Part shown: in pieces, positions 1 through 64,000 of the stretch
Layout: every line of letters starts with the position of its first letter
Numbering within the stretch: position 1 is the first letter of the stretch
NCBI GenBank assembly: GCA_046344715.1
Contig: JBKDKX010000004.1
Span: 30,892-94,891 of the forward strand
Direction: 5' to 3'
Length of the DNA stretch: 64,000 nucleotides
DNA from: Alphaproteobacteria bacterium
GTDB taxonomy: Bacteria; Pseudomonadota; Alphaproteobacteria; Rickettsiales; SXRF01
The notes under the pieces: model-generated
The model's input: only the letters and a program-made list of their open reading frames with translations
Told to the model about the DNA's origin: nothing
Database searches by the model: none
Made by a program: the position numbers and the translations under genes

Positions 1-1656
1 CCTGCTCACATGAATCTCGATCACTGGTTTTTTGCTGAGTTCACGGCTGAGTAGCTTGCGCAGCGCAAGACGCACGGTTTCTATGATTTTATCATCCGGC
101 TGGCTAGGTTTTGCGGCTTCCACAATGCGCGCCACCTCATCGGTGAGTTCTTCAATAAGATCTGCATCTTCCTGTTTGCTAAGTAAACCGGGCATGGAAA
201 GATTTACGGGAGCTCGCAGCTCGCCATCTTTACCCAATACAAGACTTGCCACCACCATACCGTCATCACGCATTTTGCGGCGGGTGCGGATAATTTCAGA
301 ATCAGCCGGAATCAACGAATGACCATCCACGGCAATATAGCCGGATTGCACACGGCCAATCACGCTCGCCTCGCCTTTTTCCAGCCACACCACGGCACCA
401 TTGCTGGCCTCCACGGTTTCTTGAACACCCAGCGAACGCGCCAGTTTGGAATGTTCACGCAGGTGATGTGGTTCGCCATGCGTAGGCACGGCAATCTGCG
501 GGCGCACCAGCTCATACATGCGTTTCAGCTCATCACGCGCCGGATGGCCGGATACATGGATGAACGCATCTTTATCGGTGATAATTTCAATCTTTTTTTC
601 TACAAGGCGGTTGATCATCCAGTGAATTTTGGATTCATTACCAGGAATTTTGCGCGAGGAGAAAATCACTGTATCACCCGGCGTTAGTTTTACCGAGGGA
701 TGCTCGCCACGGGCAATACGCGTAAGTGCCGCACGTGGCTCACCCTGGCAACCGGTGCAGATAATCAGCACGTCTTCACGCGGCAGGTTCATGATTTCCC
801 TGTCGCTTACAATCTCAACATCCACATTCAAATAGCCGCTGGCTTGTGCGGCCTCTTTCATGCGGTGCAGTGAACGGCCAACCAGTGCCACCACCCTACC
901 CGCTTCCTTGGCGGCTATCATGAGCGTTTCCACACGCGCAAGGTTTGATGCGAATGTTGTGGCCACCACGCGCTTGGGGCATGTTTTTATCAGCTCTATC
1001 AAATTCTCACGCACGTCGCCTTCAGAGCCTGCCTCACCTTCCACAAATACGTTGGTGGAATCACACACCATGGCAAGCACCTTGCCATCACCATATTTTT
1101 TGAGGAGGTCATAATCGGAAACTGGGCCGATCATCGGCTTATCATCAAACTTCCAGTCACCGGTATGCATCACCACACCTTTAGGAGTGCTGATGGCAAC
1201 CGCCTGCATTTCAGGAATCGAATGCGTTAGCTCCACCAGTTCCAGTGAGAAAGCGCCAATATCTACCTTACCGCCGGAATCCAGCGTTATTACTTCCGGT
1301 TTTTTTCCCGGGCCCATTTCTGACATTTTATGTTTCAGGAATGCGCCGGTAAAAGGCGTGGTATAAATCGGGCACTCCAGTTCACGCCACAGATATGGCA
1401 CAGCCCCCAGATGATCCTCATGCGCATGGGTGATAACCAGCCCGAGCAAATCTTCTTTACGTTCTGCGATGAAGGAAATATCCGGCAGCAGAATTTCGAT
1501 ACCCGGATAATAATCACCGGCGAAACCCATGCCGCAATCTACCATCAGCCACTTGCCGCCATAGGTGTATAGATTCAGGTTCATGCCAATCTCGTTTGAT
1601 CCCCCCAAGGGTACAAAGAGCAGGTCGTCTTTATGTTTGGAAAAATCGAAGGTCAT
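1..1656 (-). CDS. rnj: Ribonuclease J (metallo-beta-lactamase/beta-CASP); C-terminal end runs off the window start
   Basis: Absent from ORF track because it is open at the edge. Own translation from ATG at 1656..1654: MTFDFSKHKDDLLFVPLGGSNEIGMNLNLYTYGGKWLMVDCGMGF...GLVITHAHEDHLGAVPYLW (HxHxDH zinc motif). Frame stays open to base 1. It sits after nuoN-birA-coaX. Confidence 0.85.
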   Translation of the reverse strand, partial: MTFDFSKHKDDLLFVPLGGSNEIGMNLNLYTYGGKWLMVDCGMGFAGDYYPGIEILLPDISFIAERKEDLLGLVITHAHEDHLGAVPYLWRELECPIYTTPFTGAFLKHKMSEMGPGKKPEVITLDSGGKVDIGAFSLELVELTHSIPEMQAVAISTPKGVVMHTGDWKFDDKPMIGPVSDYDLLKKYGDGKVLAMVCDSTNVFVEGEAGSEGDVRENLIELIKTCPKRVVATTFASNLARVETLMIAAKEAGRVVALVGRSLHRMKEAAQASGYLNVDVEIVSDREIMNLPREDVLIICTGCQGEPRAALTRIARGEHPSVKLTPGDTVIFSSRKIPGNESKIHWMINRLVEKKIEIITDKDAFIHVSGHPARDELKRMYELVRPQIAVPTHGEPHHLREHSKLARSLGVQETVEASNGAVVWLEKGEASVIGRVQSGYIAVDGHSLIPADSEIIRTRRKMRDDGMVVASLVLGKDGELRAPVNLSMPGLLSKQEDADLIEELTDEVARIVEAAKPSQPDDKIIETVRLALRKLLSRELSKKPVIEIHVSR

Positions 1657-1744
1657 GGTTGGTTACTAGTTACTGGTTATTAGTTGTTTGTAATATGGCC
1701 GCATTAATATACCAGCAACCGACAACTAACAACCAGCAACTACT
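1657..1744. repeat. Inverted heptanucleotide-repeat element (family A) filling the coaX-rnj spacer
   Basis: Left arm GTTACTA GTTACTG GTTATTA GTTGTTT (1662-1689). Right arm ACCAGC AACCGAC AACTAAC AACCAGC AACTACT (1711-1744). The arms are roughly complementary. The last heptamer contains the coaX TAG stop (1740-1742). Confidence 0.65.
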
Positions 1745-2507
1745 TATTCATCTCATATATCTCTTTAAGCCCTAAAACCGTCAAATCCGGCTCAATTTGC
1801 TCAATTACCGGGCATGCCTTGATATAAAGCGAGGCAAGGCCGCCGGTTGCTATGATTTTTATGCCATTACCCTGCTCTTCCTTGATGCGGGAAATAATGC
1901 CATCAATAAGCCCGGCATAGCCATAATAAATGCCGGATTGCATGGCCGCGACCGTATTCGTGCCCACTACCTTTGCCGGACGCATGATACCCACATTGGG
2001 TAATTTTGCAGCCGCCCTTTGAAGCGCATCGAGCGATAAATTCACCCCCGGGGCAATTACACCGCCCACATATTCGCCCTTGGCATTCACCACGTCAAAC
2101 GTGGTCGCCGTGCCAAAATCCAGTACGATAAGTGCCTGCTTATTTCTATTCCACGCAGCAGAGGCATTCACCAGTCGGTCTGCACCCACCTCACGCGGGT
2201 TATCAATTTTCACTGGCATGATGGGTTTAAGCGCAGGATCTCCCACAATCATTAAATCCGTATGGAAATAACGCTTGGCCAGCATCCGCAGATCAAAGAT
2301 TGCCTGCGGCACTACGCTTGCCAGAATCGCCCCTGTAATTTTTTTAGGGTCGAGATGCTCATGCTCCATCACCTGGGTGAGCCACACGCCATATTCATCT
2401 GCCGTGCGCCGTGCATCGGTGGAGATGCGCCACTGGCCAACAATCTTCTTGCCGTCAAACACAGCAAATACCACGTTGGTATTACCGGCATCTATCGTAA
2501 GCAGCAT
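1740..2507 (-). CDS. coaX: Type III pantothenate kinase
   Basis: 255 aa ORF. N-terminal MLLTIDAGNTNVVFAVF (DxGNT phosphate-1 motif). ASKHA-fold pattern ..LDFGTATTFD.. and ..ATGGLA... Confidence 0.9.
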   Translation of the reverse strand: MLLTIDAGNTNVVFAVFDGKKIVGQWRISTDARRTADEYGVWLTQVMEHEHLDPKKITGAILASVVPQAIFDLRMLAKRYFHTDLMIVGDPALKPIMPVKIDNPREVGADRLVNASAAWNRNKQALIVLDFGTATTFDVVNAKGEYVGGVIAPGVNLSLDALQRAAAKLPNVGIMRPAKVVGTNTVAAMQSGIYYGYAGLIDGIISRIKEEQGNGIKIIATGGLASLYIKACPVIEQIEPDLTVLGLKEIYEMNK

Positions 2508-3286
2508 TATTTCTTACCTGCTGTTTTTTTTGTTGCCGGAAAAACATCGGCAGCGAGGATATGGCGTTTTTTGCCATCTTTTAATTTCAGAATGAGCGCG
2601 CCTTGTGGGTCTATGCCCTCGGCGATGCCTTCCATTTCTTCATCCGGCAGGCGTGCGCAGAGTGTTTTACCCATGCCCCAGGCATATTGCTCCCAGTCTT
2701 TGCGCACCGGAGCAAACCCCTTGGTGTTCCACTCATTATAACGTTCTATAAAATGATGGATGAAGCGGGAAAGAATGATCTTGGCTGATACCAGCTCAAC
2801 GCCTACATCTTTCAGGCTGGTTGCTGGAAACTCCGTACGCGGTGGGAAGCTATCCACATTTACACCGACACCAACCACCACCCAGTTACCCGTATCCGGC
2901 GCACTGAATGATTCCAGTAAAATACCACCGAGTTTCTTATCACCCACTAGAATATCATTCGGCCACTTGCAGTGAATTTTCTTGCCCTTAGGCAACAAAT
3001 CTACCAGCGATTCCACCACCGCCAACGCCGCCACAAAAGAAAGCTGGCTGGCTTCAGACAGCGGTTTTTCCGGCTGAAGCAGCACAGATACGAATAGATT
3101 CCCATTAGCAGATACCCAGTTGCGCGACATGCGCCCCTTGCCTGCCGTCTGCTTCTTTGCCCAGATAACTGCGCCATGCCCACCACCCGCTTTTGCTAAG
3201 CGCTTGGCTTCTTCATTAGTGGAATCCAGTGTGTCAAATGACAGCAAGTGGTAATCATTCAGCAGATTGGCGGTTTGTTTTTTCAT
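2507..3286 (-). CDS. birA: Biotin--[acetyl-CoA-carboxylase] ligase (group I, no N-terminal HTH)
   Basis: 259 aa. Biotin-binding loop GKGRMSRNW. KWPNDIL motif. ATGA overlap with the nuoN stop and 1-nt overlap with the coaX start. Confidence 0.85.
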   Translation of the reverse strand: MKKQTANLLNDYHLLSFDTLDSTNEEAKRLAKAGGGHGAVIWAKKQTAGKGRMSRNWVSANGNLFVSVLLQPEKPLSEASQLSFVAALAVVESLVDLLPKGKKIHCKWPNDILVGDKKLGGILLESFSAPDTGNWVVVGVGVNVDSFPPRTEFPATSLKDVGVELVSAKIILSRFIHHFIERYNEWNTKGFAPVRKDWEQYAWGMGKTLCARLPDEEMEGIAEGIDPQGALILKLKDGKKRHILAADVFPATKKTAGKK

Positions 3287-4749
3287 GGAGCTACTACAAA
3301 GAGTGAATCAGCCGCAGCCTTTGCACCAGTCACCAGTGGTGTGGGCATAAGGAAGAACAGCGCAGTTACCAGCACCGCTGCAATCATGGCAGCGCGGAAG
3401 GCAAATGGTGCATCAGCATCAAAATGTTTTGCCGGAGTGTCAAAATACATCACTTTTACCACCTTGAGGTAGTAATAGCAGGCAATAACGCTAGTGGCTA
3501 CCCCAAGAACAGCAAGCCAGATGAGATCCGCTTTTACCGCTGCAAGCACCACATACATTTTACCGAAGAACCCAGCCAGTGGCGGAATACCAGCCATGGA
3601 AAACATGAATACAGCAAGCAGTGCCGCCATAAAAGGCTGCGTCTGCGAAAGGCCGGCAAGCGACTTAATATCTTCCACCGGCTCACCACCACGGCGCATG
3701 GCCAATACACAACCAAACGCACCCGCACTCATGAATATATAAAGTGCAAGGTAGACGAGCATTGCCTGCACACCTTCGGTGCTACCCGCCGCAATTGCCA
3801 TGAATATAAAACCGACATGGCCGATGGAGCTATACGCAAGCAGGCGTTTGATATTGGTTTGCATGATGGCGGCAAGCGCGCCCACCAGCATAGAGGCAAT
3901 AGCCGCAAATATAACCACCTGTTGCCATTGGCTGAGTAGTTCGCCAAACGGTTGCATCAACACACGGGTAAAGAGCGCAAACGCTGCGATTTTTGGTGCC
4001 GTAGCAAAAAACGCGGTAACGGGTGTGGGTGCGCCCTCATACACATCGGGTGCCCACATATGGAATGGTGCGGCGGATAGTTTGAAGCAAAACCCAACCA
4101 TAATAAAAATGAGCCCAACAATAGTGGCTTTTGATATTTCACCACCTGCCCCAAAGAGCGCGGAGAGCGAATCAAAGCTGGTGGTGCCAGTAAAGCCATA
4201 CACCAGCGAGATACCAAACAACAACATGCCGGATGCAAGAGCGCCCAGCACAAAATATTTAAGCCCAGCCTCGGAGGATTTAGCGTGATCCCGCTGGAAT
4301 GATGCCAGCACATACAGGGAAAGACTTGCCATTTCGAGGCCAATATACAGCGTGAGGAAATCGGCCGCCGACACCATGAACATCATGCCAAGCGTTGCAA
4401 ACAGCATAAGAATGATAAATTCAAACGGACGCCCGCCCTCTTCCCGCAACCAGCCAGAGGAGAACAACAACACTAATATACCCGCCCCCAGTATCAACAC
4501 TTTGCCAAAACAGGCAAAGGCATCGGTTATAAACATGCCGTTCATCACTGTCTGCGGCTCAGCGCAGTTATTCACCACAAAACACATGGTGAGCGCAAGC
4601 ACCGCAAGTGCCAAAATTTGGTTCATGCCATCCGCCTTGGCGCGGCAATATACACCGTACATCAGCAGTATTATGGCTGAAACACAAAGGAACAGCTCCG
4701 GCATGGTGCTGTGAAGACTTTTCATGGTAATATCGCCAAGGCCACTCAT
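3283..4749 (-). CDS. nuoN: NADH-quinone oxidoreductase subunit N
   Basis: 488 aa polytopic membrane protein of the antiporter-like family. Last nuo gene by operon order. ATGA overlap with the nuoM stop. Confidence 0.9.
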   Translation of the reverse strand: MSGLGDITMKSLHSTMPELFLCVSAIILLMYGVYCRAKADGMNQILALAVLALTMCFVVNNCAEPQTVMNGMFITDAFACFGKVLILGAGILVLLFSSGWLREEGGRPFEFIILMLFATLGMMFMVSAADFLTLYIGLEMASLSLYVLASFQRDHAKSSEAGLKYFVLGALASGMLLFGISLVYGFTGTTSFDSLSALFGAGGEISKATIVGLIFIMVGFCFKLSAAPFHMWAPDVYEGAPTPVTAFFATAPKIAAFALFTRVLMQPFGELLSQWQQVVIFAAIASMLVGALAAIMQTNIKRLLAYSSIGHVGFIFMAIAAGSTEGVQAMLVYLALYIFMSAGAFGCVLAMRRGGEPVEDIKSLAGLSQTQPFMAALLAVFMFSMAGIPPLAGFFGKMYVVLAAVKADLIWLAVLGVATSVIACYYYLKVVKVMYFDTPAKHFDADAPFAFRAAMIAAVLVTALFFLMPTPLVTGAKAAADSLFVVAP

Positions 4750-6203
4750 GGTTCTACACTCACTTGCTTAATCAGGTTTGTGACCGATGCATCCATCGCA
4801 GAAAAATACGGTTTAGGATAAATACCCAGCCACATCACGAGTACGATGATAGGTATAAAAATAATTTTCTCACGCATCGTCACATCAGGCATCGCCGATA
4901 CTTCTTTATTGGTGATTTCACCAAATACCACACGGCGATACAACCACAGCATATACGCCGCACCCAGCACCACACCAGTAGTAGCAAGCACCGCAACTGT
5001 ACTATTTGCTTTGTAAGCACCTGCTAGAATTAAGACCTCCCCAACGAACCCGGAGGTAGACGGTAGCGCGACAGAAGCCATAGTAAATATCATAAATATC
5101 AAGGCATATACTGGCATGACATTCACCACACCTCCATAGCTTGCGATCTCGCGCGTGTGCATACGGTCATACACCACGCCCACACAAAGGAAGAGAGCGC
5201 CGGAAACTAGCCCGTGGCTGATCATCTGAATAATCGCCCCCTGAATACCCTGCATGTTAAACGCGAAGATACCAATAGTCACAAACCCCATATGCGCGAC
5301 TGATGAATAAGCAATAAGCTTTTTCATGTCTGTCTGCATAAGTGCCACCAGCGAGGTATAAATAACAGCAACTAATGACAGGCCAAAGATAAGCGGCGCA
5401 AAATAATGTGAGGCATCTGGCAACATAGGCAACGAGAACCGCAGAAAACCATACGCCCCCATTTTAAGGAGGATACCGGCCAGAATCACCGAACCTGCTG
5501 TAGGTGCCTGCACGTGCGCATCTGGCAACCAGGTATGCACCGGCCACATCGGTACTTTCACCGCGAACGATGCCAACATGGCAAGGAACAGCCATTTCTG
5601 CGCATCAAGCCCAAGCTCCGGCGATTTCTGCATGAGTCCTGGAATCGAGGTGGTGCCGAAACTGTTATATAAATAAAGAATGGCCACAAGGAACAACACC
5701 GACCCCGCCAGCGTATACAGGAAGAATTTGTACGAAGCGTAGATGCGCTGCTTGCCGCCCCAGATACCGATAATGAGGTACATCGGAATCAACATGCCTT
5801 CAAAAAACAGGTAAAACATAATGCTATCAAGCGCGCAGAAGACGCCAATCACCAGTGCTTCCAGTATCAGGAAATTCGCCATAAAGGCGCGCACTCGCGT
5901 CTGGATAGCTTCCCAGCTACACAAAATGCAAATAGGCATAAGGAAAGTGGTAAGCAGCACCATGAAAAGTGAAATGCCATCTATACCCAGATAGTATGAG
6001 ATGTTGAGGCCAGAAAACCACTGGTATTGTTCTACAAACTGGAACTCTGCCGTATCGGTGCGGAATGCCGCCCACAGATAGATGGAGGCAAGAAAGGTGA
6101 CCACTGTGGTGAATAGCGCAATGCACCGCGCTTCATTATCGCTGCGCGTAAACATCGTGATAAATGCGCCAAGTAACGGAAGTAAAATTAAAATAGTCAG
6201 CAT
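4746..6203 (-). CDS. nuoM: NADH-quinone oxidoreductase subunit M
   Basis: 485 aa. Antiporter-like subunit with motifs ..WLPDAHVQAPTAGSVILAG.. and ..KKLIAYSSVAHMGF... Confidence 0.92.
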   Translation of the reverse strand: MLTILILLPLLGAFITMFTRSDNEARCIALFTTVVTFLASIYLWAAFRTDTAEFQFVEQYQWFSGLNISYYLGIDGISLFMVLLTTFLMPICILCSWEAIQTRVRAFMANFLILEALVIGVFCALDSIMFYLFFEGMLIPMYLIIGIWGGKQRIYASYKFFLYTLAGSVLFLVAILYLYNSFGTTSIPGLMQKSPELGLDAQKWLFLAMLASFAVKVPMWPVHTWLPDAHVQAPTAGSVILAGILLKMGAYGFLRFSLPMLPDASHYFAPLIFGLSLVAVIYTSLVALMQTDMKKLIAYSSVAHMGFVTIGIFAFNMQGIQGAIIQMISHGLVSGALFLCVGVVYDRMHTREIASYGGVVNVMPVYALIFMIFTMASVALPSTSGFVGEVLILAGAYKANSTVAVLATTGVVLGAAYMLWLYRRVVFGEITNKEVSAMPDVTMREKIIFIPIIVLVMWLGIYPKPYFSAMDASVTNLIKQVSVEP

Positions 6204-8180
6204 CTATCCTCCAAACACCACCCAACTGATGATCACCATGAAACCAATCAGCATGGAAAACGCATAATGATAGACATAGCCGGTTTGCAAACGACTGATG
6301 CGGCCAGCGAAAATATGGGTGATGAATGCCGCGCCATTTGGCCCCAACCCATCAATAATTTTTTCATCAAAGAACCGCCACAGATAATAACCGATGCGTT
6401 TTGCAGGACGCACAAACAGCGCATCATACAACTCATCAAAGTACCATTTATTGAGCAGGAACTGGTACAGGCGTGGGAATGTTTCAGCAATTTTTTCAGG
6501 TAGCGAAGTATTGACCACATAGAGATACCATGCCAGCGCAATGCCAGAAAGTGCAACGAGCAATGGCAGTACGGGAACCCAACCTGGCACATGATGCGCC
6601 GCTTCAATAATATGATGGCTGCCAAGTGTTGCCTGCCAAAAATCACCTTCCGCAGATACCAGCCCAAACACATGATATCCCAGCACACCGGAGAATAGCG
6701 CACCAAATGCCAAGAGCAATAATGGGCGCAACATAATCGGCGGTGACTCATGCACATGATGCATTACATCATGCGAGGCACGTGGCTTGCCGTGGAAGGT
6801 CATGAATAATAAACGCCATGAATAAAACGCAGTCATAAATGCAGCGGCAATACCCATCCAGAAGGCAAAGTAACCGACCGTTCGTCCTTGGGCATACGCC
6901 GTTTCTAAAATCATATCCTTGGAGTAGTAGCCGGCGAAAAACGGAATTCCGGCCAGTGCCAGTGAACCCAACCACATCAATACATAAGTATAGGGCATGA
7001 GTTTCCAGATGCCGCCCATGCGCCGCATATCCTGCTCGCCGGACATACCGTGAATCACCGAGCCTGCACCAAGGAACAAAAGCGCCTTAAAGAATGCATG
7101 GGTCATGAGGTGGAAAATAGCAGCGGAATACGCACCCACACCGCAAGCAAAGAACATATACCCAAGTTGCGAACAGGTGGAGTAGGCAATCACGCGTTTG
7201 ATGTCATTCTGCACCAACCCAACCGTGGCCGCAAAGAACGCTGTGAGTGCACCAATGATGGTTACAATCATAAGCGCCGTTTCAGATTGTTCAAACAACG
7301 GCGAAAGGCGCGCCACCATAAATACACCCGCTGTCACCATGGTGGCGGCATGGATAAGTGCGGATACTGGCGTTGGGCCTTCCATGGCATCCGGCAGCCA
7401 TGTGTGCAACCCAAGCTGGGCCGACTTACCCATCGCGCCAATAAAGAGCAGGATGCAAATGAGTGTTAGTGCGTGGAACTCGTAACCTAAAAAGTTCGTC
7501 ATGGCTTTGAAATGCTCGGGAGCTGCTGCAAAAATAACGTCATACTGGATCGTGCCAAAGACGACAAACGTGGCAAAAATACCAAGCGCAAAACCAAAAT
7601 CCCCCACACGGTTTACCAGGAATGCCTTGATGGCTGCAGCATTCGCCTCCGGCTTTTTGAACCAGAACCCAATAAGCAGGTATGAGCAAAGCCCCACCCC
7701 TTCCCAACCAAGGAACAGTTGCACGAGGTTATCAGAAGTAACCAGCATCAACATGAAGAAGGTAAAGAGCGACAGATATGCCATGAAACGCTGGCGATGC
7801 TCATCATGGCTCATATAACCAACCGAATAGATATGCACTACGGAAGAAACCCACGTAACGACAACCAACATCACCGCAGTAAGCGCATCTACGCGCAGCA
7901 CCCAATTCGCCGTAAAATCACCAGAAGCAATCCATGAGCCAAGCTGTACCTTGTGTACCAGCCCGACACCGCCATATATTTCTCTCCAGCTGCCGGCATG
8001 CATCGCCATAGAAGCAAATTCTGCAAATACAACACCCGAGAAAATCGCAGCAAGCACCATAGCACCACAAGTGAGTTTCTGGGCGAGTTCTGCAGATATG
8101 CTGCGTACCGTAAGGCCAACGATAAGCGCTGCCAGAAGAGGTAGGAAAACAATGAACTGTATTAATACTGTAGAACTCAT
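6204..8180 (-). CDS. nuoL: NADH-quinone oxidoreductase subunit L
   Basis: 658 aa. ..WLPDAMEGPTPVSALIHAATMVTAG.. and ..IKRVIAYSTCSQLGYM... Long C-terminal extension typical of NuoL. Confidence 0.92.
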   Translation of the reverse strand: MSSTVLIQFIVFLPLLAALIVGLTVRSISAELAQKLTCGAMVLAAIFSGVVFAEFASMAMHAGSWREIYGGVGLVHKVQLGSWIASGDFTANWVLRVDALTAVMLVVVTWVSSVVHIYSVGYMSHDEHRQRFMAYLSLFTFFMLMLVTSDNLVQLFLGWEGVGLCSYLLIGFWFKKPEANAAAIKAFLVNRVGDFGFALGIFATFVVFGTIQYDVIFAAAPEHFKAMTNFLGYEFHALTLICILLFIGAMGKSAQLGLHTWLPDAMEGPTPVSALIHAATMVTAGVFMVARLSPLFEQSETALMIVTIIGALTAFFAATVGLVQNDIKRVIAYSTCSQLGYMFFACGVGAYSAAIFHLMTHAFFKALLFLGAGSVIHGMSGEQDMRRMGGIWKLMPYTYVLMWLGSLALAGIPFFAGYYSKDMILETAYAQGRTVGYFAFWMGIAAAFMTAFYSWRLLFMTFHGKPRASHDVMHHVHESPPIMLRPLLLLAFGALFSGVLGYHVFGLVSAEGDFWQATLGSHHIIEAAHHVPGWVPVLPLLVALSGIALAWYLYVVNTSLPEKIAETFPRLYQFLLNKWYFDELYDALFVRPAKRIGYYLWRFFDEKIIDGLGPNGAAFITHIFAGRISRLQTGYVYHYAFSMLIGFMVIISWVVFGG

Positions 8181-8181
8181 A

Positions 8182-8508
8182 TCAGCCCTTCATCATATTC
8201 ACATCTTCCACCGCGATAGAGCCGCGATTACGGAAGTAAATTACCAGTATGGCAAGGCCAATAGCGGCTTCAGCAGCAGCAACAGTTAAGATAAACATGG
8301 CAAATACCTGCCCGCCCAAATCACCCAGCTTTACCGAAAACGCAACAAAATTGATATTCACCGCAAGCAGAATGAGTTCAATGGACATCAGAATGGTGAT
8401 GATATTTTTGCGGTTTAGGAATATACCGCAAATGCCGATGGTGAATAAAAGGCTGGATACCACCAGATAATGCATGATGCCGACATGCGGCAGGAAAGTA
8501 TGCTCCAT
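8182..8508 (-). CDS. nuoK: NADH-quinone oxidoreductase subunit K
   Basis: 108 aa, three TM helices. ..[18 protein letters not shown].. and ..[13 protein letters not shown]... Confidence 0.9.
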
Positions 8509-9134
8509 TATTTAATCCCCTCACCTGAATTCACCTGCACAATTGCTATGGAATCAGTGCGCTTGCGGTTCACCTGCTCGGAAATATTCTGACGGCGCAC
8601 ACCTGGGCGTTTGCGAAGTGTGAGTGTGATGGCACCGATCATGGCGATGAGCAATACAATGCCAGCCATCTGGAACGGCAGGAAATAATCCGTGTACATA
8701 ACATGGCCAATAGCGTGTGTATTAGTGATTTCGCTGGACACTGGATTGCGCGCCGCCGCCACTGTCTGCGGTGAATTAAGCGACATGTACAATACAATGA
8801 GCAGCTCAAACAACAAGATACTGGCAGTGAGCAACCCTATCGGCAGATATTTCTGGAAGCCCTGCCGCAGTTCGGCGAAGTTTACATCCAGCATCATCAC
8901 CACGAAGAGGAACAGTACCGCCACCGCACCGACATACACAATCACCAGCGTCATGGCGATATATTCCGCGCCGATAAGCACGAAGAGTGCCGCCGCATTA
9001 AAGAACGCCAGAATCAAAAAGAATACAGAATGCACAGAGTTTTTTGAGGTAATCACCATAAGGCCAGAGACCACCGTCATCACAGAAAAGAGGTAAAACG
9101 CCAGTGTGGGGATAAGTGGGATTAATTCAGCCAT
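8508..9134 (-). CDS. nuoJ: NADH-quinone oxidoreductase subunit J
   Basis: 208 aa membrane protein placed between nuoI and nuoK. ..[28 protein letters not shown]... Confidence 0.88.
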
Positions 9135-9622
9135 TACCTATACTCCGCATCAGCTGCGAGGTTTGCGGCAATCGCCGTTTCCCAGCGTTCGCCGTTCGCC
9201 AGTAATTTGTCTTTATTGTAGAAAAGCTCTTCGCGCGTTTCAGCGGCAAATTCAAAATTAGGCCCTTCCACAATCGCATCTACCGGACAGGCCTCCTGAC
9301 AAAAACCACAATAAATGCACTTGGTCATGTCAATATCATAGCGCGTGGTACGGCGTGAACCATCATTACGTTCTTCGGCTTCAATAGTGATAGCCTGCGC
9401 TGGGCAGATGGCTTCACAGAGTTTACAGGCAATGCAGCGTTCTTCACCATTGGCATAGCGTCTAAGTGCATGTTCTCCACGGAAACGCGGAGAGAGCGGC
9501 CCTTTTTCATATGGATAGTTGATGGTCACCGGTGTTTTGAACATGTATTTCAGCGTGAGCCAAAAGCCCTTCACCAGCTCAGTCAACAAGAATGCGCGGG
9601 CGGTTCTATCAAGCAATGCCAT
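9134..9622 (-). CDS. nuoI: NADH-quinone oxidoreductase subunit I (2x[4Fe-4S] ferredoxin)
   Basis: 162 aa. Two cluster motifs, [12 protein letters not shown] and [12 protein letters not shown]. Confidence 0.95.
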
Positions 9623-10232
9623 TCATGACTCCTGTTTTCTTTCTGCGGTAACGCTGGATATACAGATATATCAACAACGATACGGCGGATATAGATGCCA
9701 CAGTGATATAAGGCATGTAAAGCTTAACTAAAGCTTTATTATCACCAATAAAATAACCGACAAACATCAGCAGCGTCATCCACAGCCCTCCGCCCAAACC
9801 AGTCAGCACTATAAATTTATTTACATTCATGCGCGCAAGCCCCGCCGGAAAGGAAATAACATGGCGCACTGCCGGCAGAAGGCGCGCCGTAAAAATAGAA
9901 ATCTCGCCATGCTTAGCAAAATAATCCTCTATCTGCTGCATACGCTCTGGCCCGCACATCATATATTTGCCATAACGCGCAAAGAACGGACGCCCCAGAT
10001 AATACGCCAACGCATAGTTTGCAAGTGAACCGGTAATGGTACCCGTAATCGCAATAATCCACACAATCCCCAGATTCCACTGTCCCTGCTGTGCCAGATA
10101 ACCGGCAGGTATCATGGTTGCTGCACTTGGGATCGGCACAAAGGTGCTTTCAAGAAAAGTGGCGATGAACAGGCCTATATAACCAAGGCTATGGATGAAA
10201 TCGACTACATATACCAGTGCTTCCTCAATCAT
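9609..10232 (-). CDS. DedA/SNARE-associated family membrane protein inserted between nuoH and nuoI
   Basis: ORF track gives 9609..10310. I prefer the ATG at 10232 ([36 protein letters not shown]...), 5 nt after the nuoH stop. Typical DedA core ..[10 protein letters not shown].. and ..[18 protein letters not shown]... Its 3' end overlaps the nuoI start by 14 nt. Confidence 0.8.
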
Positions 10233-10237
10233 ACCAC

Positions 10238-11272
10238 TTACCTGAAATACACAACATACGCAGCCGTGAGCACTACCCAGAGCAGCGAAAGCGGCAGAAA
10301 TACTTTCCACCCCAAACGCATTAACTGGTCATAGCGATAACGTGGAAGCGTAGCGCGTGCCCAAATAAATACGAACAGACAGAACACCACCTTCAAGATG
10401 AACCAGATGAAACCGGGTATCCATGTGAATATGGCTGCTTCAAACGGCGGATGCCAGCCGCCGAGGAACAGAATGGTGGTCATGCCGCTCATCAGAATCA
10501 TGTTGGCATATTCACCAAGGAAGAAGAGCGCAAAGCTCATGGAAGAATATTCTACGTTGTAACCTGCAACCAGCTCGGCTTCTGCTTCCGGCAAATCAAA
10601 CGGGTGACGGTTGGTTTCCGCCAGTGCCGAGATAAAAAATAAAACAAACATTGGGAAAAGCATAAACTGGCCAGAGAAAATATTGAAGGCGAACCAGTGG
10701 TGCATACCGCCTGCCTGGGCATGCACAATGTCATTCAAATTGAGTGATCCAACTAACAAAAGCACGGTTATGATGACAAAACCGATGGATACTTCGTACG
10801 ATACCATCTGCGCGCTCGAGCGAATTGCGCCAAGGAAGGCATATTTAGAGTTACTCGCCCAGCCCGCCATGATGATACCATAGACGCCCAGTGACGATAC
10901 GGCGAATAGATACAGGATGCCCACATTGATATCGGCAATCACAAAATCTTCGGAAATAGGAATCACCGCCCAACCAAGCATTGCAAGCGCAAATGTAACC
11001 ATCGGTGCGATAAGGAATATAACTTTATTGGCTTCAGACGGCAGAATGGTTTCCTTGCAAAGCAACTTAAGCCCATCGGCAAATGGCTGCAGCAGCCCCC
11101 AGAAACCAACGACGTTTGGGCCTTTCCTGAGCTGCATAGCTGCAATTACCTTGCGCTCCATAAGTGTCAGCATCGCCACGCACACAAGCAGCGGCACCAC
11201 CACCAGCAAAATTTTGCCGATGATGATAAGGAGTGGAAGCACCAAATTCAAAAATGATTCAAAATTTTCCAT
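10238..11272 (-). CDS. nuoH: NADH-quinone oxidoreductase subunit H
   Basis: 344 aa. ..[15 protein letters not shown].. and ..[27 protein letters not shown]... Confidence 0.93.
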
Positions 11273-11275
11273 AAC

Positions 11276-11518
11276 CTAATTGAAGAAGTTATCATTATCT
11301 TTTTTAGAATCGCGCATATTGGACATTATTGCGATCAGTATTGCAGCAACAACACCAATGACAAGCGCAGTACCGACAATGCGCCCCATTAACTCATCGT
11401 TGATCTGGATACCCCATATGTCCAGCAATACAAAAAATGCAACCGCAAGAACAGAAGCCGCTACCACAACCAGTAATTTCTGCTGTCCGGAATATGCACT
11501 CCATTTCATATCAGACAT
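11276..11518 (-). CDS. Small two-TM membrane protein (uncharacterised) between nuoG and nuoH
   Basis: 80 aa with two hydrophobic helices (LLVVVAASVLAVAFFVLL; ALVIGVVAAILIAIM). Packed 3 nt from the nuoH start and overlapping the upstream small ORF. Confidence 0.45.
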   Translation of the reverse strand: MSDMKWSAYSGQQKLLVVVAASVLAVAFFVLLDIWGIQINDELMGRIVGTALVIGVVAAILIAIMSNMRDSKKDNDNFFN

Positions 11519-11723
11519 CCTTCTCCAGAATAGTCACGAATGCCTCACGCTTAAAAAAAAGCAATTCACGACGTGACTCTCTTTCAACTGTCGTTACTTT
11601 CCAACCTTCTTTAGCATGTAAATTCAGGAAATCCGTATATTTGCGTGGATCAACCTTTGCACCAAACAAAAATATAGATCCCAATAATGGCTCTCGATAA
11701 ATCACTACTTTATATTCTTTCAT
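11511..11723 (-). CDS. Small soluble protein, DUF4177-like
   Basis: 70 aa, MKEYKVVIYRE...HAKEGWKVTTVE.... The pattern resembles DUF4177 proteins. It starts directly after the nuoG stop (11724). Confidence 0.45.
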   Translation of the reverse strand: MKEYKVVIYREPLLGSIFLFGAKVDPRKYTDFLNLHAKEGWKVTTVERESRRELLFFKREAFVTILEKDV

Positions 11724-13793
11724 TTACGCCACCTTCTTATGTTGTGGCCCCGCTATTTCCTTGGTGCATTCCGCCATGGTGCGGGAAGCGCGGGAGATAG
11801 GATCGGTCATATAAAAATTCGGGAAGAATTCATCAAACGGCACATCGGAAATATGAAAGGTTTTGGAATGCACCGCCCTGGCTGGCCACTTTGCCGTCAC
11901 TATCTCACCCACATGCGCCATATGCGGAGCCACTTGCGCCATGCGTGCACGCAACTGCGTCAATGTATTATACGGCAGCGAAATTTTGAGGACATCCGCC
12001 AACGCGCGCAGTATCGTCCAGTCCTCTTTCGCTTGCCCGGGTGGGAACACTGCCTGCTTTGTTTGTTGTACGCGGCCTTCAAGATTTACGAATGTAGCAT
12101 CTTTCTCAGTGTATGCCCCGCCAGGAAGCACCACATCGGCACGGTGCGCGCCGTCATCTCCGTGATGCCCCTGATAAATCACGAATGATTTACCAAGCAA
12201 GTTCATATCAAACTCATCAGCCCCCAGAAGATACACAAGCTTGATTGCACCGGTGCTGCAACCATCAAAAATCTCGGCAATATCCTTGCCACCTTTTGCT
12301 GGCACGAACCCGAGGTCAAGCGCACCTACGCGCCCAGCCGCATGATGTAGCACATTAAACCCATTCCAGTCAGAACGAATAATTTTCGCGCGCTCTGCAA
12401 GTACCAGTGACGCTCCAAATACCTCGCTACCATCGTTACGGGCAAGAGCGGCAGAACCAAGAATAATCATAGGATTTTTAGCACTCGCCAAAATATCGCT
12501 CAACGGATGCTTACCGGAAGCAATATCCGCTAGAATACGCGGATCACTACCCAGATGCTCATACGGATACGTTAGTTCATTCTCATGGCCAAGGTTATAG
12601 ACGCGCAGACCATTATTTAGCCATGCCTTGCGAATGCGGGCATTCACCAGCGACGCCTCACGGCGCGGATTCACACCAACGAGCAGGCAAACATCCGCCT
12701 GTTCAATACCGGAAATGGTGGTGTTAAACAAATAATGCGCACGATTCTCTGCATCAATTTTAGCACCTTCCTGACGACAATCGCGATTTGCCACACCCAG
12801 CGCATCAAGCACATCTTTTAGTGCTATTACGCTTTCCGCACATACCATATTACCCGCAAGTGCCGCCATTTCTTCAGGCTTTAATGCCTTCATGCGCTCA
12901 GCGATTACAGCTAGCGCCTGTTCCCATGTGGCTTCCTGCAGTTTACCGTTGGCACCACGCACATACGGTTTATCCAGTCGTTGCAAGCGCAGGCCATCAC
13001 ACGCAAGGCGAGTTTTATCAGAAATCCACTCTTCATTGATATCTTCATTCACACGCGGCAACACGCGCAACACGGAAGCACCACGGCTATCCACGCGGAT
13101 ATTGCTGCCCACTGCATCCAGCACATCGATGGTTTCCGTTTTTTTCAGCTCCCATGGGCGAGCTGCAAATGCATAAGGTTTAGAGGTAAGCGCACCTACA
13201 GGACATAAATCAGCAAGGTTGCCAGAGAGTTCAGAGGTCAGTGATTTTTCGACATACGTGCCGATCTCCATGTGTTCACCACGACCATACGCACCAAGCT
13301 CCGGCACACCAGCAATCTGCGTAGCAAAGCGCACACAGCGCGTGCAGTGAATACAGCGCGTCATCTCGGTTTTGATAACAGGCCCCATATATTTATCTTC
13401 CACGGCGCGCTTGTGCTCTGTGTAGCGGCTTTTACCGGTGCCGTAGGCCATCGCCTGATCCTGCAAGTCGCACTCGCCGCCCTGATCGCAGATTGGACAA
13501 TCCAGCGGGTGGTTGATAAGCAGAAATTCCATTACCCCTTCGCGGGCTTTTTTTACCATCGGCGAATTGGTTTTTACCACCATGCCATCAGCGCAAGGAA
13601 GCGCGCACGAGGCCTGCGGCTTCGGTGGACCAGGAGATACTTCTACCAAACACATGCGACAGTTACCGGCAATCGCAAGACGCTCATGATAGCAAAAACG
13701 CGGTATCTCGATGCCCAGCTGCTCACAGGCCTGAATCAGCACTGTGCCCTGTTCAACTTCTATCTCTTGTCCATCAATCGTAAGTTTAGGCAT
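11724..13793 (-). CDS. nuoG: NADH-quinone oxidoreductase subunit G
   Basis: 689 aa. N-terminal 2Fe-2S/4Fe-4S motifs CYHERLAIAGNCRMCLVEV, HPLDCPICDQGGECDLQD and CIHCTRCVRF. Confidence 0.93.
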   Translation of the reverse strand: MPKLTIDGQEIEVEQGTVLIQACEQLGIEIPRFCYHERLAIAGNCRMCLVEVSPGPPKPQASCALPCADGMVVKTNSPMVKKAREGVMEFLLINHPLDCPICDQGGECDLQDQAMAYGTGKSRYTEHKRAVEDKYMGPVIKTEMTRCIHCTRCVRFATQIAGVPELGAYGRGEHMEIGTYVEKSLTSELSGNLADLCPVGALTSKPYAFAARPWELKKTETIDVLDAVGSNIRVDSRGASVLRVLPRVNEDINEEWISDKTRLACDGLRLQRLDKPYVRGANGKLQEATWEQALAVIAERMKALKPEEMAALAGNMVCAESVIALKDVLDALGVANRDCRQEGAKIDAENRAHYLFNTTISGIEQADVCLLVGVNPRREASLVNARIRKAWLNNGLRVYNLGHENELTYPYEHLGSDPRILADIASGKHPLSDILASAKNPMIILGSAALARNDGSEVFGASLVLAERAKIIRSDWNGFNVLHHAAGRVGALDLGFVPAKGGKDIAEIFDGCSTGAIKLVYLLGADEFDMNLLGKSFVIYQGHHGDDGAHRADVVLPGGAYTEKDATFVNLEGRVQQTKQAVFPPGQAKEDWTILRALADVLKISLPYNTLTQLRARMAQVAPHMAHVGEIVTAKWPARAVHSKTFHISDVPFDEFFPNFYMTDPISRASRTMAECTKEIAGPQHKKVA

Positions 13794-13802
13794 ATATTCT
13801 TA

Positions 13803-14150
13803 TCACCGATTACCTTGTTGCTTTGCCAATTCATTCATCAACATGAAAATTTTTTCTTTCAACATCTCAAATTCAGTCAGTTTTGGCCTCTTGAATTTTA
13901 CAAGACTGTAATTGACTTTAGTGTGCTCATTCTGGCTACGACCTGAACGCACGAATTCTATACTACCCATACCCAACATCATCGGTGATTTGAACACCAC
14001 TTCAGAAATAGCCATGATAGGAATTTCACGCTTCGCGTTTGGCCCATACTTGAACATGTTCCATATCCCCGGACGATGGATGATTACACGGTCAGAAAGC
14101 AACTCCACCTGCCCGTCAAATCCTTCCACAAACATAATGCGCTTGGCCAT
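13803..14150 (-). CDS. Small uncharacterised protein (bacterial PH-like fold suspected) between nuoF and nuoG
   Basis: 115 aa. ..DRVIIHRPG...REIPIMAISEVVFKSPMMLGMGSIEFV.. resembles bPH/DUF4429-type domains. 8 to 9 nt spacers on both sides. Confidence 0.4.
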   Translation of the reverse strand: MAKRIMFVEGFDGQVELLSDRVIIHRPGIWNMFKYGPNAKREIPIMAISEVVFKSPMMLGMGSIEFVRSGRSQNEHTKVNYSLVKFKRPKLTEFEMLKEKIFMLMNELAKQQGNR

Positions 14151-14158
14151 ATATGCTC

Positions 14159-15442
14159 CTATGCTGCCCTTTTACCGGTGAATTCATGAATACGCCGCTC
14201 AATCTCCGGGCGGAAGTGGCGCACCAGCCCCTGAACCGGCCACGCCGCAGCATCACCCAGCGCACAGATAGTGTGACCTTCAATCCGGCCTGCTACGTCA
14301 AGCATTTGATCTATCTCTTCAACTGTCGCATTGCCGCGCACCATGCGCTCCATCATGCGCCATAGCCAGCCTGTGCCCTCACGACACGGCGTGCATTGAC
14401 CACAGGATTCATGCGTATAAAATTTAGAAAGGCGCGCGATAGCTTTCACAACGTCGGTGGATTTATCCATCACAATCACCGCCGCCGTGCCAAGGCCGGA
14501 TTTCACTGCTTTTAAGCTGTCAAAATCCATCAGAACCGTATCGCAAATATCTTTTGGCAGCAGCGGAACTGATGAACCACCGGGAATAATGGCCAGCAAA
14601 TTATCCCAACCGCCGCGTACACCGCCGGCATGACGCTCGATAAGTTCTTTCAGCGGAATGCCCATTTCCTCTTCCACGTTACATGGATGGTTCACATGGC
14701 CGGAAATACAGAATACTTTTGTGCCCGTATTATTTGGGCGGCCAATACCCGCAAACCATGCTGAACCACGGCGCAGGATGGTCGGCACCACCGCGATAGA
14801 TTCCACATTATTCACCGTGGTTGGGCAACCCCATACACCCATAGCTGCTGGAAATGGCGGCTTCAGGCGCGGCTGGCCTTTTTTTCCTTCGAGCGATTCA
14901 ATGAGCGCAGTTTCTTCACCACAAATATACGCCCCTGCCCCACGATGCACATAAATATCGCAGTCATACCCAGAACCGCAGGCATTTTTGCCGATAAGTT
15001 TTGCGTCATAGGCTTCTTGTATCGCATGTTCTAGGCGATCCGCTTCTTCATGGAATTCACCGCGGATATAAATATACGCCGCCACCGCACGCATCGCAAA
15101 GCAGGCAATCAGGCAGCCTTCGATGAGCTTGTGCGGATCATGGCGCATCATGTCGCGGTCTTTGCAGGTGCCTGGCTCGCCTTCGTCGGCATTCACCACA
15201 AGATATGACGGCCTGCCATCGGATTTCTTCGGCATGAACGACCATTTGATACCGGTAGAAAACCCAGCACCACCGCGGCCACGCAGGCCAGAAGCTTTGA
15301 CTTCTTCAATAATAGCCTCCTGCCCCTTGGCAAGAATAGCTTTGGTATTATCCCAATCACCACGCGCACGCGCGCCAGCCAACGTCCAGTCTTCGTAGCC
15401 ATAGAGGTTGGTGAATATACGGTCTGAGTCTTTAAGCATCAC
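14159..15442 (-). CDS. nuoF: NADH-quinone oxidoreductase subunit F
   Basis: 427 aa. FMN/NADH site [16 protein letters not shown]. 4Fe-4S motif [12 protein letters not shown]. Confidence 0.95.
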
Positions 15443-16047
15443 TTCACCTCTTTTAATGAAGTAAGACCTACCACTGGCTCGGAGCTGCGGCGTGAGCTTT
15501 GCGGGCCGGGCTTTGGTTGGTTGCCACGGGCGATTGTATCAATGATACGCGTCATGGAATCCGGCGATAGGTCTTCGTAATACACATCATCAATCGAGCA
15601 CATCGGCGCATTCACGCACGCCCCCAGACACTCCACTTCACGCAGTGTAAATTGACCATCCGGCGTGGTCTGCCCAAGACCAATGCCGAGGTGCGATTTG
15701 CAGGCATCCACAATACCATCCGAGCCACGCAACCAACATGGTGTGGTGGTGCATAATTCAATGGTGTGCCTTCCAACTGGCTCAAGGTTATACATGGTGT
15801 AAAAACTCGCCACCTCATACACGCGCACCGGCGGCATGGAGAGCATATCCGCCACATAATCCATGGCCACTTTAGAAAGCCAGTTTGCATTCTGCTTCTG
15901 CGCCAACGTAAGCAGCGGCATGAGTGCGCTTTGCTGGCGGCCAGCCGGGTAACGCGCAATAATCGCCTGTGCTTTTTTCAGATTTTCATCGGTAAAAGCA
16001 AAAGACTGTTCAAACTGTGTGTGTGCGAGGTGATGTTTTCCTACCAT
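15439..16047 (-). CDS. nuoE: NADH-quinone oxidoreductase subunit E
   Basis: 202 aa. 2Fe-2S ligand regions ..[13 protein letters not shown].. and ..[11 protein letters not shown]... ATGA overlap with nuoF. Confidence 0.93.
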
Positions 16048-16052
16048 ATATC

Positions 16053-16748
16053 TTACCGCTTTTTCTTCTTTTTCTTATTCTTTCTTGTACCCTGTTCAGC
16101 AGCTGTATAAACCTTCTGATACACCCTTACCATCCTGACATTTGCCTTATCAGGCGGCGGCATTAGAAGCATCTGGCCAACACTGAACGGATCCAGTTTA
16201 TTGGCAGCAATAAAGCAAGCAAGACTATCATATGACACACCATCTTTATAAAAATACAGCACACCACTATCATGCATTACAAATTGCTCAAGCACCTTAC
16301 TGCGGTTTGAACGAAGCTTATTTAACACATTGGTGTCAGACCCAGGGCTCTGAGAGCCTTTGAAGCTTGCGAATGTGTCATCTTTCTCAAAAATAAAATA
16401 CTGAAAGGGCGACGCTGAATAATCACTAAGCTCAATACCCGTAGGGTTTTCAAACACCATCATCAGCTTCCATAATCCAACGATATCATTTTTTGTGCAT
16501 AATCTTGATGGAGGCAACGCAGGAAAATAAGCTTCCGTGCTATTAGGTATCAGCCTTGGAGCCTGCTGTGCATTATTTTGCAGTGCCGCATCTGGCAATT
16601 CAGGGACTTCCAAAGCGGGTTCCTCACCTTCATCCACCTCCTCTGAGTCAGGCGCACCAAAAAGACCGCCACCATCCATCTGGGCACTGGCTGGTGACAC
16701 ATTAGAAATTATAATCAATGCTAAGAGAATAAATAATCTGTACATCAT
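16053..16748 (-). CDS. Exported uncharacterised protein with acidic linker and poly-Lys tail, between nuoD and nuoE
   Basis: 231 aa. Signal peptide [22 protein letters not shown], then an acidic E/D/P segment. C-terminus is ..[15 protein letters not shown] overlap with the nuoD stop and a 5-nt gap to the nuoE start. Confidence 0.5.
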
Positions 16749-17923
16749 CGGTCTATCTCCCCGAAAACGATATCCATTGTGCCTATGATAGCCACAACAT
16801 CTGCCAGCATATGCCCTTTGCTCATAAAGTCCAGTGCCTGCAGGTGTGCAAACCCTGGCGCGCGCACCTTGCAGCGGTATGGTTTGTTTGTGCCATCCGC
16901 CACCAGATACACGCCAAATTCACCTTTTGGTGCTTCCACAGCCGTATAGGTTTCACCGGCAGGCACGTGATACCCTTCGGTATATAACTTGAAGTGATGG
17001 ATAAGCGCTTCCATGGACTGTTTCATATTACCACGCTTAGGTGGCGCAATTTTAGGATCATCGGTTACCACTGGCCCTTTTGGCATACGGTCAAGACACT
17101 GTTTGATAATGCGAAGCGACTGGCGCATTTCTTCCATGCGTACCAGATACCTATCCCACGAATCGCCATTTTTGCCGATCGGAATATCAAAATCCAGCTG
17201 TTCATAAATTTCATACGGCTGGCTCTTACGTAAATCCCATGCAATGCCTGATCCACGCAGCATCGGCCCAGAGAACCCCCAGTCAAATGCTTCTTTGGCT
17301 GTGACGATACCAATATCAACAAGCCGCTGCTTGAAGATGCGGTTTTCGGTTAGTAGGCTATCTACGTCATCAATGATTTTTTTGAAACCTTCAGCGAAGG
17401 AATAAATATCGTCTTCCATGCCTGCCGGAATATCCTGATGCACCCCACCCGGGCGAATATAAGCAGAATGGAAGCGTGCACCGGAAGCACGCTCATAAAA
17501 TTCCAGCACTTTTTCACGCTCTTCAAACATCCAGAGCAGCGGTGTCATTGCCCCAACATCAAGCGCTTGTGTGGTGACGTTAAGAATATGGTTTAAGATG
17601 CGGGTAAGCTCGGAGAAGAGCACGCGGATGTATTTGGCACGAAGTGGCACTTCGCAACCCAGCAGCTTTTCCACCGCCAGTGAGAAGCAATGCTCCTGGT
17701 TCATCGGCGATACATAATCCAGCCGGTCAAAATAAGGCAGTGCTTGCAAATAGGTTTTGTGCTCAATCAATTTTTCTGTGCCACGATGCAGAAGGCCGAT
17801 ATGCGGATCAGCGCGTTGCACCACCTCCCCGTCCATCTCCAGCACAAGCCGAAGCACACCATGCGCCGCCGGATGTTGTGGGCCAAAATTGAGGGTGAGA
17901 TTTTTCAGTTCGACCTGAGTCAT
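16745..17923 (-). CDS. nuoD: NADH-quinone oxidoreductase subunit D
   Basis: 392 aa. [23 protein letters not shown]... and C-terminal ..IVFGEIDR. Confidence 0.95.
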
Positions 17924-18426
17924 AAAAACCTATGCATAATGTACACATCCACCAGTTTTTTTGTAGCATGTTGGAAACCTTTGGGCAGCGTGCCAACAAT
18001 TTTAAACCCCAGCGATTGCCACAATTCCACCGCTATCTTGTTGGTGCTGACCACAAAGTTGAACTGCATAGCCTTATAGCCAAGTTTCTTTGCCTGCTTG
18101 ATAGCATGCTTGCCAAGCGCCTGCCCGATCCCCATACGACGATAATCCGGACTAACGATAAAAGAAGCATTAGCCACGTGATCGGCATGGCAGGTGCGGT
18201 TCGGGCGCACCGCCGCCATAGCCGCCACCTTACCCTTGACATCAGCCACATAGCAATGTGTGCCTTTGGCAGTCATCCAGTATGCAAGTGAACGTTCTGG
18301 CGTCATCTCTTTACGTGAATAAGAATAGGTTTGCCCCTCATCGAGAATCTGGCAGAAAATGTCATATATCTCTTCAAAATCTTCTAACTTTGCTTCCCTG
18401 ATGGTGAATGCTGCTTGCTTTGCCAT
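17920..18426 (-). CDS. GNAT family N-acetyltransferase inserted between nuoC and nuoD
   Basis: 168 aa. Acetyl-CoA motif A ..[23 protein letters not shown]... ATGA overlap with the nuoD start and a 2-nt gap after the nuoC stop. Confidence 0.8.
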
Positions 18427-18428
18427 CG

Positions 18429-19025
18429 CTATTTCGTTCCTGTCGCCTTCTCATCCCCAGGCAGCACATAGTCCGCGCCCTCCCACGGACTTAAAAAATC
18501 AAAACTGCGGTAAGCCTGATTGAGCTTTACCGGCTCATACACCACGCGCTTTTGCACTTCATCATACCTAAGCTCAACATAGCCGGTAAGGGGGAAATCT
18601 TTGCGCTGCGGATGCCCGTCAAACCCATAATCTGTAAGTATACGGCGCAGATCAGGATGACCGGCGAACAGCACACCGTACATATCCCACACTTCGCGCT
18701 CATACCAACCAGCAGCAGAATACACACCACAAGCCGTTGGCACCGGAGTTTTATCATCAGTCGCAATCTTTACACGAATACGGGCATTGTGTGTGAAACT
18801 GAGCAGATGATACACCACCTCAAAACGTTTCTCGCGATCAGGATAATCCACACCACAAATATCCGTAAGCTGCACGAATTGACAAGATGCATCATCACGC
18901 AAAAACCACAGCAGGGTTTCGAGATGCGCGTGATCAGTATGAATGACAAACTCGCCATTCACCATCCCAGCATGGAGAATACTACCGGAAATGGATTGTT
19001 GTAAATACGCGACAAAATCGTTCAT
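18429..19025 (-). CDS. nuoC: NADH-quinone oxidoreductase subunit C
   Basis: 198 aa. ..[29 protein letters not shown].. is characteristic of the 30-kDa subunit. Confidence 0.93.
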
Positions 19026-19588
19026 CGTATGATTGTCCCTACACGACGGATTTTTTTCTGAAGCTGAAGAATGCCATACATCAGTGCCTCAGCAGTTGGC
19101 GGACAACCGGGCACATACACATCCACCGGCACAATACGATCACAACCGCGCACCACCGAATAGGAATAATGGTAATAGCCGCCACCATTGGCGCAGCTAC
19201 CCATGGAAATCACATAGCGCGGTTCGGCCATCTGGTCATAGACTTTGCGCAGTGCCGGTGCCATTTTGTTGCACAGCGTGCCAGCCACAATCATCACGTC
19301 CGCCTGACGCGGACTGGGGCGAAACACTACACCCAAATGATCCATATCATAGCGCGATGCTGCCGCCTGCATCATCTCCACCGCGCAACATGCCAGACCA
19401 AATGTCATTGGCCAAAGCGAGCCGGAACGCGCCCAATTTACCAGATGGTCAAGCTTGGCGACTACAAAGCCCTTGTCGTTCATCTGATCGAAAGCCTGCT
19501 TCAGCAGCCTGTCCTGATCGGTAATGAGCGGCTGGTGACTGGCAACTGGTGACTGAATTACTCCCATTCGAGTGCCCCTTTCTTCCAT
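19022..19588 (-). CDS. nuoB: NADH-quinone oxidoreductase subunit B
   Basis: 188 aa. ..[17 protein letters not shown].., ..[15 protein letters not shown].. and ..VPGCPP... The start may be the internal MGVIQ. Confidence 0.93.
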
Positions 19589-19923
19589 TCATAAAGAAAG
19601 CCAATGGTCAGCACAAATAAGAACCCCATCATAGACCAGAACCCCGGCACACCAATTTCTTCCAGTGAAATTGCCCACGGGAACAAAAAAGCCACTTCAA
19701 GGTCAAAGATGATGAATAAAATTGCTACCAAATAAAAGCGCACATCAAACTTGCCGCGTGCGTCGCCGAATGCATCAAAGCCGCACTCATAGGCGGAGAC
19801 TTTTTCCTTATCCGGCTTTTGCCGCGCCAGCAACATCGGCAAAAAAACCATTACACACGCAAGCCCACAGGCAATGCCAAGAAAAACCAGTATCGGAAAG
19901 TAGTTTTGTAAGAGTGTATCCAT
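19558..19923 (-). CDS. nuoA: NADH-quinone oxidoreductase subunit A
   Basis: ORF track starts at 19959. I prefer the ATG at 19923 ([18 protein letters not shown]...), which gives a typical length of about 121 aa. ..YECGF.. and ..[12 protein letters not shown]... Confidence 0.85.
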
Positions 19924-20046
19924 GCGTATGCTTTTACAGAGTAAACCCCCGCCTTGCAAAGGGATTTTTGCAATTTTTTACTGCAATAACTTATTGCGGG
20001 TAAAGGTTAATAAATGGTATAAAACTGAATCTGGAAAATACGTATC

Positions 20047-20589
20047 ATGACAAAAAAAATATCTCGCAGAACAGAACGCACCCATCAGGGCCTAAGTAAT
20101 GATTCGATCGACATCCAGCAATGTCCGGCCTTTCCCAATCCGACCGGCACAAGCACATTCCGCCAGTTTTTGATTGATAGCGAAAAACTCTACATTGATA
20201 TTGAAAGACCGCGTGTAGCAAAACAGCTACATTTTTTACGCGATATGCTGGATAAGTTGGAAGAAAAGGGTTTTCTATCTCCGGCTGAACGCATACGTTT
20301 TCGCGATACGATTCCTGTATTGGCAAAGATTCAGGAAACTTTCAGGCAAACCAACAAAGAACTTCATTATAAAGCTGTTGAAATTGCTAAAACCAGTGAT
20401 GGAGACAGCCACCAAAAAGCCAGACGCAAGGATAAAAATATCAGCCCGTTAAATGTCAACCCATTTGCAATACAAAACCAGGGATCCGCATGGCTGGAAG
20501 CTGCCGATAACCTCGATATCGTCATCGAAAAATTACAAGACATATGCGGCAAGATGGGAATTTCCCCCATGCCGCCGATATATCGCTAA
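20047..20589 (+). CDS. Hypothetical protein (orphan, no family recognised)
   Basis: 180 aa ORF divergent from nuoA. No motif I can assign. The coding call rests only on ORF length and position. Confidence 0.4.
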   Translation: MTKKISRRTERTHQGLSNDSIDIQQCPAFPNPTGTSTFRQFLIDSEKLYIDIERPRVAKQLHFLRDMLDKLEEKGFLSPAERIRFRDTIPVLAKIQETFRQTNKELHYKAVEIAKTSDGDSHQKARRKDKNISPLNVNPFAIQNQGSAWLEAADNLDIVIEKLQDICGKMGISPMPPIYR

Positions 20590-20609
20590 CTCATTATAAA
20601 CACGAATAT

Positions 20610-21134
20610 ATGAAGAAATTTGCCCAAAAAGAATTTCCATTTCCTGACCCGCGTTCCGTGCAAGATCTGGCTACAGCCATCTGGAATTATGAACTACTGC
20701 CTGCGCGTGATTTTAGCAACGTGAAGGGAGAGCACATCCATAGCCAAGCTAAAACATTTGCATTTATTTCACTGGATGAAGGCTCTCGGCCAGTGCAAGA
20801 ATTTCGCCATGCATTATTTGTTTTGTCCCAAGGCACGCAGGAAACATTGATACGCCGCACTATAGAAAACGCACTTTATACCCTTGAGGAACTTGCAGAT
20901 ATCTATGATAGGCATGCGGCAGAATCCAGGAAATCTGCTGCGATAGAATTTATTGATACGCATGAGGGACCAGCCGCCAGGCATAATGCGGAAATAGCTG
21001 CCGATATCAATGATGCAGAAAATTATACAGTAATAGCGGGCAAACTACGCTCCGATAATGAATTGCATCATTTGGTACATGCATTGGCCAACAAATTGCA
21101 AGTGCAGCTTAAGCCCAGAGAGCGCGAGCGATAA
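20610..21134 (+). CDS. Hypothetical protein (orphan, no family recognised)
   Basis: ORF track gives 20544..21134. The ATG at 20610 (MKKFAQKEFPF...) avoids overlap with the upstream ORF. A strong terminator hairpin follows. Confidence 0.4.
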   Translation: MKKFAQKEFPFPDPRSVQDLATAIWNYELLPARDFSNVKGEHIHSQAKTFAFISLDEGSRPVQEFRHALFVLSQGTQETLIRRTIENALYTLEELADIYDRHAAESRKSAAIEFIDTHEGPAARHNAEIAADINDAENYTVIAGKLRSDNELHHLVHALANKLQVQLKPRERER

Positions 21135-21148
21135 AACCACCAACCATT

Positions 21149-21178
21149 AAAAAAGCCGCCCTTTTGGGCGGCTTTTTT
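21149..21178 (+). terminator. Rho-independent terminator (A-run/hairpin/T-run, potentially bidirectional)
   Basis: AAAAAA GCCGCCC TTTT GGGCGGC TTTTTT. Perfect 7-bp GC stem at 21155-21161 and 21166-21172, flanked by A6 and T6. Confidence 0.75.
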
Positions 21179-21180
21179 AA

Positions 21181-21257
21181 TGGCGGGAGTGACGGGACTC
21201 GAACCCGCGGCCTTCGCCGTGACAGGGCGACGCTCTAACCAACTGAGCTACACCCCC
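21181..21257 (-). tRNA. tRNA-Asp (GTC)
   Basis: Reverse complement is GGGGGTGTAGCTCAGTTGGTTAGAGCGTCGCCCTGTCACGGCGAAGGCCGCGGGTTCGAGTCCCGTCACTCCCGCCA. The acceptor stem pairs, the anticodon loop is CTGTCAC, a T-loop GGTTCGAGTCC is present and CCA is encoded. Confidence 0.9.
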
Positions 21258-21282
21258 GCAAAGAAGTGTTTTTTACAAAAGA

Positions 21283-21359
21283 TGGTGGGCGATCACGGAC
21301 TCGAACCGCGGACCCTCTCGGTGTAAACGAGATGCTCTAACCAACTGAGCTAATCGCCC
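21283..21359 (-). tRNA. tRNA-Val (TAC)
   Basis: Reverse complement is GGGCGATTAGCTCAGTTGGTTAGAGCATCTCGTTTACACCGAGAGGGTCCGCGGTTCGAGTCCGTGATCGCCCACCA. Anticodon loop TTTACAC. CCA encoded. Confidence 0.9.
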
Positions 21360-21435
21360 ATCCTTTAGTAAAACGGAGTAGGCCTTTTACCTGTTTTTTT
21401 TAAGCAATGCAACGCCCTATTTACAAAAAAAATAG

Positions 21436-21461
21436 AAAAAAACGCCCGGAATTCCGGGCGT
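21436..21461 (-). terminator. Rho-independent terminator downstream of hup
   Basis: The minus strand reads ACGCCCGG AATT CCGGGCGT followed by TTTTTTT (plus-strand A-run 21436-21442). Confidence 0.7.
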
Positions 21462-21482
21462 CTCATATTTCGTAGAAATTAT

Positions 21483-21587
21483 GCTAGGCTGAGCCGGATG
21501 CGAGGCAATGCCGCACTTGTTGCGGCATCCGGTTTTTTATACCAGACCCCGCAATAAATGCGGGGGTTGGCAGACGGCCAGCCTAGC
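21483..21587. repeat. Composite nested palindrome containing two GC hairpins
   Basis: Outer 9-bp inverted repeat GCTAGGCTG (21483-21491) and CAGCCTAGC (21579-21587). Inner hairpin CCGGATGC..GCCGCA CTTGT TGCGGC..GCATCCGG followed by T6. Second hairpin CCCCGCA ATAAA TGCGGGG (21547-21565). Confidence 0.55.
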
Positions 21588-21594
21588 GTAATTA

Positions 21595-21891
21595 TTAGGC
21601 AGCTTTACGCTTGGAGCTCTTGTTCACCATTTCGGAGAGAGCTTTGCCAGCTTTGAATTTTGGTTTATTAGCCGCTGGAATTTTGATTACAGCGCCAGTA
21701 CGAGGGTTACGGCCTTCGGTAGCTTTGCGGTGCACGGTGCAGAATGTGCCAAAACCAACAAGGCGAACTTCTTCACCTTTTGCTATGGATTTAGAAACAC
21801 AAGAGATGAATGCATCAATGCACTCAGCTGCTGCTGCTTTGGTGATACTGCATTTGTCTGCCACTTCGGCGATCAGTTCGTTCTTGTTCAT
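21595..21891 (-). CDS. hup: HU family DNA-binding protein
   Basis: ORF track starts at 21981. I prefer the ATG at 21891 (MNKNELIAEVADKCSITKAAAAECIDAF...GFGTF...RNPRTGAVIKIPAANKPKFKAGKAL), the classical HU/IHF fold sequence of about 98 aa. Confidence 0.85.
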   Translation of the reverse strand: MNKNELIAEVADKCSITKAAAAECIDAFISCVSKSIAKGEEVRLVGFGTFCTVHRKATEGRNPRTGAVIKIPAANKPKFKAGKALSEMVNKSSKRKAA

Positions 21892-22092
21892 TGTAAACTC
21901 CCTAGTTGCTTTTGTTACGCTTGCAACACGATATGAACCATTCACACCATGGCTTGATATGCAAGCTACAAGGGAAATCAAGCACGGAAAAATACAAATG
22001 TAAACAGTAAAAATTTTCTTAATAAGAAAATAATTACTTGGAAGCGCGCACTGAGCCTACAATTTTCAACCAGCGAGCAATGTAAACATCTT

Positions 22093-22120
22093 ACGAAAAC
22101 ACTGTAAAAACCAGTGTTTT
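22093..22120 (-). terminator. Possible terminator hairpin overlapping the clpX stop codon
   Basis: AAAACACTG TAAAAAC CAGTGTTTT, a 9-bp stem at 22096-22104 and 22112-22120. The U-run lies within the stem arm, so the call is weak. Confidence 0.4.
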
Positions 22121-23384
22121 AGTGTGCTTTCTTACCGCTCTGTTTTTGATCCGAATGCACAATTACCGGTGGTGCGCCATTATCAACAACATCGGCGTTT
22201 ATGATTACCTCTTCGACATTTGGCATGCTCGGAAGATCATACATCAGATCAAGCAACATGGTTTCAAGTATCGCACGTAAACCACGCGCACCTGTTTTGC
22301 GCTTGATTGCTTTCTTTGCAACTGCCTTCAATGCTTCATCAGAGAATCTGAGGCGAACGCCTTCCATTTCAAAGAGTTTCGCATATTGTTTTACGAGTGC
22401 GTTTTTTGGCTCTGTCAGAATAGAAATCAACGCATCTTCATCAAGATCCGTAAGCGTTGCGATGATTGGCAAACGGCCAACGAATTCAGGAATCAGGCCG
22501 AATTTCAGCAAATCTTCCGGCTCAACTTTAGAGAAGAGCGTCCCAATACGCTGATTTTCCTGACTGCGTACATCGGCACCGAACCCAATTGCAGTACCTT
22601 TGCCACGTGCGGCAATAATTTTCTCAAGGCCTGAAAACGCACCGCCCACAATAAACAGAATATTTCCGGTATCCACCTGCAGAAATTCCTGCTGCGGATG
22701 CTTGCGACCACCCTGCGGCGGAACCGATGCAACGGTGCCTTCCATGAGCTTCAGCAATGCCTGCTGCACGCCCTCGCCTGATACGTCACGGGTGATGGAG
22801 GGGTTATCAGATTTACGGGAGATTTTATCCACCTCGTCGATATACACGATACCGCGCTGCGCACGCTCAACATTATAGTCAGCAGCTTGCAACAAACGCA
22901 GAATGATGTTTTCAACGTCTTCACCCACATAACCCGCTTCAGTCAGCGTGGTAGCATCCGCCATAGTGAATGGTACGTCGAGAATACGTGCGAGTGTCTG
23001 CGCCAGCAATGTCTTACCCGAACCGGTAGGCCCGATAAGCAGAATGTTTGATTTTGCCAACTCAACATCCGTATTTTTTTCCAGCAGCGATACGCGCTTG
23101 TAATGGTTGTGAACTGCAACAGAGAGTACTTTTTTCGCCTGTTCCTGACCAATCACATAATCATCAAGCACCTTGCGAATTTCCGCAGGTTTAGCGATTT
23201 CATCACCTTCTTTAGCAAGCACACCCTTGTCAGCCGCGCGGATAATATCCATGCAAAGTACAACGCATTCATCGCAGATAAACACGGTGGGGCCCGCAAT
23301 GAGTTTGCGGACTTCATGCTCGCTCTTTCCACAGAAAGAGCAATAACGTGTGTTTTTGGATTCCTTGCTACCGGCTTTTGTCAC
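22119..23384 (-). CDS. clpX: ATP-dependent Clp protease ATP-binding subunit ClpX
   Basis: 421 aa. Zinc ribbon [27 protein letters not shown]. Walker [16 protein letters not shown]. ..[10 protein letters not shown]... Confidence 0.95.
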
Positions 23385-23445
23385 AATACTACCTTTGACT
23401 CTATGCTACTGATTTCATTATAACGAATGACTTATTAAAATACCC

Positions 23446-24090
23446 TTACGATTTAGGCTTCTTATCGGCCAGCTCTTCAGCGGCACGCTTATCAAGTACC
23501 TGATCTATAAGACCAAATTCTTTTGCCATTTCTGCACTCATGAAGTTATCACGCTCCATGTTTTTCTCAATAATAGCCAATTTCTGGCCAGTATGCTTCA
23601 CATAGACCTGATTCAACTTTGCTTTAAGGTTCAGTATTTCACGGGCATGGATTTCAATGTCTGTTGCCTGCCCCTGGAAACCACCGGAAGGCTGGTGAAT
23701 CATCACTCGCGCATTCGGCAGCGCATAACGCATACCAGGTTCACCTGCAGTAAGCAGCAGTGAGCCCATAGAAGCCGCCTGACCGAAACACAGCGTTGCC
23801 ACTTTAGGACGGATATACTGCATGGTATCATAAATAGACATACCCGCAGTCACCACGCCGCCTGGCGAGTTAATGTACATGAAAATCTCTTTGTCAGGAT
23901 TTTCTGATTCAAGGAAAAGCAGCTGCGCGCAGATGAGCGACGCCATCTGATCATGCACGGGACCAACCAAAAAGATAATACGCTCTTTTAACAGGCGTGA
24001 GTAAATGTCAAACGAGCGTTCGCCGCGACTTGTCTGTTCAATTACGATAGGTACAAGTGTGCTAGCGAAAGTATCAACGATATCGGCCAT
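23446..24090 (-). CDS. clpP: ATP-dependent Clp protease proteolytic subunit
   Basis: 214 aa. ..[15 protein letters not shown].. (catalytic Ser) and ..[10 protein letters not shown].. (His). Confidence 0.95.
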
Positions 24091-24161
24091 AAGTTTTCCT
24101 AAGTGTTGTTTTTATTGACGTGTTAGTTTCTATGTAACGGCCAAAAGTTAATTATTCCTTA

Positions 24162-25568
24162 TTACTCCTCAGATGCTTTCTTTTTTGCTGAGGATTTAAC
24201 TTTAGCAGACTTGCCGCCAGCACCGGAAGAGGCTTTTTTTGCAGTTTCTGCTGATTCATCTTCCTCTGTCAGTTCTTTGGTTGATATTTTGGTATCATTA
24301 AAAGACACTTTGCCAAGCACGAAATCTACGGCTTTTTCTTCTAAGATAGGGCCACGCAGATCTTCAAGGCGTTCTGGGTTATTCTTGTAGAACTCCATCA
24401 CCTGACGTTCCTGACCCGGGAACATGCTGGCCTGCTGCATAGCAGCGCGGCCAAGCTCATCACGGCTTACGACGATGTTATTCTGCGTGCCAATTTCAGC
24501 AAGCATGATACCAAGCTTCACGCGGCGGCGTGCGATGTCCTGATATTCTTCTTTCAGCTCATCATCGCTGCGGCCAGCCACGGATTCATCACCCTGCGCG
24601 CGCGCTTCCTGCAGGCGCTCCCAAATAGAATTGAATTCCATCTCCACCATGGTTTCTGGCAAATCAAAATCCACCGTTTCGTCCAGATGGTCAAACAGCT
24701 GCTTTTTAAGGCGTGTGCGAACAATCTGGTCATACTCTTTTGCAAGCTGGCTGCGTATTGCCTCGTGCAATGCTTTCAAATCTGCAAAGCCACGCTCGGT
24801 TGCAAATTTCTCGTCGATGGTGGGTAATTCTTTGCTGAAGATTTCGTTGATCTTTACTTCAAACACCGCTGGCTTTCCTGCCAGAGATTCTGCGTGGTAT
24901 GCTTTCGGGAAGGTTACGTTTACATTGCACACTTCACCTTCCTTTTTACCATAAAGCTGCGCTTCAAACCCTTCAATAAACTGGCCGCTACCAAGCTCAA
25001 GGCGGAAATTCTGCGCGGTACCACCATCAAACGCCACGCCATCAATCATGCCCTTGAAATCAATATTCACCACATGGCCTTCTTTGGCTTTAGTGCCTTC
25101 CTTGGCGCGCTCAAAATTTGGGCTGCGCTCTGCAATGCGCTTAGATGCATCTTCAATATCGCTATCCGCAATGTCATAGGTCTGGCGTTCAAGTGTAATC
25201 TTATCGAATGCTACTTTTGGCACCGGCGGGAAAGATTCCACCGTAAGCGTAAAGCTTAAGTCAGCGCCTTCTTTATAGCCCTTATCGAGGTCAACTTTAG
25301 GTGTAGCAACCGGACGGATTTTCTGTTTAGCCAGTGCTTCAGAGCTGCTGCGGCTTACCACCTGCTTGATTACGTCCGCTTCAACGGCCTTGCCATAGCG
25401 CTGCTGCAATACTTTCATTGGGATATAACCCGGGCGGAAACCTGGGATTTTCACGCGCTCACCGGCTGATTTTAATTCTGCTTCGGTTTGTTCGCGGATA
25501 CGATCTGCGGGCACAACCACTTTAAGAACAACTTTAAGGCCTTTTTTTTCCAACTCAGTAACTTGCAT
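24162..25568 (-). CDS. tig: Trigger factor
   Basis: ORF track starts at 25628. I prefer the ATG at 25568 (MQVTELEKKGLKVVLKVVVPA...), which is the conserved trigger factor N-terminus. The 20-codon extension begins inside a repeat element. PPIase region ..GHVVNIDFKGMIDGVAFDGG... Confidence 0.9.
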   Translation of the reverse strand: MQVTELEKKGLKVVLKVVVPADRIREQTEAELKSAGERVKIPGFRPGYIPMKVLQQRYGKAVEADVIKQVVSRSSSEALAKQKIRPVATPKVDLDKGYKEGADLSFTLTVESFPPVPKVAFDKITLERQTYDIADSDIEDASKRIAERSPNFERAKEGTKAKEGHVVNIDFKGMIDGVAFDGGTAQNFRLELGSGQFIEGFEAQLYGKKEGEVCNVNVTFPKAYHAESLAGKPAVFEVKINEIFSKELPTIDEKFATERGFADLKALHEAIRSQLAKEYDQIVRTRLKKQLFDHLDETVDFDLPETMVEMEFNSIWERLQEARAQGDESVAGRSDDELKEEYQDIARRRVKLGIMLAEIGTQNNIVVSRDELGRAAMQQASMFPGQERQVMEFYKNNPERLEDLRGPILEEKAVDFVLGKVSFNDTKISTKELTEEDESAETAKKASSGAGGKSAKVKSSAKKKASEE

Positions 25569-25623
25569 GACGCGTCCTTCTATAATGTTTTCGTCATCGC
25601 GAGGCGCAAGGCAATCTTGATCT

Positions 25624-25715
25624 GTCATCCTGAACGAAGTGAAGGATCTTAAGATTCTTCGCTTTGCTCAGAATGACACTGAGCACTGGATTGCTTCGCT
25701 CACGCTCGCAATGAC
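25624..25715. repeat. GTCAT...ATGAC palindromic element plus half-copy of a second family
   Basis: 25624-25677 has two 27-nt arms, GTCATCCTGAACGAAGTGAAGGATCTT and AAGATTCTTCGCTTTGCTCAGAATGAC, matching at 22 of 27 positions. 25686-25715 (CTGGATTGCTTCG...CTCGCAATGAC) matches the right half of the element at 35610-35695. Confidence 0.6.
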
Positions 25716-25822
25716 GGTTAATACGGAAATAAGGGCAAACCACAAAGCGTGGCAAAAGGCAAATGGAAAGCGTAAAAACTTGTATTGGCTAAAAATGTAC
25801 TTACGGAACAAAATACCAGAAA

Positions 25823-26707
25823 CTATCTGACAGGACTATTACCGGCTGGCACCGACACAGGGGTACTCTGAGCAGATAACTGCTTAACATCTTGATTTTC
25901 AAAAGTGACGCCTTTTTCTTTCAGCTCATCAAACAGCTTCTTCGCTGCCTCAGGATCATTGATCTGCTGTGTGATTTTATTTTTATCATCGGATTTCAGC
26001 ATGCCATCACTATTTGCATCAAGCTCTGCTGCGATGATATTTCCGTCTTTGTTGGCATCCAGTGCTGCACGCCCTGTGGCAGGTGTTTCAGTTGATTCTT
26101 TTAGCATGTCGTTTAGCTGTTTTACATCGGCAACACCGGCCAGCGCGGCCATACGTTTTTTTCTGCTATTATCGTCAACCATTGCACCCGCTTCTGACCA
26201 CGACAATGATTTATCACCACTGATTTTACTACTTACCCATGTGAGAAGCTGATTAAAGAAACCTCCGATAGCAGATAACAATCCACCCACAAGAGGTAAA
26301 CTGCCAAGGAACGTCATCCCTTGCGTAGCTGCCGTATGCTTAAGCGCACCAAAAATATCGCCTGTCATGATGCCGGCACTGGTACCCGCCACCAATTTAT
26401 CCATCATTGCACTTGTATCAACGGCTACGGGCTTCTGAGATTCTGCAACTTTGCCATCATAGGCAGCCATGGCAGCTTCTTTAATATTACCTGCCAGTTC
26501 TTTTGTAGGCCAAGCCTTTGTATCAAATGTCGTATTAAGTACGTTAACATCAGGAGCTTTGCCATCTTTCACCTGTGCCAATATCTGTTGATCAACCCAG
26601 AGTTTTTTCTGTTCTGTATAGGCTTTAGCAAATGGGCCATTTGCTACATTTTCAATGCTAAGCGCACTATCAATCTTCTTCTCAAATTGCTCTCTGGGAT
26701 TGCTCAT
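25823..26707 (-). CDS. Hypothetical protein with a Gly-rich hydrophobic segment and tandem EF-hand-like Ca-binding loops
   Basis: 294 aa. GMTFLGSLPLVGGLLSAIGGFFNQLLTWV at residues 131-158. DANKDGNIIAAE and DANSDGMLKSDD at residues 217-241 fit the DxNxDGxIxxxE loop consensus. Confidence 0.5.
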   Translation of the reverse strand: MSNPREQFEKKIDSALSIENVANGPFAKAYTEQKKLWVDQQILAQVKDGKAPDVNVLNTTFDTKAWPTKELAGNIKEAAMAAYDGKVAESQKPVAVDTSAMMDKLVAGTSAGIMTGDIFGALKHTAATQGMTFLGSLPLVGGLLSAIGGFFNQLLTWVSSKISGDKSLSWSEAGAMVDDNSRKKRMAALAGVADVKQLNDMLKESTETPATGRAALDANKDGNIIAAELDANSDGMLKSDDKNKITQQINDPEAAKKLFDELKEKGVTFENQDVKQLSAQSTPVSVPAGNSPVR

Positions 26708-26863
26708 TTGTGCATTCTTTATATGTTTTACTCTACCACCACTCTAACATGCCGATATTTAAGCGTATATGAAAGTTTGATGACAATGGGTTTTTACCAG
26801 ATGACAATACTATGACAGCCATACGGCCAGCACATTGCTTTTTAAGGTTTTTTATGCTATCCA

Positions 26864-27070
26864 ATGGTCATGAAACGCTTTGTGTGGATATATATCATCG
26901 CACTGGCTGGCATGGCCATGGGCTGCGCCCCAAACCCCTCTGGTATGGATTGGGAAAACATCGACTATGCCGGAATACACTGCGAAAACGCTTCTCCTGA
27001 TAACAGAATATGCCATCCTAGGGATGATGACCCCGCAATAATCGGCGCCCGCAGCGGCAAAAGTAAATAG
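26864..27070 (+). CDS. Small putative lipoprotein
   Basis: 68 aa. MKRFVWIYIIALAGMAMGC has a signal peptide with lipobox-like AMGC. Short ORF, so weak support. Confidence 0.4.
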   Translation: MVMKRFVWIYIIALAGMAMGCAPNPSGMDWENIDYAGIHCENASPDNRICHPRDDDPAIIGARSGKSK

Positions 27071-27104
27071 CTGTTGATTTTCTAACCAGTCCGTCGTCGC
27101 CCCC

Positions 27105-27198
27105 GCTTCGCTCTTTGAGCTTCGCAGGGCTATGCCGGACAGGCTCCGGTCTAATCTCGCTACGCTGGCTGCGCCAGGCGAAGCTCAAAGAGCGAAGC
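27105..27198. repeat. Palindromic element with perfect 21-bp terminal inverted repeats, abutting the tRNA-Leu 3' end
   Basis: GCTTCGCTCTTTGAGCTTCGC (27105-27125) is the exact reverse complement of GCGAAGCTCAAAGAGCGAAGC (27178-27198). Inner hairpin CCGGA CAGGC TCCGG. The element ends 1 nt from the tRNA CCA end. Confidence 0.7.
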
Positions 27199-27199
27199 C

Positions 27200-27284
27200 T
27201 GGTGCGGGTGGAGGGACTTGAACCCCCACGCCTTGCGGCGCCAGAACCTAAATCTGGTGCGTCTGCCAATTCCGCCACACCCGC
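27200..27284 (-). tRNA. tRNA-Leu (TAG)
   Basis: Reverse complement is GCGGGTGTGGCGGAATTGGCAGACGCACCAGATTTAGGTTCTGGCGCCGCAAGGCGTGGGGGTTCAAGTCCCTCCACCCGCACCA. Anticodon loop TTTAGGT, long variable arm, 85 nt, CCA encoded. Confidence 0.9.
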
Positions 27285-27380
27285 ATCCTAACAATCACCA
27301 GTCTTCAGCCTTAAGTCTCGAGCGAAATATTATAATTATTGCCACATTAAGTGCATGTTTTTCATTATAATAAACAACAT

Positions 27381-27420
27381 ACTGGCGACTAAAAACTTAC
27401 GACTTACTACTAACCACTGG
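27381..27420. repeat. Solo heptanucleotide array (ACTNNNN x about 6)
   Basis: ACT recurs at 27381, 27388, 27395, 27402, 27409 and 27416 (ACTGGCG ACTAAAA ACTTACG ACTTACT ACTAACC ACTGG). Same 7-nt phasing as the family A arms. No inverted partner seen. Confidence 0.45.
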
Positions 27421-27445
27421 AAATGGGTGAATAGTTCCCCTATGT
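27417..27445 (+). promoter_or_regulatory. Candidate RpoH (sigma-32)-type promoter for lon
   Basis: CTGG-N18-CCTATGT lies 47 nt upstream of the lon ATG. The alphaproteobacterial heat-shock consensus is CTTG-N17-18-CYTATNT. One mismatch in the -35 element. Sequence match only. Confidence 0.3.
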
Positions 27446-27491
27446 TAAAATAGCAAGAAAAATACTCCAACACCTCACAAATTATACCCTT

Positions 27492-29897
27492 ATGCAAAAC
27501 ACGACTGAAACCAAGACCGAAATATACCCTGTACTGCCGCTTCGAGACATTGTGGTATTTCCTTCCATGGTGGTGCCACTGTTTGTTGGCCGCGAAAAGT
27601 CAGTGCGTGCCCTTGAAGAAGTGGTAAAGCGCGAGGGGAAGATACTTCTAGTCACTCAGAAAAATGGCGGAGTCGATGATCCGCGTGAGTCCGATCTGTA
27701 TAAAATGGGTACCATCGGCAATATCCTCCAGCTGCTTCGCTTGCCAGACGGCACCGTCAAAGTACTAGTGGAAGGTGTGGCACGTGCCAGTATTATTGAG
27801 TTTCTCGATAATCCTGACTATTTTCAGGTTCTGGGTGGATTAGCGAATGATGATGCAGTATCAGAGAAAAAAGAAGTTGATGCGCTGTACCGCACCGTAC
27901 TCAACCAATTTGAGCAATATGTTAAGTTAAACAAGAAGATACAGCCCGAAACTCTTGGCGCAGTCAGCAAGCTGACTAGCCCATCACTCATGGCCGATAC
28001 AATCGCTGCCCACATGTCTGTGGATATCGCCGAAAAACAAAAAATCCTTGAGATGCTCTCCGTGCATGACAGGCTGGAGCACATATTTGCCCTCATGGAA
28101 AGTGAGATTGCCGTACTCAATACGGAACGCCGCATTCGCTCCCGCGTAAAACGCCAGATGGAAAAAACCCAGCGCGAATACTACCTGAATGAGCAGATGA
28201 AGGCTATCCAGAAGGAACTCGGCGAAGGTGAAGACGGTAAGGATGAACTGGGCGAGATTGAAGGAAAAATCAATAAGCTGAAGCTCTCCAAAGAAGCGCG
28301 TGAAAAATGTATGGCCGAGTTGAAGAAGCTCCGCACCATGAGCAGCATGTCAGCGGAAGCATCAGTTATCCGCAATTACCTTGACTGGGTTACCTCCCTG
28401 CCATGGAAGAAACCAACACGCATTGCAAATAATCTCAAAAATGCTCAGCATGTGCTGGATGAAGATCACTACGGACTCGAGAAAGTAAAAGAGCGTATCC
28501 TTGAATATCTTGCCGTGCAGCAGCGCACCAAGCAAGTAAGAAGCCAGATTTTATGTATCGTTGGTCCTCCGGGTGTGGGTAAAACCTCGCTAGCAAAGTC
28601 GGTAGCGCGTGCCACTGGCCGTAACTTCGTGCGTATTTCGCTGGGTGGTGTGCGTGATGAGGCAGAGATTCGTGGTCATCGCCGCACGTATATTGGTTCA
28701 ATGCCAGGTAAAATCATCCAGTCGATGAAAAAAGCTAAATCCAGCAACCCGCTTTTCCTGCTCGATGAAATCGACAAAATGGGCTCTGATTTCCGTGGCG
28801 ATCCTGCTGCAGCTTTGCTTGAAGTGCTTGATCCTGAACAAAACAACACCTTCAGCGATCATTATCTGGAAGTAGATTATGATTTGTCAGATGTCATGTT
28901 TATTGCGACTGCAAACAGCATGAATATGCCACGTCCGCTCATGGATCGCATGGAAGTGATTCGTATTCCGGGTTATACGGAAGACGAAAAAATCCATATC
29001 GCCAAACAGCATCTCATTCCGAAACAAATCAAAAATCATGGCCTCAAAAAAGACGAATGGTCGATGGAGGAATCCGCACTGCGTGACATTATTCGTTATT
29101 ACACGCGTGAGGCTGGCGTACGTAGCCTTGAGCGCGAAATTGCCAATACCGCCCGCAAATCCGTGAAGGAAATTTTGCTGGAAGAGAAAAATAAGATCAT
29201 CATAAGCGCTAAAAACCTTGGGAAATATGCCGGTGTACGCAAATACACCTTCGGTGAAGTTGAAAAAGAAGACCTAATCGGCATGGTCACGGGTCTTGCA
29301 TGGACAGAAGTGGGCGGTGATTTACTCGTCATTGAAGCCGTCACCATGCCTGGAAAAGGAAAAACCAGCATCACCGGCAAACTTGGTGACGTGATGCAGG
29401 AATCTGTGCAGGCGGCCATTTCTTATGTGCGTTCGCGCTCACTGGATTTCGGTGTGATCCCGCCTACCTTCCAGCAGAAAGATATTCACGTGCACGTACC
29501 GGAAGGCGCAACACCGAAGGATGGACCATCCGCAGGTATCGCCATGACCACCGCCATTGTATCGGTACTCACCGGTATTCCTGTGAAGAAAAATGTTGCT
29601 ATGACCGGCGAAGTCACTCTGCGTGGCCGCGTGCTTGGCATTGGCGGCCTGAAGGAAAAACTGCTCGCCGCTCTGCGCGGCGGCATCACCACCGTGCTGA
29701 TTCCACAGGAAAATGTGAAAGACCTCGAAGAAATTCCTGAAAATGTGAAAAGCGGCTTAGAGATTATCCCCGTATCCACCGTGGATGAGGTTCTGAAACA
29801 TGCGCTGGTGCGTATGCCGGAATCCATTGAGTGGACACCGCCACCCGCAGTCTCTGCTATCAGAACCGATGGCGGTGAAGGTGTAGTGACACATTAG
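27492..29897 (+). CDS. lon: ATP-dependent Lon protease
   Basis: 801 aa. Walker A GPPGVGKTSLAKS. Catalytic Ser region PKDGPSAGIAMTTA. Lys region ..MTGEVTLRGRVLGIGGLKEK... Confidence 0.95.
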   Translation: MQNTTETKTEIYPVLPLRDIVVFPSMVVPLFVGREKSVRALEEVVKREGKILLVTQKNGGVDDPRESDLYKMGTIGNILQLLRLPDGTVKVLVEGVARASIIEFLDNPDYFQVLGGLANDDAVSEKKEVDALYRTVLNQFEQYVKLNKKIQPETLGAVSKLTSPSLMADTIAAHMSVDIAEKQKILEMLSVHDRLEHIFALMESEIAVLNTERRIRSRVKRQMEKTQREYYLNEQMKAIQKELGEGEDGKDELGEIEGKINKLKLSKEAREKCMAELKKLRTMSSMSAEASVIRNYLDWVTSLPWKKPTRIANNLKNAQHVLDEDHYGLEKVKERILEYLAVQQRTKQVRSQILCIVGPPGVGKTSLAKSVARATGRNFVRISLGGVRDEAEIRGHRRTYIGSMPGKIIQSMKKAKSSNPLFLLDEIDKMGSDFRGDPAAALLEVLDPEQNNTFSDHYLEVDYDLSDVMFIATANSMNMPRPLMDRMEVIRIPGYTEDEKIHIAKQHLIPKQIKNHGLKKDEWSMEESALRDIIRYYTREAGVRSLEREIANTARKSVKEILLEEKNKIIISAKNLGKYAGVRKYTFGEVEKEDLIGMVTGLAWTEVGGDLLVIEAVTMPGKGKTSITGKLGDVMQESVQAAISYVRSRSLDFGVIPPTFQQKDIHVHVPEGATPKDGPSAGIAMTTAIVSVLTGIPVKKNVAMTGEVTLRGRVLGIGGLKEKLLAALRGGITTVLIPQENVKDLEEIPENVKSGLEIIPVSTVDEVLKHALVRMPESIEWTPPPAVSAIRTDGGEGVVTH

Positions 29898-29903
29898 TTT
29901 GTA

Positions 29904-30644
29904 ATGACAGCAGATTATACAGCATTCCTTTCAAAGCTGCATAAGCGCAATCAGGAGATACACCAATCAAAACAGCACATTTGGCAATCAAAACTTGTGC
30001 TAAATCCGCTCTTGAATCAACTATCGCACCACAAGAAAGATATTTTCTTTATACAAATTGGTGCCTGTGACGGTGTGCTACACGACCCCATACGACCATT
30101 TATATTACGCTATGGCTGGAACGGTATTTTGGTAGAACCTTTGCCTGATTTATTTGAACAACTGAAAGAAAATTATGCTGGCAAGCATGGTCTTATATTC
30201 GAGAATATTGCTATTGCTGAATCTATAACGAAAAAATCGCTATACCGTATTGATCCTGCTATGCTTGATCAATTTCCAGAATGGGCAGCAGGTTGCGGTA
30301 CATTTATAGAGAATAGCAAAAATATTGCTACAAAGCCTGAAATGAAAAATCATCTTATTGCACAAGAGGTAGAAACCGTACCGCTTGAAACACTGCTTAC
30401 AAAGCATAACGTTTCAGCCATCGACATGTTACAGATTGATACAGAAGGATACGACTACAAAGTACTCAGGCAGGTGGATTTTTTACGCTACAAACCATTA
30501 GTGATAAACATGGAATTTGTGCACCTAACGGATGAAGAAAAAATGTCTACCTATGCCCTGCTGAACGAACAAGGCTACGCTTACCGCACACACCACCTTG
30601 ATATTATTGCTGCACAGAAAACATTTCTAGATACGTTATCTTGA
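29904..30644 (+). CDS. FkbM-family SAM-dependent methyltransferase
   Basis: 246 aa. ..FIQIGACDGVLHDPI.. followed by ..VEPLPDLFEQLKENY.. and ..MLQIDTEGYDYKVL.., the pattern typical of FkbM methyltransferases. Starts 6 nt after the lon stop. Confidence 0.7.
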   Translation: MTADYTAFLSKLHKRNQEIHQSKQHIWQSKLVLNPLLNQLSHHKKDIFFIQIGACDGVLHDPIRPFILRYGWNGILVEPLPDLFEQLKENYAGKHGLIFENIAIAESITKKSLYRIDPAMLDQFPEWAAGCGTFIENSKNIATKPEMKNHLIAQEVETVPLETLLTKHNVSAIDMLQIDTEGYDYKVLRQVDFLRYKPLVINMEFVHLTDEEKMSTYALLNEQGYAYRTHHLDIIAAQKTFLDTLS

Positions 30645-30646
30645 CG

Positions 30647-31501
30647 CTACTTGAACACCACCGTCTTCTGGCCATTGAGCAAAACGCGGTGTTCCACATG
30701 GTATTTAAGTGCACGCGAAAGCACCAGACATTCAATATCACGGCCAATCGCCACCAAATCTTCCACGCTATGGGCATGGTCTACCCGCGCCACTTCCTGC
30801 TCAATAATTGGCCCTTCATCAAGGTCGGTTGTTACATAATGCGCGGTTGCACCAATAATTTTAACCCCACGCGCATAGGCCTGTGCATAAGGCTTAGCGC
30901 CTTTGAAGCTAGGCAAAAACGAGTGATGAATATTAATCGCCTTACCAGAAAGAGCCGTGCACATCTCTGCTGACAATATCTGCATGTACCGCGCCAGCAC
31001 AACCACATCCACCGCATGATCATTTACAATCTCCAGAATCTTTTTCTCCTGCGCAGATTTATCACCATGAATCGGCAAATGATAAAACGGCACATTATGC
31101 CACTTCGCCACATGCTCTAAATCCGGATGGTTAGAGACAATCGCTGGAATATTGATGGTAAGCTGGCCTGTCTCATACCGGTAGAGTAAATCGTTCAGGC
31201 AGTGCCCTTCCTTAGAAACCATGATGAGCACACGACTCTTTTGCTGTTTGCCACGCATCTCCCACTGCATGGAAAATGGCTTGGCTACCACATCAGCAAA
31301 TTCAGCGCGGAGTTTTTCCTCCGCTGGCGCACCTGTTTCCAGCCCAAAATCAACACGCATGAAGAAACGCCCCGTGGATTCATCACCAAACTGGCCAGAT
31401 TCTACAATAAACCCGCAGCGGTCAGCCAGAAACCGGCTTACAGAAGCCACTATGCCGCGCACGTCTTTGCAGGAAAGTGTAAGAATATAGCGATTATCCA
31501 T
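30647..31501 (-). CDS. purU: Formyltetrahydrofolate deformylase
   Basis: 284 aa. N-terminal ACT domain (YILTLSCKDVRGIVASVSRFLA). Formyltransferase core ..INIHHSFLPSFKGAKPY.. and ..GATAHYVTTDLDEGPII... Confidence 0.9.
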   Translation of the reverse strand: MDNRYILTLSCKDVRGIVASVSRFLADRCGFIVESGQFGDESTGRFFMRVDFGLETGAPAEEKLRAEFADVVAKPFSMQWEMRGKQQKSRVLIMVSKEGHCLNDLLYRYETGQLTINIPAIVSNHPDLEHVAKWHNVPFYHLPIHGDKSAQEKKILEIVNDHAVDVVVLARYMQILSAEMCTALSGKAINIHHSFLPSFKGAKPYAQAYARGVKIIGATAHYVTTDLDEGPIIEQEVARVDHAHSVEDLVAIGRDIECLVLSRALKYHVEHRVLLNGQKTVVFK

Positions 31502-33522
31502 TATGCTACCTTTTTAGATTTCAGGTGTTGTTGCAGTTCAGGATTATGCCGATCAAAATGACACTCGAACGTAGAACCTTTACCCACATCGGAATGCACC
31601 TCAACATGCCCACCATGCAACTCAACAAAACTTTTTACGATAGAAAGACCAAGACCGGTGCCGGAACGCTTGCCCGATTTATTTTTTGCACCTTCCTGCG
31701 CTTTGCCTTTATAGAATTTACCAAAGACCTCCGCCTGCTCCTCCGTTGGTATCCCCTGCCCTTCATCGGCTACCCAAAGCACCACGCCATCATTTTCTGC
31801 TTCACGCGCACCAAGAGTAATCGTCTGCCCTGCATCTGAATATTTGATGGCGTTAGAAAGCAGGTTGAAGAGGATCTGTTTGATGCGGGTTTCATCACCC
31901 GTCATTTTTCCAATCTTGCCTGCACACTCAAATGCTACCTGGATATTATGCTCTTTTACACGCTCCTGAATCAGCGAGAGTACCGATTTCATCATGGCAT
32001 ATACATCGAACTTCGTGACATCAAGGCGCATATATCCAGCTTCCACACTGGCCAAATCAAGAATGTCATTAATCAGCTGCATCAATCGCATGGAAGATTG
32101 GTGGATACCATCCACATACTCTTTCTGTTTCTCGGAAAGCGCACCAAAATACTCCTGTTTGAGCATTTCTGAAAATCCGGCAATGGAGGTAAGCGGCGAG
32201 CGCAATTCATACGATACATTAGCAAGGAATTCTGTTTTGAGTTTGTCTGCTTCCTGTAATGCTTCATTACGTTCTCGTAAAGATCGCTCTACCAGCGTGG
32301 AATCAGTAATATCCATGTAGGTAATGAGTGTCGCGCCATCCGGCAGTGGAATTTTTCGCCAGTCAATCACCTTGCCGTCCGTGCGCTCCAGCTGGCGTGA
32401 ACGCAGCTCACGCACCTGAATCTGCGCGATGTGATCCTGCTTGAACGTTTCCCAATCTTCAAACACAAAGAGGGGTTTGCAACGCTCTACTATTTCAGAA
32501 ATATGCGGCTCGCTTACCGCAAGCTCTGCATCAATATTCCACATACTAAGATAGCCAGGATTATAGAGTTTTAACCTGCCGTCCTCGCCAAACACGGCAA
32601 GCCCTTCATGCAGATTATCCAGCGTTTCACGCTGGACGGCAATCAGCGTATTATAAGAACGCTCCAGTGCCAGCCTGTCAGTGACATCTTCATACGCAAA
32701 TAAAATTCCGCCAAGCGCATGCGGAATAGCAATAACGCGTAATGAAACTCCATCTGGCAGATGGAAAAATTCTTCACGTGGCTCGATAAGGTCGGTGAAT
32801 AATTTGACCTGTTGCTGCTTGAACATCTGGAAATTCGCCTGTTCCGGCAGTTTGCGTTTTTCACGCAATACTTCGAGTATCTCGCTGTAAGTCGGCTGCG
32901 TGCCAAGCCATATTTCATCAAACTTCCAGAGTGCCACAAACGCATAATTGAACGATTTAAGCCGCATGTCTGCGCCATAAATCGCCATAGCAGACGCTGA
33001 GCTTTCCAATAGATCTGTTTGGGCAGATACATGCCTTTGCAAATCTTCTTTTAAAATTTCCAGCTCTGTCATATCTTGCGCAAAACCTACGGACATTTTT
33101 TCCTGCGTAAGTGGCAACTCAGTAATGTCATAAAGCCTGCGCTCACCCGCAACCACAATATGCCTTCGTTCATGCGCTGGCTTGCCACTTTCGATAGCCT
33201 GCCGTGCCATAGGCTTCATTTTCTGGTCAAGCTCTGGTGTTTCTACACTCTCGCCCTCTTCCTCCACTGCCATGCTGTAAGCAAGATTATAGAACTTCAG
33301 GCGAAGTGATTCATCACGTTGCCAGATAGGATATGGGGACATATTGATGATGGTGGAGTAATTACGCAGTTCGCTTTTTAGTTTTTCATTTTCTTGCGAA
33401 AGGCGAAGAATCTGCTTTTTTTGTTCTTCAATTTCAACCTGCGCAGCGATGTGCGAAGATGGCTTGGCTGCCGCTCCCAGAGCGGATTTCAACACATCCT
33501 TAAATCGCCGTGATTCTGCCAT
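31501..33522 (-). CDS. divL: DivL-like PAS-domain sensor kinase homolog with Tyr replacing the phosphoacceptor His
   Basis: 673 aa. The H-box reads FLANVSYELRSPLTSIAGFSEML, with Tyr codon TAT at 32209-32211 on the minus strand. N box LFNLLSNAIKYS, G1 VADEGQGIP and G2 GTGLGLSIV are intact. Coiled-coil N-terminus and PAS-like repeats. Confidence 0.7.
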   Translation of the reverse strand: MAESRRFKDVLKSALGAAAKPSSHIAAQVEIEEQKKQILRLSQENEKLKSELRNYSTIINMSPYPIWQRDESLRLKFYNLAYSMAVEEEGESVETPELDQKMKPMARQAIESGKPAHERRHIVVAGERRLYDITELPLTQEKMSVGFAQDMTELEILKEDLQRHVSAQTDLLESSASAMAIYGADMRLKSFNYAFVALWKFDEIWLGTQPTYSEILEVLREKRKLPEQANFQMFKQQQVKLFTDLIEPREEFFHLPDGVSLRVIAIPHALGGILFAYEDVTDRLALERSYNTLIAVQRETLDNLHEGLAVFGEDGRLKLYNPGYLSMWNIDAELAVSEPHISEIVERCKPLFVFEDWETFKQDHIAQIQVRELRSRQLERTDGKVIDWRKIPLPDGATLITYMDITDSTLVERSLRERNEALQEADKLKTEFLANVSYELRSPLTSIAGFSEMLKQEYFGALSEKQKEYVDGIHQSSMRLMQLINDILDLASVEAGYMRLDVTKFDVYAMMKSVLSLIQERVKEHNIQVAFECAGKIGKMTGDETRIKQILFNLLSNAIKYSDAGQTITLGAREAENDGVVLWVADEGQGIPTEEQAEVFGKFYKGKAQEGAKNKSGKRSGTGLGLSIVKSFVELHGGHVEVHSDVGKGSTFECHFDRHNPELQQHLKSKKVA

Positions 33523-33563
33523 GACATTGTTTTAGAATAAATATCGGAAGCTGTCATGTAAAA

Positions 33564-33639
33564 TTAGTTACTTGTTACTGGTTGCTAGTTGCCAGGAATT
33601 TTCATAACCAGCAACTAACAACCAGCAACTAGAAACTAA
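33564..33639. repeat. Inverted heptanucleotide-repeat element (family A) after ahcY
   Basis: Left arm TTAGTTA CTTGTTA CTGGTTG CTAGTTG CCAGG. Right arm AACCAGC AACTAAC AACCAGC AACTAGA AACTAA. The arms are about 80 percent complementary by hand alignment. The final heptamer carries the ahcY TAG stop (33636-33638). Confidence 0.7.
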
Positions 33640-34955
33640 TACCGATAAGCATCCGGCTTGAACGGGCCTTCTTGCGGTACGCTGATATATTCAGCTTGTT
33701 TCTTGGTAAGTTTAGTGAGCTTCACGCCAAGCTTTTCAAGGTGCAGTGCCGCCACTTTTTCATCCAGATGCTTTGGCAGAACATATACTTTGTTTTCGTA
33801 TTTCGAGTGATTTTTCCATAGCTCAATTTGTGCAATTACCTGATTGGAGAAGCTGGTGCTCATCACAAAACTTGGATGACCAGTCGCGCAGCCAAGGTTC
33901 ACAAGGCGGCCTTTGGCGAGCAGAATAATGCGCTTGCCATCAGGAAATTCCACTTCATCCACCTGCGGTTTGATTTCATTCCACTTCATGTTGCGCAGTG
34001 CCGCCACCTCAATTTCGCTATCGAAATGGCCAATGTTGCACACAATTGCGCGGTCTTTCATCGCACGCATATGATCCAGCGTTATGATGTCTTCATTACC
34101 GGTTGCGGTCACAAAAATATCAGCAATCGGCGCCATTTCTTCCATGGTGGTTACCTGATAACCTTCCATCGCAGCCTGAAGCGCGCATATAGGATCAATT
34201 TCAGTGACGATAACGCGGGCACCCTGTGTTTTAAGAGATGCAGCGCAACCCTTGCCCACGTCACCAAAACCAGCAACCACGCAGATTTTACCTGCAAGCA
34301 TCACATCGGTTGCGCGTTTTAGACCATCCGGCAATGATTCGCGACAACCATACAAATTGTCGAATTTGGATTTTGTGACAGAGTTATTCACGTCAATAGC
34401 TGGCACCTTCAGTTTTCCAGCTTTTACCATTTCATGCAGACGATGCACGCCGGTGGTAGTTTCTTCGGAAATACCCTTGATATGCGCAAGCAAATCAGGA
34501 TGCTTTTCATGCATGATTTTGGTGACGTCACCGCCGTCATCCAGAATCATATTCGCTGTCCAGCCGTTCGGTCCTTTCAGTGTCTGTTCGATGCACCATT
34601 CATATTCTTCTTCGGTTTCGCCTTTCCATGCGAATACAGGAATGCCTGCTGCTGCAATCGCCGCCGCTGCCTGATCCTGTGTAGAGAAAATATTGCAGCT
34701 GCTCCAGCGCACTTCCGCACCCAATGCTGTGAGCGTTTCAATGAGGACCGCAGTTTGAATGGTCATATGCAGGCAGCCAATGATACGCGCACCTTTCAGC
34801 GGTTGGCTTTTGCCATATTCTTTGCGAAGTGCCATGAGGCCTGGCATTTCGCTTTCCGCAATGGAGATTTCCTTGCGACCCCACTCAGCCAAATTAATAT
34901 CAGCAACTTTGTAATCAGTGAATAATACGTTATGCGGATTTGGCTTAGCAGACAT
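33636..34955 (-). CDS. ahcY: Adenosylhomocysteinase
   Basis: 439 aa. ..[25 protein letters not shown]... NAD site ..[13 protein letters not shown]... C-terminal ..KPDAYRY. Confidence 0.95.
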
Positions 34956-35030
34956 GGGGGTTCCTTTCGAGTTTTAATGCCGGAAACCTAGCGTTTATGG
35001 CCAAAAAGGCAAGCAAAAACCCTTTTACTT

Positions 35031-35115
35031 GTCATCCCCGCTTTATGCGGGGATCTAGGGACTAGTGAATAGAACTATCGTGTGGCTCTAGATCCCCGCA
35101 TAAAGCGGGGATGAC
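35031..35115. repeat. GTCAT...ATGAC element with perfect 28-bp terminal inverted repeats
   Basis: GTCATCCCCGCTTTATGCGGGGATCTAG (35031-35058) is the exact reverse complement of 35088-35115. The spacer is 29 bp. Each arm contains a CCCCGC-N5-GCGGGG hairpin. Confidence 0.75.
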
Positions 35116-35116
35116 A

Positions 35117-35614
35117 CTATTTTTTTATCTCAATCAGGCTATTCGTATCAAGATTAGGCAAAATCTCTAATAAATCAGCTTTTGCCAGTGCTACACAACC
35201 TTCCGTGTATGAGTAATCCGGCTTGGCCACATGCAGGAAAATGGCACTGCCAAGGCCAGAAACTATTGGATCATCATTGTACCCCATGGGCACGATCAGG
35301 TCATACATGTCATCATCCCGCCAGAGGTTTTCATGTGATGCCGCAAAGGGCAATTTTACGTGGCGGTTATATTCCAGACTTTTGGGATCATCGCACCAGC
35401 CATCATCCGGCTGAATTATCTTAAGCCGAAGGCCAGTTTCTGGCGTATCCATTTTATCTGCACGATACCAGCATTCCCTGAGCGGGAAAATGCCCACAGG
35501 CGTAATGCCATCACCCTCTTGATGCTTGGGCGCGAACCCGCTACGTCCGATAGCGCAACGATAGGTTTTGCCATTAAAAAAAACTGTGTTCCCAGTAACT
35601 AGAATTTTTGTCAT
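35117..35614 (-). CDS. L,D-transpeptidase (YkuD) family protein
   Basis: 165 aa. Catalytic signature ..IFLHVAKPDYSYTEGCVAL.. (His...Gly-Cys). Confidence 0.8.
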   Translation of the reverse strand: MTKILVTGNTVFFNGKTYRCAIGRSGFAPKHQEGDGITPVGIFPLRECWYRADKMDTPETGLRLKIIQPDDGWCDDPKSLEYNRHVKLPFAASHENLWRDDDMYDLIVPMGYNDDPIVSGLGSAIFLHVAKPDYSYTEGCVALAKADLLEILPNLDTNSLIEIKK

Positions 35615-35695
35615 TGCGAGCGTTATTGAAGCAATCCAGTTTTCACACTACAGTAGGAGCTGGATTGCTTCGTCGTGAATGCTCCTCGCAATGGC
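35610..35695. repeat. Nested palindromic element (CATTGCGAG / GAAGCAATCCAG family) filling the dxs-ldt spacer
   Basis: Outer pair CATTGCGAG (35612-35620) and CTCGCAATG (35685-35693). Inner perfect 12-bp pair GAAGCAATCCAG (35628-35639) and CTGGATTGCTTC (35660-35671). Confidence 0.65.
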
Positions 35696-35699
35696 GGGA

Positions 35700-37592
35700 T
35701 TATCCCTGCTTTTTTACCAACACCGGTTTATTGCCGAGGCGTTTGGTTACAGCCTGCACAATCTGTGCGGCGTTCAAGCCCGCTTCGTCATATTGCACTT
35801 GAGGGTTGTTCTGCTCAATGAATACATCCGGCAGGTAGAGCGGAAGAATTTTAGAAGCATCTAAGTTTTCTTTTGCTGCAAAACACAGAACATGCGCGCC
35901 AAAACCGCCGATAGCACCCTCCTCCACCGTCACCACTAATTCGTGGATTTTAAGCAGGTTGCGCACCAATTCTTCGTCTATTGGTTTAGCAAAACGGGCA
36001 TCTGCCACGGTTGCATTTAATTCCTCAGCAGCTTTCATACATTCCGCAAGGCGCGTACCCAGCGAAAGAATCGCCACCCGTTCGCCATTTCTAACAATGC
36101 GGCCTTTGCCAATTTCCAGTGGAATGCCTTGTTTGGGCAATTCCACGCCAACACCTTCACCACGAGGATAACGCACGGCAGATGGCCTGTCGTTAATCGC
36201 AGCGCACGTCGCCACCATATGCACTAATTCAGATTCATCTGCAGCGGCCATCACCACGAAATTGGGTAGCGTGGAAAGATAAGTAATGTCAAAGGCGCCT
36301 GCATGTGTTGCGCCATCGGCGCCCACGAGCCCTGCTCTATCCAAAGCAAAGCGTACGGGCAAATTCTGAATCGCCACATCATGCACCACCTGATCATAGG
36401 CACGTTGCAGGAAGGTGGAATAAATTGCGCAGAAGGGCTTATAGCCCTGAGTTGCAAGGCCTGCTGCAAAGGTTACGGCGTGTTGCTCGGCAATGCCCAC
36501 ATCGAAAGTACGCGTAGGGAATTTTTCGGCAAATTTATCAAGCCCTGTGCCGGATGGCATGGCGGCAGTGATAGCAATAATTTTCTCATCCTTCGCGGCT
36601 TCAGCAATCAGGCTGTCGGCAAATACCTTGGTGTAGCTTGGCGCAGCGGCAGCAGATTTTTTCTGTGCACCTGTGCTTACATCAAATTTCACGACACCAT
36701 GATATTTATCGTCTGATTCCTCAGCTGGTGCATAGCCATGGCCTTTTTTGGTGACCACATGGAGCAGTATGGGGCCGGAATCCTTTTCATCGCGGATATT
36801 TTTGAGCACTGGCAGCAAATGCTCCAGATTATGGCCATCCACCGGCCCTACATAATAAAAACCAAGCTGTTCAAATAGCGTGCCGCCCACAGCCATATTG
36901 CGTGCCGCATGTTCAGCTTTTTTAGCCAAGCGTTGCAGTGGCTCCGGAAATTTGCTGGCCATCACTTTGCCGATGTGACGAAGCGTGTGATACGGGTGTG
37001 AGGAAATCAGCCGCGCGAGATAGGCACTCATCGCACCCACAGGCGGTGCAATCGACATATCATTATCATTCAAAATCACTATCAGGCGCGTGTCTAAACT
37101 GCCCGCATTATTGAGTGCTTCGAACGCCATGCCTGCACTCATTGCACCATCACCGATAACAGCGATAACATCATGCTTTTTGCCATCCATATCACGAGCA
37201 ACTGCCATGCCAAGCGCAGCAGAAATGGAGGTTGAACTATGACCAGCGCCGAACGCATCATATGCACTTTCATCGCGTTTGCAGAACCCAGATAATCCTT
37301 CAGGCTGACGCAGTGTACGAATACGGTCGCGCCTGCCAGTGAGAATTTTATGTGGATAGGATTGATGACCAACATCCCAGATAAGAATATCTTCCGGTGT
37401 GTTGAATACGTGATGTATCGCAAGCGTAAGCTCCACCACGCCAAGCCCAGCACCTAAATGCCCACCCGTTACCGACACAGCATCGACCGTCTCAGTGCGC
37501 AGCTCTGCCGCCAGCTGCTGCAACTGCTCAAGCGAAAAGTTACGCATGTCAGCGGGCATGTTAACAGTATCAAGAAGTGGTGTATTGCTCAC
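35700..37592 (-). CDS. dxs: 1-deoxy-D-xylulose-5-phosphate synthase
   Basis: 630 aa with a GTG start. ..[14 protein letters not shown].. and TPP motif ..[18 protein letters not shown]... Confidence 0.95.
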
Positions 37593-37656
37593 AAAACGTT
37601 CCTAGTAGAAAGGAGCGTAAACTAGCAGGAATACGCTAAATGTCAGGTGTTTTTTG

Positions 37657-38250
37657 CTAATTAGAAGCGATAGTTTTCTCACCGCCAATAATCAACATCT
37701 CAAGGCCATTTGCGGTTCTATATTTTCCATCGGGCAACGGGCGTTTCTTACCAAAAGAATCCACATAAAAAACCTTTGTGCCACTATAGGCAAGCCGCTC
37801 ACCACCGCGTAGAAACAGATGCCCATCGCTACGGGGTTGCGTTGGCGCCCCCATTAGTCCTCTGGAATCATCACGCGTCGCAGGAGGCGGATAATAGTTA
37901 TTATTATTCAGATTGTTATTATCTGGGGACGTCCTTCCCCCACGCTCTCTTGGGGGCTGCTCAACTTCATTAAATCCGCTGTTTCTTCCAGAATTGGAGG
38001 GTTTGCCCACATCGTAAGACTTCTCAGCCTCGCGCTTAGAAACACCACCCTCAAGACGTCCATTACCCTTAGATTTTCCGAAAACCTTCTCTTCATTGTA
38101 ATCAATAATAGCCCGCATTAATGGGTCTTTTTCACCCTTATATTTTTTTTCGTTTTCAATGCGCGCCTCCTCCATCGGATCATTACCGAAAGCAATGAGG
38201 AGAACCGACAATATAACTATCGCAATGGCTAAAAGTGGAGGCATCTTCAA
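37657..38250 (-). CDS. Hypothetical exported or membrane-anchored protein with Asn-rich low-complexity tract
   Basis: 197 aa. N-terminal hydrophobic helix MKMPPLLAIAIVILSVLLIAF. ..DNNNLNNNNYYPPP... No family recognised. Confidence 0.4.
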   Translation of the reverse strand: MKMPPLLAIAIVILSVLLIAFGNDPMEEARIENEKKYKGEKDPLMRAIIDYNEEKVFGKSKGNGRLEGGVSKREAEKSYDVGKPSNSGRNSGFNEVEQPPRERGGRTSPDNNNLNNNNYYPPPATRDDSRGLMGAPTQPRSDGHLFLRGGERLAYSGTKVFYVDSFGKKRPLPDGKYRTANGLEMLIIGGEKTIASN

Positions 38251-38354
38251 CCTGTGTGTTTATATTGCCCGATTATAGCCAAAAATTACGGATTTTGCAC
38301 GGAATTTTAGTGCTTTTAACTAACGATTATTACTGAAAATAATTAATAACCCAA

Positions 38355-39260
38355 TTATTTGCCCATACACCACAATAGGATAGCTTTCTGCACATGCAGA
38401 CGATTTTCCGCCTCGTCAAATACGCGAGACTGAGGCCCATCAATCACCCCAGCCGTCACTTCCTGCCCTCTGTGGGCGGGAAGACAGTGGAGGAATATGG
38501 CGTTTTTATTGGCCAGAGCCATTAATGCCTCGTCCACCTGATAGCCTTCCAGCAAGGCCATTTGCGCATCCGCATCCGGATCGCCCATGGAAACCCAGGT
38601 ATCAGTAGTCACCGCGTCGACTCCTACAGCCGCCACTTTTGGGTCTTCAACCACCTCAATGACTGCCCCACGTTTCTTTGCCCAGTCCACCACTTCCGAC
38701 AATGGCCTGAGCTTCGGCGGGCAGGCCAGCTTGATGGAAAAACCAAGCAGTGCCGCCGCCTGAATCCAGCTTTGCGCCACATTATTGCCATCTCCCACCC
38801 ATGCAATAGTTTTGCCTTTTATGTCACCCAGATTTTCCTCAAACGTCAGAATATCCGCAAGTATCTGGCAGGGGTGGCTGAATTCCGTAAGTCCGTTGAT
38901 GACAGGAACGGTAGCATTTTCTGCCAATTCCAATAACTTTGCATGGTCATGGCAACGTAGCATGATGGCATCGACATAGCGCGACAGCACCTGCGCGGTA
39001 TCGCCAATCGTTTCGCCGCGCCCAAGTTGTAATTCATTGCCGTTAAATGCCAGCGGATGACCGCCCAGCTCCATAATTCCCACCTCAAACGAAACACGGG
39101 TGCGGGTGGAATTTTTCTCAAAAATCATGGCGAGCTTCTTACCTGCAAGTAGTGGTGGCATATGCCCTGCCTTGCGGTCTTTTTTAAGCTGAGCGGCGCG
39201 CGTAAGCAACTGCCTTATATCAGCGCCAGAGAGGGTGGATAAATCAGTAAAATGGCGCAT
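38355..39260 (-). CDS. argF: Ornithine carbamoyltransferase
   Basis: 301 aa. ..NSTRTRVSFE.., ..HPCQILAD.. and ..FLHCLPAHRGQEV... Confidence 0.9.
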   Translation of the reverse strand: MRHFTDLSTLSGADIRQLLTRAAQLKKDRKAGHMPPLLAGKKLAMIFEKNSTRTRVSFEVGIMELGGHPLAFNGNELQLGRGETIGDTAQVLSRYVDAIMLRCHDHAKLLELAENATVPVINGLTEFSHPCQILADILTFEENLGDIKGKTIAWVGDGNNVAQSWIQAAALLGFSIKLACPPKLRPLSEVVDWAKKRGAVIEVVEDPKVAAVGVDAVTTDTWVSMGDPDADAQMALLEGYQVDEALMALANKNAIFLHCLPAHRGQEVTAGVIDGPQSRVFDEAENRLHVQKAILLWCMGK

Positions 39261-40426
39261 TACGCATATTCCTTACATGCACGCGTGAGTATCTGTATAG
39301 CTTCTTCAACATTCGCCTCAGTTATAATCAGCGGTGGTAAAATTCTTATTACACTGTCTTCCGCTGGTGCCGTAAAAAGACCCAAAGTTCTTAGATATTC
39401 AGCAAATTCACGCGCTGGTTTTACGGTTTTTATGCCAAGCATCAATCCATGCCCGCGCACTTCGGAAATCATGGTTGGGAATGTAGCCGCAAGCTCACTC
39501 AGGCGCTGCCTAAGTAGCGCACCTATATGTTGCACATGCTGCAAAAATCCATCTGCGAGCATTACATCGAGCACCGCATTGCCCACCGCCATGGCCAGCG
39601 GATTGCTGCCATAAGTTGAGCCGTGTGAACCCGGAGTTACTGCACTTGCCACAGCATCTGTCATCAAACACGCCGCAAGCGGGAAACCATTTCCAATGCC
39701 TTTTGCTACCGAAACAATATCTGGCTTTATGCCTGCCATTTCGTGGGCGAATAAATATCCCGTGCGCCCCATGCCACACTGTACTTCATCAATGAATAAT
39801 AGCAGTCCATACTCATCGCACAGTTTGCGCAATCCTTGCAGGAATTCTTTGGTGGCCACATGCACACCGCCCTCGCCCTGAATCGGCTCAACCAGAATGG
39901 CTGCGGTTTGTGGTGTGATGGCTGTTTTCACCGATGCAAGATTATTGAACTCGGCGCGATCAAATCCATCCAGCAGCGGTGCGTAACCCGCGCGTGCCAC
40001 ATCATTACCACCAGCAGAAATACAGGCGAGTGTACGGCCATGGAAACCACCTGTCATGGTGATGACGCGGTATTTATCGGGATTGTCGGTGGCATCGTGA
40101 TATTTGCGCAGCATCTTGAGGCCACATTCCACCGCTTCGCTGCCCGAGTTACAGAAAAATATTTTATCGGCAAAGGTATGTTTGGTGAAGCGTTCGGCCA
40201 GCCGTTCAAGCCCTTCCATTCGGTACATATTGGAACAATGCCAAAGCGTATCCGCCTGAGACTTTAGTGCGGATGTAATATGCGGATGGCAGTGCCCAAG
40301 CGCATTCACCGCAATGCCGGACGCAAAATCCAGATAGCGTTTACCATCGACGGCAAAAAGATACACTCCCTCGCCTTTTACAATTTCGATGTTTGAACGC
40401 CTATAAACCGGAAGAACCGATGACAT
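39260..40426 (-). CDS. argD: Acetylornithine aminotransferase
   Basis: 388 aa class-III aminotransferase. ..CNSGSEAVE.., ..DEVQCGMGRTG.. and PLP-Lys region ..DIVSVAKGIGNGFP... Confidence 0.9.
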   Translation of the reverse strand: MSSVLPVYRRSNIEIVKGEGVYLFAVDGKRYLDFASGIAVNALGHCHPHITSALKSQADTLWHCSNMYRMEGLERLAERFTKHTFADKIFFCNSGSEAVECGLKMLRKYHDATDNPDKYRVITMTGGFHGRTLACISAGGNDVARAGYAPLLDGFDRAEFNNLASVKTAITPQTAAILVEPIQGEGGVHVATKEFLQGLRKLCDEYGLLLFIDEVQCGMGRTGYLFAHEMAGIKPDIVSVAKGIGNGFPLAACLMTDAVASAVTPGSHGSTYGSNPLAMAVGNAVLDVMLADGFLQHVQHIGALLRQRLSELAATFPTMISEVRGHGLMLGIKTVKPAREFAEYLRTLGLFTAPAEDSVIRILPPLIITEANVEEAIQILTRACKEYA

Positions 40427-40429
40427 ACT

Positions 40430-40453
40430 AGCCCCGCACTTGTTGCGGGGGCT
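40430..40453. repeat. CCCCGCA-N5-TGCGGGG hairpin copy
   Basis: CCCCGCA CTTGT TGCGGGG (40432-40450). It shares the core CGCACTTGTTGCG with the hairpin at 21512-21524. Confidence 0.5.
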
Positions 40454-40500
40454 GGTTCATGCTTATCGTTGAATCAACCATATATTTACGTATTGAATTG

Positions 40501-40532
40501 AAAAAAGAGGGATTTTCTGCTCGTACCCTCTT
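40501..40532 (-). terminator. Rho-independent terminator after the ABC-2 permease gene
   Basis: The minus strand reads AAGAGGG-13 nt loop-CCCTCTT followed by TTTT.. (plus-strand A-run 40501-40506). Confidence 0.5.
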
Positions 40533-40551
40533 ATTGTCAATATAAAACCGG

Positions 40552-40570
40552 ACCCCGCAATGAATGCGGG
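40552..40570. repeat. CCCCGCA-N5-TGCGGGG hairpin copy
   Basis: CCCCGCA ATGAA TGCGGGG, immediately downstream of the ABC-2 permease stop (40574). Confidence 0.5.
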
Positions 40571-40573
40571 GGT

Positions 40574-41344
40574 TTAGGTCTTAAGCCTATAGCCTTTTTT
40601 GAACATCCAGACGGTTGCCACCCAGAGCACCACATTGATGCCGGTAAGTACCAGCATGCCAGTGATGATGGTGCCGTCCGTATAACCGGTCATGGCGTAG
40701 CGGAATCCGTCTATCATATAAAAGAACGGGTTGATGTGGCACACCCAATACCAGAATTCTGGTAACTGCTTGATGGAGTAAAACGTGCCGGATAAGAATG
40801 CCAGCGGCGTTACGATATAGTTGGTGATGGCCGAAAGCTGGTCAAACCCATTTGACCACACACCCGCCAGAACCCCAAGCAATGCCATCATGATGCTGGA
40901 TGCCACTACATAAAACACCGCAAGCCAGAAGCTGTGCAGGGTAAATGGCACAAACACATATACTGATGCCAGCACCACCACACCCACAGACAGGCCACGC
41001 GCTATGCCACCTATTGCCATGGCCAGCGTGATTTCGCTGCCGGTAAGCGGCGGCATAAGAATATCAATAATTACACCCTGAATTTTTGCCAGAATGAGCG
41101 AAGAAGACGTATTGGCAAAGGCATTCTGCACCACCGCCATCATGATAAGCCCAGGTGCAACAAACTGACTGTATGGCACGCCGTCTATCACGCGCTCAGC
41201 ACCACCCATGGCAAGTGTAAGTACCGCCAGAAATAACAATGTTGTCACAACGGGCGCAATCACCGTCTGGTTCCAGACCTTGGCAAAACGCCAGATCTCG
41301 CGTTTGCAGAGTGTGTATGTGCCAATAAGGTTGAAGTGGTTCAT
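40574..41344 (-). CDS. ABC-2 type transporter permease (NodJ/YadH-like)
   Basis: 256 aa with six predicted TM segments. N-terminal ..LCKREIWRFAKVWNQTVIAPVVTTLLFL.. is typical of the ABC-2 family. Confidence 0.8.
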   Translation of the reverse strand: MNHFNLIGTYTLCKREIWRFAKVWNQTVIAPVVTTLLFLAVLTLAMGGAERVIDGVPYSQFVAPGLIMMAVVQNAFANTSSSLILAKIQGVIIDILMPPLTGSEITLAMAIGGIARGLSVGVVVLASVYVFVPFTLHSFWLAVFYVVASSIMMALLGVLAGVWSNGFDQLSAITNYIVTPLAFLSGTFYSIKQLPEFWYWVCHINPFFYMIDGFRYAMTGYTDGTIITGMLVLTGINVVLWVATVWMFKKGYRLKT

Positions 41345-41355
41345 ATTAAGGTCAC

Positions 41356-41426
41356 AGCTATAAGTTTTAAGGTTTCAGCGGGGCAACATATACCTAAACG
41401 CTAAAATCTAAAAGCTAAAACCTATT
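41356..41426. repeat. Inverted heptanucleotide-repeat element, variant with NNCTAAA units
   Basis: Right arm ACCTAAA CGCTAAA ATCTAAA AGCTAAA ACCTATT (41392-41426). The degenerate left arm ..ATAAGTT TTAAGGT TTCAGCG is partly complementary. The last unit carries the TAG stop of the upstream gene (41422-41424). Confidence 0.55.
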
Positions 41427-41667
41427 TCTGCCGCTGCATATATGCCTGTGCATAAGAACATACCGGCACAATGGTAAGGCCACGCGCTTTTGCATCGGCT
41501 ACCACACCTTCCATAATTTTGGCGGCCATTCCCTGCCCGCGCAGTTCATTTGGTACAAATACATGCTCGATAACCAGCTTGTTTCCCTCGAGATGATATG
41601 CCGCAAAGGATACATGACCATCGGTGATGATTTCATAACGGCTTTCATTGGTGTTATTGGAAATCAT
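41422..41667 (-). CDS. Small GNAT-like (YjdJ/Acetyltransf_CG type) protein
   Basis: 81 aa. ..YEIITDGHVSFAAYHLEGNKLVIEHVFVPNELRGQGMAAKIM..VPVCSYA.. matches the single-domain GCN5-related family. Confidence 0.65.
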   Translation of the reverse strand: MISNNTNESRYEIITDGHVSFAAYHLEGNKLVIEHVFVPNELRGQGMAAKIMEGVVADAKARGLTIVPVCSYAQAYMQRQK

Positions 41668-41691
41668 GCTGGTTAATCCCTAATATAATCA

Positions 41692-42702
41692 TTACTGAAT
41701 ATCATGGCCTGAAATCATTTGCCACAGGGTAGCAAACGCCCCGTCCATCTGGCGCGGAAAATGCACAAAACCAACATGTGATTCCGGTGCATCTGGCGAT
41801 AATTTTATTCCCCATAATGGCCGTGTTTGCTGTGGCAAAGTAGAGAAACGCACATCACCTAGCACGGTTTTTTCTGCATCTGCCCATGCCAACCACCCAT
41901 CAGAGAAAAAGACAAAGCGGGCAATATCGTTATGCTGCATGCTCCCCATTGGCAACTGCGGCAGGTCGCGCTTCATATCAAATGCTGGCAGACTTGCGCC
42001 ATAATACCATTTTGTATCAGCAAACGGCATCACCCTTACGGCATCCATATAATACTGCCCTGCATATTCATATTGCGCGCGCCAGACAATCAGGTTGCCA
42101 AACGATGGCTTAACCTCAGAACGCTCCACCACATGCCCCCGGCTTTCGGCAAGCGTCATCATGGCATCAGTTGCGCGTTCACGCTGAAGATACCCAAACG
42201 ACCAATATAATAGCGCAAAAACTGCAGCAAAAATCGTATATCTGCGCGCTTGTAACCGATAGGCTAGCCCGCACAATGCAAGTAATGTCAGCGTGAAAAC
42301 TGGGTCAACAATGGAGATAATACTCCATGATTCACGATAATTGGTGAATGGCCACAACAAGTGAGTACCATAATTAGTCATGGCATCCAGCACACCATGT
42401 GTTGCAAAACCAAGTGTGGCAAACAGATATAACCTCAGGAAGGACAACTGCTTCCTAAGTACCGGCCAGCAGAGCAAAGTAGCAATCAGACCGCCAAACG
42501 GAATGAATGCCAGCGAATGCGTAAAGTGTCTATGGTATTCAACCGAAAGTAATGGATCTGCGGCTGATCTTATCAAGATATCTGCATCAGGCAACATGCC
42601 GCCAACAATGGCAGCAATAACCGCTGGCCGCACATAGTTTTTCTTACGGCAGAACGATACAGAAAACGTGACACCGACAACTGCTTGCGACAAAGGATCC
42701 AT
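41692..42702 (-). CDS. Membrane-bound metal-dependent hydrolase (DUF457/YdjM-like) with C-terminal extension
   Basis: 336 aa. N-terminal MDPLSQAVVG.., ..GGMLPDADILI.. and ..HRHFTHSL.. are characteristic of DUF457. Confidence 0.65.
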   Translation of the reverse strand: MDPLSQAVVGVTFSVSFCRKKNYVRPAVIAAIVGGMLPDADILIRSAADPLLSVEYHRHFTHSLAFIPFGGLIATLLCWPVLRKQLSFLRLYLFATLGFATHGVLDAMTNYGTHLLWPFTNYRESWSIISIVDPVFTLTLLALCGLAYRLQARRYTIFAAVFALLYWSFGYLQRERATDAMMTLAESRGHVVERSEVKPSFGNLIVWRAQYEYAGQYYMDAVRVMPFADTKWYYGASLPAFDMKRDLPQLPMGSMQHNDIARFVFFSDGWLAWADAEKTVLGDVRFSTLPQQTRPLWGIKLSPDAPESHVGFVHFPRQMDGAFATLWQMISGHDIQ

Positions 42703-42768
42703 TATTTACCCAAGAAAAAGCGGTGCAATATTGCTACTGCACCGCTTTGTTAAAAATTACCTGCTATA

Positions 42769-43518
42769 TCAGCGGCGCTCACCCATGAAGCGCAGAAGGT
42801 GCAGGAAGATATTGATGAAGTCCATATACAGGTTCAGTGCACCCATAATAGCCATCTTCGCGGCCATTTCACCGGAGCTACCCAGCTGGTAATACATGGC
42901 TTTGATTTTCTGTGTATCATACGCGGTAAGACCCACGAAAATCAACACGCCAATCGCAGATGTGGCAAAAGAGAGCGCAGAACTCTGCAAGAAAAGATTT
43001 ACCAACGAAGCGATGATAAGGCCAATAAGCCCCATCATAAGGAATGAGCCCCAGCCGCTCAAATCTTTCTTAGTAGTATAACCATACAGGCTCATGGCAC
43101 CGAACGTAGCTGCCGTTACAAAGAATGTGCGAGCGATACTTTCACCGGTGTACATAAGGAATATGCTGGAGAGCGAAAGCCCCATCATCACTGAATATGC
43201 CCAGAACAACCCTTGAGCAAAGCCAGCAGAAATGCGGTTAATCCCAAAGCTCATCCACAGTACAATACCAAGCGGCGCAAACATTACCAGCCAGCCAAGA
43301 CCGGAAGGCCCAACCATGCCCTGCGCGTTCTGCGCATAAAGCAAAGCGTGCATGGCAGGCGAATTAGCGGTAAACAGCGCCACAATGCCGGTTAAGGCAA
43401 GGCCGCTGGCCATGAAGTTATAAATACGCAACATATAGGCACGCAAGCCCATGTCATACGCTACAGCTTGTTGCTGGGCGCGAGCCTGAGTGGTTGCAAA
43501 CGGGTCGTTATAAGCCAT
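42769..43518 (-). CDS. Bax inhibitor-1/YccA family membrane protein
   Basis: 249 aa with seven TM segments. ..YMLRIYNFMASGLALTG.. and C-terminal ..LNLYMDFINIFLHLLRFMG... Confidence 0.85.
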   Translation of the reverse strand: MAYNDPFATTQARAQQQAVAYDMGLRAYMLRIYNFMASGLALTGIVALFTANSPAMHALLYAQNAQGMVGPSGLGWLVMFAPLGIVLWMSFGINRISAGFAQGLFWAYSVMMGLSLSSIFLMYTGESIARTFFVTAATFGAMSLYGYTTKKDLSGWGSFLMMGLIGLIIASLVNLFLQSSALSFATSAIGVLIFVGLTAYDTQKIKAMYYQLGSSGEMAAKMAIMGALNLYMDFINIFLHLLRFMGERR

Positions 43519-43639
43519 TTTTGTCCTCCTGAAGTTAAATGACGTGAGTATTATATAGGTAATTGCGAATGGTTTTCAAGACAAACCGGACAAAATCGGT
43601 CAGGTATACGATTTTTGCTTGAAATACCGATAGTTTTGG

Positions 43640-43800
43640 TCTAGGTAGTCCGTCCCTATCTTCGGGCGATGGCATTGCCTTGCAAGGTAGATTTATGAAC
43701 CCACCCTCCATAGTCGAGGAGGAGCGACGCGACGACTAGGCTCACTGAGAGCCGCAGCCTGCGCGGCGTCATAGGTAAAGATAAAATCACATTTTATTTT
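43640..43800 (+). promoter_or_regulatory. Possible structured 5' leader of the rpmI-rplT-pheST operon
   Basis: 312-bp non-coding region upstream of rpmI with several local hairpins (CCTTGCAAGG; GGCTC ACTGA GAGCC; GCCGC AGCCTGC GCGGC). No infC upstream. Function is inferred only. Confidence 0.25.
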
Positions 43801-43830
43801 TGCCTGAGCGCAAATATATAGGATTCAAAA

Positions 43831-44034
43831 ATGCCCAAATTGAAAACCAAATCTGGTTGCAAGAAGCGTTTCCGCTTCACAGCAACCGGCAAAGTCATTG
43901 CTTCTCAGGCTGGTAAACGTCACGGTATGCGCAAGCGCACCAACCGTTTCATCCGCAACGCACGCGGTACCACCATCATGGACGAATCAGACCAGCATCG
44001 TATTGTACAATACATGCCATACGGCTCGAAATAA
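43831..44034 (+). CDS. rpmI: 50S ribosomal protein L35
   Basis: 67 aa, [22 protein letters not shown].... Confidence 0.95.
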
Positions 44035-44045
44035 GGAGATAGACA

Positions 44046-44408
44046 ATGTCACACGCACAAAGTGGCGCCAATCGCGGCCGTCGCAAAAAATTAATCAAAA
44101 TGGCAAAAGGCTATCGTGGCCGCGCCAAGAATTGCATCACTGTTACCCGTGAGAAGGTGGAAAAAGGCCTTCGTTACGCATACCGTGATCGCCGCAACAA
44201 GAAGCGTAATTTCCGCAGCCTTTGGATTCAACGCATCAATGCCGGGGTTCGTGAACACGGCATGGTGTATTCACAGTTCATGAATGGCTTGCTCAAGGCC
44301 GGTATCGAAGTAGATCGCAAAGTGCTGTCTGACCTCGCCACCCGCGAACCAGCTGCCTTCAAAGCACTGGTTGATCAAAGCAAAGCTGCACTCAGTAAAG
44401 CTGCTTAA
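44046..44408 (+). CDS. rplT: 50S ribosomal protein L20
   Basis: 120 aa. ..[42 protein letters not shown]... Confidence 0.95.
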
Positions 44409-44471
44409 TTTCTTTTGTTATACTGGCGCAGGCCAGTATCCACGTCTTGCCGGAGTCTATGTGTTTAACAT

Positions 44472-44496
44472 GGATTCCGGCCTTCGCCGGAATGAC
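44472..44496. repeat. Solo hairpin-plus-ATGAC repeat end
   Basis: GG ATTCCGGC CTTC GCCGGAAT GAC, an 8-bp stem ending 2 nt before the pheS ATG. Confidence 0.5.
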
Positions 44497-44498
44497 GT

Positions 44499-45554
44499 AT
44501 GAACACTAACGATTTACGCAATAATTCCCTTTCTGCCATTGATGCCTGCACATCTTCCGCAGCACTTGAAGAACAGCGTGTAGCACTGCTGGGGAAAAAA
44601 GGTACACTAACCGAATCACTGAAAACGCTTGGCTCTGCCACTCCAGAAGAACGCAAAACGCTCGGCGCTGAACTAAATAAAATAAAACAGGAAGTAAGCG
44701 AAGCTATTGACGCTAAAAAAGCATCTCTGGCAAACGCTGAGCTTTCTGCACGGCTTGTGAGTGAAAAAATAGACGTAACACTTCCCGCTCAGCCGATACC
44801 TCAGGGGCGTATCCACCCCGTCACTCAGGTAATGGAAGAAATAACTGCCATTTTTGCCGATCTAGGCTTTTCCGTGGCCGATGGCCCTGACATTGAAGAT
44901 GACGAGCATAATTTCGATGCTCTGAATATCCCTGCCTCGCACCCTGCCCGCCAAATGCATGATACGTTCTATCTACAAGGCGAAAAGATGCTACTGCGTA
45001 CCCACACATCACCCGTGCAGATCCGCACCATGAAAAATGGCAAGCCGCCGTTCCGCTTCATTGCACCGGGCAGCACCTATCGCTGCGATTCCGATATTAC
45101 CCACACGCCAATGTTCCATCAGGTTGAGGGTTTCGTTATCGACCAAAACATTCATATGGGGCACTTAAAAGGCTGCATCATCGAATTTTTGAAAGCCTTC
45201 TTCGAGCTGGATGAGGTGCCGGTGCGCTTCCGCCCGAGCTTCTTCCCATTCACTGAACCATCGGCAGAAGTAGACATCGGCTGCACACGTTCACGCGAGG
45301 AAATTAAAATCGGTGCTGGTGCTGATTGGCTCGAGGTAATGGGTTGTGGCATGGTGCACCCGAATGTGTTGAAGAATTGCGGCATTGACCCGAACGAATG
45401 GCAAGGTTTTGCTTTTGGCATGGGTGTTGAGCGCCTTGCCATGCTGAAATATGGCATTCCCGACCTGCGCACGTTCTTTGATAGCGATGCGCGCTGGCTC
45501 AAACATTATGGCTTTGACCCGCTGCACATTCCGTCACTCGTGGGGGGATTATGA
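44499..45554 (+). CDS. pheS: Phenylalanine--tRNA ligase alpha subunit
   Basis: 351 aa. ..[11 protein letters not shown].., ..[11 protein letters not shown].. and ..[16 protein letters not shown]... Confidence 0.95.
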
Positions 45555-47965
45555 AATTTACCCTCTCATGGTTGAAAGACCATCTGGATACCAATGCATC
45601 TCTGGATGAGATCAGCAAAACCCTCACAGCCATTGGCCTTGAAGTGGAATCCATAACTGACCGCAGTGCAGCCCTGAAACCCTTCACAGTTGCTAAAGTA
45701 TTGCACGCAGAAAAACATCCCGAAGCAGATAAACTCCGCGTATGCAAAGTGCAGTCCGATATCGGCGAATTACAAATTGTCTGCGGTGCGCCAAATGCAC
45801 GTGCAGGTATTTTCGTAGCGCTTGCCAAGGAAGGTGCGCTGATTCCGCGTGACCAGTTCGTTATCAAAAAAACTAAGATACGTGGTGTGGAATCGAACGG
45901 TATGCTTTGCTCTGCCGATGAACTGGGAATTGGCGGTGATTCCGAAGGCATTATTGAGCTCCCTGAATCGCCCATCGGTGCATCTGTTGCTGAAATGATG
46001 GGGCTGAATGATCCTGTGATTGAAATCGCCATCACCCCAAACCGCGCCGATGCGCTTGGTATACGCGGCATTGCGCGTGACCTTGCGGCCGCTGGCCTTG
46101 GCACGCTGAAACCACTGCCAAATACATCCGGCATAAAAGGCTCTTTTGCATCGCCCGTGTCCATCAGCATTGCGGATGAGAACTGCCAACAATTCATCGG
46201 CTGTTATATTAAAGGTGTAAAAAATACCCCCTCTCCCGTATGGCTGAAAAACCGCCTTGCTGCGATTGGACAAAAATCCATTTCTGCACTGGTTGATATT
46301 TCCAACTATATCACCTTTGACCTTGGCCGCCCGCTGCATGTGTATGACGCGAAGAAATTAAATGGCAGTATCCACGTGCGCGCTGCCAAAGATGGCGAAA
46401 AACTTGCGGCACTTGATAACAAGGAATATTCCCTCACAAAAGATATGCTGGTGATAGCGGATGACCGTGCGGCACTTGGCCTTGGCGGTATCATTGGCGG
46501 CATGGAAACCGGTTGCACCCCAGAAACTACGGATGTGTTTTTAGAAGTGGCACTCTTCAATCCTATCAGCGTTGCCAAAACCGGCCGTGCGCTACAACTG
46601 AACACGGATGCACGTTACCGTTTTGAGCGTGGTGTTGATGTTGCCTTTGTGGAAGAAGGCGCAAAACATGCACTGCGTCTTATTAAAGAACTGTGCGGCG
46701 GTGAAGCCAGCGAATTGGTGAAAGCAGGCAACACACCAAACTGGAGACGTGAGATTGTATTTAATCCGCCACGTGTACATACCCTCGGAGGCGTAGATGT
46801 ACCCGCTGATAAATGTATCCAGATACTTACTTCCCTTGACTTCACCAGCCACCAGCCACAAGCCACAAGCCACTATCTTGTAAGCCCGCCTTCATGGCGT
46901 GCGGATGTGGAAGGCGAAGCCGATGTGGTGGAAGAGATCCTGCGCATCAATGGCTATGACCATATTCCGGCAACGCCATTGCCGAAATTTGCAACGATTA
47001 CAAAACCTGCACTGAATTTAATGCAGAAACGCACTCATCTGGCTAAGCGGCTGCTTGCTGCTCGCGGATTCATGGAATGCTGCACATGGTCTTTCCTTGC
47101 TGAAAAGCAGGCGAAATCATTCGGTGGCACAAATGCTGCACTGAAACTGGCAAACCCGATTTCGGCTGACCTTGACACCATGCGCCCATCCCTGCTTCCC
47201 AACCTTCTGGATGCCATGGGACGCAATGCCAATCGTGGTTTTATGGATTTATCTCTTTTTGAAGTCGGACTACAGTTCTCAGATACTAAACCCGAAGGCC
47301 AACGCATGGTAGCAGCAGGCGTACGTACCGGTATCTCTCAATATTATGATTACAAAGAACAACCGTTCAAACGCGATGGCCAATTTATTAATGCTTACGA
47401 TGCTAAAGCTGATGCACTTGCTGTACTGGACGCTCTAGGTATTACTACTAAAGGGATAACCATTACCACGAATACCCCCGCATGGTATCATCCTGGGCGC
47501 TCTGGAGCGTTAACATTAGGCGGTAAAATTATCCTTGGTTATTTTGGTGAAATTCATCCCACGATTAAGACTGATACTATTCTTGATATTATTTCGGGTT
47601 TTTGTGCATTTGAAATTTTCCTTGATGCCATACCTACCCCGCGCGCAAAAACAAAAGCAAAAGCATCGTTAAAACTTTCTGATTATCAGGCAGTGACACG
47701 TGATTTTGCATTCATTGTGGATTCTCAGGTGAGCGCATCAGATATCATCAGTGCCATCAACAAAGCTGAAAAACAACTCATCACCAATGTTGAGATATTC
47801 GATGTGTATGCTGGCAAAGGCGTGGAAGCCGGCAAGAAATCCGTGGCCGTGCAGGTGACATTGCAGGCAATGGATAAAACGCTCTCTGAAGCGGATATTC
47901 ACGCCATTTCCAACGCCATCATCGCCGCTGCCGCCAAAGGTTTCGGCGGCGTGCTAAGGCAATGA
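45551..47965 (+). CDS. pheT: Phenylalanine--tRNA ligase beta subunit
   Basis: 804 aa. N-terminal [14 protein letters not shown].. and tRNA-binding domain ..[12 protein letters not shown]... ATGA overlap with pheS. Confidence 0.95.
46845..46872 (+). repeat. Heptanucleotide tandem repeat inside pheT coding sequence
   Basis: CCAGCCA CCAGCCA CAAGCCA CAAGCCA (4 x 7 nt), translated as ..SHQPQATSH... Confidence 0.6.
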
Positions 47966-48612
47966 CACCTGCATACTGGAATGAAGCCAAAACACACCTA
48001 AGCAAGCACGACAAGGTGCTTGGCAAGATCATCAAAACTTACAAAGGTGAGATACTCACTTCCCGTGGCGATGCGTTTTACACGCTGGCGCGCTCGATTG
48101 CAGGACAACAAATATCTGTGAAAGCCGCGGATACCATCTGGAAGCGGCTGGAAGATGCACTTAATAACCCTCACCCTACCCTCTCCCTAAAAGGGAGAGG
48201 GATTACGCCACAGAATATGTTGGCCACTGCACCAGAAATACTACGTTCTACTGGTCTTTCCACCCAAAAAGTCACCTATATGCACGCACTTTCCCAACAT
48301 TTTGCAGAAAATGAAAAGCGCATCAAGAACCTGCATAAATTCGACGATGAGGAGATCATTGCAGAACTCACCTCCGTCAAAGGCCTTGGAAGATGGACAG
48401 TAGAGATGTTCCTCATCTTTCATATGGGCAGGCCGGATGTGCTGCCACTGGCCGATATCGGCCTGCAAAAAGCGATATTCAAGCATTATAATAAGGGTGA
48501 AAAACTGCCTAAAGCAAAACTGATAACACTGGCAGAACCTTGGAAACCCTACCGTTCCGTGGCTACGTGGTATCTCTGGCGTTCGCTGGATCCGATTCCC
48601 GTTGAATATTAA
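47962..48612 (+). CDS. DNA-3-methyladenine glycosylase II (AlkA-like, HhH-GPD superfamily)
   Basis: 216 aa. HhH ..LTSVKGLGRWTVEMFLIF.. and Asp-containing ..DVLPLADIGLQKA... ATGA overlap with the pheT stop. Confidence 0.8.
   Translation: MTPAYWNEAKTHLSKHDKVLGKIIKTYKGEILTSRGDAFYTLARSIAGQQISVKAADTIWKRLEDALNNPHPTLSLKGRGITPQNMLATAPEILRSTGLSTQKVTYMHALSQHFAENEKRIKNLHKFDDEEIIAELTSVKGLGRWTVEMFLIFHMGRPDVLPLADIGLQKAIFKHYNKGEKLPKAKLITLAEPWKPYRSVATWYLWRSLDPIPVEY
48169..48201 (+). repeat. In-frame 33-nt palindromic insertion within the glycosylase gene
   Basis: CCTCACCCTACCCTCTCCCTAAAAGGGAGAGGG encodes PHPTLSLKGRG. It contains a perfect 9-bp hairpin, CCCTCTCCC (48179-48187) TAAAA GGGAGAGGG (48193-48201). 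Confidence 0.6.
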
Positions 48613-48658
48613 TATAATTTAATATATCCCTACATCGAGAGAATGAGGGTCACTGACA

Positions 48659-49336
48659 ATGATACAAAAAATTGCCGCTTACATCTTTTGCTTTTTCTGC
48701 TTTTTACATAACGCATCTGCAAATGATGGCAGAGCATGCTGCGTGGGCAAACAGCCACACTGGTACCTTGGAATAGGAGGTGGCATTACATTTCTTGATG
48801 ATATGGATGTTGAAGAATCCTCACCCACGGGGCTGACCCAGGCAATTCAGCATGATATGGGGTTTAATTTTTCCGGACAACTTGGCTATCGAATCATTCC
48901 CAATGCTCGCCTTGAGTTAGAAGGGATATACATAAAAAATAAAGTAGATAAGTATGTTGGTGGAACATTAGATGCAGGTTCTAACTCTGCAAATAAAACC
49001 TATGCTGTAATGGCTAATGGTTATTTTGATTTCTTTAGATCACGCGAAGTTAACCCCTACATTGGTGCAGGTATTGGTAGTGCAACGATTACCACACCCA
49101 TTGTGCGTGGTATCGCAGGTGAAGATCACCGGTTAAAAGACGAGTGGATCCTGGCTTACCAATTCATGGCAGGCGCAAACTTTCCGGTACCTGAAACACC
49201 ATTTTATTTCAGCCTAGGCTACCGCTATTTTACGACACAGGATGCAGAAGTGGAGTATACAGCAACTCCGGGGTACAATGTAAAATTCAACCACACGTCA
49301 CATAATATAGAGCTTGGCGGCAAGCTATATTTCTAA
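48659..49336 (+). CDS. Outer-membrane beta-barrel protein (OmpA-like/Omp25/opacity family)
   Basis: 225 aa. Signal peptide MIQKIAAYIFCFFCFLHNASA. Alternating amphipathic strands. C-terminal ..ELGGKLYF with terminal Phe. Confidence 0.7.
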   Translation: MIQKIAAYIFCFFCFLHNASANDGRACCVGKQPHWYLGIGGGITFLDDMDVEESSPTGLTQAIQHDMGFNFSGQLGYRIIPNARLELEGIYIKNKVDKYVGGTLDAGSNSANKTYAVMANGYFDFFRSREVNPYIGAGIGSATITTPIVRGIAGEDHRLKDEWILAYQFMAGANFPVPETPFYFSLGYRYFTTQDAEVEYTATPGYNVKFNHTSHNIELGGKLYF

Positions 49337-49373
49337 TAGTGTTTCTCACTACACGTACTAAAGAGAGAGATTC

Positions 49374-50666
49374 ATGATTCCCCGCTACTCCCGCCCTGAA
49401 ATGGCATCCATCTGGTCTGACCAGACACGTTATCAAATCTGGTTTGAAATCGAAGCGCACGCCTGCGATGCACTGGCGCAATTAGGCGTTATCCCGAAAG
49501 AATCTGCCAAGACCATCTGGGAAAAAGGCAAATTTGATCCTGCGCGCATTGATGAGATTGAGCGCACCACCAAACATGACGTGATCGCTTTCCTCACTAA
49601 CGTGGCGGAATATGTGGGGCCGGAAGCACGTTTCCTGCATCAGGGCATGACGAGTTCCGATGTGCTGGATACCTGCCTTTCCGTGCAGCTTGCAAGGGCG
49701 AGCGATATATTGCTTGCCGATATTGACGCGCTGCTTGCCGCCATCAAACGCCGCGCATACGAAACCAAGGATGTGCCGACTGTTGGCCGCAGCCACGGCA
49801 TTCACGCTGAACCGGTGACCTTTGGGCTGAAACTTGCCGGATATTACGCCGAGTTCTCACGCTGCCGCGAACGCCTCATGGCTGCCCGCAAGGAAATTGC
49901 CACCTGTGCTATTTCTGGTGCTGTTGGCACATTCGCCAATATTGATCCATTCGTTGAACAATATGTGGCGGGGAAAATGGGGCTTGCAGTGGAGCCGCAC
50001 TCTACACAGGTGATCCCACGTGACCGCCACGCCATGTTCTTTGCAACGCTTGCAGTAATCGCAAGCAGCATGGAACGGCTTGCAACCGAAGTGCGCCATT
50101 TGCAGCGCACCGAAGTGCTGGAAGCCGAGGAATATTTCTCCCCCGGGCAAAAAGGCTCATCCGCCATGCCGCACAAGCGCAACCCTGTGCTGTCTGAGAA
50201 TGTAACTGGACTTGCACGCCTCGTACGCGGCTATGCAATGCCTGCCATGGAAAATGTGGCGCTCTGGCATGAGCGTGATATTTCGCATTCTTCGGTTGAG
50301 CGCATGATTGCACCGGATGCCACAGTAACACTCGATTTTGCACTGAATCGCCTGACCGGACTCATTGACAAGCTCGTGGTGTATCCAGAAAACATGAAAA
50401 AGAATATGGATAAGCTCGGTGGCTTGGTGTTCTCGCAGCGCGTACTGCTGGCACTTACACAAGCGGGCGTGAGCCGCGAGGATTCTTACCGGTTGGTACA
50501 GCGCAATGCCATGAAAGTATGGGAACATGGCAAAGACTTCCTAACCGAATTGCTGGCAGATGCCGAAGTAACAGCAAAACTAAAACCCGATGCCATCAAG
50601 GCACTGTTTGATGTGAGTTACCACACCAAGCATGTGGATACGATTTTCAAACGTGTGTTTGGCTAA
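49374..50666 (+). CDS. purB: Adenylosuccinate lyase
   Basis: 430 aa. MIPRYSRPEM..IWSDQTRYQIWFEIE.. and signature ..GSSAMPHKRNP... Confidence 0.95.
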   Translation: MIPRYSRPEMASIWSDQTRYQIWFEIEAHACDALAQLGVIPKESAKTIWEKGKFDPARIDEIERTTKHDVIAFLTNVAEYVGPEARFLHQGMTSSDVLDTCLSVQLARASDILLADIDALLAAIKRRAYETKDVPTVGRSHGIHAEPVTFGLKLAGYYAEFSRCRERLMAARKEIATCAISGAVGTFANIDPFVEQYVAGKMGLAVEPHSTQVIPRDRHAMFFATLAVIASSMERLATEVRHLQRTEVLEAEEYFSPGQKGSSAMPHKRNPVLSENVTGLARLVRGYAMPAMENVALWHERDISHSSVERMIAPDATVTLDFALNRLTGLIDKLVVYPENMKKNMDKLGGLVFSQRVLLALTQAGVSREDSYRLVQRNAMKVWEHGKDFLTELLADAEVTAKLKPDAIKALFDVSYHTKHVDTIFKRVFG

Positions 50667-50667
50667 C

Positions 50668-51090
50668 GTGTCCTTTACCCTACACCCACAACTTGCTGCT
50701 GATACCGCGCATATATGCGACCTAGAGATATGCCGCGTGTTACTGATGAACAACCAGCACTTTCACTGGCTGATACTGGTGCCCATGCGCGAGAATATCC
50801 GCGAACTACATGAGCTGGATGATGCGGATTATTCTAAGGTGATGGAAGAAGTCCGCAACGTATCAAAAAAACTAGCCTCTCATACGGGGGCACACAAAAT
50901 GAATGTAGCAGCACTAGGCAATATTGTGCCGCAGCTGCATATCCACATCATTGCCCGCTTTGAGAATGACCCCGCATGGCCAAAACCGGTGTGGGGATAC
51001 ACGGGATTCCTGCCTTATAATGAGACAATCCTGAAATCAAAAATCGCTGAAATAGCAGGATTATTCGGCTCAATCAGAACCATAAAATAG
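50668..51090 (+). CDS. HIT family hydrolase
   Basis: ORF track starts at 50632 inside purB. I prefer the GTG at 50668 (VSFTLHPQLAADT...). Histidine triad ..PQLHIHIIARF... Confidence 0.8.
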   Translation: MSFTLHPQLAADTAHICDLEICRVLLMNNQHFHWLILVPMRENIRELHELDDADYSKVMEEVRNVSKKLASHTGAHKMNVAALGNIVPQLHIHIIARFENDPAWPKPVWGYTGFLPYNETILKSKIAEIAGLFGSIRTIK

Positions 51091-51292
51091 CCCCATTATT
51101 TATTGTAACTCCCGAGAAAGCGAGAGGTTTATTCGTTAAAACAATTCCCCTGCTTTCGCAGGGGTGACAATAAGAGTTCGAACATTACAAAAATGTAATG
51201 CTTCCCCCATTGTAGTTTAATCTGGCTAATGTTAGAACTGCATTCGTTCCGCAAGGGAACGTTTAACAACTTAAATCTAAAAGGATTTTACA

Positions 51293-51499
51293 ATGAAAAC
51301 TCTTGCTCTCCTCGCCGTTCTCGGCCTCGTTGCTGCTCCTGCTTTCGCTTCTCCAGAAGCTGCTAAAGACGCTGCTGCTCCTGCTGCTAAAGAAGAAATT
51401 GCTAAAGATGCAGTTAAAGCTGAAGATGCTGCTAAAGCTGCTCCTGCTGCTGGCGAAAAAGCAGAAAAAGAAGTTAAAAAAGAAGAAGCTAAACACTAA
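51293..51499 (+). CDS. Small secreted Ala/Lys/Glu-rich protein
   Basis: 68 aa. Signal peptide MKTLALLAVLGLVAAPAFA, then AKDAAAPAAKEE.. low complexity. AAGGA-type RBS 8 nt upstream, heavy GCT codon use and a strong terminator downstream. Confidence 0.55.
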   Translation: MKTLALLAVLGLVAAPAFASPEAAKDAAAPAAKEEIAKDAVKAEDAAKAAPAAGEKAEKEVKKEEAKH

Positions 51500-51521
51500 T
51501 CTTTTTTGATTCTTGTATAAG

Positions 51522-51551
51522 AACGCGCTGGCTTAGGTCAGCGCGTTTTTT
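51522..51551 (+). terminator. Rho-independent terminator
   Basis: AACGCGCTG-GCTTAGGT-CAGCGCGTT followed by TTTTTT. Confidence 0.8.
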
Positions 51552-51693
51552 ATTGGCTAAAACGTGCGGCCGTCATTCCTGCAGAAAATCACACTATTTC
51601 GAGCCTATATTTATATAAATACGCGCGAGTGTTATGCCCCGGAAGGGGAAAAGTACAACATTGCATGAAGAAAATTCTGGCAATGACGGATAT

Positions 51694-52701
51694 TTACTGC
51701 AAATCCTTCTTAGCAGCAACATTCACGACATCGCAAAGCCACTGATGCAGGCTCTTGCCCGATGCTTTGGCTGCCTTGGTTGCCAAGCGTTTTACTTCCG
51801 GTGTGACACCTTCCATGTGCCCATAATATCGCGTGCGGTGCGTACCGCCACGTGGGCCAGGAATGTCGAAATCAAGGTTTGCATAGGGCGTGCCCTCGCC
51901 CACCTCAAAATCAATCACGTAAAATACTTCACCGATGATCCAACGCAGGCGGGTGTTACGCGCTTCAACCGGCATATGCTCCAGCGGCAGATGATACCTA
52001 TAATGCGGATTGGAATTCATGAGCACTTTGCCAAATTCCGTCTCGCGCAGCCACAGTGGCATACTCTCATCACCCATCACCACCTTGCCACCGACTTTAG
52101 TAACACGCACGGCTTCTTTAAGCGCACGGGCAATATCCGCAAAGGTATTGAGCCCACCGAAATGATAGGTGGCATCGAAATATTTATCGGGAAATGGTAA
52201 GTAGCTACCATTGGAAATAAAGAATGCCGGATTGGGTGTGGCATCCTTGAGTTTGGCAACCGCCTTATCAAAAAGTCCCGCCGAAATATCCTGCATAAAA
52301 AGCTGGCCGCCTTTTCCAAGCCGCTTCAAAATTAATTCTGAATCACGCCCACTGCCTGCACCAATCTCTAGCACTCTGGAATCCGGCTTCAGGCGCAGAT
52401 CATCAATCATGCTGTTTCGCGCCGCCGTTTCATCCACTTTGAACGTATCAAAGGTAAGCGGCAGGTATTCATCATATTCATCGGCTTTTTCATTATAATA
52501 TTGCCGAGCTTCGGCATCACTTTGACCCAGCACAAACGGATAAGTAAAATCCGGTACACCGGATTTTATGGGATAACGATTGCCATTACTGGCGATGAAC
52601 ACTCCCTCCAACACATTCCCGTTGTATTCTTTAGTAATTTCCAGTTTCAGCTTATCGCCAGTAGCAGGGCAACGATAATTCTCGGCCAGTTCTTTTTTCA
52701 T
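51694..52701 (-). CDS. Class I SAM-dependent methyltransferase with N-terminal Trm112-like zinc-ribbon-type domain
   Basis: 335 aa. N-terminus ..YRCPATGDKLKL...NRYPIKSGVPDF... SAM motif I ..RVLEIGAGSGRDS... C-terminal tail ..SLHQWLCDVVNVAAKK.. resembles RHH/HicB-antitoxin-type endings. Confidence 0.75.
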   Translation of the reverse strand: MKKELAENYRCPATGDKLKLEITKEYNGNVLEGVFIASNGNRYPIKSGVPDFTYPFVLGQSDAEARQYYNEKADEYDEYLPLTFDTFKVDETAARNSMIDDLRLKPDSRVLEIGAGSGRDSELILKRLGKGGQLFMQDISAGLFDKAVAKLKDATPNPAFFISNGSYLPFPDKYFDATYHFGGLNTFADIARALKEAVRVTKVGGKVVMGDESMPLWLRETEFGKVLMNSNPHYRYHLPLEHMPVEARNTRLRWIIGEVFYVIDFEVGEGTPYANLDFDIPGPRGGTHRTRYYGHMEGVTPEVKRLATKAAKASGKSLHQWLCDVVNVAAKKDLQ

Positions 52702-52708
52702 GCACTAC

Positions 52709-53383
52709 CTATTTTAGTGTGTTCATTTTCAGGAATTGTTCGCTAGTCAGGCGGAAACGCGGCGTTTCAGGGGCGATATACACACTGCCTTCCGGGGCAT
52801 CCCTGGTAATTAGCGCACCAGCACCAATCAGACTATGCGCGCCGATGCTGATTTCATGGCCGATGGTAGCACCAAGCCCCAGAAAACAATTATCACCAAC
52901 GCGGCAATTACCGCCAATAGTAACATTCGATGTTACCCAACAATAGTCACCCATTTGCGTATGATGACCGATGATAGCATTCGTCCAGATAAAACACCCG
53001 CTGCCGATTTTTGTGCGCGGCTGTAGCGGCTCACCGGACATAATGAAATTATTATCCCCCATAGGGCTTTTGATATGTTTATTTGCAGAACTGATATAAT
53101 TAGGAAGTGTATAGCCTTTCTTGCGTGCTTCTTCGCAGCGCACCGCACGCAGGCGGTTCATTTGCTGGTAACCCACGGCCACAAATAAATCATGCGACTG
53201 CGAAGGAAAATGCTTTTCCATCTCATCAAATGCTACCACCGGTAGGCCTTCGAACATACCACCCTGCGGTATATAGGCCTTATCCACCGCAAACCCCGCG
53301 ATGGAGTAATCACTATCAGTTGCAAAGTGATGCAGCACCACCTGCCCGATTTTACCAATGCCGAATATCACCAGTTTTTTCAT
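52709..53383 (-). CDS. NeuD/PglB/VioB-family hexapeptide-repeat acyltransferase
   Basis: 224 aa. N-terminal Rossmann-like MKKLVIFGIGKIGQVV. Left-handed beta-helix repeats ..IGHHTQMGDYCWVTSNVTIGGNCRVGDNCFLGLGATIGHEISIGAHSLIGAGALI... Confidence 0.8.
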   Translation of the reverse strand: MKKLVIFGIGKIGQVVLHHFATDSDYSIAGFAVDKAYIPQGGMFEGLPVVAFDEMEKHFPSQSHDLFVAVGYQQMNRLRAVRCEEARKKGYTLPNYISSANKHIKSPMGDNNFIMSGEPLQPRTKIGSGCFIWTNAIIGHHTQMGDYCWVTSNVTIGGNCRVGDNCFLGLGATIGHEISIGAHSLIGAGALITRDAPEGSVYIAPETPRFRLTSEQFLKMNTLK

Positions 53384-53384
53384 A

Positions 53385-54905
53385 CTACCCTAACCCTGCC
53401 AGTAATGCCTTGCGATCCACTTTACCGTTCGCATTTTTTGGCAAGCTCTCCATTATCATAATTTCATCAGGTATCATGTAAGACGGAAGCTTGCTGCGCA
53501 AACAGTTTTTTATGTCCTGCGCCGCCAGTTCTTGTGCAAGCGTTACAAACGCTACAATACGGCCAACTGACACACTCTTTCGGTGATACACCACGGCCCC
53601 TTGTGATACCTCAGCAAGCCCCGCCAGCGCAGCTTCAATTTCTTCCAGCTCGATGCGATACCCCATATGTTTTATCTGGTTGTCCTTGCGGCCTCTAAAA
53701 TGCAGGTATCCTGTGGTGGGATCTCGCCGTACCAGATCGCCTGTGCGGTAACACATCTGGCCAGATTCAGGTGATATAGGGTTTACCAGAAACGATACAC
53801 TGGTGCGCTCAGCATCATTATAATACCCAAGTGCCACTTGCGAACTGCACAGCAGCAACTCGCCAATCTCGCCATCTTTTACTGTTTTTCCTGATTCATC
53901 TAACACCAACCCATCAAATTCCTTGGCTAAGAATCCAAGCGGAGCCAGCATATCCATATCGGTAAAATCTTTGTCTGAAATAGCATAGGCAGAACAAATA
54001 CAAGTGCATTCCGTTGGTCCATACACATTCCAGAGTGTCGTCTGCTGTCCAAACATATTATAAAGCTTTTGCAGCTCGGTCTTGGCATAGCCTTCACCAC
54101 CAAAAACAATGGCGCGCATGGCGGGCCAGCTTTCTTTGGTGAGTGCTTTCATCGCCATCAGGTATATAAGCATGGAAGGTACAGAAAACCATAGGGTGCA
54201 GCCATTAAGTTGCTCAACTAACTTCTTGGCCTGCTTGAGCGTACCGCGCGTAACAGGCATTAAGCACGCACTATTAAAAAGTGATGCGGTAAAATCAAAC
54301 ACCGAATTATCAAAATAAAGTGGATTTACGCCCGATAATTTGTCCTGCGGCGTGATAGAGAATGTATCTCTCGCCCAATGGCAGAAATTCAGCATACTGC
54401 CATGAGAAATGGTAACACCCTTGGGAAATCCTGTGGAACCAGAAGTAAACATCAGGTAGGCAGGCTTGTCAGGCGATACGCTATGGATAACTTCCATTGC
54501 CAGCGGCTCATGCAAAGCCTCAAGCAAAGAAAAATGGTAAATCTCTGTATCCTTCCAGTGAAATTCTGCCTCGGAACTGATAATCAGGCCGGGCTTGCAC
54601 CTGTCCAATATTTTATCGAGCCGCTCGGTGGGGCTTTCCATATCCAACACCACATACGGTACACCCGCCTTGAGTGCGCCAAGCATGGAGGCATAGGTCC
54701 ACATATGCTTATCGGCAAAAATAGCCAGCGGACGCGATGGGCCAAGATTTTTATTCACTAGCAAGGCAGCAACGCAGTCGCTATGTTCATCGAGCGCACG
54801 GTACGAAACTGACTCACCACCCTCCATGCAAAGAGCGGTGTGTTCGGGATGTCTTCTGGCTACTTCCTTGAAACGTAGCCCCATATTAAAAATTGCTGTT
54901 GCCAT
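53385..54905 (-). CDS. Adenylate-forming enzyme (AMP-binding; DltA/amino-acid adenylation-like)
   Basis: 506 aa. Core motifs ..MFTSGSTGFPKG.., ..YGPTE.., ..YRTGDLV.., ..GRKDNQIKHMGYRIELEEIE.. and ..PKNANGKVDRKAL... Confidence 0.85.
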   Translation of the reverse strand: MATAIFNMGLRFKEVARRHPEHTALCMEGGESVSYRALDEHSDCVAALLVNKNLGPSRPLAIFADKHMWTYASMLGALKAGVPYVVLDMESPTERLDKILDRCKPGLIISSEAEFHWKDTEIYHFSLLEALHEPLAMEVIHSVSPDKPAYLMFTSGSTGFPKGVTISHGSMLNFCHWARDTFSITPQDKLSGVNPLYFDNSVFDFTASLFNSACLMPVTRGTLKQAKKLVEQLNGCTLWFSVPSMLIYLMAMKALTKESWPAMRAIVFGGEGYAKTELQKLYNMFGQQTTLWNVYGPTECTCICSAYAISDKDFTDMDMLAPLGFLAKEFDGLVLDESGKTVKDGEIGELLLCSSQVALGYYNDAERTSVSFLVNPISPESGQMCYRTGDLVRRDPTTGYLHFRGRKDNQIKHMGYRIELEEIEAALAGLAEVSQGAVVYHRKSVSVGRIVAFVTLAQELAAQDIKNCLRSKLPSYMIPDEIMIMESLPKNANGKVDRKALLAGLG

Positions 54906-54934
54906 AGTGCTATGAAATTTGGAATAAATAACAC

Positions 54935-55159
54935 ATGATTACAATACATAAATTAATAGCAGACGTATTAAGGTTACCCGAAGCATCAGTGACTGGCGAT
55001 ACCTCTATGGAAAATACTCAGGAATGGGATTCGCTCAAACATATTGAGATCATTGTCGCTATCGAACAACAGCTTGGTGTTGAACTGACCGGCGATGAGA
55101 TAGCTGATATGATATCCGTCAAAGCCATTGAAACCATTTTGCACAGGCACCGTCTATGA
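54935..55159 (+). CDS. Acyl/peptidyl carrier protein
   Basis: 74 aa. Phosphopantetheine site ..TQEWDSLKHIEIIVAIE... Divergent from the adenylase gene across a 29-bp spacer. Confidence 0.8.
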   Translation: MITIHKLIADVLRLPEASVTGDTSMENTQEWDSLKHIEIIVAIEQQLGVELTGDEIADMISVKAIETILHRHRL

Positions 55160-55908
55160 CACTGGAAGGCAAAACCATACTCATCACAGGGGCAGCTGGT
55201 GAGCTAGGCAGCAGGCTGATACAGGCCATGATTGCCGCTGGCGCAAAAGCCATTATCGGTATCGACGTGAACGCCAAAAAACTTGATACCATGAACAGTG
55301 TGCATTTTTCCGGTTTTGCCTGCGACCTTACAGACTACAAACAAGTGCATAGTTGCCTTGAGGGAGTATATGCCAAGTATCCTACCATTGATGTGCTTAT
55401 CAATAATGCAGGCATACTACACAGCGCACCGCTGGTGAATATTCTTGAGAAAGATGATGCTGATCTGTATCGTAATGCCGAGGATTGGTCACGCTGCCTC
55501 AACACCAACCTATCCTCTACTTTCTATGTGACGCAATTTGTCGCACGCAAAATGGTGAAAGCACGCACCCACGGCGTTATCCTCAATATCAGTTCGGTTT
55601 CAGCCGAAGGCACTGCCGGCCAGAGCGCCTATTCCGCCAGTAAAGCGGGTATGGAAGCACTAACGCAGGTATGGGCAAAAGAGCTGAGTGGGTTTGGTAT
55701 TCGTAGTATTGCAATAGCACCAGGCTATATGGATACCCCCTCTACCCATGCTGCCGTTTCCGAAGCACAACTTAAAGAAATCACCGGCCGTATTCCCATG
55801 AAAAAACTGGGCAATCCCAACAGCATTATTGAGGCCTGCCTGTTTACCATAAACAATGAATATATAAACGGCACCGTGCTGGAAGTGCATGGCGGGCTAA
55901 GGGTATAA
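55156..55908 (+). CDS. Short-chain dehydrogenase/reductase (FabG-like)
   Basis: 250 aa. TGAAGELGS cofactor motif, NNAGIL and catalytic YSASKAG. Confidence 0.88.
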   Translation: MTLEGKTILITGAAGELGSRLIQAMIAAGAKAIIGIDVNAKKLDTMNSVHFSGFACDLTDYKQVHSCLEGVYAKYPTIDVLINNAGILHSAPLVNILEKDDADLYRNAEDWSRCLNTNLSSTFYVTQFVARKMVKARTHGVILNISSVSAEGTAGQSAYSASKAGMEALTQVWAKELSGFGIRSIAIAPGYMDTPSTHAAVSEAQLKEITGRIPMKKLGNPNSIIEACLFTINNEYINGTVLEVHGGLRV

Positions 55909-56552
55909 TGACCAGTTGGACGAGTTATAAAAATCTCTACAAAGCACACGGATTTAAACGCGTGTGGACGCATTTTCGTGAGACTACACTGTTTGATATT
56001 CTAAACGGTGTAGATACAGGAAACTGGCGGCCATTATCAGAATATAGCCAGACCGATAGCGATATGAAGCACTATCAGGCTTCATTCACCCGCGAAGTTA
56101 TTAAATGTTTTAATCTGCTTAAATCTATTGCCAAGACTGAAAGTTTTACGTTTTATGATATTGGCTGCGGCAAAGGCAAAGTGCTGATTTTAGCAGCAAA
56201 ACATTTACCCTGTAGGGGTATCGTTGGGATTGAACTGGATGACCATCTTGCACATATTGCCAGTAATAATATGCAGAAACTTGGCCTCAAGGCCGAAATA
56301 ATCAGGGAGAATGCTCGCCAGTTCAATGATTACTCTAAACGATCGATTGTATATATCTGTGATCCATTCGGCAAGGAAACCTTGCAGCAGATGCTCGTAA
56401 ACATCTCGCAGGCGAGTGAAGATTGCTTTTTGGTATATAACAATCCTGTATATGAAGCACTTGTAGAAGCTGCCAGATTTAAGAAAGTCGGTGAAACCAC
56501 AGGCTGGCACAGTAATTACCACACCAGTATCTATCATTATAAAAGGCATTAA
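55908..56552 (+). CDS. Class I SAM-dependent methyltransferase (putative)
   Basis: 214 aa. Motif I ..FYDIGCGKGKVLILAA.. followed by ..GIELD... Confidence 0.65.
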   Translation: MTSWTSYKNLYKAHGFKRVWTHFRETTLFDILNGVDTGNWRPLSEYSQTDSDMKHYQASFTREVIKCFNLLKSIAKTESFTFYDIGCGKGKVLILAAKHLPCRGIVGIELDDHLAHIASNNMQKLGLKAEIIRENARQFNDYSKRSIVYICDPFGKETLQQMLVNISQASEDCFLVYNNPVYEALVEAARFKKVGETTGWHSNYHTSIYHYKRH

Positions 56553-56553
56553 C

Positions 56554-57477
56554 ATGGCTTGGGAAAAACGTGGATTTATTTACGGCGTATCACAGGAAGC
56601 CGACTGGATGAAATCCTACGCGCAAGTGCCAACTGCATTACTACTTAAAGATCGAATACGTATTTACATTACCGTACGACCAGAACAAAAAACCAGCAGG
56701 GTGACGTATGTGGATGTAGATATTCATGACCCCAAAAAAGTGCTATATGTGCACAAAGAGCCGATACTCCCCCTGGGTAAACCAGGCACGTTTGATGAGT
56801 TCGGTATTATGCCTGCGGCAGTACTGAATGTGGGAAATGAAGTGTGGTTATATACCACTGGCTGGCAACGCGGACAGACCGTACCATATCTGAATGCTGT
56901 AGGGCTTGCGATCAGCAAAGATGGCGGAAAAACCTTCACACGACCATATCAAGGCCCTGTGCTTTCTATTACACGTGATGAGCCATTTTCCTCCATGTCT
57001 CCTTCTATAGTGAAGCAAGATGATAAATGGGAAATGTGGTATGGATCTGGTGTGGATTGGGTAAAAACCGGCGATAAATATGAGCCGCTCTATTACATTT
57101 ATTATGCCTATTCTGAAAACGGATTGGATTGGGTGCGCCCCAATATCTGCTGCATTCCAGGCGCAACAGCTGGTGAGGCAACGACACGTCCCAGCGTATT
57201 TTATGAAGATGGGGTGTATCACATGTGGTTCAGCTATCGCGGCAGCCATGATTTCCGTGGTGGCGCAGGCAGTTACCGTATTGGTTACGCCTCATCCACG
57301 GATGGAAAAATATGGAACCGCGATGATTCAAAAGCCGGAATTCCGATAAGTGATGAAGGCTGGGATTCGCAAATGGTGGCATACCCCAATATCATAGATA
57401 CCCCTGGGGGTAGATATATGTTCTATAACGGTAATGATTTCGGCGCACACGGCTTCGGCTATGCGGTGTGGAAGTAA
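56554..57477 (+). CDS. Uncharacterised protein, five-bladed beta-propeller (GH43/32/68/130-like) suspected
   Basis: ORF track starts at 56491. I prefer the ATG at 56554 (MAWEKRGFIYG...). Repeated blade-like patterns (..VWLYTTGW.., ..KWEMWYGSG.., ..GLDWVRP.., ..VYHMWFSY.. and ..DGKIWNR..). Fold assignment is by eye only. Confidence 0.45.
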   Translation: MAWEKRGFIYGVSQEADWMKSYAQVPTALLLKDRIRIYITVRPEQKTSRVTYVDVDIHDPKKVLYVHKEPILPLGKPGTFDEFGIMPAAVLNVGNEVWLYTTGWQRGQTVPYLNAVGLAISKDGGKTFTRPYQGPVLSITRDEPFSSMSPSIVKQDDKWEMWYGSGVDWVKTGDKYEPLYYIYYAYSENGLDWVRPNICCIPGATAGEATTRPSVFYEDGVYHMWFSYRGSHDFRGGAGSYRIGYASSTDGKIWNRDDSKAGIPISDEGWDSQMVAYPNIIDTPGGRYMFYNGNDFGAHGFGYAVWK

Positions 57478-57480
57478 CGC

Positions 57481-58545
57481 ATGGAATCTGCAACGCTCAT
57501 TATGTGCTGCGCCATGCCCGATGCGCTGGCATACGCAAAGAAAGCCAACGAGCGCGGCGAGCGTGTTATTGCTACATCGTCACTGAAATATGATGAGTCC
57601 GCACAGTATTATACTCACTGGGAATGGTTACCAAGTGTCTATGATGTCGATTTTTGCACTGCGCTGGATAGATTAGTAAAGCTACACAACATTACGCGTA
57701 TATTCTGCCCGCATAATATTGCACATTATTCACTGCTGGAATTACAGAAACAAGATAAGCTCCATATACCCCTAGTGGGTAAACCGCCTATTGAGGAACA
57801 AACGGAATATATGCAAAACTTGCTCAATGAAGCAACGCAAATGCAGCATTTTATTCAGACCATTGCATGCGAGGAGCCTCTGGCACAGCATATTATCGCA
57901 GCCATTCTAAAACAGACAGAAGCGACCTTTGGTGAATCAAACCCAAGCAAACTGGCCGCCATGATGGCCATTTTCGGAACGCTGCCAAAAGGTGATGTAG
58001 TAGAAGTTGGCTCATGGTGGGGGAAAACTGCTGTGGCACTTGCCATGCTTGCACAGCATTATGAAACGGGCGCAGTGCTCTGCGTGGACCCGTGGTCAAC
58101 CGATGTTGCCATTCAGAAAGATTCCCCCGCCCTTATGCAAACCATGCCGGGCATTACGGATTGGGAAACAGTGTTTGGCGGATTTATTATACATACATCT
58201 TGTGTGGCTCAGAACGGACGATTCAATTATCTGCGCCTTCCTTCTGTAAATGCAGAAAAACAATACCAAAACACTAAAACTATCCATTCACAGGAATTTG
58301 GTACAACAGATTACAAAGGCAAAATTGCTCTTATACATATAGATGGAAATCATGATTATGCGTCAGTGAAAGCAGATTATGAAGCATGGAAGCCGCATGT
58401 GCTATCAGGCGGATGGATTGTCCTTGATGATTATGTGTGGCTGCATGGCGCCGGCCCACAAGAACTTGGCGATGATATTTTAGCTAATGAGAGAATTGTA
58501 CACAGCTTTGTTGCGGGGAAAGCACTGTTCCTACAAATACCTTAA
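57481..58545 (+). CDS. Two-domain protein with C-terminal class I methyltransferase-like domain (Methyltransf_24/TylF-like)
   Basis: 354 aa. ..GDVVEVGSWWGKTAVALA.. and ..ALIHIDGNHDYASVKADYEAWKPHVLSGGWIVLDDY... The N-terminal domain of about 170 aa is unassigned. Confidence 0.6.
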   Translation: MESATLIMCCAMPDALAYAKKANERGERVIATSSLKYDESAQYYTHWEWLPSVYDVDFCTALDRLVKLHNITRIFCPHNIAHYSLLELQKQDKLHIPLVGKPPIEEQTEYMQNLLNEATQMQHFIQTIACEEPLAQHIIAAILKQTEATFGESNPSKLAAMMAIFGTLPKGDVVEVGSWWGKTAVALAMLAQHYETGAVLCVDPWSTDVAIQKDSPALMQTMPGITDWETVFGGFIIHTSCVAQNGRFNYLRLPSVNAEKQYQNTKTIHSQEFGTTDYKGKIALIHIDGNHDYASVKADYEAWKPHVLSGGWIVLDDYVWLHGAGPQELGDDILANERIVHSFVAGKALFLQIP

Positions 58546-59429
58546 GGCGCGCGATACGCCGGAAAAAAACGAACTGGTACATTGAATTTTCTGGCATTCA
58601 CCAATTGCTGGTATTTCTCTTTATCCAGAATTGCACCACAAATGTACGATTCCGCCGTATCGTTTGAGAATCCTTTTTTGAAACGCGCTAGCCCATCATC
58701 GCTACCCACGCTATTGCCAGCACCACCACCAAAATTGAGTAGTTTTCTACCTGAAAAATACCGCAGGGAGGTATCATTTACCGCATAGGCTGCACGTGAT
58801 TCATACCCCTTGTCGTTCGATGCCACTAAATGGCTATGCACATACTCCCCATCATCTGCCCAAATATGGCAGGATACTAACTCATCACCCATCCATGCAC
58901 CAATGGCTACCATGCCTTGAATACCTGCAATCTGTTGATGATGCGCAAGCGGGAATGCGTGGAGGCCAGAGAGGCCCAGTTTTGCTATCAGGGCATCATA
59001 TAACTCTGCCCACTCATGCACATGTTTTCGTAAATCAAGCACATCCACTTTAACGTGTTTATACGCAGTTTTTACGGCACGTTTATGATGACTACCATAT
59101 ATCATCTCACCTTTTTCAGGGCGGTAAAGATAATGCGGCTTAAAACTGTCCACCGTATCAAAATGCTCTTTAAGTGTATTCATATGTAGACGATGAAAAT
59201 CATCCAGCACCAGTACTACAGATACCAACCCAACATCACGCAGACGCGCCAATCCACCAGCAATATCTGCATTTTTATTCAGTGGGGTGATGGGATATAT
59301 TCCGGCTGCATCTTGTAACCCTGCGGAAATTTCCCTGAGCATTACACCCCCTCCCCACTCGGGCACTTCAAACGGCTTACCCCAATGCGCGAGTGATTCA
59401 GCAAATGCTACGGTGGCATATGGGTGCAT
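58542..59429 (-). CDS. FemAB-like / Acetyltransf_6-type GNAT-fold protein (putative aminoacyl or acyl transferase)
   Basis: 295 aa. C-terminal ..LLNFGGGAGNSVGSDDGLARFKKGFSN.. resembles the FemAB/BioF2-like family ending. Confidence 0.5.
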   Translation of the reverse strand: MHPYATVAFAESLAHWGKPFEVPEWGGGVMLREISAGLQDAAGIYPITPLNKNADIAGGLARLRDVGLVSVVLVLDDFHRLHMNTLKEHFDTVDSFKPHYLYRPEKGEMIYGSHHKRAVKTAYKHVKVDVLDLRKHVHEWAELYDALIAKLGLSGLHAFPLAHHQQIAGIQGMVAIGAWMGDELVSCHIWADDGEYVHSHLVASNDKGYESRAAYAVNDTSLRYFSGRKLLNFGGGAGNSVGSDDGLARFKKGFSNDTAESYICGAILDKEKYQQLVNARKFNVPVRFFPAYRAP

Positions 59430-61672
59430 TATTGCGCAACTTCTGAATAAATACGCTTTAAGTGCGATATGAACTCCGGCACGGGCGCATAATTATCAAA
59501 TATACTATCATTATTCTTGCGAATATTTTCCTGCGCTTGCTTATAAAATGTTTTATCATTGGCAAGTTTTACAATGATATCAATATACCCATCAACGGTA
59601 TCTGCCGTCATCTCCAGCATATTCATCATTTTGAACAGGCCATAGGCACCGCGGCCGCGCAGGAATTCTCCCGGCTTGGTTACAAATGGCACTTCTGAAC
59701 CAAGCAACTGAAATGCTGTGGTACCAAATGAGAAATGCAACGCATCAAACACAGCGTCCATCGCCCGCATAGTATGAATAAACTTATCGGTGGCAGCAAA
59801 TGGCACAAAGATAATGCGTTCAGCCAATTCACTGCCTACTGACGTTGCAAACCGTTTTTCAAGTTCTTGTCGCCAAATAATTTTTCCTGCATCAAATAAA
59901 ATAATACGCGCTTTAATATCTTTTTTGAGTATCCCAGAAAACACGATATCCATATCTGGATGCAGTTTAAACAATAGCACAGGACATGTATAAAGATGCA
60001 CATCCCCATCCGGCAAACCTAGTTCTGCTCGTGATATAGGGGTGCAGGGTATATATTGCTTATTTACAACCGCGAGAAAATCAATGTCTTTGAATAACTT
60101 TTCTGTGTAATGTTTTTCAGCACCATCGGCTTCCATACAGGCGGTAGTGAGGAAATAATCCATATTGGGAATACCTGTAGTCAGTGGATGCCCACCCATA
60201 ACCGCCTGAACAGGCGCTAGCCTTGCAAGCGCCAACAGGTAGCTTGGCAGACGCAGCCCTATATCAAGATAAATCAATACATCAATTTCTTCATCGGCAA
60301 CGATTTGCTGGGCTGCTGGAAGACTGATTGGCAGCGGCACATATTTTTTTACATCGCTGGATAGTGTCTGCACTTTATCATTTACCCGAGCTGAATGCGC
60401 AAAAATAATGACTTCATATTCTGAGTCTTTAGCAAGGCTTGTAATAAGTGGGCTAAAGAACTGAGTGATCAGTTTGGAATGAAAAAACTCAGAAACGAAG
60501 CCAATCCTGATTTTCTTGCCAGCAACCCTTGGTGCAAGACAGTGCGCAGCGGTATAATTTATTGAAGGACAACATGTGATAAAGAATTCCGCAAGCTTCT
60601 GCATAAATTCCTTATTATCCAAACCGTGATAGCCCTGATAAAATGGCAAGTATAATCCCTGTCGCTCAGGCTCATGCAGCACAATTTTATCATCTATCAT
60701 CTTCTGCAAACCTTGCATAAAACGATCACGCCACTGCTTGATTTCTTCCATATCATGCGGAATTACAGGCAACAGGAACGCATCCGCCACACGGCCACGC
60801 ACACTCTGCGGATGTTTCTGGAGCAGCAAACTGAATGTCTCTCTAGCTTTTTCTATTTCTCCCCTTCCTTCACAGTTCACAGCATATAAAAATAATACTT
60901 CCTCATGATCAGGATGGATAATACGAGCGCGTTCCAATAACTCCTGCGCTTTGTCAAACTCATGATTAAGATTGTATATTCCGGCAAACTTACACAGCAT
61001 GTCCACTGCATGTGGAGTTAATTCCAGCCCCTTGGCTATATCGGATTCCACCTGTTCGTTTAGACCTACAGATTCATATCGCGCCATACCACGATAGAAA
61101 AACGCTCTGGCGTTCTTTACATCCGCGGCAATCGCCTTGGAGAAATAATCAATTGCCGCTGGTATATTACGTTTTTCATGCAGACAATCCCCAAGGTTAG
61201 AATATATCTGCGAAATATACCCGGGCGGCTTAAGCTCAAGCGCTTTCAGCAAGAGATTTTCCATGTCGTCAAATTTGCGTTGCGCTTTGGCAATAAGGGA
61301 AGCGGTAAAATAAAATAATCCATTTTTTTTATTCAGATCTATCGCCTTGCTAATATACCCCATAGCAGTATCTAGCTGTTTTCGTTGCATACAAATATAC
61401 GCTGCAAGATTCAACGCATCTGTATTGTTTGGCTGAACGCGCAGAACACTTGCAAGCGCAGCTTCTGCAATCTCCAGACTACCCGCATTTAATGCAGCAG
61501 CAGCTTGCTGCAATGTAAGGCCAATATTAATTGCAGGTGTTGCCACAACATTCGTTGTAAACTTGTCTATACAGCATTTCTTGAATTTCTTACCACTGCC
61601 ACACGGGCATGGATCATTACGATCAACCGGAGATGCCTGCGCTGAAGAATTAGCCATATTTTCGCGCATCAC
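59429..61672 (-). CDS. SEC-C motif / TPR repeat / GT41 (OGT, SPINDLY-like) glycosyltransferase
   Basis: 747 aa. SEC-C zinc motif DPCPCGSGKKFKKCC (DNA 61571-61615). TPR-like repeats span about residues 45-330. The C-terminal half ..KIRIGFVSEFFHSKLITQFFSPLI.. and ..VHLYTCPVLLFKLHPDMD.. is typical of bacterial SPINDLY-family O-GlcNAc-transferase homologs. Confidence 0.7.
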   Translation of the reverse strand: MMRENMANSSAQASPVDRNDPCPCGSGKKFKKCCIDKFTTNVVATPAINIGLTLQQAAAALNAGSLEIAEAALASVLRVQPNNTDALNLAAYICMQRKQLDTAMGYISKAIDLNKKNGLFYFTASLIAKAQRKFDDMENLLLKALELKPPGYISQIYSNLGDCLHEKRNIPAAIDYFSKAIAADVKNARAFFYRGMARYESVGLNEQVESDIAKGLELTPHAVDMLCKFAGIYNLNHEFDKAQELLERARIIHPDHEEVLFLYAVNCEGRGEIEKARETFSLLLQKHPQSVRGRVADAFLLPVIPHDMEEIKQWRDRFMQGLQKMIDDKIVLHEPERQGLYLPFYQGYHGLDNKEFMQKLAEFFITCCPSINYTAAHCLAPRVAGKKIRIGFVSEFFHSKLITQFFSPLITSLAKDSEYEVIIFAHSARVNDKVQTLSSDVKKYVPLPISLPAAQQIVADEEIDVLIYLDIGLRLPSYLLALARLAPVQAVMGGHPLTTGIPNMDYFLTTACMEADGAEKHYTEKLFKDIDFLAVVNKQYIPCTPISRAELGLPDGDVHLYTCPVLLFKLHPDMDIVFSGILKKDIKARIILFDAGKIIWRQELEKRFATSVGSELAERIIFVPFAATDKFIHTMRAMDAVFDALHFSFGTTAFQLLGSEVPFVTKPGEFLRGRGAYGLFKMMNMLEMTADTVDGYIDIIVKLANDKTFYKQAQENIRKNNDSIFDNYAPVPEFISHLKRIYSEVAQ

Positions 61673-62780
61673 CCTTGAGTGCTTTGAGTCCGGCTATTAT
61701 CGCGTCGCATACCCTGTCCTGCGCCTCTTCTTTCAAATCAATCGCCGAAGGAATACCAAGCACAGATTGCCCAAGCCACTGTGTACTTGGCAACTCGCCA
61801 TGCACCATACACGCGCGATACGCCGGATGCACATGACAACCTGTTTCCCACCAGCGGCGTGTATCAATGCCTTGTTCTTTTAAGCATTGTAACATTGGCA
61901 CGGCCTGCTCCGGCACGATGATGTTACTTGTGCTCGTCACCCACTCCGGCTGCACCCAACAACTAATGCCATGGGCTTCTAATTTTTCCTTATAACGCAG
62001 CTGCACTTTTGCCCATGCGGCGCGTATGTCATTCCATTGGTCAAGCACCGCCATGGCAACTGCTGCATTATATTCACTTGGTTTGGCATTAATGGCGATG
62101 CGATGCGAAAGTCGGTCATTCTCAAAACCAAAATTGATAATCCGGCGCAGTCGGAACGCCACATCGGCACTTTTGGTTAACATTAGGCCACCTTCACCGA
62201 TGCCACAAATCTTTGTGGCGTGCAGGCTTATCATCACCGGCGTGCGCCCGATTTTCATGGCGCCACTTACCATACTGTCAAAGGCCGCCGCCGCATCGAT
62301 CACCACGGGAATACCGGTTTCTTCGGTAAACCTGTCCCACTGTGCAACATCCAGCGGCGCGCCGAAGGCAGACACCGGCATAACAGCACTCACTGGCTTT
62401 TTAAGCGATTTAATATGCTTCTTAACACTGTCAACGGTAATGACCTGTGATTCTTTATCCACATCAATAAAGCAAGGCTCAAGACCTGCCGCTAATGCTG
62501 CCGCAGGTGTCGCCGTAAACGTCCATGACGGCATGATGCATAGCCCACCGCGCTTAACCTCTAACGCCTGAAGTGCAACGGTGAGACCCAACGTACCATT
62601 GGCCACCATCAACACGCTATCTGGGGTAGCTTTGAGCAATTCGGCAAGGCGCTTTTCAAACGCAACGACCAACGGTCCGTTATTACCATACCAGCGGTTC
62701 TCATCAATCTGCTGGAGATAGGGTAAAATCGCTGAAATTTCAGGAAGTTTTGGTTTAAGAACCGGAATAACACCCTGCAT
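61650..62780 (-). CDS. DegT/DnrJ/EryC1/StrS family sugar aminotransferase
   Basis: 376 aa. ..NGTLGLTVALQAL.. and PLP-Lys region ..MISLHATKICGIGEGGLM... Confidence 0.88.
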   Translation of the reverse strand: MQGVIPVLKPKLPEISAILPYLQQIDENRWYGNNGPLVVAFEKRLAELLKATPDSVLMVANGTLGLTVALQALEVKRGGLCIMPSWTFTATPAAALAAGLEPCFIDVDKESQVITVDSVKKHIKSLKKPVSAVMPVSAFGAPLDVAQWDRFTEETGIPVVIDAAAAFDSMVSGAMKIGRTPVMISLHATKICGIGEGGLMLTKSADVAFRLRRIINFGFENDRLSHRIAINAKPSEYNAAVAMAVLDQWNDIRAAWAKVQLRYKEKLEAHGISCWVQPEWVTSTSNIIVPEQAVPMLQCLKEQGIDTRRWWETGCHVHPAYRACMVHGELPSTQWLGQSVLGIPSAIDLKEEAQDRVCDAIIAGLKALKGDARKYG

Positions 62781-63014
62781 ATGACTCCCTTTATTTTATT
62801 ATCTCTTGTCAGAGCAAAATCTATGCCCAAAGACAATTCACACCATAGACAGGAAGATTGCAAGGAGGGAGTTCTTGAACTTTCAAGAGGGATTTGATGC
62901 TTGCCTGCTGGCTTCGCACCGTCTAACTGCAAAATTGTGAACCAAGGTTCTGCATCCCTCACACACAAAAAAGCATGCATGATCAGCCTTAATACAGCTG
63001 ATGAGGTATGTTTG

Positions 63015-63089
63015 TGGTGGCTCGAGAGGGATTTGAACCCCCGACCAAGGGATTATGATTCCCCTGCTCTACCACTGAGCTACCGAGCC
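63015..63089 (-). tRNA. tRNA with CAT anticodon (elongator Met type; Ile2-lysidine not excluded)
   Basis: Reverse complement is GGCTCGGTAGCTCAGTGGTAGAGCAGGGGAATCATAATCCCTTGGTCGGGGGTTCAAATCCCTCTCGAGCCACCA. The acceptor stem pairs, position 1-72 is a G-C pair (not initiator-like) and CCA is encoded. Confidence 0.85.
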
Positions 63090-63211
63090 ACGAGGGATAA
63101 GGGATTAGGCAGGTATGCCCTAAAAATCAAGTAAAAACTGATGAGAAGCTGTTGAGTTATCGTTTTATATCCTGTAAGGACTGGAAAACCACAACTTTTG
63201 AGGAAAAGCGC

Positions 63212-64000
63212 ATGACCAAGCCATTTACTATTGGCCTCATACAGATGCAGTACCCAGGAAGCCCGAAGGCAAGCCTGGATAAGGCTTGCAGCATGCTGGA
63301 ACAGGCAGCGAAACAGGGTGTGCAGGTGGCATGCCTGCCAGAGTTGTTCCTGACTGATTATTTCTGCCAGAAGCTGGACGCCAATGTGTTCAACCTTGCC
63401 GAGCCGGTGGACGGGCCTACCAACAAGGCACTGGCGGCTGTTGCCAAGAAAACCGGTATGGTGATTATCAGCTCGATTTTTGAAAAGGCCGCTTCAGGGC
63501 TTTATTACAACACAGCTGTCATTATTGAAAAAGATGGCAGCATTGCTGGTACATACCGCAAAATGCATATTCCGCATGACCCGCTATTTGAAGAAAAATA
63601 TTATTTCGCGCCCGGAGATCAGGGCTTCAAGATGCACAATACAAGCGCAGGGAAACTAGGCGCACTGGTGTGCTGGGATCAATGGTATCCGGAAGGCGCC
63701 CGCCTTACTGCCATGCAAGGCGCGGATGTACTATTTTACCCGACTGCCATTGGCTGGCACCCATCCGAAAAAGCCGAATGGGGCGAAACACAGGTGGATA
63801 ACTGGATCACCATCCAGCGTTCACATGCGATTGCCAACGGCGTGTATGTTGCTGCCGTAAACCGGATCGGCCATGAAGTAACAGTGGGTGACGGGCTTGA
63901 ATTCTTCGGCAATTCCTTCATCTGCGATCCGTATGGTCGCATCCTTACGCAGGCCAGCCATAATAAAGAAGAAATTATCACCGCCGTGGTTGACCCTGCG
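63212..64000 (+). CDS. aguB: N-carbamoylputrescine amidase (carbon-nitrogen hydrolase family); 3' end runs off the window
   Basis: Absent from ORF track because it is open-ended. Own translation: MTKPFTIGLIQMQYPGS...ACLPELFLTDYFC...YRKMHIPHDPLFEEKYYFAPGD...GALVCWDQWYPEGARL...YPTAIGW... (Glu-Lys-Cys triad context). Open to base 64000. Confidence 0.85.
   Translation, partial: MTKPFTIGLIQMQYPGSPKASLDKACSMLEQAAKQGVQVACLPELFLTDYFCQKLDANVFNLAEPVDGPTNKALAAVAKKTGMVIISSIFEKAASGLYYNTAVIIEKDGSIAGTYRKMHIPHDPLFEEKYYFAPGDQGFKMHNTSAGKLGALVCWDQWYPEGARLTAMQGADVLFYPTAIGWHPSEKAEWGETQVDNWITIQRSHAIANGVYVAAVNRIGHEVTVGDGLEFFGNSFICDPYGRILTQASHNKEEIITAVVDPA

Follow-up and report, generated by a model that had tools for sequence, protein, structure and literature searches.

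The window analysed here is a 64,000-nucleotide stretch of DNA whose protein relatives are alphaproteobacterial 'Rickettsiales bacterium' MAGs. It carries three inverted arrays of 7-nt units, at positions 1657-1744, 33563-33640 and 41356-41424, each in the spacer between two minus-strand genes. Locus 1 separates coaX (1740-2507) from the RNase J gene rnj (ATG at 1654-1656), locus 2 separates ahcY (33636-34955) from a PAS histidine kinase gene (HK, 31501-33522), and locus 3 separates a gene for an 81-aa GNAT protein (41422-41667) from an ABC-2 permease gene (40574-41344). The three gene pairs are functionally unlike. All upstream genes end in TAG (1740-1742 in coaX, 33636-33638 in ahcY and 41422-41424 in the GNAT gene), and on the sense strand this stop is the first triplet of the outermost unit at every locus. 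The initial annotation had described three loci of common architecture, which the sequence, TRF and a lag scan bear out, and its statements that they lie between co-directional minus-strand genes and that the outermost unit supplies the upstream stop hold at all three.

At locus 1 the sense units are TAGTTGC TGGTTGT TAGTTGT CGGTTGC, and the element makes up the entire 83-nt spacer (1657-1739). The 5' arm (1722-1742, minus strand), TAGTTGC TGGTTGT TAGTTGT, opens with the coaX stop and is 90% complementary to the 3' arm (1667-1687, minus strand; ACAACTAATAACCAGTAACTA), which ends 10 nt ahead of the RNase J ATG. The centre (1688-1721, minus strand) holds an extra CGGTTGC TGG unit and a loop unrelated to that of locus 2. 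The locus lies inside a birA-coaX-rnj operon with no promoter room before rnj.

The sense units of locus 2 are TAGTTTC TAGTTGC TGGTTGT TAGTTGC. Its 5' arm (33608-33640, minus strand), TTAGTTTC TAGTTGC TGGTTGT TAGTTGC TGG, includes the ahcY stop and pairs over 33 bp, with four G-U pairs, with the 3' arm (33563-33595, minus strand), CCTGGCAAC TAGCAAC CAGTAAC AAGTAAC TAAT; the fold places the loop at 33596-33607 on the same strand. Between this hairpin and the histidine kinase ATG lies a promoter-like TTTACA-17-TATTCT (33534-33562, minus strand), in a block identical in the window and in the related MAGs L024 and L202, which puts 41 nt between the hairpin and the next gene. The position of this block before the histidine kinase puts hairpin 2 at the end of the ahcY transcription unit.

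Locus 3 departs from this plan, since complementary inverted units, which had been proposed for all three loci, are found at loci 1 and 2 and here a clear array stands on one side only. The array (41392-41424, minus strand) consists of five TAG-led units, TAGGTTT TAGCTTT TAGATTT TAGCGTT TAGGTAT, of which the first begins with the GNAT stop, and TRF reports it with periods of 7 and 14. With a TAG every 7 nt, the triplet is present in all three frames. The partial opposite arm (41356-41380, minus strand; CCGCTGAAACCTTAAAACTTATAGC) pairs weakly and in shifted register, and its 3' foot lies 6-14 nt from the permease ATG. The unit types of the three loci are AACYARC / RYTRGTT and ACCTAAA, without G3 tracts, and positions within the unit are partly conserved (AAC..C / G..GTT).

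Seven is the one tandem period that is over-represented in the window. Allowing at most two mismatches, AACYARCAACYARC matches the window 20 times compared to 5.0 +/- 2.3 times in shuffled sequences, and none of 100 shuffles reached 20. TRF finds period 7 at all three loci, with 3.4-4.7 copies. In the lag scan lag 7 alone stands out, with 72 windows at 15/21 or more, as opposed to 0-12 for the other lags from 4 to 12. At a threshold of 16/21, lag-7 arrays are confined to the three loci and to 46839-46882.

This fourth array (plus strand; CACCAGC CACCAGC CACAAGC CACAAGC) lies inside pheT and is translated as 10 residues of a variable loop. Another solitary array (19528-19555, minus strand; sense TCAGTCA CCAGTTG CCAGTCA CCAG) stands directly 3' of the nuoA TAA stop and codes for the NuoB N-terminal tail SPVASHQPL. 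Neither array has an inverted partner. That the units found in coding DNA are free of stops is as expected if selection filters a mutational process. An in-frame inserted, RPE-like palindrome was considered for the pheT array and rejected, given a length difference of 1 aa from solved PheT and no significant fold. Immediately behind other stop codons of the window stand several more REP-like palindromes. The window also contains TGTCATCC...GGATC repeats; a Bacteroidota host, at first guessed from these, is contradicted by the protein relatives.

We folded the sense strand of each locus. Locus 2 gives -42.5 kcal/mol (z -8.2), locus 1 gives -36.2 kcal/mol (z -5.2) and locus 3 gives -23.7 kcal/mol (z -1.9). 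Of the imperfect hairpins of about 30 bp predicted at the outset for every locus, that of locus 3 is barely a hairpin, because its five-unit array is one-sided and the opposite arm weak. The stems measure 21-33 bp and are A/U-rich. The mismatches reported with a 7-nt period do appear on the plus strand, as A-C oppositions, but at loci 1 and 2 they are G-U pairs on the transcribed minus strand, where the stem is nearly continuous over 21-22 bp, and their spacing is 7-8 nt rather than strictly 7. Rfam at gathering score reports four tRNAs in the window and no family for the hairpins; in E-value mode it returns only sub-threshold eukaryotic miRNA-precursor models, which are generic matches to long hairpins, and no bacterial family.

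Summed over loci 1 and 2, the sense folds contain eight G-U pairs and the antisense folds one. This asymmetry is not upheld across relatives (62 sense versus 49 antisense), and it is partly confounded because the minus strand is generally rich in G+T: with a baseline ddG of -3.3 +/- 5.9 kcal/mol, the hairpins come 12th to 62nd among 213 windows. We therefore rejected the strand asymmetry as proof of a role at the RNA level.

Arrays of this kind are not restricted to the window. In 80 related MAG loci (1.35 Mb, 9.9% of it intergenic) we counted 35 intergenic lag-7 arrays compared to 1-5 for each of lags 4, 5, 8, 10, 11 and 13, an approximately 10-fold enrichment of period 7 in intergenic DNA. 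Most of these arrays are inverted pairs that start at a stop codon or within 3 nt of one. The unit varies by MAG (GGTGTCA, CGTAGTT, TAGGCAA, GATGAGG, CTGAAAC and others), and closely related MAGs differ completely in unit sequence while period and position stay constant. A period-7 excess carried by unrelated units across the lineage therefore points to a mechanism tied to length and not to sequence.

The association with TAG reaches beyond the window, although within limits. TAG precedes 12 of 16 stop-adjacent elements in the lineage against a TAG background of 28% (p = 1.3e-4), and the association recurs among ahcY orthologues (Fisher's test, p = 0.003), with the reservation that these counts are not independent because orthologous sites are included. 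AACYARC-type arrays also recur in many metagenome contigs, among them mixed AACTGAC/AACTAAC/AACCAGC arrays, and here the hairpins with an ORF stop at the foot show no TAG preference (roughly TGA 6, TAA 5, TAG 4). The proposed link with TAG hence stands for this lineage and not for AACYARC hairpins in metagenomes at large. A second regularity is polarity, the G-rich arm preceding its partner in 18 of 19 hairpins. The idea that a C-poor proximal arm supplies stops in all frames agrees with locus 3, L016 and L054; it was dropped because an ORF reads through the arm in L003.

Comparison between relatives indicates how the elements change. At the ahcY-HK site the palindrome of the congeneric MAG L202 measures 14 bp, with a single GTTGCTGG/CCAGCAAC unit in each arm, where arms of 4-5 units are found in the window and in L024; in 59 relatives this spacer ranges from 2 nt to unrelated palindromes. 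The equivalents of locus 1 in L205 and L207 are 11-19-nt spacers with TAA stops, the spacer of a congeneric MAG measuring 11 nt, while L206 has an extra ORF between coaX and rnj and an 11-nt spacer before rnj. At the equivalent of locus 3, L202 has a TAA stop and the array is absent. No array was found in the 95 kb of loci L202-L207, nor in the 43 kb of the congeneric genome. The elements are evolutionarily labile: they are gained, lost and changed in length between related species.

The comparison of unit numbers, suggested earlier as a check, yields this difference between species at ahcY-HK. Between strains, 8 metagenome runs gave no unit-number variants in assembled contigs, which drop rare variants, and contigs with SNPs in the flanks carry the hairpin unchanged. 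Freshwater samples contain this genome at a depth of 30-44x. The window hairpin is 75% identical to that of L024, compared to 52% at four-fold degenerate sites of the adjacent ahcY. L024 keeps 28 of the 33 hairpin pairs, with one two-sided compensatory change, too few to argue from.

Growth by slippage, one of the origins first proposed, is supported comparatively by the step from one to 4-5 units per arm at ahcY-HK, by the lineage-wide period-7 excess and by the literature. Loci 1 and 2 nevertheless have TAGTTGCTGGTTGTTAGTTG in common exactly, in a 20-nt identical arm segment, and slippage alone is insufficient for this shared segment or for the presence of locus 1 in what is elsewhere a short spacer; some copying or insertion between sites is therefore needed. 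A further copy lies on an 11.5-kb contig of the same depth as the window's genome, and about 3-4 copies are detectable for this genome.

Taken together, these observations lead us to favour, at somewhat below even chance, an account in which the elements are palindromic members of the heptanucleotide SSR (STRR/LSSR-type) class that are copied from site to site, grow by slippage, can persist only where they abut a stop codon and, in the mRNA, form REP-like 3' or intercistronic hairpins. A short palindrome at or just after a stop codon would arise in place or be copied from another site, and its arms would then change length in steps of 7 or 14 nt through replication slippage. Complementarity of the arms would be maintained by selection for pairing or by template switching within the quasi-palindrome, and both arms would grow symmetrically.

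Under the same account, an array could survive only outside reading frames, because most units carry TAG or TAA and the genomes are about 90% coding; the array would therefore come to lie flush with the upstream stop, with the stop as first repeat unit. TAG would be kept in the first copy alone, and later copies would drift to TGG, CAG or CGG. Co-transcribed with the upstream gene, the element would fold into a long hairpin that is rich in A/U and G-U and has no U-tract. Judged by the analogy of REP and Correia elements, such a fold would serve as a 3'-exonuclease barrier or an RNase III-type intercistronic processing site rather than an intrinsic terminator. The heptanucleotide-SSR account leaves the G-rich-arm-first polarity unaccounted for.

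We consider it unlikely, yet worth real weight, that the hairpins are a small MITE- or REP/REPIN-like mobile family moved by a transposase acting in trans on TA, TAG or YTAR targets, with the heptamer structure of the arms being secondary. By the same unlikely reasoning, non-genic targets in a compact genome would mostly be stop codons, and a G-initial element entering the TA of a stop would generate TAG. The 20-nt segment common to loci 1 and 2 and the third copy in the genome fit this scenario, as do the other REP-like palindromes after stops. Compared with the spacers of 11-19 nt in relatives, locus 1 is a clean addition of 74 nt, with TAG...TAG flanks (AAG TAG/TTGCTGG...CAGTAAC/TAG/TAACCAACC ATG), and ATAG...ATAG flanks locus 3. 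Removal of the element between TA...TA at locus 2 would leave TAT TAA TTTT, and many relatives have such a TAA stop; the stops at loci 1 and 3, TAG in the window, are TAA in the array-less congeneric genome (L202/L205).

The flanks, however, are uninformative as target-site duplications, because the units contain CTAG or TTAG and such a palindrome begins with TAG and ends with CTA in any case; we rejected them as evidence. Loci 1 and 2 differ from copies of one MITE in having unrelated loops and centres, the copy number is apparently a handful and not tens to hundreds, and unit number at the locus 2 site differs among relatives. Moreover, sequence families with no relation to one another, both across the lineage and in metagenomes, have period-7 arms, which therefore are not incidental to one family. 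No transposase was detected among the 17 window ORFs scanned against Pfam, the window being 64 kb of the genome.

A role as selected regulatory RNA devices strikes us as rather improbable. With the stop at the 5' foot and the next start near the 3' foot, opening of the hairpin by a terminating ribosome would couple translation of the downstream gene, or an RNase III cut would uncouple the stability of the two cistrons. RNase III acts on stems of the length seen here. The geometry agrees at locus 1, where the stop forms the 5' foot and the rnj ATG follows closely on the 3' arm, and at locus 3, where the 3' foot lies close to an ATG; the excess of sense G-U pairs at loci 1 and 2 and the conservation of the window-L024 hairpin above synonymous sites point the same way. 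Congeners and other relatives, on the contrary, run the same gene pairs with 11-19-nt spacers and no hairpin, so that no conserved regulatory need is evident. Against this role also stand the conserved promoter-like block after hairpin 2 and the variability of the ahcY-HK spacer in the 59 relatives.

It is less probable still that generation itself is anchored at the stop, by repeated duplication of a TAG-led 7 nt or by TA(G)-targeted insertion turning TAA into TAG. Compact bacterial genomes would then use G-rich-arm-first hairpins as a general device, opened by terminating ribosomes or cut by RNase III, to set the expression ratio of adjacent cistrons. If true, this would give a functional and mechanistic account of the long-unexplained heptanucleotide excess beside bacterial stop codons.

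Ordinary Rho-independent terminators that are repetitive by chance are very improbable. The elements do lie directly downstream of stops between co-directional genes, and hairpin 2 is followed by AUUUUA and then a promoter-like site. However, no U-tract follows locus 1 or locus 3, at neither of which the terminator scan reports anything; at locus 2 it reports only 5-bp stems, and the heptamer stem is not returned as terminator-like. Canonical terminators elsewhere in the window (42703-42768 and 21144-21183) combine a short GC-rich stem with a U-tract, as opposed to 21-33-bp A/U-rich stems, and locus 1 lies within an operon where no promoter space precedes rnj. The canonical terminator reading was rejected for the lack of U-tracts.

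Least probable of all, by a little, is that the heptamers are DNA or RNA sites of a repeat-reading protein, as the initial annotation had suggested, and define a regulon, as has been proposed for TAACTGA repeats of Beggiatoaceae (PMC4679880): the 4-5 regular units, their internal conservation and the many metagenome arrays are compatible with it, but unit sequence differs wholly between close MAGs with period and position unchanged, there are few copies per genome, the flanking genes have no common function, stem pairing of both arms would mask single-strand readers, the congeneric genome's 43 kb carries no arrays and the analysis found no candidate protein.

In many bacterial genomes no other long tandem repeats are as over-represented as those of heptanucleotides, with neither the preference for 7 nt nor a function established. 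Relatives in this lineage form a clean series for comparison at one spacer, with an empty site, a one-unit palindrome and a palindrome of 4-5 units. It also adds two regularities, namely the stop in register as first unit with an excess of TAG, and the order of the arms. Should the hairpins influence mRNA processing or translational coupling, operon expression would have in them a source of change that is rapid and particular to a lineage; if not, they would be a useful marker of replication-slippage bias.

Several known systems can be compared with these elements. Correia elements (CREE) of Neisseria are co-transcribed with their neighbours, and mRNA levels are altered by their stems, on which RNase III acts. 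Like these and other TA-targeting MITEs, our elements are hairpin-forming and intergenic with TA flanks, and co-transcription with neighbours is predicted for them. Correia elements, in contrast, have a conserved body of 100-150 nt, 26-bp terminal inverted repeats and hundreds of copies, whereas here only the arms are common to copies and these arms are tandem heptamers. As for MITE features in general, the elements trivially possess terminal inverted repeats; they also have TA/TAG flanks, which the CTAG/TTAG units would give in any case, and loci 1 and 2 show no homology between their centres.

REP hairpins in RNA shield upstream mRNA from 3' exonucleases, as at malE-malF of E. coli. Our elements resemble REP, BIME and REPIN sequences in being dispersed, extragenic, imperfect palindromes, lineage-specific, often right after stops and inside operons, and they match REPINs in size (about 80 nt). 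REPs differ in having no internal 7-nt tandem structure, hundreds of copies, a conserved GTAG head and an associated RAYT gene. The heads found here (AAGTAG, ATTAG, AATAG) show no consistent GTAG, and only about 3-4 copies were detected.

The closest counterparts are the intergenic heptameric SSRs (GGGAATC)n of Xanthomonas and (GGGGAYT)n of Nostoc (Rehm et al. 2015, PMC4692102). In Xanthomonas, aligned ORFs are separated by 70-75 inverted pairs per genome, which can form stem-loops, overlap the stop or lie at a mean distance of 28 nt from it, and favour about four units; about 90% of the arrays are intergenic, mostly between co-directional ORFs, their positions are not common to related species and their function is unknown (PMC4692102). 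The elements in the window and in its relatives likewise consist of tandem 7-nt units in inverted, convergent arrays between aligned ORFs, overlapping the upstream stop or within about 50 nt of it. The known repeats have G-rich units that were examined for G-quadruplex formation, whereas the A/T-rich units here cannot form G4; they number about 185 copies per genome as opposed to a few here; and in the present elements the TAG stop is in register as first unit and the host is an uncultured freshwater alphaproteobacterium.

A similar agreement exists with the STRR/LSSR repeats (STRR of Calothrix and Nostoc, and TAACTGA), which share the heptanucleotide period, the intergenic and patchy occurrence across lineages, a proposed slippage origin and stop-bearing units that bar arrays from ORFs in forward orientation. 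Polymerase slippage is the explanation given for the general heptamer excess in bacteria (Mrazek et al. 2007, as summarised in PMC4679880), and Cyanothece strains differ by 7-nt indels (PMC4679880); the lineage studied here shows one versus 4-5 units per arm between species and no length variants among strain-level contigs. TAACTGA (= AACTGAT) is close in sequence to AACYARC and occurs in Beggiatoaceae, Cyanobacteria and Bacteroidetes as direct repeats, mostly just upstream of start codons, with one inverted set in 170 (PMC4679880), in contrast to the inverted pairs anchored at a stop in this lineage. The view that the elements belong to no named family was consequently too strong. They have at least three head-to-tail 7-nt units and a lineage-specific, mainly intergenic period-7 excess, and this fits the class of intergenic heptanucleotide SSRs (STRR/LSSR), to which the inverted arrays near stops in Xanthomonas (PMC4692102) also belong: the hairpins are not a new kind of element but a further example of a known, unexplained class of bacterial heptanucleotide repeats.

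The three heptamer-repeat elements lie at 1657-1744 (locus 1), 33563-33640 (locus 2) and 41356-41424 (locus 3) and fit the description in the initial annotation; their flanking genes are all on the minus strand. Locus 1 follows coaX (1740-2507) and precedes the RNase J gene rnj (ATG at 1654-1656), locus 2 follows ahcY (33636-34955) and precedes a PAS histidine kinase (HK) gene (31501-33522), and locus 3 follows an 81-aa GNAT gene (41422-41667) and precedes an ABC-2 permease gene (40574-41344). The units, read in sense on the transcribed minus strand, are TAGTTGC TGGTTGT TAGTTGT CGGTTGC at locus 1, TAGTTTC TAGTTGC TGGTTGT TAGTTGC at locus 2 and TAGGTTT TAGCTTT TAGATTT TAGCGTT TAGGTAT at locus 3. 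At each locus the TAG stop of the upstream gene opens the first heptamer, confirming that the outermost unit supplies it. AhcY still ends in the usual ...YRY, and the locus 2 element therefore begins at the native stop.

The heptamer pattern is far above chance: two-unit AACYARC matches number 20 in the window versus 5.0 ± 2.3 in shuffles. TRF gives period 7 at all three loci, lag 7 is the only lag with signal in a scan of the window, and a stricter threshold leaves arrays only at loci 1-3 and within pheT (45551-47965, plus strand). The pheT array (46839-46882; CACCAGC CACCAGC CACAAGC CACAAGC) is coding, translated within a variable loop, and has no significant fold; PheT differs in length from that of P. 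aeruginosa (4p71) by only 1 aa. A solitary array at the nuoA/nuoB junction (19528-19555; sense TCAGTCA CCAGTTG CCAGTCA CCAG) stands straight after the nuoA TAA, encodes SPVASHQPL of the NuoB N-terminal tail and has no inverted partner. Weak lag-7 arrays at 27387-27419 and 63084-63111 occupy long spacers beside tRNAs (27203-27284 and 63018-63089).

The host is an uncultured freshwater alphaproteobacterium, and its proteins have their relatives in MAGs that carry the label Rickettsiales, Alphaproteobacteria or Pseudomonadota bacterium; DNA nearly identical to the window occurs in freshwater and biofilter metagenomes. Across 80 loci around the orthologous HK gene (1.35 Mb, 9.9% intergenic), we found 35 intergenic lag-7 arrays, against 1-5 for each of lags 4, 5, 8, 10, 11 and 13. 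Most are inverted pairs that begin at the upstream stop codon or within 3 nt of it, while the units vary by MAG (GGTGTCA, CGTAGTT, TAGGCAA, GATGAGG, CTGAAAC and others). Period 7 and the stop-side position are therefore lineage-wide, and the unit sequence is not.

Some relatives carry arrays of tandem units alone, beginning at a TAG stop and lacking an opposite arm: (TAGGCAA)3 TAGGCTT TAGGCTA, which continues directly into the following ATG (L016, 12773-12822), and TAGGTTT TAGCGGT TAGGTTT TAGGTGT TAGCCGG, whose units closely resemble those of locus 3 (L054, 9840-9875). In two others (L003, 7815-7905; L015, 11895-11995) the upstream ORF continues across the entire 5' arm of a heptamer hairpin to a stop codon within the loop, so that the repeat gives a short C-terminal extension.

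The stop triplet is mostly in register with the YRG triplets (TAG, TGG, CAG, CGG) of the next units, and thus belongs to the array. Stop-adjacent elements in the lineage use TAG in 12 of 16 cases (TAA 3, TGA 1; p = 1.3e-4) against a background of 28% of all called stops; once orthologous ahcY sites are excluded, TAG accounts for 5/8 (p = 0.04). Among ahcY orthologues, TAG ends 7/8 genes with an array versus 15/51 without (Fisher p = 0.003). None of these counts is phylogenetically independent. AACYARC arrays are also widespread in metagenome contigs (at least 120 loci in an exact-pattern scan). Among the matches listed there, an inverted partner stands no more than 130 nt away for 27/130 arrays versus 2/105 in a distance control, and of some 20 distinct hairpins about three quarters carry an ORF stop codon at one foot, roughly TGA 6, TAA 5 and TAG 4. 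Abutting a stop codon is therefore general, and the TAG preference is local to the lineage; the enrichment of TAG-ending genes that the initial annotation proposed to test holds in the lineage and fails in the metagenomes.

Loci 1 and 2 have a 20-mer in common (TAGTTGCTGGTTGTTAGTTG) and unrelated centres. Another copy, identical in its outer arm (ATTAGTTTCTAGTTGCTGG...), was found on a contig of 11.5 kb with a depth matching the window's genome in three runs, so each genome appears to carry a handful of family members. At the locus 1 site the spacer is 11 nt in a congener (L205; its HK locus is L202) and 19 nt in L207, both with TAA stops, and in L206 coaX and rnj are separated by a 156-aa ORF (5872-6342) with a TAG stop and then a spacer of 11 nt. 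Within the birA-coaX-rnj operon, the hairpin of locus 1 (83 nt) is therefore a lineage-specific addition, and some copying between sites must have occurred because slippage alone cannot put a hairpin into an 11-nt spacer. The L206 ORF has no recorded Pfam hit and appears hydrophobic and membrane-like. At the locus 3 site the congener has a TAA stop and no array, and a scan of 95 kb from L202-L207 detected no lag-7 arrays.

In 59 relatives the ahcY-HK spacer measures between 2 nt and several hundred nt; it may be empty or contain simple hairpins, REP-like palindromes of the TGTCATCC type, or heptamer hairpins whose units vary. L024 (HK 91% identical) has an AACYARC-type hairpin as in the window, with about 5 units per arm, and congeneric L202 (HK 90%) just a 14-bp perfect palindrome with one GTTGCTGG/CCAGCAAC unit in each arm. 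Even so, the locus 2 hairpin is constrained: the window and L024 share 75% identity across it (ahcY four-fold degenerate sites, 52%), 28/33 pairs are kept, and strain-level contigs whose flanks carry SNPs have unchanged arrays with no indels.

Upstream of the HK gene, the block TTTACATGACAG...TTTATTCTAAAACAATGTCATGG (33523-33562) is identical in the window, L024 and L202, although synonymous sites are only ~50% identical among the three species. A sigma-70-like TTTACA-17-TATTCT lies within this block, as does a palindrome, CATGACA...TGTCATG, overlapping the HK start codon; TTACATGACA is tandemly duplicated in L202.

The genome holds at least four unrelated extragenic palindrome families. A perfect 29-nt inverted repeat (TGTCATCCCCGCTTTATGCGGGGATCTAG and its complement; 34956-35116) begins immediately after the TAG of a YkuD-domain gene (35117-35614, minus), has a small hairpin inside each arm, and its 161-nt spacer folds at -75.7 kcal/mol. 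Palindromes of this TGTCATCC...GGATGACA type recur at 25623-25678 and, among the relatives, between ahcY and HK in L025, L049 and L068. Further REP-like palindromes (GAAGCAATCCAG..., GTCATTGCGAGCG..., GGATTCCGGC...GCCGGAATGAC and CCCCGCA...TGCGGGG) lie in co-directional spacers at 35615-35699, 25629-25822, 44409-44498 and 40427-40573.

Folding in sense gave -42.5 kcal/mol (z -8.2) for locus 2, -36.2 (z -5.2) for locus 1 and -23.7 (z -1.9) for locus 3, against -29.6, -25.9 and -16.9 on the plus strand. The predicted hairpins are thus borne out at loci 1 and 2, and that of locus 3 is marginal. The expected 7-nt periodic mismatches exist as A-C on the plus strand and become G-U in the transcript. 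Together, loci 1 and 2 form 8 G-U pairs when folded in sense versus 1 when folded in antisense, an argument that it is the sense-strand structure that counts. This argument is weakened on two grounds: the minus strand is G+T-rich overall (baseline ddG -3.3 ± 5.9 kcal/mol), and G-U counts are 62 versus 49 over 18 heptamer hairpins (15 from relatives and the window's three). A G-rich 5' arm is paired with a C-rich 3' arm in 18/19 lineage hairpins (L003-L058 and window), and metagenome AACYARC hairpins (L082-L201) place the GTT-type arm first in 23 cases versus 4 AAC-first, among the matches listed. This polarity is the element's own property, not a product of the strand chosen, because a palindrome reads alike on both strands. 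Ordinary terminators are very improbable: loci 1 and 3 lack a following U-tract, and a terminator scan picked out none of the three stems, while canonical terminators stand at 42703-42768 and 21144-21183. That the repeats are protein-binding sites is the least probable reading. An Rfam search returned no matching family.

In our leading, still tentative reading the elements are palindromic heptanucleotide SSRs, copied, resized by slippage and co-transcribed as stop-flush hairpins with an RNA role like that of REP or Correia elements. They would occasionally be copied from site to site, with array length shifting by 7 or 14 nt and the two arms held complementary. The architecture, distribution and evolutionary lability of the elements are observed; slippage, template switching and the RNA role we infer. 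In a 90%-coding genome, an array may survive solely flush with a stop codon, which would become its first unit. Transcribed with the upstream gene, it would form a long hairpin with no U-tract and, if REP and Correia elements are a guide, could be an exonuclease barrier or RNase III site. Among the rival readings, a MITE- or REP-like element targeting TA(G) appears unlikely, and a selected device for coupling or processing less likely still.

The finding is real; the class is already described but poorly understood. PMC4679880 summarises a 2007 report that heptanucleotide repeats outnumber all other long SSR classes in many prokaryotic genomes, together with its authors' suggestion that 7 nt mirrors DNA polymerase-template contact in slippage. 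TAACTGA repeats in Beggiatoaceae, Cyanobacteria and Bacteroidetes are excluded from ORFs by their own stop codons, and 7-nt indels at them separate related strains (PMC4679880). Tandem-heptamer elements are also listed for Geobacter (PMC2700814). The GGGAATC repeats of Xanthomonas and GGGGAYT repeats of Nostoc are ~90% intergenic, chiefly between aligned ORFs, at a mean of 28 nt from the upstream ORF, with some overlapping the stop codon; their positions differ between species, and 70-75 inverted pairs per Xanthomonas genome have stem-loop capacity (PMC4692102). Their architecture is that of the loci in the window, whereas unit and host differ.

Follow-up and report, generated by a model that had tools for sequence, protein, structure and literature searches.

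Flagellin glycosylation islands that make N-acylated amino sugars have been described in several bacteria. The viosamine island of Pseudomonas syringae encodes an aminotransferase, VioB, an acyl carrier protein (ACP), a FabG-like reductase and a methyltransferase, and its product, N-(3-hydroxybutanoyl)-2-O-methyl-viosamine, is borne by the flagellin of this species (PMC3927599). Enterobacterial flagellin glycosylation islands possess ACP, a CaiC-type ligase, FabG, DegT, methyltransferases and formyltransferases (PMC4875605). In Clostridium difficile, the locus for type B flagellin combines a FemAB-like gene with an FdtB-like aminotransferase and yields a peptidylamido sugar (PMC5207246). In Burkholderia cenocepacia, flmQ is a predicted flagellin glycosyltransferase gene, and a strain lacking it has non-glycosylated flagellin (PMC4462625).

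The window (the whole stretch of 64,000 nucleotides that was analysed) contains an island of eleven open reading frames at 51694-62780 that resembles all of these systems. Its aminotransferase, VioB-type acyltransferase, carrier protein, FabG-like enzyme and methyltransferase recall the P. syringae vioA/B/M/R/S/T/acp island; its carrier protein, ligase, short-chain dehydrogenase (SDR) and DegT enzyme parallel the ACP, CaiC ligase, FabG and DegT of the enterobacterial islands; it pairs a FemAB-like gene with an aminotransferase as C. difficile type B does; and Burkholderia FlmQ is a further close precedent. By these comparisons the kind of system is already known, the island being a version of the N-acyl-viosamine type of flagellin glycosylation island, and the combination is less unprecedented than originally supposed. 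Two elements are new: the branch formed by the DltA-like enzyme and the carrier protein, and a module, widespread but uncharacterised, in which Fem-like, propeller and Methyltransf_24 genes are combined. With moderate confidence, the island is interpreted as a cytoplasmic protein O-glycosylation system with flagellin as the most probable acceptor. Its features are:

51694..52701, minus strand, 335-aa class I SAM methyltransferase whose N-terminal ribbon is Trm112-like (Methyltransf_25, Methyltransf_11, Ubie_methyltran)
52709..53383, minus strand, 224-aa N-acyltransferase, a left-handed beta-helix protein of the NeuD/PglB/VioB family (Hexapep, PglD_N)
53385..54905, minus strand, 506-aa stand-alone DltA-like adenylation enzyme (AMP-binding, AMP-binding_C)
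54935..55159, plus strand, 74-aa PP-binding carrier protein (PF00550, 34.9 bits, cut-off 20.8)
55156..55908, plus strand, 250-aa FabG-like SDR (adh_short, adh_short_C2, KR)
55908..56552, plus strand, 214-aa small SAM methyltransferase (weak DOT1, Methyltransf_25 and PrmA matches)
56554..57477, plus strand, 307-aa five-bladed beta-propeller of GH137/GH43/GH32/GH130 fold (structure model)
57481..58545, plus strand, 354-aa protein with C-terminal Methyltransf_24 domain (PF13578, 69 bits)
58542..59429, minus strand, 295-aa FemX-fold tandem-GNAT protein (structure model)
59429..61672, minus strand, 747-aa SEC-C/TPR/GT41 protein (SEC-C, TPR, PF13844)
61650..62780, minus strand, 376-aa DegT/DnrJ/EryC1 PLP aminotransferase (PF01041, 205 bits)
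63015..63089, minus strand, tRNA-Met (CAT) identified by ARAGORN, the right border of the island

All eleven genes are genuine and densely packed, with the domains that had been forecast: open reading frame calling reproduced the strands, the order and the three-unit layout (minus/plus/minus), and the domain assignments were upheld by profile searches (Pfam, NCBIfam) on the eleven proteins and by structure models for two of them. Packing is extreme, with several start/stop overlaps between neighbouring genes, a gap of 29 bp (54906-54934) between the divergent units and a 4-bp overlap (58542-58545) between the convergent units; the GT41 gene overlaps both the DegT and the Fem-like genes. The island is flanked by housekeeping genes. 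No homologues of rmlA or rmlB were found across the whole 64-kb window, nor was a phosphopantetheinyl transferase gene seen there.

The nearest solved structures to the aminotransferase are 3ju7 and DesI (2po3), and among NCBIfam models it matches PLP_DesI best, at 171 bits, which is short of the equivalog cut-off; it is proposed to be a dTDP-4-keto-6-deoxyglucose 4-aminotransferase. Because rmlA and rmlB are present within related clusters (L010, L024, L037, L044, L048 and L052), the aminotransferase is nearest DesI, and the acyltransferase is nearest PerB/PglD/VioB, the sugar substrate of the island is probably a dTDP-4-amino-4,6-dideoxyhexose. Genes for rmlA and rmlB, presumably located elsewhere in the genome, would supply dTDP-4-keto-6-deoxyglucose, and C4 amination by the DegT enzyme, judging from its family, would yield a viosamine-type dTDP-4-amino-4,6-dideoxyhexose.

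The adenylase exceeds the cut-off of the TIGR01733 amino-acid adenylation domain (330 bits versus 317), and its matches to DltA models (315-327 bits) all fall below their cut-offs. In one alignment with LgrA, read by hand, it appears to retain two residues typical of amino-acid-activating domains, the equivalents of Asp235 (in FDNSV) and Lys517 (in NGKVDR); the specificity code read by hand from the LgrA alignment, D-N-F-F-V-G-V-C-I-K, is not known to match any established code. The acyl group placed on the sugar is probably an amino acid. The carrier protein has its phosphopantetheine-attachment serine within the motif EWDSL, and its stop overlaps the start of the SDR gene in the sequence ATGA (55156-55159); the SDR, which scores 211 bits against the 3-ketoacyl-ACP reductase model NF006072, below the cut-off, is translationally coupled to the carrier protein. 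The acyltransferase matches TIGR03570 (165.6 bits versus a cut-off of 160.8), and its nearest solved relatives are PerB, Neisseria PglB, PglD and VioB. The DltA-like enzyme would adenylate an amino acid and load it onto the carrier protein, the coupled SDR may alter the tethered group, and the NeuD/VioB-type enzyme would shift the carrier-bound acyl or aminoacyl group to the 4-amine of the sugar.

A second acyl route, probably dependent on aminoacyl-tRNA, is present in the form of the Fem-like enzyme. This 295-aa protein has no Pfam match and a weak FemX match in NCBIfam, but its structure model (pLDDT 94.9) is a FemX-type tandem GNAT, in keeping with its original FemAB-like label, and the fold search is headed by FemX, Sba18/Sbb17 and MprF aminoacyl-PG synthase domains. 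It is proposed to be an aminoacyl-tRNA-dependent aminoacyl transferase whose target is either the amino sugar itself or the aminoacyl group attached to it; judging from the fold, it would add a further amino acid to give a peptidyl-amido sugar. Of the 30 metagenome loci that carry the Fem-like gene and are 9 kb or longer, 28 also have DegT.

Three methyltransferases would methylate O and/or N atoms. The 335-aa enzyme, whose gene closes the left minus-strand unit, weakly matches Trm112_arch (NF038101) over residues 1-52 (30 bits, below the cut-off of 77), and has orthologues of 80-88% identity in L005, L007 and L013 and 54% in L020. The 214-aa enzyme weakly matches the protein-lysine N-methyltransferase model NF041081. 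The 354-aa protein has an N-terminal domain of approximately 170 aa ahead of the Methyltransf_24 domain; it has full-length orthologues of 35-40% identity in L010, L019, L024 and L025, and a search for relatives of solved structure found none. The TylF/CmcI-like Methyltransf_24 domain is a probable sugar O-methyltransferase.

In the 747-aa protein, the GT41 assignment of the C-terminal half (PF13844, 66 bits versus a cut-off of 25) is confirmed by matches to both catalytic lobes: XcOGT, Thermobaculum OGT, SPINDLY and human OGT can all be aligned to residues 378-720, and the equivalent of Lys842 is kept. An N-terminal SEC-C zinc motif (CPCGSGKKFKKCC) and about eight TPR repeats precede the catalytic domain. 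The start of the gene is probably the ATG at 61657, giving 742 aa, in agreement with the calls in L001 and P0001. By sequence this is a true TPR-GT41 enzyme, and it is proposed to be a protein O-glycosyltransferase, of which the TPR domain would bind the acceptor protein and the GT-B domain would pass the finished sugar to Ser/Thr. The predicted succession of amination, carrier-dependent N-acylation, methylation and direct transfer to protein is supported by the likenesses to DesI and PerB/PglD/VioB and by rmlA/rmlB in related clusters. The original model stands, with three amendments: an amino acid is the probable acyl group, a second, Fem-like route that probably depends on aminoacyl-tRNA is present, and flagellin, not named originally, is the likely acceptor. 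The product is most likely an amino-acid-decorated, methylated unusual amino sugar put directly on protein.

Flagellin is the most probable acceptor in the island-bearing organism, as TPR-GT41 amino-sugar clusters lie beside flagellin in three independent lineages. In an alphaproteobacterial-type contig (L071), genes for a TPR-GT41 enzyme (28% identity to the window protein), a Fem-like protein and a DegT enzyme sit immediately upstream of a pair of flagellin genes and flbT/flaF. In Rhodocyclaceae (L025/L039), the Fem-like (46%), propeller (50%), Methyltransf_24 (35%) and DegT genes have orthologues that adjoin a flagellin gene in a cluster with two TPR-GT41 genes, and in Burkholderia latens TPR-GT41 genes adjoin fliT-fliD-fliC. 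In L025 and L026, the GT41 proteins encoded next to flagellin have just 21-24% identity to the window protein. A less likely alternative is that the same sugar pathway serves a pilin or an adhesin, or a wider range of proteins. Neither a flagellin homologue nor any other flagellar gene was found in the 64-kb window, and flagellin lies within 10 kb in only two of the 30 long metagenome loci that carry the Fem-like gene, leaving 28 without it nearby. The SEC-C motif is strictly kept in the closest orthologues, and a motif scan for the strict pattern did not find it in the L025 and L026 proteins encoded beside flagellin; as a speculation, the motif might steer the enzyme to SecB, the ribosome or the membrane, in which case glycosylation of substrates would precede export. 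GT41 enzymes are known to act on a Synechococcus pilin (PMC9306852) and on the HMW1 adhesin (PMC3012730), L005 and L007 have a prepilin peptidase gene within a few genes of the island, and SEC-C and TPR modules are also joined to sulfotransferase/methyltransferase domains (P0078, P0085, P0087, P0088). Against this alternative stand the three flagellin-linked lineages and unbiased clustering of neighbours, in which no candidate acceptor gene recurred apart from flagellin.

As predicted, the genes are conserved as a block. Four related alphaproteobacterial metagenome genomes labelled "Rickettsiales" (L013, L005, L007 and L009) have it at the same site, with GT41 identities of 43-74%, and two more distant genomes (L028 and L020) have the cluster at other chromosomal sites. 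The tRNA-Met gene also borders the island in L005, L007 and L013, and is farther off in L009. The sole hint that the organism of the window may be flagellated is a chemoreceptor gene close to the island in L009. Between island versions, tailoring genes (sulfotransferase, sugar formyltransferase, WbqC) have been exchanged.

DegT, NeuD/VioB, formyltransferase and WbqC are classic O-antigen families, and the tetronate pathway of Vibrio cholerae O1 (ACP, ligase and acyltransferase) belongs to O-antigen synthesis, a precedent for a lipopolysaccharide or capsule tailoring cassette whose nucleotide sugar is used by glycosyltransferases encoded elsewhere, the TPR-GT41 protein having an unrelated or regulatory role. 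This is very unlikely: of all partners TPR-GT41 is linked most consistently (in 31 of 47 non-redundant loci) and its gene overlaps DegT and the Fem-like gene, every acceptor of characterised GT41 enzymes is a protein, and no wzx, wzy, wzz or initiating-transferase gene is annotated among the neighbours of any retrieved locus. Least probable is an aminoglycoside-like or peptidyl-sugar small molecule, to which the NRPS-like stand-alone adenylation domain and carrier protein and the Fem-like match to the streptothrisamine-aminoacylating Sba18/Sbb17 might point, but the cluster has no condensation or thioesterase domain, exporter or resistance gene, is constantly linked to TPR-GT41, adjoins flagellin in some relatives and sits amid housekeeping genes in small-genome metagenome assemblies.

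The putative protein O-glycosylation island also encodes the propeller protein, which has no Pfam match. The predicted beta-propeller was recovered as a five-bladed structure model (pLDDT 94.3), and the fold search returned BT_0996 (TM 0.76) and also GH32, GH43 and GH130 enzymes; the propeller is glycoside-hydrolase-like. Its start is most likely 56554 rather than 56491, because homologues are 307-309 aa long. The family is large and uncharacterised (2464 homologues, some labelled 'GH43/DUF377' by JGI), and members sit with DegT and GT41 genes in L018, L019, L022, L024, L025 and L028.

The best-supported reading of the island at 51694-62780 is a pathway of cytoplasmic protein O-glycosylation. 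Its eleven ORFs form the three tightly packed units that were originally predicted, on the same strands, and several of their start and stop codons overlap. The features are as follows:

Left unit, minus strand, in transcription order: 506-aa adenylase, 224-aa acyltransferase, 335-aa methyltransferase
Middle unit, plus strand: 74-aa carrier protein, 250-aa SDR, 214-aa methyltransferase, 307-aa propeller, 354-aa Methyltransf_24 protein
Right unit, minus strand, in transcription order: 376-aa DegT protein, 747-aa SEC-C/TPR/GT41 protein, 295-aa Fem-like protein
63015-63089: tRNA-Met gene

The divergent gap between the left and middle units is only 29 bp (54906-54934), a spacing also present in the related loci L005 and L008, and the convergent ends of the middle and right units overlap by 4 bp (58542-58545); promoters and terminators must therefore fall within coding sequence. 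Scans of 51000-63300 detected no excess of promoters (25 versus 23.9) or terminators (16 versus 13.0) over shuffled sequence, so operon boundaries are drawn from gene packing only.

Housekeeping genes flank the island: rplT, pheST, an adenylosuccinate lyase-family gene and a HIT protein gene on the left, and a carbon-nitrogen hydrolase gene on the right. The nuo operon, clpXP, lon, tig, purU and dxs lie farther away in the window. G+C content is slightly lower across the island (0.43-0.48 versus 0.48-0.51). No flippase, polymerase, initiating transferase or nucleotidyltransferase is encoded among the eleven proteins or the flanking genes, in agreement with the original prediction that this is not a self-contained O-antigen or capsule locus.

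The closest relatives of the GT41 protein (the genome scan for relatives used an alignment of nine GT41 sequences) belong to metagenome-assembled genomes labelled 'uncultured Rickettsiales', and an NCBI protein of a 'MAG: Alphaproteobacteria bacterium' matches it with 100% identity. The expected conservation of the genes as a block was borne out in four other members of the clade, in which the block occupies the same site between HIT/lyase genes and tRNA-Met/carbon-nitrogen hydrolase/agmatine-deiminase genes (loci L013, L005, L007 and L009, with GT41 proteins 74%, 70%, 53% and 43% identical to that of the window, respectively). Neither an integrase nor an att-type repeat was found in the island, which argues that the block has long occupied its site in this clade. 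Recent acquisition as a tRNA island is unsupported, because the block is ancestral at the site; at its far border, a search for direct repeats turned up no copy of the tRNA 3' end. Between tRNA-Met and the start of the DegT gene, a 15-nt near-repeat (14/15) of part of the tRNA-Met gene (62883-62897 versus 63022-63036, 139 bp apart) could be an old integration scar or chance.

Gene content is cassette-like across the same-site islands. L005 has a sulfotransferase (PF09037, 14095-14895) in place of the 354-aa methyltransferase of the window, and L009 lacks the 335-aa methyltransferase, the 214-aa methyltransferase and the Fem-like gene, possessing instead a sugar-type formyltransferase and a WbqC protein (at 5073-5894 and 12955-13605) and a short Methyltransf_24 protein. 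Because tailoring genes are swapped between close relatives, the glycan probably differs between strains. The same gene set is found at a different chromosomal site in another 'Rickettsiales' genome (L028), and a genome labelled 'uncultured Heliobacteriaceae' has counterparts, 25-54% identical, of eight of the eleven genes (L020, 10001-20961), which reflects either horizontal transfer into a distant lineage or an error of binning or labelling.

Profile searches confirmed every domain that had been predicted and left two proteins, of 295 and 307 aa, without a Pfam match; these were assigned folds by structure prediction. The GT41 assignment of the C-terminal domain of the 747-aa protein held: it matches PF13844 with 66.4 bits against a cut-off of 25, the best stretch covering only profile positions 358-527, and both GT-B lobes (residues 378-720) align with the solved GT41 enzymes XcOGT (194-524), Thermobaculum OGT (161-492) and SPINDLY (481-814). 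Residues 546-742 align with human OGT, in which Lys842 and His920-Thr921-Thr922 bind the nucleotide phosphates. The equivalent of Lys842 is kept (LFKLHP versus LYKIDP) and, as K569, is nearly invariant in the family; at the second site Thr-Thr is kept and His920 is replaced by Gly (GTT). The N-terminus carries a perfect SEC-C zinc motif, and no mention of SEC-C together with TPR glycosyltransferases was found in the literature. In other bacteria the N-terminal SEC-C and TPR module also occurs in fusions with sulfotransferase (PF00685) or methyltransferase domains (homologous proteins P0078, P0085, P0087 and P0088); such varied fusions suggest a targeting module common to several kinds of protein-modifying enzyme.

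The genes that would supply the sugar donor lie together with the glycosyltransferase. The closest family of the 376-aa DegT protein is PLP_DesI, with 171 bits against an equivalog cut-off of 650, a score from which regiochemistry is not readable; its second-best relative among solved structures is DesI, a dTDP-4-dehydro-6-deoxyglucose aminotransferase. The 224-aa acyltransferase exceeds the cut-off of TIGR03570 (the NeuD/PglB/VioB model), and its solved relatives PerB, PglB, PglD and VioB (7txp) are all N-acetyltransferases of 4-amino sugars. The 506-aa adenylase passes the amino-acid-adenylation model and resembles DltA and the adenylation domains of NRPS. It does not match the DltA equivalogs (TIGR01734, 314.8 versus 559.85; NF003417, 327 versus 476), no DltB- or DltD-like gene is present in the island and, judging from sequence, the island is not a Dlt system. 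Adenylation domains use an Asp to bind the amino group of the substrate and a Lys for catalysis; since the enzyme keeps this Asp in FDNSV and this Lys in NGKVDR (a hand reading of one alignment, as the whole specificity code was read by hand only), its substrate is probably an amino acid and not a fatty acid. The 74-aa carrier protein has a PP-binding match and the serine motif EWDSL, and its gene is translationally coupled to that of the FabG-like 250-aa SDR, which matches adh_short. Profile searches detected no ketosynthase domain in the eleven island proteins.

The fold predicted for the FemAB-like protein was upheld by its structure model (pLDDT 94.9), a tandem-GNAT fold of the FemX type, even though the 295-aa protein has no Pfam match at E <= 0.01, including PF02388 and PF13480, to which a few of its homologs have weak precomputed matches. 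Its best matches in the PDB, namely FemX (E 1.7e-13, TM 0.66-0.69), the streptothricin enzymes Sba18 and Sbb17, and the aminoacyl-phosphatidylglycerol synthase domains of MprF, are all aminoacyl-tRNA-dependent transferases. The 307-aa protein is likewise modelled as the beta-propeller that had been proposed, with five blades (pLDDT 94.3). Its closest fold is BT_0996 (TM 0.76), followed by many GH32, GH43 and GH130 enzymes at E <= 1e-8; it has no Pfam match, and the GH130 phosphorylase model matches only locally (42 bits versus a cut-off of 450). The 2464 detected homologs of the propeller are approximately 50% identical across phyla and lack functional annotation in the sources searched. A sequence search of solved structures gave no usable match for the 295-aa or the 354-aa protein, nor for a family of 340-aa proteins (unk340) found in related loci.

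A scan of metagenomes with the Fem-like family retrieved 80 loci, and neighbours were counted over the 30 loci of at least 9 kb. DegT genes are near the Fem-like gene in 28 of the 30, small GNAT genes in 21, Methyltransf_24 genes in 17, propeller and TPR-GT41 genes in 15 each, rmlB in seven and flagellin in two. By these counts, the Fem-like, DegT, propeller, Methyltransf_24 and TPR-GT41 genes form a core that is widespread. Adenylase or carrier protein genes are near the Fem-like gene in none of the 30 loci, and unk340 (340-350 aa; L025 8982-10004, L024 8952-10004) is directly upstream of it in 25. In the window unk340 is absent and the adenylase and carrier protein are present instead; at least two acyl arms occur as alternatives, adenylase/carrier/NeuD and GNAT plus unk340. 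The unk340 family has no Pfam match and no relative with a solved structure, and was rejected as a second Fem paralogue when profile comparison with the Fem-like family was negative. Two more families recur, a methyltransferase of approximately 246 aa and a PhyH-type Fe(II)/2-oxoglutarate dioxygenase of approximately 264 aa (L071 11501-13072, and 8-13 other loci); neither is present in the window.

Some related clusters also contain genes for the sugar precursor. Locus L010 comprises rmlA, rmlB, DegT, Methyltransf_24, methyltransferase, WbqC, Fem-like, formyltransferase and SEC-C/TPR/GT41 genes, and rmlA and rmlB are also within the Brevundimonas locus L024 and several metagenome loci, which points to dTDP-4-keto-6-deoxyglucose as the precursor. 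Neither rmlA nor rmlB is present in the 64-kb window, so its organism must obtain the precursor from elsewhere.

On these grounds the original model, in which an amino sugar is tailored and then transferred directly to protein by the GT41 enzyme, is supported, and we infer each of its chemical steps from family or fold. The DegT protein would make a dTDP-4-amino-4,6-dideoxyhexose, and the VioB-type acyltransferase would N-acylate this sugar with a group derived from an amino acid and brought by the carrier protein. The Fem-like enzyme may extend the acylated sugar from aminoacyl-tRNA, methylation would follow acylation, and the TPR-GT41 protein would hold the acceptor protein through its TPR domain and place the sugar on a Ser or Thr.

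The most probable acceptor, predicted through guilt by association, is flagellin. Three independent loci set such clusters beside flagellin. In L071, a 1.07-Mb contig with the alphaproteobacterial regulators flbT and flaF, the gene order starts with TPR-GT41 (28% identity to the window protein) and continues with unk340, Fem-like, GNAT, methyltransferase, PhyH, DegT, two flagellins, flbT and flaF. In L025/L039 (Rhodocyclaceae) it is SDR, unk340, Fem-like, GNAT, Methyltransf_24, propeller, DegT, two TPR-GT41 genes and flagellin, and in L026 (Burkholderia latens, 1-10259) fliT-fliD-fliC has as neighbours a row of four TPR-GT41 genes together with genes for an epimerase-family protein and a Methyltransf_14 protein. 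The GT41 proteins encoded next to flagellin in L025 and L026 are remote in sequence from that of the window, and a strict SEC-C motif is missing from them. Unbiased clustering of all neighbouring ORFs revealed no recurrent candidate acceptor besides flagellin. The linkage is confined to these homologous islands: no flagellin homolog or other flagellar gene is present in the 64-kb window.

A wider reading, to which we give little credence, is that the island combines a new route to aminoacylated nucleotide sugars with general cytoplasmic O-glycosylation of Sec substrates before their translocation, in a lineage that perhaps has no flagella. The DltA-like/carrier arm and the aminoacyl-tRNA-dependent FemX-fold enzyme might then jointly build a peptidyl chain on the dTDP-amino sugar, the glycoside-hydrolase-fold propeller might act biosynthetically, and the SEC-C zinc motif might bring the GT41 enzyme to SecB or the ribosome.

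For glycosylation of flagellin, the closest characterised pathway is the viosamine island of P. syringae pv. tabaci (vioA, vioM, vioT, vioS, vioB, vioR and acp), which modifies flagellin with N-(3-hydroxybutanoyl)-2-O-methyl-viosamine (PMC3927599). Both islands encode a DegT-type aminotransferase (putatively a 4-aminotransferase in the window), a VioB-family left-handed beta-helix N-acyltransferase, a carrier protein, a FabG-like reductase, a sugar methyltransferase and a dedicated transferase, and both lie between housekeeping genes, apart from the flagellar operon. The product in P. syringae is an N-acyl, O-methyl 4-amino-4,6-dideoxyglucose on protein, to which the predicted product of the window is likened. 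Whereas the acyl group of P. syringae is built by a KAS III (VioS), the carrier of the window, which has no ketosynthase, would be loaded by a DltA-like amino-acid adenylase. The P. syringae transferase VioT (1173 aa) adds the sugar to a rhamnose primer, unlike the SEC-C/TPR/GT41 transferase of the window, and the window additionally encodes the Fem-like transferase, the glycoside-hydrolase-like propeller and two further methyltransferases.

The flagellin sugar of Burkholderia is reportedly an rmlB-dependent N-acyl viosamine. In Burkholderia cenocepacia, flmQ (BCAL0111), next to fliC, is the predicted flagellin glycosyltransferase gene, and flagellin of the deletion strain is non-glycosylated (PMC4462625). 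The TPR plus GT41 architecture is shared with the window, as confirmed for the B. latens homologs only; FlmQ shows only approximately 21% identity to the window protein in the catalytic domain and lacks the SEC-C motif. Unlike the window island, flmQ is within a flagellar locus and has no carrier-protein, Fem-like or propeller genes nearby. A carrier-dependent acyl arm is also known from the rfbKLMNO tetronate branch of Vibrio cholerae O1, in which an ACP, an AMP-ligase, an alcohol dehydrogenase, a LuxC/E-like reductase and an acetyltransferase act on GDP-perosamine; the carrier, ligase and beta-helix acyltransferase of the window presumably resemble it.

Enterobacterial flagellin glycosylation islands, known from bioinformatic descriptions only, encode ACP, CaiC-type AMP ligase, FabG, DegT, methyltransferases and formyltransferases (De Maayer & Cowan 2016, PMC4875605). 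They share with the window the ACP/AMP-ligase/FabG/DegT/methyltransferase theme and cassette-like strain variability, but are located between flagellar genes and have ligases annotated as fatty-acid-type, and the paper makes no mention of tetratricopeptide proteins (PMC4875605). The type B flagellin locus of C. difficile (CDR20291_0241-0247), the product of which is a terminal peptidylamido sugar, resembles the window in having a FemAB-superfamily gene, with a role as putative there as in the window, and a DegT-family (FdtB-like) aminotransferase gene (PMC5207246). It differs in its GT2 glycosyltransferases and 3-amino sugar, and ATP-grasp and ornithine-cyclodeaminase genes replace the adenylase and carrier protein.

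By analogy, the mechanistic template for the transfer step is FlmG of Caulobacter crescentus, a soluble protein whose N-terminal TPR domain binds flagellins and whose C-terminal GT-B domain glycosylates them in the cytoplasm, and for which it has been shown how the TPR domain gives the GT-B domain its flagellin specificity (PMC7591256). FlmG is likened to the window GT41 protein by description, its catalytic domain being called only 'GT-B', and differs in transferring pseudaminic acid from a CMP-sugar, in its length of 596 aa and in lacking the SEC-C motif (PMC7591256).

The original statement that the combination of genes was unrecognised is accordingly softened, since protein (probably flagellin) glycosylation islands of the N-acyl-aminodideoxyhexose type are known. 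Four features appear to be new: a DltA-like/carrier-protein arm feeding a VioB-type acyltransferase; a conserved, uncharacterised Fem-like/propeller/Methyltransf_24 module; an SEC-C motif on a glycosyltransferase; and the presence of such an island, with no flagellar gene nearby, in a clade labelled 'Rickettsiales'. Cytoplasmic O-glycosylation of flagellin and other proteins shapes motility, surface properties and immune recognition, and the sugar chemistry of such systems is very diverse and mostly without gene assignment. This island brings a protein glycosylase of the GT41 type together with an unusual pathway for the donor, which has an amino-acid adenylase and carrier, a FemX-fold enzyme and a hydrolase-fold propeller. 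The Fem-like/DegT/propeller/Methyltransf_24 module occurs in many Alpha- and Betaproteobacteria, including taxa such as Brevundimonas in which culture experiments on it may be feasible. Should the Fem-like enzyme indeed use aminoacyl-tRNA to aminoacylate a nucleotide sugar, tRNA-dependent chemistry would be extended to protein glycans, which would account for peptidylamido sugars such as that of C. difficile type B flagellin. For glycoengineering, GT41 enzymes able to use dTDP-deoxyamino sugars could be of value.

Other genes of the window were also considered. FkbM-type methyltransferases are often tied to glycan methylation, and an orphan member of this family is encoded between lon and purU (29904-30644, plus strand) with no obvious partner genes. 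A candidate sugar formyltransferase at 30647-31501 was rejected because the formyltransferase-like match is PurU. Directly beside the island, a 68-aa ORF (51294-51499, plus strand) codes for a signal peptide and, after it, an Ala/Lys/Glu-rich repeat (…SPEAAKDAAAPAAKEE…); its mature part has only one Ser, making it an unlikely target of O-glycosylation. Unannotated ORFs of 67-84 aa, matched by position and size, are found at the equivalent position in L001, L005, L007 and L009.
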